Shown: positions 1 to 40,177 of the stretch, in pieces | Numbering within the stretch: position 1 is the stretch's first letter | How the letters are laid out: each line of letters opens with the position of its first letter | Assembly (NCBI RefSeq): GCF_001186125.1 | Contig: NW_014040557.1 | Span: 265,488-305,664 of the forward strand | Source of the DNA: Sphaeroforma arctica JP610 | Taxonomy: Eukaryota | Reading direction: 5' to 3' | Length of the DNA stretch: 40,177 bases | Program-made: the position numbers and the translations under genes | The notes under the pieces: generated by a model | Databases searched by the model: none | Told to the model about the DNA's origin: nothing | Seen by the model: only the letters and a program-made list of their open reading frames with translations

Positions 1-175
1 AAGTGGATTTGTGCTTGCCATTGAGTCAAGTTGTATTCCCAGGCAGCCTCCGAGGTAGTCCGCGAATGGTCGCGCGGGGAGCAGGCCGCAAAAGTGAAGT
101 AAGTTTGTTTGATGTTTGGGAAACCGAGGGTATTTAGTGCCCGTGATGATGGCTGCTGCTTGAATGAGTGCTGAG

Positions 176-1543
176 TTAAAGCGCTCGAATAGGGGGTCCA
201 ACGCACCCTTCCATATAGGCGGAGACCAGGCAATAATGTTCAGCCCATATGTAGCCGTGGATAGGATAAATGTTTTGAATTTCACCAGTCGGTTGCGGGG
301 GTGTCGCCAGCTGAAGCCAAGAGGCGATACCCAGTGACAATGCTGCAACCAGGGATTCCATATGTCTAGCGAGGTTGATTCCTGGTACTCTGTGAGAGTG
401 AGAACCCCAGGTATTTGGAGTGTTTCGGTTCGGCATGTGTGGGCGCCAGTTTCAGAGGGAGGTAACGTGTGTTCCAAGGTGCCTCTGCAAGCGTCGGCGT
501 GATAAACTCACCATTTATACGGAGGGTTGGCGCCGCGTGTCGCAAGTCGGTAGATCGTACTCGGGGTTTAATGACACCCTGTTCGAGGCCAGATTTGCAT
601 CCCCACGCATCAATGTCATCTAAGAAGGGCTGGAGCGAAACTGATCGAGGGGCTTGGATCCGTGTGTCATCGACAAATAAATAAGAACGGAGGAGCTTGG
701 GCCAAAATTGTGCTAGCGTGACAGCTAAGAAATCCATGTAGATGATAAAGAGCTGGGGGCCGACGATTGAGCCTTGTAGGATGCCATTCGTTCTAAGGAA
801 TAGAGACGAGAGCGTGCCGCGGTATGTCACTCGGGTAGGGACCCTCTCAAACAGCGCGCGGAGGCAGTTGATCCAGTTTTCGGGCATTCCAGCGTGACGC
901 AGAAGTACCCATAGGCGTGGGAGAGCGACCTTGTCGTATGCCTTGGTTATGTCCAGACAGACGTCGTTCCACTCCTCTTCTGACTGTGTCTCAGATTCCA
1001 TGGCGGCAAGTGCTTGGGTATGATAGGAGTACCGTGATTTGAAGCCAGCTTGGGTAGCATGGGTAGCAGAGCCGGGGTGGCTCGTAATCAGATTAAGCTG
1101 ACTATTTGCGTAAGCGTGATGGGGCGGAAGTCGGCGGGGGAGGTGATATCTGCATCGGCTTTCTTTGGGTGGGCTGTTAGGAGGCTGCAGTTCAGGGCTG
1201 CGGGGAAGGTACCCGCTTTCAGCAGCACAGTGAATGCTTCGGCAAGGAGTCTAATCAGTGGGCTATTGGCGTCGGGGCGTCCCAATGTCCGACATTCGGT
1301 AGAGCGCTCCACTGCGGCCTTCAGGAGGAGGATGTGGGTCCCGTCGGGGGGGCGTATGGTGGAAGTGACATCAGGAGAGGGGTTTTTTTCAGGAGAGGGT
1401 TCGGTATCCGGTGGAACCACGTGCGGGTTTGTAGAGTTGAATAGGGCCTCAAAGTAGCCAACGAGGGTAGCGCCTGTGTCATCGGTACCCGGTATGCAGG
1501 GTTGGCGCGGAGACCGTCGCTGGTACGTAATATCTTTGAACAT
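176..1543 (-). pseudogene. LINE reverse transcriptase, frameshifted
   Basis: DFRPITL (ORF 1088-1543); CLDITKAYDKV, GILQGSIVGPQLFIIYMD, LFVDD and KYLG (ORF 366-1001) are non-LTR RT motifs split over several frames. Confidence 0.92.
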
Positions 1544-1810
1544 TTGAGCATTGCTTTGGGCGGTCAGACGTGGGCGGAACGAGTGGTTTGGCAGCCGCTG
1601 AACCCAAGGTCTGTTTAAGTCATAATAGAACCCTCCAAAGATTTGTGGGTTAGTGGCATAGCGCCAGATGCGGTCGAAGATTCGTAGCAGCCCTTCCGCT
1701 GGTCCATGTAAAGTGACATACGACCGTAGTAGGTTCTGATGCGCCCGGATTTCGGCTTGGAATAATCGCGCGCGGGATTTGTTGCGTAGGTGATACAGTC
1801 GATGGCGATA

Positions 1811-2554
1811 TCAGTTATATCCATGTGAGGGGAGGCGTTGGTCCGGAGGCGGCGGCATTGCTGGCATTTGTTGGGGCCGATGGATTTGATTCGTGGGAAG
1901 TATCTGGAGATCGAGTCCAAAGGTGTGGTCACCACAGATACCGTAGTCCGTCAGCTTATAAGTTTGGAGGGAGGCGGGGGTGGTAGGTCGATGATACGCA
2001 TGTTCAGTACCAGTTGAGCCGCCAGCATAGAGGCAGTCCAAGTGCCACGTCTTACGCAGAATAGTTTCAATCGTTTTCATACGTAGTCCGTGAATTGTAG
2101 ATGCGTGGCCATACTTCCGGGCTTTGAAGTTGATATCTCCCCACACGACATCTGGTTGGAAACCGCCAATCTCGGGGGGATTCATGTATCGCCTGACGTC
2201 TTCTTCAGTGAGCGATTTGAGTGGAAAGTAGAACATGGCCATATGAACGCCAAAGCACTTAAAGAACATCGCGTACGGTGAAGAGTGTACAAGTTGAAAA
2301 TTCGATGGGTGGTGTTTGGAAAAGATGCCAATACCACAGTGTGAAGGGTGTAAGATATTATGCTGTGTAGTGTGGTGTAGGATATGGTAGTGTGTGTTCG
2401 AGTGTATATGATTAAGAAATGTGGTGTTATGCCAGGTTTCAACCACACACATAACATCAACCTGACTTAAAATCAATATAACGTTCAAACACTTATCTGT
2501 ATGTGCTGCGTTGTCCATGTTGAGTCCTTGTGGGTTGAAGAGCGTCATCCTCAT
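1811..2554 (-). pseudogene. LINE apurinic-type endonuclease (APE/EEP) domain, N-terminus of ORF2
   Basis: MRMTLFNPQGL, DVMCVVETW, GIGIF, FYFP, VWGDIN, TEHAY and GDH follow the EEP motif order. The ATG at 2554 lies just after the stop codon of the upstream ORF (2560-2562). Confidence 0.88.
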
Positions 2555-2559
2555 TGGGC

Positions 2560-3496
2560 CTAACATTGTTCATCATCGGTCAATACTACTGGGCTCTCCT
2601 CTTTGACGATGTCAGCCATTTCTATATCATTGCCTGTTGTCGAAGAGTCCGTCGTGGAAAGCTGAGGCTGCGTATTGCTATCCATCGTGTCGGATGATTG
2701 TGTCGGGGAGACCGTTGGTATATGAAGTCGTCCGGGTTCCGGAACCATCCAGCGTGCCCCATGCTGATTCGCTTTCTTAGCATTCCTACGAATCACCTTG
2801 CACAAAGCATCATACTCACGCCGTTTCTGCTTAGCCTTTATCTTCAACTTAGCTGTTGCCCTTGGCTTGTCTGAGGCATCAGCCTTCTTCCCTACTGTAG
2901 CTGCCTTTACTGCAGGCACTCCTTTCTTCTTCTTAGCATCCTCATCCTCACTGTCACTACTTTCGCTGTTATCACTGCTGTCACTGTCCCTCGCGACTTC
3001 CTCCTCAGTCTCACTTTCGCTCTGTTCGTCCTCAGAAGGCACCTCAGTAAATGGATCCCGTTCTGGGAGCACTTTATTTGCTTCAGCTTTCGCCGCAACA
3101 TGCCGAGCACCATAGTAATAAATCTCACGAAGATGCTCAATAACCTTTTCAGGCTTGGATCCCCACCTTCCTATTGCCTTCGCAAAATCTGCCTGGGTTC
3201 CACTCACTTCAAATGGGTCCTTAAACGCTGGATACAATGCTGCAGCCGCGATGTACAGATCCTTCGTCTCAATAACAGTCTTGGATATAGCCCTCTAGTT
3301 CCGACTTCGTCTCCGGTGTAACCTCCTTCAAAAGAGCCATCGCTGGGCGGGACCCTCCTTTCTTCGCCTTGAGCTCATAAGCCTTGGTACCCCTGACATA
3401 ATCCCATCGATCCATAAGTGTCGTCATCGGCTCCCCTCTCACATATCTCCAGAGAGGTTGCCCAGTCCCAGCTGCACTATCCTTCTCGTAAACCAT
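2560..3496 (-). pseudogene. ORF1/gag-like region (two broken ORFs, 3269-3496 and 2560-3237) between the LTR and LINE ORF2
   Basis: The ATG at 3496 is 18 bp downstream of the LTR end. The product has an acidic Ser/Asp/Glu tract followed by a basic region, and it ends 5 bp before the APE ATG. No diagnostic domain was recognised. Confidence 0.5.
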
Positions 3497-3514
3497 TTTC
3501 CACTAACGTTTATT

Positions 3515-3949
3515 TGTAATCTTAGATCGACTCAAAACACAATGTAACGGTGAACTTGGATTTATTTCCTCGATTGTTGAATACAGAAGGATTTCATTGA
3601 GAATCCGGCCGCCAATCAAATCGTGTATCTTGTCAATTTCGAGCCTACAAGTCCATTCAACATATATCGTCATCTGCCAACCTCCAGCTCATATTACCCC
3701 GCACTTCGGTTCGCAAAACACCAATCATACACCAACCTCCTCTTCTTTCGAGCCTGCGCGGCCGTTCGCCAACAAACCGCACAATACAACTTAGAACTTT
3801 TCAAACTTATTAGTTTTCACACTTATCAGTTATCGCCCACACTTAGAAGTTCTCGCACTCTTATTAACGCCCAGGAACATTACCGAACAGTTCGGTACTT
3901 ACAACACCAACATTGTTTTAAATCGAAGGTAATCATGGTTGTCATTACA
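3515..3949 (-). repeat. LTR copy A (435 bp, TGTAAT...ATTACA termini)
   Basis: Reverse complement of 14787-15218 with 8 substitutions and one 3-bp indel. It has 6-bp terminal inverted repeats, and copy B follows a PPT and an integrase. Confidence 0.92.
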
Positions 3950-3952
3950 TTT

Positions 3953-4053
3953 GTGACTCAAAATATACTAAGTACCGAACTTTTTAATATTTTCTTATCG
4001 CCGGATTGTAGTGTAACTTGACTGTAAATCGTAGTAAAAAGCCATGTGTGAAT
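3953..4053 (+). repeat. Left terminal inverted repeat of the ISL2EU-like element
   Basis: The blocks GTGACTCAAAA, AAGTACC(G/A)AAC, TTTCTTATCG..CG.ATT, CTTGACTGTAAAT and TGTGAAT recur in the same order on the reverse complement of 12970-13073. Confidence 0.8.
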
Positions 4054-4462
4054 TTCGGATGTATGAACCAATACACCTGCGCTTTTAAGACCTATTACAC
4101 TAGTTATGAATTCTAATACTGTATACTATTCTAAAGATCATCCATGTTATCAATGTAACAGTTGGGTAGACGCGTCCGAATGGTATTTCTGTGACATTGG
4201 TGATACAAAGTGGCGTAGTCTATGGAGAGTCTTCAGTGACGATGCTAACACTACAACTAACATATCAATGTATACAAGGCATCGCTAGAACTGTTGTGTG
4301 AAGTACAACCCTAATCCTGGTTGTGGTGGCAAGTGTAGCTGTCCAAAGACCAAGCCTGTGAAGAGACAGCTAAAATTTGTTGAATCACCGTAGACGCCAT
4401 TGAACGCCATTGAATGCCATAGAAAAGATGCTCAGTCAAAAAGGTATCATTGTAGTACTATT

Positions 4463-5697
4463 ATGGGACTGAGTGGTTTGCTTCCGCTGATGAAGCTTCT
4501 GTTAGTGAAACTCCCTTGTTGCACATTCTCGGATGTCTAGGGATTGATGCGAGTATGCTTGCATATCAATATATGCGTGCGCATGCTCAGGATATTGTGT
4601 TAGATGGAAACTATCAGCCTTTTCTATTAGACATACGGGCTACACTACAACGACTACAGTCGTATGGTGTCGGTACACTAAATTTATTTATGGTATTCGA
4701 TGGTTTTCGTACGGATGATAAGTTAGTGAACGAACAGTGCCTAAAAGATAGAGGAAAATGATGTCACCCATCAAAGAATATTTGGCATCAAATAGAAAAC
4801 TGTATGGATTTGACAAGGTGAAGGCGTGCAAAAGTGCTGTAGCATATTTCAAAATAGAATGTGCCGAGCATATAGTGTTGTTGTGTCGAGATAAAGAGAT
4901 AGAATATATAGTCGCGCCTATGGAGGCGGAACAACAATTGTTAACACTACATCTTCAACGTAAAGTGTCCTATATACTAGCGTTTGATAGCGACTACATA
5001 GTGTTAGGGTGCGATTCTATAATTCTCGACACTAAATAGAGATCCGGAATTGTAAATATATTCTTTCGCCGAAGCTGTAAGGCACAGAATATTAGCAATG
5101 TAATAAGAAACTCATCCGAATGTGATGCAGAGAAAACTAAAATTATAGACATGCAGCTACAATTTTTAAAAGCAGGTTTAATCTACGGTTTTGATGCTTG
5201 CATATTACTAGGTGCACAACTATTGAGAAGTGATTATAAAAGTAACACGGTGTCGACTGTATCGTTTTGTTCTTGGTTGACACACGAGTCTTCATCAATT
5301 AAAACATCTCTCGCACTAAAATTGGAAGATACGAACTGGGCAACTGATAATTGGTATATACTTAATACTGAAGCAATCCATGCAAAACTGATGTATTTTT
5401 CCCAACCAGTTTATGTTTGGTGTAGACATGTTATTGAACTGGGTTACGTAACTCGTTATCTGCCTGTCAATCAATATGGAATACCACAATGGTCAATTAC
5501 AGGTTATACGATACAATCACTCTGTAGCATTCTTACACCAGCACGCAAACGGCTATTGAATTTTCTTGATAGTACAATCCATAATAATCGGTATAATAAC
5601 TTTACAAAATTATCACCGCAAGCACAAAGAGATTAGGCAATGGGTGCCTACAATTTACGATTTCCTCCTTAACCTGTTGGGAACAAGCGGTTTCCGC
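4463..5697 (+). pseudogene. XPG/FEN1/EXO1-family (PIN fold) 5'-3' nuclease, frameshifted
   Basis: ATG 4463 gives MGLSGLLPLMK; then LGIDAS, LFMVFDG, EYIVAPMEAEQQL, ILAFDSDYIVLGC and an H3TH-like ACILLG...SDY. This is the EXO1/FEN1 motif order (MGIxGL, DA, VFDG, APxEAE/D, DSD, GxDY). Confidence 0.85.
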
Positions 5698-6186
5698 NNN
5701 NNNNNNNNNNNNNNNNNNNNNNNNNNNNNNNNNNNNNNNNNNNNNNNNNNNNNNNNNNNNNNNNNNNNNNNNNNNNNNNNNNNNNNNNNNNNNNNNNNNN
5801 NNNNNNNNNNNNNNNNNNNNNNNNNNNNNNNNNNNNNNNNNNNNNNNNNNNNNNNNNNNNNNNNNNNNNNNNNNNNNNNNNNNNNNNNNNNNNNNNNNNN
5901 NNNNNNNNNNNNNNNNNNNNNNNNNNNNNNNNNNNNNNNNNNNNNNNNNNNNNNNNNNNNNNNNNNNNNNNNNNNNNNNNNNNNNNNNNNNNNNNNNNNN
6001 NNNNNNNNNNNNNNNNNNNNNNNNNNNNNNNNNNNNNNNNNNNNNNNNNNNNNNNNNNNNNNNNNNNNNNNNNNNNNNNNNNNNNNNNNNNNNNNNNNNN
6101 NNNNNNNNNNNNNNNNNNNNNNNNNNNNNNNNNNNNNNNNNNNNNNNNNNNNNNNNNNNNNNNNNNNNNNNNNNNNNNNNNNNNNT

Positions 6187-6816
6187 TTTGGTTCAAGTGC
6201 ATATACTCTTCGACAGGCCGTGGAACAGGATTATGAACCATTACAAGATGATGAAAATCGAAAGAATAAAAAACTGATGTATGCTAGGGCGGATGTTGCA
6301 AGATCATATAGACATGATAAGATGAGAGTGGTTTGTGTACTGGTTATAGATAAGGATCAAAATGCTACTAATGCCTGGTATATAGAATCCATAGAGGAGT
6401 GCAACTGTATGCTGCCGCTCTCAGACAAGAAGACTGTAACCACCGAAGAAGGAGAATGTGTGAGAGAGACTCTCAAAATTAATCCATGTCACAACCATAC
6501 TAATTGTGTCCATATCCGTGCATGCCTGGAACGCGTACGGGATTTAGGGGATTCCGGATTCACCTACGCGGCATGTAGCTGGAATAAGCGCCCCGCTGTA
6601 CGAAAGATGGACCCCAATCAACATGCGATTGTGGTGGCGAAAAAATTCGTCAACCAAAGTCGAGACTTCGCGTGTACTGTTACACGATCGAAGTTTATAC
6701 TTTTGAAGAGCTCCCATTTGGAATTGTTGAAGAAGGATATGAGTAGTGAAGAGCGAGAACTGTACGAAGCATACCGCGCCGCAAAACTCAGTACTTACAA
6801 AGAAGAGAAACACTAA
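6187..6816 (+). CDS. SWIM zinc-finger protein, C-terminal part (ISL2EU accessory-protein type); 5' end lies in the gap
   Basis: ARADVARSY...IEECNC-x(n)-CVHIRACL (CxC...CxH) followed by FTYAACSWNKRP (T-x3-C-x-W-x2/3-P). The frame is open to TAA at 6814-6816. Confidence 0.75.
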   Translation, partial: FGSSAYTLRQAVEQDYEPLQDDENRKNKKLMYARADVARSYRHDKMRVVCVLVIDKDQNATNAWYIESIEECNCMLPLSDKKTVTTEEGECVRETLKINPCHNHTNCVHIRACLERVRDLGDSGFTYAACSWNKRPAVRKMDPNQHAIVVAKKFVNQSRDFACTVTRSKFILLKSSHLELLKKDMSSEERELYEAYRAAKLSTYKEEKH

Positions 6817-6849
6817 AAATGGATCAAATACTCTGGCAACCAACAGAAT

Positions 6850-6897
6850 AACTGTATTTATAATTAAATAATTAAATATATGTAAATTTATTTTTGT
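6850..6897. terminator. AT-rich spacer between convergent stop codons; probable bidirectional polyadenylation region
   Basis: tatttataattaaataattaaata lies between the SWIM stop (6816, +) and the transposase stop (6898, -). Confidence 0.45.
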
Positions 6898-8030
6898 TCA
6901 TAATATATCCATGATGTCTTCCTCCGCAACGGAGGTTGCAAGATCGGCTGCCTCTATATACGCATCAATCAACTCTTCACTTGCTTTTGGTAAATCCATC
7001 CACCATTCTGTAATTGGTGGATCTAGATTAACATACCCGCGTGCACATTGTGCTTCATGATCGGCTAAATCTACCTCGGATAAAGTTTTGTTCTTACCAC
7101 TATGTCCCTTGTATACAATTACGAAGTTCTTCCATCGTTCTTTCGATGTTGGTGCGTTCTTTTGCTATGTCCCGGTCGTACTCAGCACGTTCATGGCTAA
7201 ATGCGAATTGATTCGCTTGTCGTTTTCGGGGAGTGCAGACTAATACTCCTAATCTCTCTAATTCGTACCTATCGGTGAGGCCTTTATCATACATGTATAA
7301 CATTTTGTACTGCCATTGCCCTTGATTATTTTTGGTCCGTATAATTCGTTATTGTCGATTCCGTTGTCAGATACCTGACCAGGATAACTTTTAGTAATAT
7401 CGCATGGGTAGGTTCCTCCATTGCTGAAAACGGTATATTTTAAAGTGGGATAATTTTTGTACTCACTATAGAATACACTTTGTGCATCTATATTGCATCC
7501 GGGGCGTTTCGCTCGCAACTCTACGGCGTCACCAATAACAATCCTCACTCCAGGTTGTAAATGTATTGCAGATCGCGTTCGTTCGGGCGTAAATTCTGCG
7601 GATTGCTCCGCAGTTGGAAAAGGTTGTCTAGCCTGAAATATTCTACTTATAGCTATACATAGCGTTATATATATACGTTTGACTGTATCATCTGTAAAAC
7701 CAAAGTACACTCCTAAAGCGCTGAGATTGTTGCGCGACTTTCTGAATGCTAATATGTACCTAACATACATATGCCATGTGGATAGTGCACTTTTGCGACC
7801 TCTCGGATCTCGAAAGCGGTCTTCTTCTTCGCTATCAACTTCTTCTGCCAATCCACCTTCGGCACTATTATTCTCATCTTCTAGTTATTCTTCTAGTAGT
7901 TTAGCGCGACATTCATTCCTCAATTTGTGGGACCAAAATACTATTTCATCCAACCTATTATTGTAGTTGAGCCAATCAAACTGCGACCTCAAAACGGTGA
8001 GATTAGGTTCACCTGTTTGCTCTAGTGGAC
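6898..8030 (-). pseudogene. ISL2EU-type transposase core (HTH + DDE_Tnp_4)
   Basis: QTGEPN...IVFW, GRKSALS...FGFTDDTVKRIY (HTH), IGDAVEL, QSVFYSEYKNYPTLKY, YPGQVSD, MYDKG, IAKERTNIER and C-terminal VNLDPPI, ending at TGA 6898-6900. It carries frameshifts and one in-frame stop. Confidence 0.88.
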
Positions 8031-8348
8031 AAATTTGTTAAAACAATACATCATACAGTGCTATATTTAATGTCGCATATTCGTGTGAATAATAAACAGT
8101 TTCATGTTTTAAATAGATGAGCTCAAAGAGCTTGTTCTTCTGAACATTTCATCCTAAGGATGTTCATACCTAGTAGAGGTATATTATGCCGTACGAGTGG
8201 CATGAAAATTTGGTCTATTACGGCGTACTGTATCGTGTATGTATGGTGATAGTGAAGTATGATGGCTTAAAATTGATGTATAGTGAGGTTAGATAGCTGA
8301 GCATGTTTCTTTTTCTTATGTGCGCTTAGAGATAACCTTTACGTGTCT

Positions 8349-9400
8349 CTACGACCATTCTTTCGATAGGCCAAAAACCCATTGACCAGTAGACATATCG
8401 ATGTTGGGTAGTAAAATTTGCCCCTGGACAGCATCCTTGTTATAATTAAAGGCACCTTGAAGGGTACCAACACTGAACAAGGGGTTAGTTGCCATAAGAT
8501 CTTTGATTTTGTCTCCGGGAACTCCCTTCGGCCATGAACCCCGCTTTTTTGCTATGAACATTACTTATAACCCGAATGTTAATAGCATATATAGTACCTT
8601 AAGAACTGAGAATCCAGAGTCCATGATAACCTTACGATCCGTACCTCGTATACCATCGGTTAGTCTCATTACGATACTTACAGTTGACAGTTGATCTGTA
8701 TACTTCAAGGCAGGTAGATACTCTGGCCTCACTTTCGCCTCGCACAAGTCAACATGGAATATTATATTTGCTGCACAACATACAATTGTCTTCCACTCGT
8801 TCTCGCACTGCTTAGGCTTACGAGGACAGTGAATTTGCGCATAGTCTTTAGGATTGTCCCACGCCATCATGGTTTCGTCGATGCACACTTTTTCAGAACA
8901 GAAAAAGTGTTTGTCCATATTGCTATTCCATTCATGTACTAAGCTACGCATAAAATAACCCTGGTCTGCTCTCTCTTCCGGTGTAATGGGTGCTGCACGC
9001 AAGCATAAATTTTTTTGTATGTCTATGTATCTTGTTTTGTTCATGTACAAACCAAAATAGGGAAGGGGGTCTAGTGGGTCACGAGATGAGATCCAGAAGC
9101 CGTTTACACCCCTACTGTAATATTTAGCCATGATCAATCTCAATGCTAACCATACAAAGTACTCTCCAACATCTATCTCACGCTTACCTGCCTTTCTTAA
9201 GGCAACATTAGTCGCAGGCACAAGCTCACTACGCACCCATGTCATTGGTAGAAGGTACTTAAATAAATCTAAATATGATGCGTCGTCTTTGATATGTGGC
9301 AACTTTGCGCTAAAGTTTCCAGCACCGTGTCTTGTTCTAAAAGATCATCTCCAGCCTTATAATTGTCGTCTGAAGGTCTAGTGTCTATATCTACCTCCCT
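8349..9400 (-). mobile_element. piggyBac-family transposase fragment (DDE_Tnp_1_7), nested
   Basis: LFKYLLP...ATN, FW...FGLYMNKTRY, CIDETM, PRKPK, IMDSGFS, KKRGSWPKGVPG. The third catalytic Asp and the termini were not identified. Confidence 0.85.
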
Positions 9401-10266
9401 TACTTCTATATCATTCTGTATTTCATTAATATTAACACCCACTTCATGAACAAAGCTATCAACTATTGTGTGTCTTAACTATTAGAGATATATGTGTGGT
9501 AGTTAGAAACTCACGCTCAGTGTTTGGTGATGCCTCTACTCGTGTACCATCAGGAGCAGAGCATTCTGTAAGATTCGGTCTCTCAAGGCGATATCAACGC
9601 CTTAGAATAAATAAACGGGTAGGTAAATTCTAAGTTCGTGAAAATATCAAAGTAAATAAATGAAATACGACATTTAGTAAAGTTAGGCTTNNNNNNNNNN
9701 NNNNNNNNNNNNNNNNNNNNNNNNNNNNNNNNNNNNNNNNNNNNNNNNNNNNNNNNNNNNNNNNNNNNNNNNNNNNNNNNNNNNNNNNNNNNNNNNNNNN
9801 NNNNNNNNNNNNNNNNNNNNNNNNNNNNNNNNNNNNNNNNNNNNNNNNNNNNNNNNNNNNNNNNNNNNNNNNNNNNNNNNNNNNNNNNNNNNNNNNNNNN
9901 NNNNNNNNNNNNNNNNNNNNNNNNNNNNNNNNNNNNNNNNNNNNNNNNNNNNNNNNNNNNNNNNNNNNNNNNNNNNNNNNNNNNNNNNNNNNNNNNNNNN
10001 NNNNNNNNNNNNNNNNNNNNNNNNNNNNNNNNNNNNNNNNNNNNNNNNNNNNNNNNNNNNNNNNNNNNNNNNNNNNNNNNNNNNNNNNNNNNNNNNNNNN
10101 NNNNNNNNNNNNNNNNNNNNNNNNNNNNNNNNNNNNNNNNNNNNNNNNNNNNNNNNNNNNNNNNNNNNGTTTCTCAGGCGGAGAAGTTAAGCGTTCTCGG
10201 TTACCCTGCGAGTTTTGGGCTTAGGTCCAGTAGGTCCATGGTGGTCGACTGGACGTTTCCTACGCT

Positions 10267-11630
10267 TCAGTGTCTTAAGCATATATGAAGGGTGAGCATT
10301 AAAGCTCGGGATAAATGCTGTAGACGGATAAGTTTTAACTTCCGTTCCTTCAGACGATGGAAACATGCTATCTTTTTCAGCTTGTGACTTATGCAGGCGT
10401 TTACGCCATTTCGATTAAAGACTTTTAAATAGTCTTGATTATCAAAAGCATTTGAAGTCAACTCAGCCATTGTACCGTCTATAAAGCGTGTACGAAAGTA
10501 TGTATAGCCTCCCTTATCCGTTCTCCATATAATGTCTTTAAATTCAGAACGATCAAGAGGGGCATTAGAATCATGTCTTCTTGCGAGTGTAATCTTTGTA
10601 GTCGGAATACGACTTGTGCCTATATTAAGCGCACTAGAACCATTGGGGTTATTTACCTCGTACGTTCCACTTTTAGTGTCTGCTACAGAGATTATATATA
10701 GACCTACTCATTTAGATGTTAATACAGTAGCATCGGAATTACGTTGACAGATGTTAACTCTGTCACCAACCTGATACTCTGCTGTCTTCTTGGCAGTGTT
10801 CGAACGCTTGTGCCTTTTTAATAAGGCTATATTGCGAATTTCTTGCAAGCAAGGATATACAACGTTATTAATTCGTTGTACCTTCTCCAACCATGGTAAC
10901 TCATGATGATCCGGTTTGTCCTTGTTAAAGGGGATTTGTATCACTATATCTGCCACGAAAATAGTGAGCGGGTGTAGTTCCTGTAACCGGATCAGCACAC
11001 TCGTTCATTTGTGTTTGTACCCACTTAAGTCATGCGTTAATGCAGTATGCAAAAAGTACTTAAGTCTTCCATGGCGCGTTTCATTCGCGCCTTGCGTTTG
11101 CGGCTTATATGGCACACCTCTCTTTTGGCATATGCCTGATACGAGTACTAGCGATTCCATTACGTCATCGCAGAACTCACTATCGTTATCAGTGCACACA
11201 ATACCCGGCCATCCGTGGTCAGCAAAGACTTGTCAATATAATTCTGCCACGGTCTGCGTGATTGCTTAGGCTTAGTGTATGGAGTGAAATTACGTTTTAT
11301 CAATGTACACGTGTTTGCGATGTGCATCACGACAAACAAGATCAATACGTGTGTCAAGAAAGCCTTCAGGAACTGCAGCACGCATGAAATAGCACTAATT
11401 AAGAATATAGCAATCACGTTTCGTACCTCCAGCACAAGGAATCAACTCTTGGCCACACACTGTTCCGAAGAATCATCCATCTTTTTGGTCGGATGTATTG
11501 AGATAAGCAAAAACTGATGTCGGGTGGGAAAACTTGACTCTACAAAGCCCTACTGTGCATATTGAATAGTCTTTACTTGTACGCGACATCTCTACGAGTG
11601 TAATGAGCTATCGTATGTATTTGTACGACC
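10267..11630 (-). mobile_element. Gypsy integrase fragment, paralogous to the integrase at 33944-35230
   Basis: IHTIAH, HGWPGIVCTDND, RGVPYKPQTQGANETR (identical to ORF 34535-34792), NVVYPCL, YQVGD and GYTYFRTRFIDGT. Segment 11280-11570 appears unrelated. Confidence 0.85.
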
Positions 11631-11649
11631 AATGTACGCCCTATTATAT

Positions 11650-12918
11650 GACCTAACATATTGACCTCAAACTAACATTTTGATAATTTCAAGGAGAAAA
11701 CCATTATTTTGAATTTTTGCGTGTGCACATTTTCTAAGTAACCGATTTTGCGGCGGGTGATAGAGACTTCAATATCCAATGAATCCAGCGTTTCGTTGGC
11801 GCGCTGCAACTGTCATAGTCCAACGAACAATCTGGCGTCTCTAACTCTACACGAAACCAGCTGTTGCAAAAGATATTGTATGTTTTTAATTAGTACTGTA
11901 TCGTGTACGAAAATACTGTATACAGTTTTTCCACAAGACAAAATAATGGCTTAGCAAGTGCTGCTAACCATAGTGCACCCCTTTCTTCCACCGTTACAGT
12001 TATCGCCTCACTGCTAACAGGTGTCTCCACAGGTGAAATTAAATGTGTGTGTGTGTTTCTTTTGTGTGATGCTGTGTAAGTCTTAACCCGTTTTCCTGTA
12101 TGTGGTTTGTTAGCGAAACTGTAATAGGGTTGAGTATTTTTCTCTCACGTGGACATGTACCTGGAGTGGGTTCCTTACTGCCTGTCTCATGTACTGAATT
12201 ATCATCGCCTTCTATACCTAAAGCATATGGACGAAACCGAGGGTACGCATCAGTAAGTATGCGATCTCTGATCTTTGAACTAGAACTAAATTGTTCAGCG
12301 CTGAAGTGATGCTTGTGAATTCGGATGGTTTATCGCTTGCCGGTCGCTGCTCGTAAACGTACTCTTTCCTTCAGTCTTGTACGAGCAGTCAGACTGCGCA
12401 CTTTGGTGTGGCAGAAACACAGCATCTCGTTCACTAATACCACTTCCACAATCTTCCTCATCGTTACTGCATATACACTTTACCATTTTTTTCTTCATAT
12501 TTTTTAATTGTCACTGATTGCAATTGGAAGTTGTACTTCCACGTAATTGCCGACATGGTAGTGCGGGTTGTGGACACATGTTGACATGCAATTGATTTCC
12601 GCCATATGTGAAATGCAATGCATGCAACGGAAAATGTTTTGCGTTCACTGGTGCGTTGTTTGTTTTCCCTGCTACATCTCTCTTCCTCAATAAATGATCT
12701 ACAACGTCATCGCTTACGCCTGGTATAAGTATCTTTAACCAGCTATGTGCTCTTCTGGTTTCTGAATCTACATTGTGATCTGATGCACGCCCCTTAGGTA
12801 ATGAAATTTCTCTGCTTGTTTCGTCCATACAGTGGGCCACACCGCACATGCACTTACGCGTATACTTAACCTTCTTGGCCTCTGGCCCCGCCTGAATACG
12901 ACTCACTCTATCTGACAT
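11650..12918 (-). pseudogene. THAP-domain N-terminal half of the ISL2EU-like transposase
   Basis: RKCMCGVAHC...SLP...W...VNAKHF is a THAP C2CH pattern with the third Cys replaced. It starts just inside the right TIR and is followed by a broken low-complexity and coiled-coil-like linker (QLQRANETLDSLDIEVSITRRKI). Confidence 0.65.
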
Positions 12919-12969
12919 TGTACACTCGCCACGTTGTATGTGTGCACAGGTGGTCAAATTACACTATAT

Positions 12970-13073
12970 ATTCACATGTATGTATTTAAAAACACAATTT
13001 ACAGTCAAGAAATCGGCCGATAAGAAACAAATGTGTTCAAATTGCGGTTTGGTACTTTATAGTTTTGAGTCAC
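12970..13073 (-). repeat. Right terminal inverted repeat of the ISL2EU-like element
   Basis: TTTTGAGTCAC at 13063-13073, AATCGGCCGATAAGAAA at 13011-13027 and ATTTACAGTCAAG at 12997-13009 pair with 3953-4029. Confidence 0.8.
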
Positions 13074-13299
13074 CTGTGTACTAGTTTTTATATACAGTGA
13101 GCTAATGTAGTACATATTTACATACATACGTAAAATATTTGTCTTCCGAGTATGTAAATTCAAAATAAATATGTAAAGGCTGAAACAAAATATTTAGTAT
13201 GCCTGATTTTAAATAACCACGGCCAAAGAACAAAATTGCGGATGGACTTAGTCGTATGCCGTGGTGGTTTGATCCTATTATGGTGCATGTGTCGGTAGA

Positions 13300-14752
13300 G
13301 GGTGTTAAGTTCGCTGCATGTGCAAAAATGGGTCTCCAGAGATTGATGAAGGTATGGATTTGTCATTTGATAAAGTCTGCAAGAGTGTGGAAGACATGAG
13401 GGTCCGGCTGGCAGTGGTTAAAGAGAAGCGGTAGATAGGATATGGGAGTTCCTGAAAGTTAAGTATGGAGAGGAAGTGTTGCGTTTGCAGGTTGTGAAGG
13501 TTTTGAAGAGTTGTGTTGCGTGTCAACAAGTTGAGGGGCTTCGTGGTACTACAGGGTTGTTAATGCAGCCTGAGAGGCCGAAAGGGGTTGCAGTGTGTAT
13601 AGGCATGGATCATTTGACCTTGCCAAGGACAGTTCACGGTTCCGAAGGTATAGTAGTGGCCATAGATCATTTTTCGAGGATGGTGTGATGTCGGCCATAC
13701 ACGTTGGAAGAGAAGAATACTAAAGGGGTATTAGAGTTTGTTCAACAACAAGTGTTGCCTTGGGGTACACCTAAGAAGGTAGTGATGTATGAGGGTGGTC
13801 CGTTCGCCCTAGCAGATATGAAAAGTTTCTGGGCAGAGAGAGGTGCAGAATGCCATTACATATAAGTAAATAGGCATCAGGGCAATGGTAGGGCAGCGAG
13901 GGTCTTTCTTACGATTGTGGATTGGCTTGCTAAGAGCTTGCCGGTTGGGGAGGAAACTTTATGGCCAGCATGTATATATTCAGTTATGTTGGCGTACAAT
14001 GCGACAGTGAATTCTGCCACGGGTATCAGCCCATACTATCATATTACGGGCCGGCATTATACGGGGCAGGTTGATAGAGTAATTCAGGCGAAGTTGTTAG
14101 AGGTGATAGGTTCTGAGCTTTCGAGTGAAGCTGCTGTGCGGGAAAGATCGGTGGCCATTAGAGGTGAAGTAGCGAAGGAGGCGCAGGCAAAGGCGGCAGA
14201 CAAGAATAGAAAAGAGGCACCAGATTGGCAGCCGGGGCAGTTGGTTTGGTATACTGGTAGGTCCAAGGATAATAAGCTGGCGAAAACCTATTTAGTGATA
14301 GGCACGATTGTTATGAGGGAACACTTACAACGGATGTACAAGGTCAGAATTAATGGGAAGGTTAAGTCAATACATGTGGATTAGCTTAAGGTGAGGTTAG
14401 AGGATCCGAAGCATGAGGCCAGTATTAGAATACGTAGGAGGAAAGTTTGTTTGATCTGGCTCTACAATTATACTGGTGAAGGGGCAGCTAGTGTTACAGA
14501 ACTTGATGAAATGGTGGCAGTAATGCGATCAGCAAAGATAGGGAGGGCTTAATTCAGCTTCTGGTATATATGTTGATACGATAGTCGATGCGGCGAAGCG
14601 AGGTGAGAGTAGGGGCGTGGTAGAAGATACTTTGGATTTGGCTATGAAGCATCACTTCAATAAGAACAGGTTGAACAAGTTGCATATGTTCTTCCAGGTT
14701 ACGAGGGATCCGATTTTGCGGAAGAAGCAGTTGAGTAAATGGTTGAATGAAT
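13300..14752 (+). pseudogene. Ty3/Gypsy integrase (3' part of pol), decayed
   Basis: KSCVACQQ, IGMDHL, VAIDHFSR, GTPKKVV, HQGNGRA, LAYNATVNSATGISPY, WQPGQLVW, IHVD. It has internal stops, and the second D and the E appear mutated. Confidence 0.9.
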
Positions 14753-14779
14753 GAACTCAACACTAGTGTCTTGTTCATT

Positions 14780-14786
14780 GGGGAGA
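14780..14786 (+). other. Polypurine tract
   Basis: GGGGAGA immediately precedes the LTR TG at 14787. Confidence 0.7.
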
Positions 14787-15218
14787 TGTAATGACAACCA
14801 TGATTACCTCCGATTTAAAACAATATTGGTGTTATAAGTACCGAACTGTTCGGTAATGTTCCTGGTTAATATGAGTGCGAGAACTTCTAAGTGTAGGCGA
14901 TAACTGATAAGTGTGAAAACTAATAAGTTTGAAAAGTTCTAAGTTGTATTGTGCGGTTTGTTGGCGAACGGCCGCGCAGGCTCGAAAGAAGAGGAGGCTG
15001 GTGTATGATTGGTGCTTTGCGAACCGAAGTGCGGGGTAATATGAGCTGGAGGTTGGCAGATGACGATATATGTTGAATGGACTTGTAGGCTCGAAATTGA
15101 CAAGATACACGATTTGATTGGCGGCCGGATTCTCAATGAAATCCTTCTGTATTCAACAATCGAGGAAATAAATCTAAGTTCACCGTTACATTGTGTTTTG
15201 AGTCGATCTAAGATTACA
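14787..15218 (+). repeat. LTR copy B (3' LTR, 432 bp)
   Basis: TGTAAT...ATTACA, downstream of the integrase and PPT; near-identical to the reverse complement of 3515-3949. Confidence 0.93.
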
Positions 15219-16175
15219 TATGTACTATTTTATTTGTACTTTGAGCTAATACATATGTACATATAGAATANNNNNNNNNNNNNNNNNNNNNNNNNNNNNN
15301 NNNNNNNNNNNNNNNNNNNNNNNNNNNNNNNNNNNNNNNNNNNNNNNNNNNNNNNNNNNNNNNNNNNNNNNNNNNNNNNNNNNNNNNNNNNNNNNNNNNN
15401 NNNNNNNNNNNNNNNNNNNNNNNNNNNNNNNNNNNNNNNNNNNNNNNNNNNNNNNNNNNNNNNNNNNNNNNNNNNNNNNNNNNNNNNNNNNNNNNNNNNN
15501 NNNNNNNNNNNNNNNNNNNNNNNNNNNNNNNNNNNNNNNNNNNNNNNNNNNNNNNNNNNNNNNNNNNNNNNNNNNNNNNNNNNNNNNNNNNNNNNNNNNN
15601 NNNNNNNNNNNNNNNNNNNNNNNNNNNNNNNNNNNNNNNNNNNNNNNNNNNNNNNNNNNNNNNNNNNNNNNNNNNNNNNNNNNNNNNNNNNNNNNNNNNN
15701 NNNNNNNNNNNNNNNNNNNNNNNNNNNNNNNNNNNNNNNNNNNNNNNNNNNNNNNNNNNNNNNNNNNNNNNNNNNNNNNNNNNNNNNNNNNNNNNNNNNN
15801 NNNNNNNNNNNNNNNNNNNNNNNNNNNNNNNNNNNNNNNNNNNNNNNNNNNNNNNNNNNNNNNNNNNNNNNNNNNNNNNNNNNNNNNNNNNNNNNNNNNN
15901 NNNNNNNNNNNNNNNNNNNNNNNNNNNNNNNNNNNNNNNNNNNNNNNNNNNNNNNNNNNNNNNNNNNNNNNNNNNNNNNNNNNNNNNNNNNNNNNNNNNN
16001 NNNNNNNNNNNNNNNNNNNNNNNNNNNNNNNNNNNNNNNNNNNNNNNNNNNNNNNNNNNNNNNNNNNNNNNNNNNNNNNNNNNNNNNNNNNNNNNNNNNN
16101 NNNNNNNNNNNNNNNNNNNNNNNNNNNNNNNNNNNNNNNNNNNNNNNNNNNNNNNNNNNNNNNNNNNNNNNNNNN

Positions 16176-16665
16176 GCTAATGAATTTTGATGAGTCATCA
16201 TCACATGAATCTTGCGAAACGACTAAACGTAGAATTAATGAGAAATCGCGAATAGGTTAGAGCTTAAAGTTCGTAAACATTACGTAGACATTTAGGCTTA
16301 GTTGTAGGCCTTTAGACCGCTACGGGTCTGTCGGAAATTGTATAAATAGGGTAGTATAATATTTATCCTCAGACTTTAACACAAAGGATTAAGAAAGGAT
16401 AGAGGAGGATTGCCAAGACTACTTGAATCGTAGACTTTGACTTGAGTTGAGCCAAGAATCAAATAAATGATACTACCGAGAATTTTTGCCTGTCTTTTAG
16501 TAGGGTTTAGGGTTCCTATAGTACTTTGTGAACTAGGATTTTTGGACTCAGGGCTTTTCGGGTTTGGTCAAGGATTTGTTGAATCTTGGGATTGCCGGCC
16601 ACGATCAAATTGAGATCAGGACAGGAAATCAGGGTCAGGGATCTTATAAAACCAATAAAAAAAAT
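16176..16665 (+). repeat. Possible LTR-like remnant
   Basis: TATAAATA near 16341 and AATAAA near 16462 and 16654 in non-coding sequence next to a gap. There is no second copy in the window. Confidence 0.2.
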
Positions 16666-18658
16666 ACGTACATAATACGGCTATGTACATATATTTAACC
16701 AATTTATTATTATTAGGCATAGCCCTCTCATACATTTTGGGCCACATTATGCATTATGCAATATGCAACGTACCTGACTACCTGTGCATAGTGCTGCATT
16801 TGACTTCGTACGTATGTACTATTCAAGCAAGTTCTGTTTAACATTGCTTTATCATATCAGAAAGCATAGTACTAATCGAGCTAGATTTATCCAGTATCTT
16901 CACAGAACGTCTAGTACGTAAATACCATAGTTATCTGTTCGAGGTCAAATCTAAGATTATCAGTAAGTAGAATCGGATAGAATCGGATGTGTCTCACCTG
17001 TACACGTATGGTGTGGGCAAGTACACGCGTTGTGCTCGTAAACACATAGCTTTCAACGCGCACGCTTGGGAATAATAAATACTTGATCTAACAAAAGCTT
17101 ATCAAGGTTGGAAGGTAGGACTTTTCTAAATACTGTTTGTCGGATAAAATGTGCACTAATGAGGAGTTGAATTAACAAGCTTTCTATAATGTAAACAAAA
17201 AACGAAACCTGAAATTATGTCACAATTGGTTGTATGTAAACGTCCACGAAACCGAATATCCAATTGCAATCCAAATTTTGGTTGTAATCTAGTATTTTGA
17301 CAGGCTTTGCAGGTATATACTGATTGCCCATTGATTGATACAGAAGCGTATGTGTGTAAAGTGTTAGTGAGAGGCTAGTGTTTTGGAAATACTCGGGCTG
17401 CACAGTTGCTAATAGGGGCGAAGTACAGGTATGCCTCTTTTTTTAACTTGTGTATGGTACGATACGATACTTCGTAGCCTCTACGGCTCGCGTATTGCAT
17501 GGATACTGGTCATTGAAGAATCCAATGTACCCTTTACATATGCCATGCCACAAATAGCTATTCACGTAGCAGGTATGTATTTACACCCTCTAGATATGTG
17601 TCCCTACCGATAAAGTATGTGCTCACATCTATGAGACAGGTAATCACGCTTAGCAAGTGCAGATGCAATGAGTTGGTGCAATCCGATTGATGCAATCTGA
17701 AACCCTTGACCCTTTTCTGTATGCAACCAAACGAGTATGTGTATAGAGTTTGAGGGTTTCGGAGATACAGGATTTCTCAGAATGTGTATGAGTACATCAA
17801 TCTAATATCACACATCAACCATCAAATCTCCCATTTTATTTCTAATTGTGGCGTCTCATCGAGTTGGAACTAACACACCCATTGATGTATGTAAACACAC
17901 AATAAATTGGTATAAATTTACGCTATAAAGCTGTATACTGGGGCTATCGTCTGCTGATATGTCGTGGTTGTATATGCGTGGCAGTTGTTAGTAAATCATA
18001 CAGAGATTGTTATGCTTCCATTAAGAGTGAAAATTAACCTTGAGTCTAGTCTAATTGTGACCCTTAGAAGTCAAAGAGTTCTTGTTGCACTACTTAGTTT
18101 ACTTTAGCTACGCTTGATAGAATTATACTACAACTACATAACCATCTGGTTGAAGATGAGGGGTGAACAAATGGTGTATCGATCTATGCGAGGATTGGCA
18201 GTGGTATGTTATAGCTTGCGATTGCTACAAACCTGTGTCATCTACTTTCCTTCCGACATCCATTTATTTTGCCTTGATTCTTACTATTAAAGCGATCGGG
18301 CGAAGTTGTCAATCGTGAGTATCGGATTCAATACGATATTAAGGCAAAGTCACATTGTGCTACATTGAACTACCACTACTGCACGCTCAATATAGAAGAT
18401 TTAACAGATAATATTACGCAACAGACACTCGTTCAAAACTTATACAATGCTGAAATTGGAAGCACTCCCTCTCTGTCTAGAGGTCTTTATAGAACAGATC
18501 GTCATATATATCTATAGCTTCTAAAATCTGATCTGATTAAAGAATTTTCGAGCAAGCACCACTACAGTTTGTGATGTACCGAACAGTGTAGTGGGGCGAG
18601 ACAAGGCGTTCAATATATTGTCTGTCTTCAATTCAATTATATATGTGTGTGTGCATTC

Positions 18659-18660
<2 letters not shown>

Positions 18661-18724
<64 letters not shown>

Positions 18725-18780
18725 TATATATATAGTATATATTATATTATATTATATATNNNNNNNNNNNNNNNNNNNNT

Positions 18781-18853
<73 letters not shown>
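18661..18853. repeat. (TA)n microsatellite containing a 20-N gap
   Basis: Directly visible. Confidence 0.97.
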
Positions 18854-18857
<4 letters not shown>

Positions 18858-20910
18858 CATATGTGATATGTATATTTATACATATCCGCATATATACATA
18901 TCTAGTGTGTGTACATGTATCGCATACAGTGCGCGTGTTACGGCCTGTATGTTGATTTATATACATGTTGGGCGTCTGGGTCATTATACGCTTGGCCGCT
19001 AGCATTCCGGAAAGTATTGACAGGCCACGATACTGAATACCATCCTTGGTGATCACTGAGGTATGTATCAGTGCATTCCCGAGTGTGAATAAGCGAGCGT
19101 CTAAAATCGGCTGTAAACCCAATCTGCACTTAAGAATGTTGCACACTCTTCTCACGTGTGTACACACATATAGTGTTTTCTTGCACCTAAGTGTGGCAAG
19201 TATGTTTGTAGTCGCGAGTATTACTCGGGAGTCGTAGCGATAAATGCGGTAAGTCCGAACAGAACATTTCCAACCTCTCATTTCATTCGAAGGCTCTTCG
19301 CGTTATTGACGGCTAGCGAGGTGTGTCAGTGCTGCAGACTGTGTGTACGGTATAGCTTTAGGCGAGAGTATTGCTTACGGAATCCAAAGACCAAAGTCGA
19401 GCGACATCTCCTTTAGTATTTTCATATATTGGTTCATTCTGGAGGGTTCCTCATCCATGTCAGTCATAAAAGATATTGCTAGTGCGATTAGGCATGAGCG
19501 TTGCCTATGTATAATTACGACATTGGCGATTTTCCATAGTGGTTATGAATATACACTAGAGCTTCATCCAGCGGTGTTCTTTTCGCTTCGAATTGACATA
19601 TGCTGAGTATTAGTGCAATCAAGTGTGTGAATATGGAGTTTTAGTGCAAATAAGCGTGTATGGTATGACTCCAGTAGGGAGTGTTGTGCAATCAAAAGCG
19701 CTCTGATACACAAATGCGGAGTGTTAGTGTAGTCAGATGTGCTTGGTATGACTTCAGTTCGGAGTGCTGTGCATGCAAGTGACTTCTAATTCCTGTTTGT
19801 GGTGTGTTGGTGTAATCAAAATTGTCGGTATTCTTCAGTTGCGAGTGTTACTTTGGGTTCCAGCAACAAAAGCATGTAGTGTTGGTGTATATGGAAATTT
19901 GGGTATGTGGCTCAGTTGCGAAACTTGCCTAAAGACTCTAGAACCTAGTGTGAGCTGGCAGTACACTTACGAGTATGACTACAATAACTTGTTGTGAGAG
20001 CAGCTTGGTGTGAATGAGGCTTTGCATGTACGTGTTAAAATGCTAGAGACAGATCAGTGCATTTCGTAAATCCCAAATTGCATAAAATCACAGAAGTGTA
20101 GTATGGAAATGGGGGTGGTGCTCTATTCGCAAACACATACGAGTGTGTTGTGAGAAGGTCGAGTGTGAATAGCCGGTTGGCTTCAAATAAGAATAAGGCT
20201 GGTACGTTATTTATACGAGTAGCCGGTTTCGATAAAACAACTACTACAGTGAAGTGTGGCGTCGAGAGGAGTGTTGTTTATGCATATCAGATAAAAGTTC
20301 TAACCTATCCTGGCTACCAGAGTGAACTGCTACTTTTTAACAGGCGTATTGCTTATTCTTCTCAGATACGCAAGTGAGACCTCTCTACAATTTCACGCAA
20401 GTAGTGCTGCTTAAAACTGGAGTGTTGCTTGTGCCTTTGGAGAACAAACATACATTATTAATTCGTGATTTGGCTGCCATTCCGATTCGATAGGGTGATG
20501 TTAGCCTAAATTGTCGTCTGTCCTTTCCGGTCACAATTGTGGGTCGACAGTCCAACTGCGAGTGCGGAGTGGGGCTTCATACAAGAACTGTGGCTTTTAC
20601 ATCGGGGACTTGAAGGTATGTCATGAGTGCACAGTGTGGTTACGTATAAGACTGTGACTATGGTATCGAAGACTCAAAAGTATGCAGTGTGAAGTGTGAC
20701 TTAAAGTAAAGATCTCGCATTAGTAGTAGTAGTGCTGGTCTACTTACCCTAGTGCTGTCGAACGCTAAGCGGTATGTTATTGTGCGTGAGAGTTTCGTAT
20801 CATTCCTCAAACACTGTTGATGCAAACATATCTTTCTGTCACCATCCTCTTCCACCAGCACCCAGCGTCAGGACCGCTAAAGCAGAACACATACACATCA
20901 TACTACATAG

Positions 20911-23900
20911 ATGGCCAGCGAGAAATCAGCCGGGTTTGGCACGACCCCTTCTCACAGCCGAGTGGGCATGAGTTCAACGGATCGCATCGCTAGACTTCGC
21001 CCGGGGGTGTTGGAGAAGCCCTTTCCGTTACAGAAAAAAATGCCATCGCATTTGAGTACTGAGCGAATACAGAAGAAGACGCCATCGTATTTGCGTACTA
21101 AGAGTCTGCTTGCTACAATACAAAAGAAGACGCCATCGCATTTTAGTGCTGATGGAATACAGAAGACGACAGCATCGCATTTTAGTACTGAGAGTCAGCA
21201 TGGTACAATAAAGAAGACGACAGCATCGCATTTTAGTACTGAGAGTCAGCATGGTACAATAAAGAAGACGACGCCATCGCATTTGAGTACTGAGAGTCAG
21301 CATGGTCTAATACAGAAGAAGACGCCATCGCATTTAAGTGCCCTGAGCCAGCAGGCTACAATACAGAAGAAGACGCCATCGCATTTGAGTACTGAGAGTC
21401 GGTATGGTACAATACAGAAGAAGACGCCAACGCATTTAAATACTCTGAGCCATCAGGCTGCAATACAGAAGAAAACGCCATCGCATTTGAGTACTGGGAG
21501 TCAGCATGCTACAATACAGATGGAGAAGTCATCTACTGAGAAAATACGGAAGAAGACGCCATCGCATTTGAGTACTGGGAGTCAGCATGCTACAATACAG
21601 ATGAAGAAGTCATCTACTGAGAAAATACGGAAGAAGACGCCATCGCATTTAAGTACCCTGAGCCAGCAGGCTACAATACAGAAGAAGACGCCATCGCATT
21701 TGAGTACTGAGAGTCAGCATGCTACAATACAGATGGATAGGTCATCTACTGAGAAAATACGGAAGAAGACGACATCGCATTTGAGTACTCGGAGTCAACA
21801 TGCTACAATACAGATGGAGAAGTCATCTACTGAGAAAATACGGAAGAAGACGCCATCGCATTTAAGTACCCTGAACCAGCAGGCTACAATACAGAAGAAG
21901 ACGCCATCGCATTTGAGTACTGAGAGTCGGTATGGTACAATACATAAGAAGACGCCATCGTATTTAAGTACTCTGAGCCAGCAGGCTACAATACAGAAGG
22001 TGATGCCATCGCATGTAAGTACCCAGCGCCAGCAGGCTACAGAACTGATTCCCACCTTGTCACAGCCGTTGAAGAAGCGATACGTCAAGGTCACAGGCAC
22101 GGACAAGCAGAGAGAGACTACCGACACACACTACCAAACACCACTGAAGCCATTAACCGGATCCACGGCAGCAGTGAACACCACAACGAATGCTCCCATC
22201 ATGAGTACTTCTCTGCCACCCCCAACAAAGCCAACACGCACAGCCATTGAAGGCAAGCAGCCTGGAGATGTAAACGAGGCATACGACCGACAGACGCGAG
22301 TAGCAGAACGCGTTGCAGTACCGACGGAGGCTATAGATGTGGATGCCCTGGAAGAGGATGGGGAGAAAGGGCCGCATGTAGGTGGACCTACGCTGTGTAA
22401 GAGGGCTGGCCACACAAAAACAAAAGCAGAGCGTGCTGTGGCGAGGACGATCACAATTGACCTGACAGGCGAGGACAAGACAAGATCGAGCTCTGCGTCT
22501 CGCATTAGAGATTACGGTAGTACAATAGCTAGCTGTGCGGTTGGGGCCGGTGTGTTACCTCAGGTGTCTGTTGCACCTGCTAGGAATGTAGCCGGGAATA
22601 CCAAACGCGTGATCGGATTTGGTGTGGCCCTGAAGAGGCCCTTTGTCGAGGGTGGGCATGTCGGTGCAGATGGGAAGCAAGTGACCGGGATGGGTAAGCG
22701 TATAGAGAAGCCGGCCACATACATGGGTAGCCCTACGCGCAAGGATCCCCAGAGAGTTGTGCCGAAGGATGAGAAAAAGGGTTTGCCTGTAGGTCTCCCA
22801 GACAACGGCGAGCGCAATCAGCAATCCGCACAGACCAATCGCAGCACACCACGCGACAAAGCAACCGCTGCAAATTCAATTGCAAAGCGAGTGCACGTGG
22901 AGCATCAGGGGGCGTCCAAGATCGATCTGTTGGCGGTTCCCTGGGTGCAAAAGGTCCTTGCTGAGCCCACATACCTACCTGGGGACGGGGACGGGGACGA
23001 GACTTATCTAACACACGCGCCATCGATTTACGACAAGGTCGAATCGCACGCGGGTCGGTGGCTGGTGTGGCTGCCGGAGAGGGTGTATAAGGATTCGCCT
23101 GAAGAGAACTGGACATTCCGGCCCAAATGGGTCTTTCACCCGAGCGCCTATCCGAGACGCGAGCCCTTTGGAGACCTTGGCGTGCCGGATTATACACTCC
23201 TGCCAAGCAGGGTGCGGGGACTGAGACGCACACTACCTGCCACGAGTGAAGTATATTGGTCGATACAAGAGCGCGTACAAGGTGAAAGTGCAGATGAGTG
23301 TGACGGGTGTCATCCGGGTGCGCCGTACTTGACCCATGGCGTGCACTTTGAGCATACGCAAGGCAAGGATGGGTTCTTCTCGGCGCCGCTGATAAAGAAC
23401 CAGCACGTGATCCCCCGACGCCAGAGACACGGCTACGCACACCGAGACAACTTTCTACTGCCAGATAGAGTGGAGGAGCTTGCGAGCCAATGCACCGGTG
23501 CAGCCGATCGACAGTTAAACACACAGACACTCCGCACAAAAGGTACTGGAGTGAATGCAGATATGTATTCAAGCATACAGACAAATCGTGCAGAAAGTCC
23601 TGGAATGAGCCGCGATACGACCCGAGAGCCCCGTGCGACAGGTGCAGGTCGAACTGTAGACGCCAGTAAGGAGGGCGGGGAAACTGTGCATTCCATACGC
23701 AAGAGTGGGAAGTCAGAAAAGAGACTAATATCAAGGTGGATTGGTAGTCGACGAAAGAAACGTAAAGCCAGCACCATAAAGCGGGACTTGAATGAGTATG
23801 ACTCCGGACCAGAGAATGCCTTGAGCGATCCCAGTGACCTTACAGATACTGATGAATCCAGTTACAGTAGCGAGGGGTGGTTGCCTAGGCTTTATGGTGG

Positions 23901-24220
23901 CGACGTGGATAGCAACGACGCGCCACGTAGCCTGCACAGAAAATGTATCAGTGCCCACTCGGCCACACAGGGAAGGGCAGTCTTTCGGAAGGAATCTGTG
24001 CGCAAAGCAAAACGTCTGTGCACATGGGAGCACTCTGTGGGGAAGGTCAAAGATAGTAACCTAGATTCTTTGGACAAATCCGACACCTCTGATAAATCCG
24101 CCACATCTGAGAAGACAGAGACATCTGAAAAAACAGACACATCGGATATGGCCATCGAGTTTGATCAGTTACTACCCATACAGTCGCTTATCACGGACAC
24201 CCCTGCAGGAGAGATGCCAG
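20911..24220 (+). CDS. Large exon of an uncharacterised repeat-rich, mostly disordered protein
   Basis: Uninterrupted 3.3-kb ORF with codon-multiple internal repeats, ending at a CAG|GTACGT donor (24221). It is preceded by catactacatag, so 20911 may be an exon start rather than the initiator. Confidence 0.75.
21028..22040 (+). repeat. Coding minisatellite: 18 units of (Q/R)KKTPSHLSTxSQxATI, 51-bp core with 39-bp and 81-bp variants
   Basis: The aagaagacgccatcgcattt core recurs, and all unit lengths preserve the frame. Confidence 0.95.
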
Positions 24221-24537
24221 GTACGTTTTATATTATCATGTATGTATATATGTATTATTAGTATACGTATGTCGTACATTCATAGGCAAACTGTGGGGTT
24301 TGTCGTATGTGTAATGTAGTATAAAAACATTGCTCTCGGTGCGTCCAATGGGCGTTCAACATGTCTAGTCTCCGCGATCCCAGTCCCAACTTGGGCGTAT
24401 ACTACTTCTACATGCAGAATTCTTTCTTGGATATACCGTGTGTATGGCCCGTGGAAGCGAGCACCCAGGGCAGGAATGTGCAAGTAACTAGTACTTTCAA
24501 AGCGACTCTTAACCTCACTCATGGTTCATCTCCACAG
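24221..24537 (+). other. Predicted 317-bp GT-AG intron (phase 1)
   Basis: Donor gtacgt, branch-like cttaac near 24508 and acceptor tccacag. Splicing joins G+AC (Asp) in frame with ORF 24591-26408. Confidence 0.65.
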
Positions 24538-26395
24538 ACACATACAACTCCACGTCCCCAAATACTAGGCAATGCGACCCGGCAGAGAATGTGTCAGGCG
24601 AGGCAATAGACTCTCTCAGTCTCTCCCCAATAAGCGGCCTGAGCACATCCGATGATCCTTCGTCATCGCACTCGTGCAGTTCTCGGTGCACTGAGTCGTG
24701 TACGTGCGCCCGCTCATGCACTAGCTGCACATGTTCCGAGTGTGCAAGCCATGACCCATCGCCAGGCACAGCGGTGTGCACAGATTCGAACGAATCCCAC
24801 ACGGCCGTTGCGTGTAGAGAGAAGAACATGGAGGATGGTAACGGACAGGGGCAGACGGGAGTACAGTCACGCACAGCGGAGTCTGAGCTATACACACAGC
24901 CGCTTGGGACAGACCCGCCAGTCGAGACAACCCCAACTCTACCGGAAACACACTCGCCGGTGGTTGGGGTGCAAACAACCTCTCAAGAAACACATACGGG
25001 AGATACACCTGAAACACTTGATGAGCCAACGACATACAAAGCACTACATGAGACACTCGTGCCAAGATCGCCACACACGCCATCCAGGTCAGAAACTGAG
25101 CAACTGCCACCCCTCCTCAGCCCCAAAAGTAGTACAGTGGTGCAGCGCATGACCCGGAGTCCATCACGCACGTGGTGCGCGGGACAGACTGGTGAAGGTG
25201 GCCCAGAAAAGGCCTTGTGCAAACAGATCAAAGACCTGCAGACGATAGACACGTCGTCGTGTAGCTCGGGGTCATCCAGGTCGGTGTGTGTTGCGGATTT
25301 GATATCCTCTCCGCGTGCTATTGAAGATGGGATCCCAGATACAGAGGGAGCTACACCGTTTATGGGTAAGAATAAGCGGCAACATGGAAGCACGGAGGAG
25401 GCTGTCGGGGCGATTGAGGGTATACAGTCAGGCGAAAATGTGACGACAGAAGAGAGGCCTGTCACACCACTGGAAACGACTTTGGACCAAATATTACATT
25501 ACATCGCTACTTCATCATCCCTATCTAGTCTGCTTACTTTGGACCAAATATTACATTCCATCGCTACTTCATCGTCCCTATCTAGTCTGCTTCCCGACAT
25601 ATCTGCGCCGTGCAGTGCAACAGAATCCGCTAAAGTCCCTGTGCAAAACAGCGCCCCTGTGCAGAACAGCGCCGCTGTACAGAATAATGCCCCTGTGCAA
25701 AACAGCGCCCGTGTACAGAACAGTACCGCCACCATCGATGATGTACCGTGCACTGAAGTGGCTGCCATGAACACCGATCCATGCGCGCAAAACACAGCGT
25801 ACGCACAGGCGACACCCGGAATTCTATCTGCACCGCTGTTGGAAGGGGCCGATAGTCTGTACACTTCGAGCCCTGTTTGGTTTGATGTGAACTATTTGAC
25901 TGCTGTTGATTTGTGCAGCCAGCCCCTTAATATTCACGCAGACACCTCTGTCGCAAATCCCAGTGAGACTGTGCCAACGTTAGTTACGCCCTTGACTGAT
26001 GATTTGTGGGAGGGGACGCAGCTCCCCTCCAATGTACCCACTTCGATTGCGACAACACCTGTGAAGGCTCCACGTTCGAGTGAAGTGTGTAATACTGACA
26101 TGAAAACAACAGGTGATGACACAGGTGATAACACAGGTGAAATGGTACGCAAGGAAGATGCACGTATGAATAAAGTGTGTGATACTGACATGAAGACAAC
26201 AGATGATGACACGGGTGAAATGGTACGCAAGGAAGATGCACGTACGAATGAAGTGTGTGATACTGACATGAAGACAACAGATGATGACACGGGTGAAATG
26301 GTACGCAAGGAAGATGCACGTACAAATGAAGTGTGTGATACAAACATGAAGACGACAAGCGATGACGCGGGTGTCGGTTGGTACGCAAGGAAGAT
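24538..26395 (+). CDS. Next exon of the same protein (Ser/Thr/Pro/acidic, with a Cys cluster and repeats); runs into the gap
   Basis: About 620 open codons in frame with the predicted splice. The apparent stop at 26408 falls in noisy contig-end sequence. Confidence 0.7.
25479..25592 (+). repeat. 57-bp tandem duplication (TLDQILHxIATSSSLSSLL x2)
   Basis: Directly visible and frame-preserving. It is followed by five 18-bp VQNxAx units at about 25641-25730. Confidence 0.9.
26081..26394 (+). repeat. 78-bp coding tandem repeat (EVCDTDMKTTDDDTGEMVRKEDARTN), 4 units, probably continuing into the gap
   Basis: Units start at about 26081, 26171, 26249 and 26327. Confidence 0.93.
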
Positions 26396-27331
26396 TGTCC
26401 CCGGTTAACGGGAAAACGTTTACGGGTAAAACGGGTTTACCGGTTTACGGGGTAGGGGTAACGTTTAAACCCTTACGGAACCAACTTAACGGTANNNNNN
26501 NNNNNNNNNNNNNNNNNNNNNNNNNNNNNNNNNNNNNNNNNNNNNNNNNNNNNNNNNNNNNNNNNNNNNNNNNNNNNNNNNNNNNNNNNNNNNNNNNNNN
26601 NNNNNNNNNNNNNNNNNNNNNNNNNNNNNNNNNNNNNNNNNNNNNNNNNNNNNNNNNNNNNNNNNNNNNNNNNNNNNNNNNNNNNNNNNNNNNNNNNNNN
26701 NNNNNNNNNNNNNNNNNNNNNNNNNNNNNNNNNNNNNNNNNNNNNNNNNNNNNNNNNNNNNNNNNNNNNNNNNNNNNNNNNNNNNNNNNNNNNNNNNNNN
26801 NNNNNNNNNNNNNNNNNNNNNNNNNNNNNNNNNNNNNNNNNNNNNNNNNNNNNNNNNNNNNNNNNNNNNNNNNNNNNNNNNNNNNNNNNNNNNNNNNNNN
26901 NNNNNNNNNNNNNNNNNNNNNNNNNNNNNNNNNNNNNNNNNNNNNNNNNNNNNNNNNNNNNNNNNNNNNNNNNNNNNNNNNNNNNNNNNNNNNNNNNNNN
27001 NNNNNNNNNNNNNNNNNNNNNNNNNNNNNNNNNNNNNNNNNNNNNNNNNNNNNNNNNNNNNNNNNNNNNNNNNNNNNNNNNNNNNNNNNNNNNNNNNNNN
27101 NNNNNNNNNNNNNNNNNNNNNNNNNNNNNNNNNNNNNNNNNNNNNNNNNNNNNNNNNNNNNNNNNNNNNNNNNNNNNNNNNNNNNNNNNNNNNNNNNNNN
27201 NNNNNNNNNNNNNNNNNNNNNNNNNNNNNNNNNNNNNNNNNNNNNNNNNNNNNNNNNNNNNNNNNNNNNNNNNNNNNNNNNNNNNNNNNNNNNNNNNNNN
27301 NNNNNNNNNNNNNNNNNNNNNNNNNNNNNNN

Positions 27332-28378
27332 CGACACCGCGTGAGTCACAGTCCCAACGAACGTGCAATCGCCGGAATACCCAAACTTACCGTGGAACCG
27401 TAATCCTCAGAATTGCCGGAGAGCCATCGTATCGCACCCAAATCTTCACGGCAGCAAAATCGCCTTTCCCGGCTTTCAGATCAACAACCATCTCCCCAAT
27501 TAACACCTCAATCTCCGGGCCACTGCGCTTCAAAAGATGTCGCACCGCGTGAGTCACAGTCCAAAGTGCAATCGCCAGAATCCCAATTCCGTGGAACTGT
27601 ATCCTCAGAATTGCCGGAGAGCCATCGTATCGCACCTAAATCTTCACGGCAGCAAAATCGCCTTTCCAGGCTTTCAGGTCTGTCGCCTGCACCGTCATTC
27701 ATGCCACTGCGAGCTGCACTGCAGCCGAAATCATATACATCCCAGCGCCCGCATTTACCACATCCAGATTTTCGATATAACAAGCCCAGAGCTTTGCCTC
27801 CATCGGCACCACCACCACCAACGTTTGCGCGAGAGCCAGCATACTCGTTCTCATGGCCACAGCTTGCTCCCACTGCACCAGCCACAATACAGTTGGCCAA
27901 ATCACGGTCCGGGATCGCGTACAACCCATCGAACCCCGCACGGGACTTGCCTTACCGTTCGGATGGGAACACAGCACACACAGCAAACTTGCCTGGCTGG
28001 TCAGATCAGACAACAGCACAGAGTGTACCTCGACAGCCTGACATGGCGAGAGTTGGGCGTGTGCATGGTGTTGAGCGACAGGACCTGCCACGTGGTAGTG
28101 TTGTACGACATATGACAGGGAGGAAGATTGTGAATAGCTCTTACTTTCTCGACGCTCTGGCTAAATCATCAGCAGATAGAGACATGAAAGAACCCTCGAT
28201 AACAACTACAAGTGCATATTCGTCACAGGACAGCACGAGGACTCGTCCATATACAGCGAGAAACCGACCCTGGTCTACTTTGGATGAAAATGTCACTAGC
28301 TCGTTTCGAAGCAAAGCAACCACTGCAATACTTAAATCCGAGGAGGAAGCTGGAAAGGCTAAGCGCGGCAAATTGTAG
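27332..28378 (+). CDS. Pro/Ser/Arg-rich coding segment, probably the C-terminus of the same gene; begins with a 198-bp tandem repeat
   Basis: 321-codon ORF (27413-28378) on the same strand after the gap. gagccatcgt occurs at 27421 and 27619 (66-codon period). Confidence 0.6.
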
Positions 28379-28699
28379 TATCGGTGATGGGTGCACAAAT
28401 ACACAGTACTCTTATATATGCTTCTGTATACTTAGATGATTCAATCTAGTGTGCAACTATTAGTTTTCTCTGTCGGTTACCGAGAAATCTGTATACAACC
28501 GCAGATTTCAACGGTCTGTGCCATCTCATAATGTCAAGTTAGAAATCATTCACTAACTTACTAGGACCACCAAGCCACTACGCGTAACTCGTATATCAAA
28601 ATCTGACAGATGTACTACGGAAATAAATTCTGCATCATTACGTGTATCGGAAGGAGCTGGAGGCGTTTATTTTATTTATAACCAGGGGGTTTTATATTT

Positions 28700-29550
28700 A
28701 TATTTATAAACAGGGTGACATTATCAAGATGGTTTTTGATACAGATGCTGCGGTATACCAACTCGATAGAGATTGTGTCGACTACCGAAATAAACGAGAC
28801 GCTCAGTAAAATCGCCGCCACATAATGATTTAAAATGGTATGTCTGACAGATGAAGTTGACAATCATCAAATGGTCAAGCACAAGTGCCGAACATCGTGC
28901 TTATCAAACTTTAACAAATTCGTGCGCATAGCAGTACTCGTGTATCGTCAATATACAGTTTCGCTGAAGTCCCATTGTGGTACCCAAGTACATTCAGCTT
29001 AAGTGTCCTCTCGTTTTAATATCAGTGATGACGTTTCCTATCTATCTACTTTCCGCATTAAGCAAAATGTACATCTTTACTTCTAATTACTGCTGATCCT
29101 TGCAAATACAAATACTACTGAACAGCCATAAGTTTTCAGTCCTGCCACGAACGCTACAGTTGCCATAGTACCATTGTTGGTTATAAAAGTGAGATCTAAT
29201 ATAAGATTGTATACTGCGATACCAAAATGCTTTTGCGCCACATATTCCTGGTGTTGCGAGTAAAGAATAAATATAAAACATGTGCGACAATCCGTTGCTA
29301 ATCTTTCGGAATTAGAAACAGGCTGAACATAGCACAGCTGTAATTTTCCTACTAATAAAGTTGTTATATTCGCGATAATCTGCAAAGTTAGAACGTGTGC
29401 ACTTCATCATACTCCTTATCAAACAAATTGGTTCAAACCTGGACAGAATATATTGTGCGGTTGCGGTGTGGATTATGTCATAGTCCTTTTTGACCTGCTC
29501 GGCTTCATAGGTGTCTTCTACGGTTATGGCCTCTGAGGACATAACTTTGC
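28700..29550 (-). mobile_element. Probable Mutator/MULE transposase remnant
   Basis: LILDLTFITN...FVAGLKTYGCSVVFVFA (D near 29195) resembles MULE DxT[YF]xTN...FVG...G.SV.FxxA. A candidate second Asp and a C-x2-H-like motif occur at about 28870-29025 in broken frames. Confidence 0.55.
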
Positions 29551-31939
29551 AAGGGATATGAAATTAGATCCCAGTGATTATTAAATCTGTCAACACCATT
29601 TATGGACGGCCTCGCCAATGATAGTATTACAAAGTTTGTCGTATCATATCTTTACCTTTGTATACATTATCAGGTTCCGTAATAATGGTCCGGCCCGGCA
29701 AAGCCCTTGTTTTAAACTAGTAGCGGCATCAGATTTTCAAACATAATTTTAAGCGAACGGCTATATTGAAGCAGCCGTTGGAAATACAACTTTATTTTCC
29801 ACAAAAACTGACATATATTTCGATTGAGGTAGTAAAGCGTGTCATGTCGATAATCGGTTGGAATATAAACCGACCGTGTGGCAAATAGTCAATTTTGTGT
29901 ACTCATAAAAATAAGAGATAGTATGTATAAATTTGTACCTTTAGCACCTGTACTTTACGCCCTCTATAAAGTAATTCGACCATATCATAATTAAATTATT
30001 TGACTACAGTGAATACACTCGAGTGGTAGGTGAGAGCTACAGGTTTCAGACAAGATTTTATAGCAGGAATTTATTCGAGAATGAAGTCTCTTAGCTCGCT
30101 CCCGAGAGTTAAATTGATTTCCTAACCGACTGTCGAGAGTAGATTGAGTTTTTGAGAGTTGAAGAACCACGCAATCTGAAAATAGTTACGCCCCTATGTG
30201 AGTCATGGCTTATGCGAAAGAACATCATATATACAATGGCTGAGAAGTCGAAACAGAATAGCATCCAAGTGGTAAAGTGATCTGCAGAAGATTTCTCGTA
30301 CTGGCCAACCCAAGTTGTTGAACACTAGCAGAATCACTTCAGGTATAAAATCAAAGGTGAGGTCAGAAATAAAGATATACTTTTGCACTTTATTTTAAGT
30401 CTACCACTTTTAATATACTCTAACAAATGATACAATAATGCACGAGTACGACAAGTATACGTGCAGGTATTTTGGCACACTCCAACAAGCTGATATCTCG
30501 ACAGGTTTTAGGTATTTTTAGGTATCATTCGAATCCTATATTAAAAACAGAAATAGAACATTCAAAAATTCCAAATTTGTACTCACAGTAGATACATGTA
30601 TTATATTAAACTACATAGAATATCACAACGAAATCAACAGGATATATAGATGATTCACACGAGTCTATATCACACACAAATGCTGACTTTAAAAGTGTGA
30701 TGAGTGATAAAAAGGATTTCAGATATAAATCGACTACATGGCGAATGGTATAGCGTGGTCAATGTTTTTGGTGAAACTGGTATGTATGTACAAGTTCTGA
30801 CCGTTGCTTCTCGTCAAGTGTCTAAAACCGAGAAGTTTAAGACGAGTGATAGTTTATATGTATCAGCGTATACCTGACGATGTTAAGGATATTCTAGCTA
30901 TATCGGTCGATACGTTGTTTATATGTATGAAGGACATAGAAGTTAAACAGTGTTAGCAGCACAAACGCACTTGGCATGTGCCAATGTCATCTACTGGATG
31001 ACCGAGATTAGTAGGAATTTGCGAACGATGTCAACTACTTTAGAACACTATTTTTTCCGCAATGATGACTACATCCTCGAATAGTGAAATCTCAGATTAT
31101 CTTTTAATTGTATTAACAAGAAATCGCGTGAACGCCTACGTAAGAACCTAGTGATTACAAACAAACTGTTCGCTGATTCAAGTTAAAAGGCTAAGCAGGT
31201 ATGCATTCATTTTCGGGTATGAAGTTTTGATTCTCTTTACATAGAGAGATACTTCTTAGATCCAGAACCAATAAGCGTGCGTTTAGTTAAGCAGGCCGAA
31301 CTGTGAGTGGCAAATGAATAAAGTAAACAGGCAACTAGCTTGTTACAATTTATGCATGCTAATAGCAGACTTTGACAACACTATGTACAGGGAATACAAA
31401 TATAACCCTTATATGGGGAAGTACTCTAAATGTACATACAGATTTACGGGTACGTTTTCTAATTGCCCCATTAAGATTGCTAAATGCGATTTTCAGTTCC
31501 TTTCTCAGACTTCAAACAAAAAAAATAAAAGTATATTTAGAGACTTTTTTATGTATTTACATTTAGTGACTTTCCAGTGCTGTAATTTTTTTGATGACGC
31601 AAAAATTTAAAAATGATTTTTCTATTTTTATATGCCGGCGAGTGTGCCAACTGACAACCGACTCACACATCTGCGAAGTCTTGTGTGGATGTATATTTTA
31701 AAAATAAAAATAAAAATACATGCTAGTTATGTATGTAAAGTCCAAGAAATGCACACAGCTTCAGCACTTAATATCATGTTCTGTGATTTATCTAACGATA
31801 CCCTTTATTTTATTTGCTACAGGGATGAGACACACGATCTCAGAAGACAAATTCCTGTCGAATTTAGTGAGAGCATAACGACAGCAAATTGTATCATATC
31901 GAAGTGTAGATTAAACATGTGGATATGAAGGTAAGCGTT

Positions 31940-32222
31940 TGTGTGTGTGTGTGGATATGAAGGTAAGTCGTTTGTGTGTGTGTGTGGATGTCAATGAGTG
32001 TGTGAGAGAGAGTTAGTGTGTGTAAGTGTGCTTGTGTGTTTGTGTCTGTGTGTCTGTGTGCGCGTACGTGCGTGTGTGTGTGTGTGTGGGCGTGTGTGTG
32101 TGTGTGTGTGTATGTGCGTGTTAGTTTGTGCGCGCGCGTGTGTGTGTGTGTGTAGTGTCGCGTGTCTATATATATATATATATAATATATTATTATATAT
32201 ATTACTATATATATATGTATAT

Positions 32223-32270
<48 letters not shown>
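31940..32270. repeat. (TG)n then (TA)n microsatellite block
   Basis: Directly visible; it abuts the truncated LTR. Confidence 0.96.
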
Positions 32271-32277
<7 letters not shown>

Positions 32278-33736
32278 TTCGATTGATATTTCTATGTTTT
32301 GAACTGTGTTATATAAACATTTAAGTCATTTAGGATTTAGCAGTGGTAGCTTGTGTAAGAATGAATGGGACTGCCTCTTGGTAAGAGCCTTAATATCCTC
32401 GATCACACAGGACGTACCTCTAGCTGTTCTTTATTGAATAATTTTCACTAGAAGTACTAAGTGTCCATGACCAGATGTCTAATTCGTAGATAGACATAAG
32501 AACGTAAGTCAAGTTAATACATTAGCTAATATAAATAAAGTTTCATCTGAAGAAAAGTTAAAAAAAGAGAAAGACATTGGATTTTGGAGATTGGCGGGAA
32601 GGCCAAAACCTGTATGTAGTAGTTCAGAGATTATAGAATTTAGTTTATAATATCCTATAAAAATAGCGGGTTCCTAATAGTAGTTGCACAGTTAACGTAT
32701 ATTATAAACGTATTGGCGTTCATACTTATAATACCCGAATACGTTTAACGAATTGGACATGAACAAGAACTGAGATATTCAAGATTCTGAACATGTGATA
32801 GTACTCAGTAGAGTATGGGACTCTACTGTGGACAATTAGGTAGTTTTCCAAATATAGATTGGTATTTCCACTGAAATTAGAATTGTACATAGTATAGGAA
32901 CGACATCAATCTAACACCTGAAAATGACACTTTGGGAATCTCTAACAGGGGTACCATGCAGATGGTCTCAGGCATGAAATGGTTGTTGGTACAAACCTAT
33001 GGCATAATTCGATACTCCACTGAGAAAAAGACAGGATCAGAGTTGTTAGAATTTAGGACAACATGGTTTTGGTTCCTCCTAGCCAGCCAACTAGATGTGC
33101 CCGTCTATGCCTTAAATGGGATGGAGAGCTAGGTACCAAGTGATGTGGTTTAGGTGCAGATGTATACTGCACCGACTTTGTGTTTTGATTTTCTTTTTAA
33201 TTTTCTTAAGTTGGACTTAGAGATATTTTATGAGTTAGTTTGATTAGGTAATTGTTTCGAGGCGTGAAATGTAAATTATGCGTCCAATGAAATGATATCT
33301 AGTCTTAGTAACTAAAACATAGATAAATCTAGAACGAAGTAGTTAGTGATTACAGCGGAGCATATAGACAATAGTCTCAGTCTAAAATCCCCTAATCTTT
33401 TACTCGTTACCAAGGGCTGAAGCTAAACTTATTTAACATTTTGCATTTAAACGTTTTCACGTATTGTTTTATTAACGTAAACGTCTTGGTATCGTATAGT
33501 CAGCCTAGATGAGACCGACTTTTACAATCCTACATCTACTATCGTCTCAAATAGGTCCAAGTAAACGAGTCATACCAAATACTCAGGCTATTGAAGCCAT
33601 CAAAGTGAATTTAGAACACTTTGGAAATATTGGAGAAAAAAACTTGTATTAAATTTTTTTAAATACAAATAAAAACAATTTTTGTTATCTCATTCGATCT
33701 TGATATTTTAGACTAACCGGAGGCCGTATTTCTACA
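32270..33736 (-). repeat. 3' LTR (about 1.47 kb visible; distal end lost at the TA microsatellite)
   Basis: 32270-32657 and 33527-33651 align with 39680-40177. On the minus strand it begins TGTAG at 33736, immediately after GGGGGCTA. Confidence 0.85.
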
Positions 33737-33744
33737 TAGCCCCC
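33737..33744 (-). other. Polypurine-tract-like GGGGGCTA
   Basis: Immediately 5' of the TG that opens the 3' LTR on the minus strand. Confidence 0.55.
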
Positions 33745-33943
33745 AGTAGCTTTTAGTACTACGGACGTACGTGAAGGTACGATCTAGTTCGTAAAGCGAA
33801 AACCAAAGTAAAACGGTTTCGGTCATAGCTTATCGAGTAAGTATGTGCCTATATGTACGAGTTCAAGGCTCATGTTGTACTCTATTAAGCAGATAAGAAA
33901 GTATAGTAACATAGGAAGTAGGTGGCAAATAGGGAATTTCATA

Positions 33944-35230
33944 TCAATCCGGGTTTGTATTCACCTGAGGAAACCCTTTCCGTTTATCTCGTGTGTTCTT
34001 ATGTAAACACTTATTCCATTTCTTATTAAAGATACGAAGGAAGTCGCGAGATTCACGAAACGCGTCGGAGGTTAGCTAAGCTACTGTCCCATCCATAAAA
34101 CGGGTCTTGTAGTAAGTGTAACCGTTTTACTTGTGACTTCATAACTGGGACATCGGAGTCAAATGAGCAAGCAAATGAGAGTTCGGAGGTAGGGATACGG
34201 TGAGTGCCTAGATTAGTTGCGCTAGTACCATCTATGTTATTCACTTCGTAAGTATCACTCTTCTCATCATGGTAGGAAATAACAAAAAGGTACAATTGTC
34301 TTAGAAGAGAGTTCGGTAACGTTGGCATTGCGATTTATAATATTATCATAATCGCCAACTTTGAACTGAACAATGTTCTTAGTGTTATTCCATCGGTCAT
34401 ACGCTTTAAGTGGGACACGATTTTTGTGCTCGAGTAAACAGGGGTAAACAACATTCTGCATATGCTCGATCTTTTGTAGCCACGGAGAAACGTGTTTCTC
34501 GGGCGCAGTTTTGACAAACGTTGCTTGTAATTCACTATAGCGGCCAAAGAAATAGTGAAACGGGAGTGTTCCAGTTTGGAGGATTCATGCAGTTATTCAT
34601 CTGAGTCTGAACCCCTTTCAAATGATAAGGCCACATATCCTCAACGTCATCTAGTGCGGTACGCAATAGCTTCTTCAGTTCTCTTTGACGTGTCTCATTT
34701 GCACCCTGCGTTTGAGGTTTATAAGGAACACCACGCCTATGGTTCATGCCTGATACGAGTATAAGTGCCTCCATTACGTCGGTACGAAACACACTACCGT
34801 TATCAGAACATAGTACTCGGGGGAAACCGAAGTCATTGAAGACGTGATAGCATAACTATGCCACTGTTTGCAGGCGTTTGCTCGGTATTGCATAAAACAA
34901 GTTATAGCCCAAAGCCACACATAAAAAATGTCAGAAATATACATCGCCAGTATGCTTGGATCGCGGGAGTTTAACCAAATCGACTATGACTCGGCGCATC
35001 GGTTGGTCTTCTGTCACATTTTTTAGGAATGCCCAACCGTAGTGCTTGATCTGGTTCTTTTCACAATCAGTACAGCGTCGGTATACTTCACGTATGGTTT
35101 CTTTCAGCGCCGGGTGATCAAGCCCCTGCACGAATAGCCACCTTATAAGTATGCTCATATGCTCGATGAGTTAAAATATGTATTATTTTAACTCTACTCT
35201 CGAGCTCTTCTAAGTTAGTCAGACTATGTG
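33944..35230 (-). pseudogene. DDE (rve) integrase with HHCC finger and a chromo-like C-terminal tail
   Basis: HILTH...CTDCEK, VIVDLVKL, GFPRVLCSDNG, PYKPQTQGANETR, FKVGD and GYTYYKTRFMDGT, with many frameshifts. Confidence 0.9.
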
Positions 35231-35378
35231 TAACGCTGGCTGGATGAACCATAGTCCCGTTAGATAGGGNNNNNNNNNNNNNNNNNNNNGTCTTGAGCTT
35301 TTGTTCAAACTCCTTAGACTCCTCTAGTTTAGCTAAGAACTCGGTTAAGGGTTTCCATTTAGTGGTACCTGCAGGACC

Positions 35379-35777
35379 GATGTGACAAATGATGGTGTGT
35401 TTCCAAGGTGTCTTCTTAATAGAATAGGATCCCTGATACAAGAACGTGTCGGTTTCACGGTCGACATAGATAGGCTCGTCGTGTATCATATCAATTAAAT
35501 CACATATCCATGGGTCGGAGCTACGCAAGGGACACCAAAGCGTAATGGTAGATTTAGTAATATTAACATAATTTAACAACTGTGTGATAAGTTGCCAAGG
35601 TGGGTTAGCCCACGCCTTATACTTTGATAGGTCAAGCTGAAAGGCACCACCTTTGGGATGAGTCAACGACCTATAATCAGAAACCTGTTTGTTCTGTTCT
35701 GCGGCGAACATATCAATAGTAAATGGACCCCATCTTGATTGAGCGAGGTTAAAACATTTCTTATTAAGCATCCAATC
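35379..35777 (-). CDS. DIRS/phage-Dam-like DNA N6-adenine methyltransferase domain, in frame with RNase H
   Basis: DWMLN...F...RWGPFTIDMFA...N...Y...AF...WANPPWQLITQLL...TLWCP...PW. IDMFA is at 35703-35717 and NPPW at 35595-35606. Confidence 0.88.
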
Positions 35778-35822
35778 GGTTGCTAATAACTCTTTAACTG
35801 TATTCTGGTAGTCAGGGACAGG

Positions 35823-36176
35823 TCGAGAGAGCATGTCAAGATGATTATGTATTCCTGGTATGTGTGTAATGTTAAAAGCGAACTTAGCAATAATGTCATG
35901 CCAGCGACTCACCAACTGTGAATCAGGGTTCATGTCCTTCATATATGTTAAAGACTTTTGATCACAGGCGACAGTGAAGTAGCTTCCATAAAGGTAGTCT
36001 TTAAACTGTCTTAGCGCAGTAACTATAGCAAGGAGCTGTTGTTTAACGGTAGGGTAATTCCGTTGACTCTTATTATAACTCTTGCTAAAGAATTGTATGT
36101 AGCGCGGTTTACCATTTATCGTTTGGTAAAGCACTCCACCTACCGCTCGATCTGAAGCATTGGTCGCTACTTGGAA
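35823..36176 (-). pseudogene. Ty3/Gypsy RNase H
   Basis: TNAS (from TDAS), AVGGVLYQ, FFSK, QRNY, LLAIVTAL, F..YLYG..F, CDQKSL, RW, ITHIPG, DMLSR. Several catalytic acidic residues are mutated. Confidence 0.92.
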
Positions 36177-36194
36177 TGGGACGCCATCCACAGG

Positions 36195-37066
36195 CTATTG
36201 CATGATGGGCGCGTCCATTACTTTACTTTTGACTAGCTTAAATGCATCATCACATTCCTTAGTCCAAAGCTTTCCCAAAGGTCCTTTATGCAGCCTTAGT
36301 TGACTGAAAGGTTTTAAGCAATGAGAAAGATGAGGTACCAATTCCGAGAAGAAGTTAACAAACCCACACACAGTATTCACATCTCTTCCAGTAATCGGTG
36401 TTGATAAATCCAACAGAAATTGTTTCTTGCCAGGATCAATTTCAACCCCTGCTGCAGATACCTTGTAACCAAGTAAGTGTATGGTATCTTTAGCAAAAGA
36501 ACACTTGTCCTCGTTAATCTTAAGTTTGGCATGGTTTAGTCGCTTTAAGACTTCCTTAACGAGTTTAGCATGTTCATGTGCTGTCTCTGTAAAGATAACC
36601 ATATCATCTAAATATACTGATACGTTATCCGACAGGTCCGCAAATAGTTCCATCATAACTTGTTGGAAGAAAGAAGGTAACATGTGTAAGCCTTCAGGTG
36701 TACCTTTAAACTGGTACTTTTTACCTTGCCAAGTATAGGGAACGTATTTCCTATGCGGCTCATATATTTGTAATTGATAGAATAACCCTGAAAAACCGCT
36801 AAGAGAGCTAAGTCAACTAGAATTGCATCACAATTGATTTCAATTCGACCCTGTTTTAACCAATCTTCAATTAGGGTTTTGACAACGTCTTTGTGTCTCC
36901 AAGTCACGTAGTTATGTGAAGGACACTTTAACTTAGAGAAGTCGACGTTTGTTAAGTCAAGCTTAACATACCCGTTAAAGAACTTAAACATACACCAGTC
37001 GGTTATTGCAATCTTTCTGTTTTGTATAATTAAGTCCATAATTATATCGGTAAAGTGCGGAATCAT
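36195..37066 (-). pseudogene. Ty3/Gypsy reverse transcriptase
   Basis: WQGKKYQFKGTPEGL (alternative frame), PSFFQQVM, VYLDDMVIF, LKINEDKC, LLGYKVS, GFVNFF. An internal part of the N-terminal RT appears deleted. Confidence 0.92.
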
Positions 37067-37076
37067 ATCCTTTACT

Positions 37077-37502
37077 TCACCTTCCGGAGGTTTTATCTGA
37101 CTGATATTTATTTGGGTCTAGCCCATTAGGCAGAACAGTGAGAGTTATACCTAAACTGAGAAGATCAGTCATACCTATAATTAAATCGTATTTCTGAGAC
37201 ATGTCAGTAACGATGAGGTGAGTCTTTACTTCTCTTCTATCTGACAACATTATGTGTGCATAGTCAATGGCTTCTTCGCAAGTGGTAACTTTGCCATTTC
37301 CCAAGATTAAATTAGTTGTTTCGTTATGGATAGCCATATCTGCGTAGGCTACTCGGCGCGAGATAGCAGAGACTTCAGCCCCTGGATCTAAAAGTGCTAC
37401 AACTTTTTCTCCATTTACATAAACGGTTTGAAATATACGTTCATCTCCTTTGGTATAGATTTTATTGAACTTTTTCTCATAATCTTGCTCTAGTGCACAC
37501 AT
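37077..37502 (-). pseudogene. Retropepsin aspartic protease
   Basis: VNGEKVVALLDPGAEVSAIS...LGNG...YDLIIGMTDL. Confidence 0.88.
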
Positions 37503-37559
37503 ATGGAACTGTCAGTTCTTAACTTGGACGTCCGGTATGTCCTTGCAATTATCTTTGTG

Positions 37560-39107
37560 TCAACCGTTAGTACCCTTGCAAGTAGTACACTCTTTCCTAT
37601 AGTGTCCAAAGTTTGGCTTGCCTAGTGCACACTTCACAGAGTCGTGTTTACCATTCCACTTGCCATCACGTTTAGTGAGGTTATAACCACACTTCTTGCA
37701 AGGTGCTCTCTCCTTCCTTTCACCCTTTAGTTCAGTAGAAGTAGAGCCTTTACCACTTCCAGCAGTAGTGTGAGGTTTCTTAGTATTACGCGCAGTGTTA
37801 TTCTCTATCGCGGTACGCTTAGCGGGCTGGGTAAAGCTCGAGGTACTGAGCACTCTAATAGATAGGTTGGTATGCTTTTGAACTATCTTCTCAAAGACAG
37901 ACCAAGGCATAGATCGCAAATCACCATAGGCGATAATATCATCATTGACTACCTAGCAGCTTTATAAAGCTTGGTTCGAAGCATTCACGAGGCTCAGTGC
38001 TACGGGCTGCTAGTGTCAAGATGGAGTTTATCTCCTTTCTCTTGTTATCGATTAGATAGCGAATGTTATCCGCATTCTTATCGTCAAGGCCAGAGTCATT
38101 CAATAGACGGTCCTCAAGGACTTACATACCCGAACGTAATAGCCTGAGACGATGTTGTCTGGTTCTCACTTCCTCGTCTTCAGAGCTAGAGTTGGTACTC
38201 ACTAGTGAGGTACTGGTAGAACGATTTCCAAAGTCGTGATTACCAGGGTTAGATGGTAAATGAGGATCGATGTTATGAGGGTGGTAAGCCTCATCGATTT
38301 CCATACGATCATAGCCTCTGACACGGTTAGATTTGTCGAGAGGATGGTCGATTGTAGCTTCCGAGCTATAGAGATTAAATCTTGAGGTTTTACCCATTCC
38401 ACCAGCGGTAACTGGCTCAGCGGTTACCCTGCTGGCTGGTAAACCGGTAGGTCCCAGATTTGAAACCCGGCTCGGATTATTTTTTTCTTCGGTATAGGGA
38501 GAATATCGGCCACGTGGGATATGATCGAAGGGTCAGAAGCTGCGGCAGCGGCTAGCTCCTTTAAAAGCTCATCTTTGCGGTTCAAATGGCGTCGAGATTG
38601 AGAAGATCCAGCCACTCGTTGTTGAGTTGTGGCGTCCCCAACATTTGCGTCTTCCGCCCCAACATTCAGTGGTGAGGCATTCAATGAAATTTCACGAAAT
38701 GGAACGCCACCATCTTTGTTAATAGGTGGATTGGGCGGACTTTTAGTAGTAATAAACCTTCGATCTCGAGACGATTCCTTCACTTGTTCAGGAGATATAG
38801 CCTTTCCAATGTCTGACTTTTCGCGGTCAGTTGGCGAGCTGAGGCCCCGTGCTGCACTACTAGGAGACACACGGACGCTGGCGAGCATTTCCTCGGCAGT
38901 TGAGACCTCCACTTCCAAGGCTTTAGGGTCTGACGAGTCATCCTTAGAGATTTCTTCAGAACTAAGCTCAGAAACGGCTTCCTCTACAGCTTCAACGGCA
39001 GGCTCAGTACCAGACGGACCAGCGTCCCCAGTAACCTCAAGAACCTCAACAGGCTTACCAGGCTTAGAGCTGGCGGCTCCCTTGCCTTTAGAATTTCCTT
39101 TAGCTAT
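37560..39107 (-). pseudogene. gag region, fragmented, with a C-terminal Cys/His knuckle
   Basis: ORF 38424-38918 extends in frame to ATA at 39107 (probably a mutated ATG, MAKGNSKGKG). CKKC-x14-H-x4-C precedes the protease. Confidence 0.65.
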
Positions 39108-39126
39108 AGTAATAGCTCAAGAATAG

Positions 39127-39875
39127 GAAAATTAATAAAGTCTAGGAATAGTAACTAGCGTGTAGCTAACTTTAGGGTAGTATTAGCCACTATGAGGTAG
39201 TATAGAATACTTACAGTCCTTTCGCTGGATAGTAAGCAATTGTTAGACAGTCTAGAAGCAGTACACTACGGTAACTACTAAATAATTGAAATTATATAGA
39301 CTTCGATGGATATTTCGATGTTTTAATCTATATTATATAAACTAAGATACAATTTAAGACAGTTAGGATTTAGCAGTGGTAGCTTGTGTAAGAATGATCG
39401 GGACTACCTCTTGGTAAGAGCCCTAATATCCTCGATCACACTGGACGTACCTCTAGCTATTCTTTATTGAATAATTCTCACTAGAAGTACCAAGTGTTCA
39501 TGACCACATGCGAAAATGAATAAAGTCTAGGAATAGTAACTAGCGTGTAGCTAACTTTAGGGTAGTATTAGCCACTATGAGGTAGTATAGAATACTTACA
39601 GTCCTTTCGCTGGATAGTAAGCAATTGTTAGACAGTCTAGAAGCAGTACACTACGGTAACTACTAAATAATTGAAAATATATAGACTTCGATGGATATTT
39701 CGATGTTTTAATCTATGTTATATAAACTAAGATACAATTTAAGACAGTTAGGATTTAGCAGTGGTAGCTTGTGTAAGAATGATCGGGACTACCTCTTGGT
39801 AAGAGCCTTAATATCCTCGATCACACTGGACGTACCTCTAGCTATTCTTTATTGAATAATTCTCACTAGAAGTAC
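39127..39875. repeat. 385-bp tandem duplication overlapping the inner end of the 5' LTR
   Basis: 39127-39490 is near-identical to 39512-39875. Confidence 0.95.
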
Positions 39876-40177
39876 AAACCCTGTAGATAGATATAAGAAC
39901 GTAAGTCAAGTTAATACATTGGCTAATATAAATAAAGTTCCATCTGAAGAAAAGTTAGAAAAAGAAAAAGACATATTGGATTTTGGAGATTGGCGGGAAG
40001 ACCAAAACCTGTCTGTAGTAGTTCAGAGATTATTAAATTCAGTTTATAATATCCTACATCTACTATCGTCTCAAATAGATCCAAGTAAATGAGTCATACC
40101 AAATACTCAGGCTATTGGAGCCATCAAAGTGAATTTCGAACACTTTCGAAATATTGGAGAAAAAAAAACTTGTATTA
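39161..40177 (-). repeat. 5' LTR (rearranged; cut by the window edge)
   Basis: Matches the 32270-33651 LTR. The inner boundary is inferred from TGTAG at 39161, which mirrors CTACA at 33732-33736. Confidence 0.75.

What the first reader, a model, noticed from the sequence alone, without database searches (positions are those of the whole stretch)
3953..13073. ISL2EU-like transposon whose accessory gene is an EXO1/FEN1-type nuclease plus SWIM instead of a lambda-type exonuclease
Seen in sequence: paired ~100-bp imperfect inverted repeats enclose a minus-strand THAP...HTH-DDE_Tnp_4 transposase ending in NLDPPI. A convergent plus-strand region has all the main XPG/EXO1 motifs (4463-5240) and, after a 488-N gap, a SWIM finger plus T-x3-C-x-W-x-P motif that stops at 6816 with no YqaJ domain after it. 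Established knowledge: ISL2EU elements encode a THAP-DDE transposase and a second protein with SWIM and a YqaJ/lambda-like 5'-3' exonuclease. Inference: a structurally unrelated 5'-3' nuclease (PIN fold) has displaced YqaJ, which suggests that 5' end resection or flap processing is the function these elements need. This would define a new PHIS subgroup.
Basis: partly seen in the sequence, partly recalled or inferred. Interest (0 to 1): 0.88.

Follow-up and report, generated by a model that had tools for sequence, protein, structure and literature searches.

The report
Dead transposon carrying EXO1-like nuclease gene
This is a dead, fragmented copy of a cut-and-paste jumping gene, likely from a single-celled relative of animals, whose ends enclose an EXO1-like DNA-trimming gene where described relatives carry an unrelated nuclease, which suggests that this kind of jump needs a second enzyme to trim DNA ends.

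Summary
Mostly confirmed. Imperfect terminal inverted repeats (3952/3-~4060, ~12960-13074) score far above chance. They enclose a minus-strand DDE_Tnp_4 transposase with all three catalytic motifs and a convergent plus-strand XPG-family nuclease (XPG_I E=9e-9; only EXO1 structures match). After a 488-N gap comes a SWIM-like module ending about 46 bp from the transposase stop, which leaves no room for YqaJ. The only three relatives of this module are Sphaeroforma arctica predicted proteins, none with YqaJ. Corrections: both genes are dead; THAP and SWIM are motif readings that Pfam misses; a piggyBac-like and a Gypsy fragment fill about 3.8 kb of the span; there is no AT target duplication. That nuclease and SWIM form one gene is inferred across the gap, and I found no second copy with its surroundings. 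'Displaced YqaJ' is not shown: XPG lies before SWIM, and the direction of change is untested. Ten literature searches found no description of the pairing, but unchecked notes of this scan report it repeatedly in algae and diatoms. This copy adds a likely holozoan example. New variant of a known kind.

The parts
3952..4060 (+). Left terminal inverted repeat (imperfect; tip at 3952 or 3953; inner limit approximate)
4106..4393 (+). Small cysteine-rich reading frame with one stop, between TIR and nuclease; unexplained, may be chance
   Evidence: sequence; no Pfam or NCBIfam match when read through; first half has a sub-threshold zinc-ribbon hit, E=0.002
4463..5697 (+). Broken XPG/EXO1-family nuclease gene: N region, I region, H2TH-like motif, start of linker; 2 frameshifts, 4 stops; runs into the gap
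   Evidence: XPG_I E=9e-9, XPG_N E=0.03-0.06; EXO1 structures E=0.002; rad2 E=0.0013; motifs
5698..6185 (.). Assembly gap, 488 N; continuity of the gene across it is inferred
6186..6851 (+). SWIM-like module (C-x-C, 32 residues, C-x-H; then T-x3-C-x-W-x3-P) and short tail; likely true stop at 6849-6851 after a frameshift; no YqaJ
   Evidence: Atlas lead 0.85 to a cluster with SWIM on 20% of members
6898..8045 (-). Broken DDE_Tnp_4 transposase core with all three acidic motifs; 2 stops, 2 frameshifts
8250..9480 (-). Nested piggyBac-like transposase remnant (ends not mapped)
   Evidence: DDE_Tnp_1_7 E=9e-31
10169..11440 (-). Nested Gypsy-type integrase fragment, related to the retroelement at 33.9-38 kb
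   Evidence: 59% nucleotide identity over 914 columns to 33998-34882, E=7e-44; rve E=0.15, sub-threshold
12000..12918 (-). Likely 5' part of the transposase gene with two degenerate THAP-like motif sets (12918-12600; 12486-12230, frameshifted)
   Evidence: read from the sequence; not detected by Pfam or PDB; the two sets are not significantly alike (286 of 2000 shuffles reach the score)
12960..13074 (-). Right terminal inverted repeat (starts GG read inward; inner limit approximate)
3515..3949 (-). Flanking LTR, not part of the element; ends 2-3 bp from the left TIR and obscures the original left flank
   Evidence: 97% inverted copy of 14787-15218, which has TG...CA ends and a purine tract before it

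Best explanation
The stretch is a dead, TIR-bounded DNA transposon of the ISL2EU side of the PHIS superfamily whose second gene likely encoded one protein joining an EXO1-like 5' nuclease to a SWIM-like module, and this nuclease would have trimmed or cut the non-transferred 5' strand at the element's ends during cut-and-paste. Shown: the TIRs, the DDE transposase, the XPG-family nuclease, the tail-to-tail layout, the absence of YqaJ after SWIM, the decay, and two nested insertions (element about 5.3 kb without them). Inferred: one ORF of about 790 residues across the gap; the transposase binds the TIRs through THAP-like fingers and nicks the 3' ends; the SWIM module docks the nuclease on the transposase-DNA complex; the nuclease does the job that YqaJ is presumed to do in animal ISL2EU. 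I put membership of the nuclease in the element at about 0.75 and the 5'-end-processing role, given membership, at about 0.65.
For: The TIR pair is the only strong match for either arm in the window, and both genes lie inside it. The gene ends lie about 46 bp apart across an AT-rich spacer. Nuclease and SWIM pieces are on the same strand, and both are in coding frames at the gap edges. Four acidic positions align with human EXO1 E150, D152 (E here), D171 and D173; motifs for the other three are present (numbering recalled). Decay is similar in both genes: 4 stops in about 620 nuclease-SWIM codons, 2 in about 390 transposase codons. Neutral decay to 38% identity would give about 21 stops, with 0 of 200 runs at 4 or fewer, so the gene diverged from EXO1 while still functional. 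Three related proteins at 83, 51 and 46% identity show a multi-copy family; the two that reach the end of the module stop within about 20 residues of it. Described ISL2EU elements pair this transposase type with an exonuclease gene (PMC4482050, PMC4122938, PMC9179366, passages).
Against: The join across the gap is unseen. No second copy with its surroundings was found: 0 of 618, 0 of 1322 and 0 of 461 candidates passed, and the locus scans gave only three chance hits. The three relatives cover the SWIM part only. SWIM and THAP are not detected by Pfam. There is no target-site duplication, and the span holds two other nested elements, so a third could hide in the gap. No experiment on the second gene of any ISL2EU element turned up in what I read.
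Confidence: 0.5

Rival explanations
1. The nuclease belongs to the element but acts after the jump: it would resect or clean the broken donor site, or the flaps and gaps at the new insertion, to steer host repair, and is not needed for excision.
For: The only solved matches are EXO1, a resection and repair enzyme (established knowledge). Spy elements mostly have one ORF and PIF/Harbinger use a Myb-like partner (PMC4122938, passage), so this transposase family can work without a second nuclease.
Against: No direct evidence. Unchecked earlier notes report nuclease-transposase fusions in algal and diatom relatives, which would fit a role inside the transposition complex.
Confidence: 0.25
2. Composite: the XPG part belongs to another inserted element (for example an AcademX-like transposon or an endogenised giant-virus gene), the gap hides a boundary, and the SWIM piece is a separate, YqaJ-less second gene.
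For: The locus is a nest of insertions. The gap was never closed. AcademX elements encode a nuclease (PMC10045372, passage; that it is XPG is recalled).
Against: No second transposase, no viral gene and no convincing inner inverted repeat around 4100-5700. The start codon lies about 400 bp inside the left TIR, where the second gene should start. Without XPG the second gene would have no 5' half. No viral-contig relative of the nuclease pieces (these scans have low sensitivity).
Confidence: 0.15
3. One-off capture of a processed host EXO1 copy by this single element, with no role in transposition.
For: The best structural-database match is EXO1. XPG-bearing copies could not be counted.
Against: Only 19 of 58 residues are identical to human EXO1 in the best-conserved stretch (counted), yet few stops are present; neutral decay cannot give both. 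Caveats: frames were chosen by motif, frameshifts were not modelled, and the host's own EXO1 was not available. The region after the nuclease core matches nothing in EXO1.
Confidence: 0.1

Closest known systems
ISL2EU group, PHIS superfamily (PMC4482050, PMC4122938, PMC9179366; passages read)
   Same: DDE_Tnp_4 transposase whose nearest Atlas clusters carry HTH_Tnp_4; THAP-like N-terminus by motif; TIRs within the 6-259 bp range; two genes, the second a nuclease; right TIR starts GG.
   Different: The second gene has an XPG/EXO1-family domain N-terminal to a SWIM-like module and no YqaJ; no AT target duplication visible; left TIR starts TG or GT; likely a non-animal host.
AcademX (Academ superfamily)
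   Same: A DNA transposon with its own accessory nuclease (PMC10045372, passage); that this nuclease is XPG is recalled, as the primary paper was not held.
   Different: The transposase here is DDE_Tnp_4, not Academ type; no 3-4 bp duplication seen; SWIM-like module present.
Human exonuclease 1 (XPG/Rad2 family; PDB 3qea, 5uzv, 7mxx)
   Same: I-region acidic residues align; N-region and H2TH-like motifs present.
   Different: 33% identity over 58 residues; no match beyond that stretch; enclosed in TIRs; broken.
PIF/Harbinger
   Same: Same transposase Pfam family, two genes.
   Different: Its partner is a Myb/SANT protein and its duplication is TWA; neither is seen here.

Membership tests
PHIS superfamily | DDE transposase of the DDE_Tnp_4 / IS5-ISL2 type | tested here: met
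   Pfam E=2.3e-6, above cut-off; Atlas 0.95; IS5-family model E=0.0036; three acidic motifs
PHIS superfamily | Terminal inverted repeats | tested here: met
   score 67 against background maximum 39; 0 of 2000 shuffles
ISL2EU | Transposase with THAP and HTH | tested here: inconclusive
   THAP-like motifs by eye only; no Pfam or PDB hit; HTH_Tnp_4 only in Atlas neighbour clusters
ISL2EU | Second ORF with YqaJ exonuclease | tested here: not met
   no YqaJ hit; about 46 bp between gene ends; three relatives lack it; the 488-N gap upstream of SWIM is unread
ISL2EU | AT target-site duplication at A|AT|T | tested here: inconclusive
   flanks read ATT on the left and TGT on the right, no duplication; an LTR ends 2-3 bp from the left tip, so the flank may not be original
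ISL2EU | TIRs usually start with GG | tested here: inconclusive
   right end GG, left end TG
ISL2EU | Placement inside the ISL2EU clade on a transposase tree | not testable with these tools
   no homologous sequences could be retrieved
XPG/Rad2 (FEN1/EXO1/GEN1) nucleases | N and I regions with seven acidic residues, followed by H2TH | tested here: met
   XPG_I above cut-off, XPG_N below; four acidic positions aligned to EXO1, three by motif
XPG/Rad2 (FEN1/EXO1/GEN1) nucleases | PIN-type fold | tested here: inconclusive
   single-sequence model pLDDT 33.5, unusable
SWIM zinc finger | C-x-C ... C-x-H after a beta-rich stretch | tested here: inconclusive
   motif present with a 32-residue spacer and kept in P0004; deleted in P0003; no Pfam hit; Atlas lead 0.85; model pLDDT 34.4
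PIF/Harbinger | Myb/SANT second ORF and TWA duplication | tested here: not met
AcademX | Academ-type transposase beside the nuclease | tested here: not met
   only DDE_Tnp_4 and DDE_Tnp_1_7 transposases found in the span

The most novel reading that the evidence does not exclude
An undescribed PHIS group, spread from green algae and diatoms to unicellular relatives of animals, needs a self-encoded 5' nuclease for cut-and-paste, and the SWIM module is a constant dock onto which two unrelated nuclease folds (XPG or YqaJ) have been attached. Its presence in a holozoan would make the XPG form ancient, possibly older than the animal YqaJ form.
Probability: 0.4. Interest if true: 0.78.

Novelty: new variant of a known kind. 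Interest (0 to 1): 0.55.

Why it matters
Nobody has tested, in the papers I could read, why ISL2EU transposons carry an exonuclease gene. Two unrelated 5' nuclease folds on the same zinc-finger module would point to 5'-end processing as the required job and give a direct test with a nuclease-dead mutant. A copy in a unicellular relative of animals also bears on which form came first. This copy is dead and gapped, so its value is as a taxonomic data point, not as experimental material.

Tried and rejected
No whole genome is held and no sequencing runs were available, so the gap was not closed and copies were not counted. Word-indexed protein searches with SWIM, nuclease and transposase pieces against longer proteins only: 0 of 618, 0 of 1322, 0 of 461 candidates; shorter and similar-length proteins were not searched there. 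Viral-contig scans: none confirmed among 3, 65, 13, 15 and 109 pattern hits. Metagenome scan: 1 of 267, a bacterial radical-SAM-like gene by its motifs, rejected. Prokaryote-genome scans: 0 of 191 and 2 of 146, both chance matches to short words. Plasmid tblastn: no match. Exact look-up of 10 window ORFs: 0 of 10. Two structure models were unusable, so no fold search was run. The N-region piece against PDB gave only unrelated weak hits. Dinucleotide profiles do not separate the nuclease from the transposase region and show no CpG loss. The 439-bp inverted repeat at 3512-3950 / 14786-15221 was considered as the element's ends and rejected: it is an LTR pair. No alternative inverted repeat encloses the transposase without the nuclease.
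Full report
Setting. The window is eukaryotic and packed with mobile elements: a LINE-like element at 366-2569, LTR elements, simple repeats and six N gaps. No whole genome is held. The only relatives of any part of the finding are three predicted proteins of Sphaeroforma arctica, so the host is likely an ichthyosporean, a unicellular relative of animals. This is an inference from those hits.

Ends. The stretches at 3952/3-~4060 and ~12960-13074 are imperfect inverted repeats: 81 of 133 global columns are identical, and the local score is 67 against a maximum of 39 in 1416 background tiles and 0 of 2000 shuffles. Scanning with the right arm finds only the left arm (69 against 38). The right arm starts GG and the left TG. 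The flanks read ATT and TGT, so there is no AT duplication. An LTR (3515-3949, a 97% inverted copy of 14787-15218 with TG...CA ends) ends 2-3 bp outside the left tip and may have replaced the original flank.

Transposase. On the minus strand, 7261-7884 matches DDE_Tnp_4 at E=2.3e-6 and 7103-7309 at E=0.011. The nearest Atlas clusters (0.94-0.95) are eukaryotic DDE_Tnp_4 proteins with HTH_Tnp_4. The acidic motifs lie at 7536, 7291 and 7150, NLDPP at 7029 and the stop at 6898-6900; the core has two stops and two frameshifts. Two degenerate THAP-like motif sets lie at 12918-12600 and 12486-12230. Pfam sees neither, PDB does not see the first, and they are not significantly alike, so THAP stays a reading by eye. 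Between them and the core lie a piggyBac-like remnant (E=9e-31) and a Gypsy integrase fragment that is 59% identical to 33998-34882. Without these the element is about 5.3 kb; the insertion ends were not mapped.

Nuclease. From the ATG at 4463 the plus strand carries XPG-family motifs over three frames. XPG_I scores E=9e-9, above cut-off; XPG_N scores 0.03-0.06, below. In PDB all 5 matches at E<=1 are exonuclease 1 (best E=0.002; 19 of 58 residues identical), with E150, D152 (E here), D171 and D173 aligned. The other three acidic sites are assigned by recalled motif. The frame runs on, with stops at 5037, 5634 and 5670, into the gap at 5698.

SWIM part. After the gap an open frame (6187-6813) has a beta-rich-looking stretch, C-x-C at 6400, C-x-H at 6505 and T-x3-C-x-W-x3-P near 6574. 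Pfam does not call it SWIM; the Atlas gives a weak lead (0.85, SWIM on 20% of members). HMMER over 1.84 billion representatives returned 3 proteins, at 83, 46 and 51% identity. The W-x3-P motif is kept in two of the three and C-x-C...C-x-H in one; the 83% copy has lost the C-x-H stretch. The tail of P0005 matches another frame of the window just past 6813 (2 of 2000 shuffles), so the gene likely ended at 6851, about 46 bp from the transposase stop. There is no room for YqaJ, and none of the three relatives has it. Their genomic surroundings could not be read.

Does the nuclease belong to the element? For: it lies inside the only TIR pair, starts about 400 bp from the left end, points the same way as the SWIM piece and is decayed about as much as the transposase (4 stops in about 620 codons against 2 in about 390). 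In a simulation 4 stops fit 2-8% neutral change, whereas neutral decay to 38% identity gives about 21 stops (0 of 200 runs at 4 or fewer), so it diverged from EXO1 while functional. That test ignores frameshifts, uses frames chosen by motif and lacks the host's own EXO1. Against: the join across the gap is unseen, the locus already holds two nested elements, and every search for a second copy with surroundings failed (the three loci returned were chance hits). I put membership at about 0.75.

Mechanism (inferred). The transposase would bind the TIRs and nick the 3' ends. The second protein, docked through its SWIM-like module, would cut or trim the 5' non-transferred strand, which is the chemistry of XPG-family enzymes. 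A role in repairing the donor site or the insertion gaps is the main rival. Two structure models were unusable (pLDDT 33.5 and 34.4).

Comparison with print. ISL2EU is defined by a THAP-HTH-DDE transposase, a YqaJ second gene, AT duplications and GG ends (PMC4482050, passages; PMC4122938, one passage; PMC9179366, passages). SWIM occurs 0 times in those three main texts; supplements were not read and may bear on this. The YqaJ test fails, so I do not file this as an ISL2EU member; it works like one. PMC10045372 (passages) notes that AcademX carries a nuclease, so an accessory nuclease in a DNA transposon has precedent; that it is XPG is recalled, as the primary paper was not held. Searches for the pairing found nothing relevant: searches gave 0 papers; one search gave 1, one search gave 5 and one search gave 35 (20 listed), none relevant by title and abstract start; supplied the papers read. 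Repbase and subscription journals were not searchable.

Earlier notes of this scan. Sixteen findings in at least 4 genomes hold the same key words (8 shown), describing XPG-SWIM genes beside DDE_Tnp_4 transposases in Ostreococcus, other algae and diatoms, some fused. I could not test them, and sequence look-ups found no look-alike of this copy. They agree with my reading but are not independent support. None turned up for ichthyosporeans.

Verdict. New variant of a known kind; interest 0.55.

Noticed in passing
window 33900-37950 (minus): Decayed LTR-type retroelement with protease, RT and RNase H, then a Dam-like adenine methyltransferase domain (Pfam Dam E=2.2e-6, just under cut-off) followed by a DDE-integrase-like region (rve E=0.06). 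A Dam-like domain is typical of DIRS elements, which use a tyrosine recombinase (recalled); here it seems paired with an integrase, across a 20-N gap.
   Followed up: partly
window 3515-3949 and 14787-15218: Two 97% identical LTRs in inverted orientation flank the element; the right one closes a 5'-truncated Gypsy integrase region (about 13210-14780), the left one has no clear target duplication.
   Followed up: partly
window 4106-4393 (plus): Small cysteine-rich frame with one stop between the left TIR and the nuclease start; no family match when read through; might be a third gene or an upstream exon.
   Followed up: partly
window 12918-12230 (minus): Two THAP-like motif sets in tandem, each lacking one expected cysteine; possibly a double-THAP N-terminus.
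   Followed up: partly
window 20911-24261 and 24513-26408 (plus): Long open frames (1116 and 631 codons) with internal 51/81-bp and 78-bp repeats and no Pfam match.
   Followed up: no
window 13072-13124 and 15216-15263: The AT-rich DNA just outside the right TIR resembles that just outside the right LTR (74% over 53 columns, E=0.035); may be one small repeat hit by both, or chance.
   Followed up: no
window 366-3502 (minus): LINE-like element with endonuclease (E=0.0007) and reverse transcriptase (E=1.8e-14) pieces and an upstream frame of unknown kind next to the left LTR.
   Followed up: no

What the first reader, a model, noticed from the sequence alone, without database searches (positions are those of the whole stretch)
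32270..40177. Ty3/Gypsy LTR retrotransposon with a Dam-like adenine methyltransferase between RNase H and DDE integrase
Seen in sequence: one minus-strand frame (35118-36191) runs from a Gypsy-type RNase H directly into a domain with IDMFA (SAM-binding motif) and WANPPW (amino-methyltransferase catalytic motif), then towards the integrase HH residues. It is flanked by a retropepsin, a YLDD RT, a DDE integrase, a PPT and long direct LTRs. Established knowledge: this RH-MT arrangement is characteristic of DIRS1-type elements, which lack a protease and integrate by tyrosine recombinase; standard Gypsy pol is PR-RT-RH-INT with no methylase. Inference: a Gypsy lineage acquired (or shares with DIRS) a 6mA/4mC methylase that could mark its cDNA or new insertions, for protection from host defence or to establish an active chromatin state. 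The MT motifs are intact although neighbouring domains are decayed.
Basis: partly seen in the sequence, partly recalled or inferred. Interest (0 to 1): 0.92.

Follow-up and report, generated by a model that had tools for sequence, protein, structure and literature searches.

The report
Broken methylase-carrying Gypsy retrotransposon, already described
This is a broken copy of a Gypsy-type jumping gene, likely from the marine protist Sphaeroforma arctica, whose enzyme chain really does carry an adenine-methyltransferase-like domain between RNase H and integrase, a design that a May 2026 preprint already described in this very lineage and whose enzyme activity is still unproven.

Summary
The architecture is real but already in print. 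Window 35379-35789(-) encodes a Dam-family (PF05869) domain right behind RNase H. An intact 1400-aa relative, 85% identical over the RH-MT stretch, carries protease-RT-RH-MT-integrase in one frame, so the layout is not a mis-join; the 20-N gap hides about 88 codons. RT-RH is not inside DIRS, and RT-RH, MT and integrase trees all group it with Abeoforma elements. The closest named hit is a Sphaeroforma arctica protein (94%). That matches the 'Ichthyosporean DAM-LTR lineage' of bioRxiv 10.64898/2026.05.21.726589, which also ran the proposed dam-minus E. coli assay, with a negative result. Two corrections. In this copy the MT is no better kept than its neighbours (80% vs 86-94%). The catalytic motif is lost in relatives: CPPW in the intact copy, NPPC dominant in three runs. 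The predicted fold is closest to the RNA cap methyltransferase PCIF1/CAPAM. The scan noted DAM-LTRs before on other DNA.

The parts
39882..40177 (-). 5' LTR, cut by the window end (about 85 nt missing); ends TCTACA
   Evidence: 94-96% identical to the two halves of the 3' LTR
39127..39878 (-). 5' leader, tandemly duplicated (385-nt period, 98.6% identical), with a PBS-like TGG site at about 39506 at the junction
   Evidence: the priming tRNA was not identified
37560..39116 (-). gag-like region broken into several frames, with two Cys/His clusters near its end (inferred gag)
   Evidence: position and ORFs; no Pfam hit below E 0.04; Cys/His pattern
37095..37502 (-). aspartic protease (LLDPGA)
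   Evidence: Asp_protease_2 E 1.4e-7; 82% to P0003 1-137
36447..37093 (-). reverse transcriptase (YLDD), with frameshifts and about 55 codons missing (P0003 247-301); stop before RNase H
   Evidence: RVT_1 E 1.9e-21; tblastn
35820..36185 (-). Gypsy-type RNase H; two acidic positions read N and Q in this copy (ATNAS, KQQL) where P0003 has D and E
   Evidence: RT_RNaseH E 2.3e-28; alignment
35379..35789 (-). Dam-like / PCIF1-like amino-methyltransferase domain (DMFA 35714-35703; NPPW 35606-35595)
   Evidence: PF05869 E 1.6e-6; domain limits; predicted fold and matches
35270..35289 (.). 20-N placeholder gap hiding about 88 codons of MT-integrase linker
   Evidence: P0003 residues 799-887; loose contig ends on both sides match the linker
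33890..35269 (-). integrase: HHCC zinc finger, D-D-E core, C-terminal part without chromodomain; broken by frameshifts and stops
   Evidence: 86-93% to P0003 935-1354; rve E 5.9e-9 and no Chromo hit in P0003; integrase tree
33737..33757 (-). weak polypurine tract (G5 run)
32485..33736 (-). 3' LTR (begins TGTAGA), interrupted by an unrelated insert of about 870 nt at 33526-32658; the exact end is 32485 or 32476
   Evidence: contig joints at 33736/33737
32268..32484 (-). second PBS-like site and leader after the 3' LTR: start of a truncated tandem copy, ending in an (AT)n run
   Evidence: 90-92% to the 5' leader

Best explanation
This is a dead copy of an ichthyosporean DAM-LTR, a Ty3/Gypsy retrotransposon whose Pol polyprotein reads protease-RT-RNase H-methyltransferase-linker-integrase, and whose methyltransferase domain likely rides into the virus-like particle and would methylate adenines on the element's own replication intermediates. 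Shown here: the domain order, the in-frame fusion in an intact relative, Gypsy placement of RT-RH and integrase, DIRS kinship of the MT, long-term conservation of the MT across families, and inactivation of this copy. Predicted: a compact SAM-dependent amino-methyltransferase fold with no separate DNA target-recognition domain. Inferred, untested: packaging with Pol (standard Ty3/Gypsy biology, from my own knowledge); action on single-stranded cDNA or RNA:DNA hybrid while tethered near RT/RNase H; seeding of 6mA that host AMT1 then maintains so that new insertions stay transcribed (the preprint's model). I put the classification at about 0.95 and the cDNA-methylation step at about 0.4.
For: Intact single ORFs with the same order: P0003 (1400 aa, 85% over the whole RH-MT query) and P0004 (1376 aa, 67%). 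22 of 291 proteins examined have RT-RH-MT-INT, redundant cluster members included. Best solved-structure match of P0003 is Ty3 Gag-Pol, E 6e-63. RT-RH tree: DIRS-like rows are one side at 100; window plus 11 DAM-LTRs form a group at 94. Integrase tree: same group at 97. MT tree: 19 rows at 96, among them three Abeoforma whisleri proteins. Closest named hit S. arctica SARC_08637, 94% over 22% of the query. MT is as conserved as RT between P0003 and P0004 (68% vs 62%; linker 31%). Run-specific changes in the MT are 5 nonsynonymous to 7 synonymous, rough dN/dS 0.19, p 0.005. NPP[WF] is kept in 22 of 26 integrase-linked MT rows (one row is a duplicate and one is Copia-type). The preprint reports more 6mA and more expression at DAM-LTRs than at other LTRs in S. 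arctica and A. whisleri.
Against: No activity has been shown: eukaryotic DAMs from DIRS and DAM-LTRs did not raise 6mA in dam-minus E. coli. The closest intact relative P0003 has CPPW. In runs X1, X7 and X16 (organism A) 83%, 91% and 95% of summed contig depth at 35595 reads NPPC, against under 0.1% in X4 (organism B); that depth is no copy number. The nearest fold is an RNA cap methyltransferase. Iyer et al. judged DIRS MT copies likely inactive. The 6mA enrichment is correlative and was scored at ApT, the host AMT1 context. Where DIRS attaches to the Gypsy tree is not resolved by my data (p-AU 0.41 and 0.49), so the direction of transfer is not shown here.
Confidence: 0.85

Rival explanations
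1. The domain is kept as a non-catalytic binder of nucleic acid or SAM, or as a structural module of Pol; methyl transfer is dispensable for retrotransposition.
For: The open 1400-aa ORF P0003 has CPPW. NPPC dominates contig depth in 3 of 4 runs laid. 4 of 26 integrase-linked and 8 of 48 DIRS-like rows lack NPP[WF]. The E. coli assay was negative. Iyer et al. proposed inactivity for DIRS MTs. Earlier AI notes report motif loss with domain retention in Rozella (not checked by me).
Against: NPP[WF] and D-x-F-A are kept in most rows across very distant families, which is hard to explain without catalysis at some stage. NPPW is near-universal in run X4.
Confidence: 0.3
2. The domain is a PCIF1/CAPAM-like RNA methyltransferase that marks the element's own transcript (cap-adjacent or internal adenosine) and so changes its stability, translation or packaging.
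For: All 5 Foldseek hits at E<=0.001 are human or zebrafish cap-specific adenosine methyltransferase. VIA-align top hit is 6irx, Z 9.6, rmsd 3.5 over 140 residues, the only one of 48161 chains at Z>=8; T4 Dam Z 7.3 and E. coli Dam Z 7.1. Two DIRS-like relatives hit Pfam PCIF1_WW weakly. Iyer et al. place DIRS MTs in the PCIF1 clade. The word PCIF1 does not occur in the preprint's main text.
Against: Identity to PCIF1 is only 13-16%; a shared fold shows no substrate. The domain is about 140 residues against 470-490 for the PCIF1 chains, so it lacks their other domains. By sequence it scores with the DNA family PF05869 and phrog_111. 6mA enrichment on DAM-LTR DNA is not directly predicted by this model.
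Confidence: 0.2
3. History rival: the RT-RH-MT block was not captured by a Gypsy element from DIRS but inherited from an ancestor shared with DIRS, with many later losses in Gypsy.
For: The MT sits in the same place behind RNase H as in DIRS. Trees with DIRS as sister to the window family or to the core DAM-LTR group are not rejected (p-AU 0.41, 0.49), and the RT-only tree joined them at 92.
Against: DIRS is a long branch and the only outgroup. RT-RH and integrase trees both put the core group with the same MT-less Gypsy elements (91 and 98). RH is Gypsy-type by a wide margin. The preprint, with far larger sampling, infers at least four captures.
Confidence: 0.1
4. Assembly chimera: a DIRS RH-MT joined to another element's integrase across the 20-N gap.
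For: The gap lies exactly between MT and integrase and its size is wrong. No contig shown spans the whole stretch.
Against: P0003 spans the gap in one ORF and matches both sides at 80-93%; P0004 has the same order; nesting in DIRS is rejected. The two sides may come from different copies of the family, but not from different families.
Confidence: 0.02

Closest known systems
Ichthyosporean DAM-LTR lineage (Fernandez-Moreno et al., bioRxiv 10.64898/2026.05.21.726589; whole main text read, figures and supplements not seen)
   Same: Ty3/Gypsy organisation, PF05869-type DAM domain in Pol, no chromodomain, found in Sphaeroforma arctica, Abeoforma whisleri and Pirum gemmata; my nearest named relatives are S. 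arctica and A. whisleri proteins.
   Different: Nothing in architecture. This copy is dead. The main text does not mention motif IV loss within Sphaeroforma-type families or the PCIF1 fold kinship. Whether this exact family is in their supplement I could not see.
DIRS1-like tyrosine-recombinase retrotransposons (Piednoel et al. 2011, PMC3266345; passages read)
   Same: RT-RH-MT order; homologous MT, 48 of 48 DIRS-like proteins hit.
   Different: Here there is a protease, a DDE integrase and direct LTRs; RT and RH are Gypsy-type and outside DIRS. DIRS have a tyrosine recombinase and inverted terminal repeats.
Canonical Ty3/Gypsy (Metaviridae) such as yeast Ty3
   Same: PR-RT-RH-INT order; best solved match Ty3 Gag-Pol, E 6e-63; direct LTRs starting TG.
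   Different: An extra MT domain of about 140 residues and a long linker between RH and INT; none of 113 ordinary Gypsy proteins examined was assigned an MT domain.
PCIF1/CAPAM cap-specific adenosine methyltransferase (PDB 6irw, 6irx); clade kinship with DIRS MT stated by Iyer et al. 2016 (PMC4738411; passages read)
   Same: Closest solved fold by two aligners.
   Different: 13-16% identity; only the methyltransferase core is shared; substrate of the retrotransposon domain unknown.

Membership tests
DAM-LTR retrotransposon (ichthyosporean lineage) | PF05869 DAM domain in Pol at E < 1e-5 | tested here: met
   E 1.6e-6 for the window frame; P0004 7.4e-6; P0003 7.6e-5 falls just short
DAM-LTR retrotransposon (ichthyosporean lineage) | RT in Ty3/Gypsy, not DIRS | tested here: met
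   'DIRS-like' rows were labelled by architecture only, and the root position is unresolved
DAM-LTR retrotransposon (ichthyosporean lineage) | DAM groups with ichthyosporean DAM-LTR domains | tested here: met
   19-row group at SH-aLRT 96 with three A. whisleri proteins; 42% to P0015
DAM-LTR retrotransposon (ichthyosporean lineage) | No chromodomain | tested here: met
   no Chromo hit in P0003 or P0004 at E<=0.05, while P0005 gives 3e-15
DAM-LTR retrotransposon (ichthyosporean lineage) | Host is an ichthyosporean | tested here: inconclusive
   inferred from a 94% hit to an S. arctica family copy; no genome is held for the window
DAM-LTR retrotransposon (ichthyosporean lineage) | Raised 6mA and expression of insertions | not testable with these tools
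   needs nanopore modification calls; only contigs were laid
Ty3/Gypsy LTR retrotransposon | PR-RT-RH-INT order with DDE integrase | tested here: met
Ty3/Gypsy LTR retrotransposon | Direct LTRs with TG...CA ends, PBS and PPT | tested here: met
   94-96% direct repeats, TGTAGA start and TCTACA end, PBS-like TGG site, weak PPT
Ty3/Gypsy LTR retrotransposon | Target-site duplication | not testable with these tools
   the 5' end lies outside the window and the 3' LTR is followed by a second leader
DIRS1-like retrotransposon | RT inside the DIRS clade | tested here: not met
   two placements rejected, p-AU 2e-121 and 6e-92
DIRS1-like retrotransposon | Inverted terminal repeats, no protease or DDE integrase | tested here: not met
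   direct LTRs, protease and integrase present
DIRS1-like retrotransposon | Tyrosine recombinase ORF | tested here: inconclusive
   no such hit among the 9 element ORFs scanned; not every decayed frame was scanned
Active N6-adenine methyltransferase | SAM-binding motif, NPP[YFW] motif and Rossmann-type fold | tested here: met
   window copy; not met in P0003 (CPPW)
Active N6-adenine methyltransferase | Methyl transfer to adenine | not testable with these tools
   the published heterologous test was negative

The most novel reading that the evidence does not exclude
The 'Dam' of DAM-LTRs is not a DNA methylase at all but a PCIF1/CAPAM-like module that acts on, or only binds, the element's own RNA or RNA:DNA hybrid. 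Sphaeroforma-type families would then give a natural experiment: sister subfamilies with NPPW, NPPC and CPPW have all amplified, so existing nanopore 6mA data could separate 'the domain writes the mark' from 'the host writes it'.
Probability: 0.3. Interest if true: 0.55.

Novelty: already known. Interest (0 to 1): 0.17.

Why it matters
DAM-LTRs are a real and curious case of a retrotransposon carrying its own candidate epigenetic writer, but the class, this lineage and very likely this host were described in May 2026, so this decayed copy adds little. What is useful is narrower. Natural motif IV variants among close relatives, and the fold kinship to PCIF1, make the open question (does the domain methylate anything, and what?) directly testable with data that already exist.

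Tried and rejected
No whole genome is held, so copy number, gap-free DNA copies and a proper dN/dS could not be had. A metagenome-contig scan with the RH-MT frame found 33 pattern matches and no confirmed relative. The look-up of sequencing runs listed no holder on record as RNA: no evidence on expression either way; X16 is only guessed to be RNA. No listed contig spans the whole element. Contig depth over the MT bins was similar to RT and integrase bins (X4: 770-941 thousand against 708-1025 thousand), but the tool states this is no copy number, so I do not count it. The careful RT-only tree did not finish; the quick tree joined the long DIRS branch to the core DAM-LTRs at 92, and the RT-RH tree did not; AU tests left this open. 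All trees are quick IQ-TREE searches on subsets: 87 rows (42 of 110 Gypsy, 25 of 48 DIRS-like), 53 rows, 76 rows and 38 rows; 14 ids were set aside as redundant or fragmentary cluster members. P0101 was mislabelled DAMLTR; it is Copia-type. Two minor rows of the 24 variant rows (11% and 4%, both nonsynonymous) were left out of the N/S counts. PHROGs gave only a weak DNA methyltransferase hit (E 0.005). No tRNA gene is in the window to test the PBS. PMC11673190 (passages) was not relevant. Searches for earlier descriptions found the preprint as the only paper with this architecture among those listed. I did not use complex prediction, the second fold job or the ESM Atlas.

Full report
Observation. 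The minus-strand frame 35118-36194 carries a Gypsy-type RNase H (RT_RNaseH, E 2.3e-28) followed by a Pfam Dam domain (PF05869, aa 140-205, E 1.6e-6, 28.4 bits against a cut-off of 28.1). IDMFA is at 35717-35703 and WANPPW at 35612-35595. Upstream lie a retropepsin (E 1.4e-7) and a YLDD RT (E 1.9e-21). The MT match is not chance: the domain finds 789 proteins at E<=0.001 among 1.84 billion representatives, and folds at mean pLDDT 90 from a 65-row alignment.

The gap. P0003 (1400 aa, Logan assembly) is 85% identical over the whole RH-MT query and reads protease, RVT_1, RNase H, Dam, rve in one ORF. It aligns to both sides of the gap at 80-93%. About 88 residues (799-887) lie where the window has 20 N, so the gap is undersized and the window's frame continuity across it is luck, but the fusion is real. 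P0004 (1376 aa, 67%) has the same order. Of 291 proteins examined, 22 have RT-RH-MT-INT, redundant cluster members included; 113 are ordinary RT-RH-INT and 51 are RT-RH-MT without integrase.

State of this copy. It is dead. RT has frameshifts and lacks about 55 codons; a stop separates RT from RH; two RNase H acidic positions read N and Q; the integrase has stops and frameshifts. The LTR is about 380 nt. The 5' copy is cut by the window end, the 3' copy is split by an insert of about 870 nt, and the two are 94-96% identical over 296 aligned nt, K2P 0.04-0.06. The 5' leader is duplicated at a 385-nt period (98.6%). The PPT is weak.

Placement. The best solved match of P0003 is Ty3 Gag-Pol (E 6e-63). 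Against my labelled set, RT scores best 137 bits on Gypsy and 90.5 on DIRS-like proteins, RH 121 and 36.6, while the MT hits 48 of 48 DIRS-like proteins and only 2 of 113 Gypsy at noise level. In the RT-RH tree (53 rows) DIRS-like rows are one side at 100 and the window groups with 11 DAM-LTRs at 94. Forcing the window family inside DIRS is rejected at p-AU below 1e-90 in both placements tried. The integrase tree recovers the same group at 97 and the MT tree a 19-row group at 96. Limits: these are quick trees on subsets, DIRS-like is a label by architecture, and where the long DIRS branch attaches is open (p-AU 0.41 and 0.49), so my data do not show the direction of transfer. The closest named protein is Sphaeroforma arctica SARC_08637, 94% over the end of the MT, and three of the next-closest MT hits are Abeoforma whisleri proteins. 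The host is therefore likely S. arctica or a congener; no genome was held to confirm it.

What is known. The first literature search returned Fernandez-Moreno et al., bioRxiv 10.64898/2026.05.21.726589; I read the whole main text, not its figures or supplements. It defines DAM-LTRs, claims their first description, and names an ichthyosporean lineage in Pirum, Abeoforma and S. arctica with no chromodomain and conventional Ty3/Gypsy organisation. It reports more 6mA and more expression at DAM-LTRs than at other LTRs in S. arctica and A. whisleri, and no activity for the domains in dam-minus E. coli read by nanopore. Its model is methylation of reverse-transcription intermediates followed by host AMT1 maintenance. 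Piednoel et al. 2011 (passages) give the DIRS RT-RH-MT order with unknown MT function. Iyer et al. 2016 (passages) put DIRS MTs in the PCIF1 clade and judged them likely inactive. The scan's own earlier notes list DAM-LTRs in other genomes (unchecked AI notes, consulted after I had reached this reading).

Is the MT selected? Across families, yes: between P0003 and P0004 the MT is 68% identical, RT 62%, the linker 31%. In this copy, no: against P0003 the MT is 80%, RT 86%, RH 94%, integrase core 92%. Laying contigs of four runs on 35500-35800 gave 24 variant rows. Ten are private to the window (7 nonsynonymous, 3 synonymous; p 0.34 against neutral), twelve are run-specific (5 and 7; rough dN/dS 0.19, p 0.005), and two minor nonsynonymous rows were left out. 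The numbers are small and rest on contig depth. One run-specific change hits motif IV: NPPC makes up 83%, 91% and 95% of depth at 35595 in X1, X7 and X16, and under 0.1% in X4. The open ORF P0003 has CPPW. More widely NPP[WF] is kept in 22 of 26 integrase-linked and 40 of 48 DIRS-like rows. So the domain is maintained, usually with its catalytic motif, yet close relatives seem to have amplified without it.

Fold. All 5 Foldseek hits at E<=0.001 are PCIF1/CAPAM, the cap-specific adenosine methyltransferase. VIA-align agrees: 6irx at Z 9.6, rmsd 3.5 over 140 residues, the only chain of 48161 at Z>=8; T4 Dam Z 7.3, E. coli Dam Z 7.1. Identity is 13-16%, and a shared fold does not name a substrate. 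The preprint's main text does not mention PCIF1, but Iyer et al. made the link for DIRS.

Mechanism. I commit to this: the MT is made as part of Pol (shown), is likely packaged with it (inferred from Ty3/Gypsy biology), and would methylate adenines on single-stranded cDNA or RNA:DNA hybrid so that host AMT1 keeps new insertions in 6mA-marked, transcribed chromatin (inferred; about 0.4). A compact core without a DNA-recognition domain fits the failure on E. coli double-stranded DNA. Rivals are a non-catalytic binder (0.3) and an RNA methyltransferase (0.2).

Verdict. Real feature, already known class and lineage, dead copy. Interest 0.17. The useful remainder is the natural NPPW/NPPC/CPPW series, which could test catalysis in existing nanopore data.

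Noticed in passing
protein P0101 (1838 aa, unnamed source): A Ty1/Copia-type polyprotein (zf-CCHC, Pol_BBD, Dam 656-727 at E 7e-11, integrase region, RVT_2) with the Dam domain between protease and integrase and an NPPW motif. 'Copia' does not occur in the preprint's main text, and search listed no paper describing a Copia DAM-LTR; supplements not seen. It is a single protein and could be a chimera.
   Followed up: partly
proteins P0050 and P0059: Polyproteins ordered endonuclease/exonuclease/phosphatase, Dam, RT, RNase H, integrase, with a very long RT branch: a different DAM-LTR layout with an extra APE-like domain.
   Followed up: partly
window 10301-11262 (-): Decayed integrase of a sister DAM-LTR family, 51% to P0003, grouping with the window family at 100 in the integrase tree; no RT, RH or MT match was found beside it.
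   Followed up: partly
window 32658-33526: An insert of about 870 nt inside the 3' LTR with no match elsewhere in the window; it is covered by many contigs in all four runs, so probably another repeat.
   Followed up: no
window 3512-3950 and 14786-15221: Inverted repeats of about 440 nt, 96-98% complementary, 11 kb apart; possibly two oppositely oriented LTRs or the ends of a large DNA element.
   Followed up: no
window 1-3300 (-), 7258-7884 (-), 8565-9344 (-): A broken LINE-like element (RVT_1 E 1.8e-14, weak endonuclease hit), a DDE_Tnp_4 fragment and a DDE_Tnp_1_7 transposase fragment.
   Followed up: partly
window 20911-24261 (+) and 24513-26408 (+): Long low-complexity ORFs with 51/81-nt and 78-nt tandem repeats and no Pfam hit.
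   Followed up: no
proteins P0026, P0087, P0136 with P0005, P0178-P0180: DAM-bearing and DAM-less Gypsy elements form one group with the core DAM-LTRs in both RT-RH (91) and integrase (98) trees, which could mean one old gain with losses rather than several captures.
   Followed up: partly
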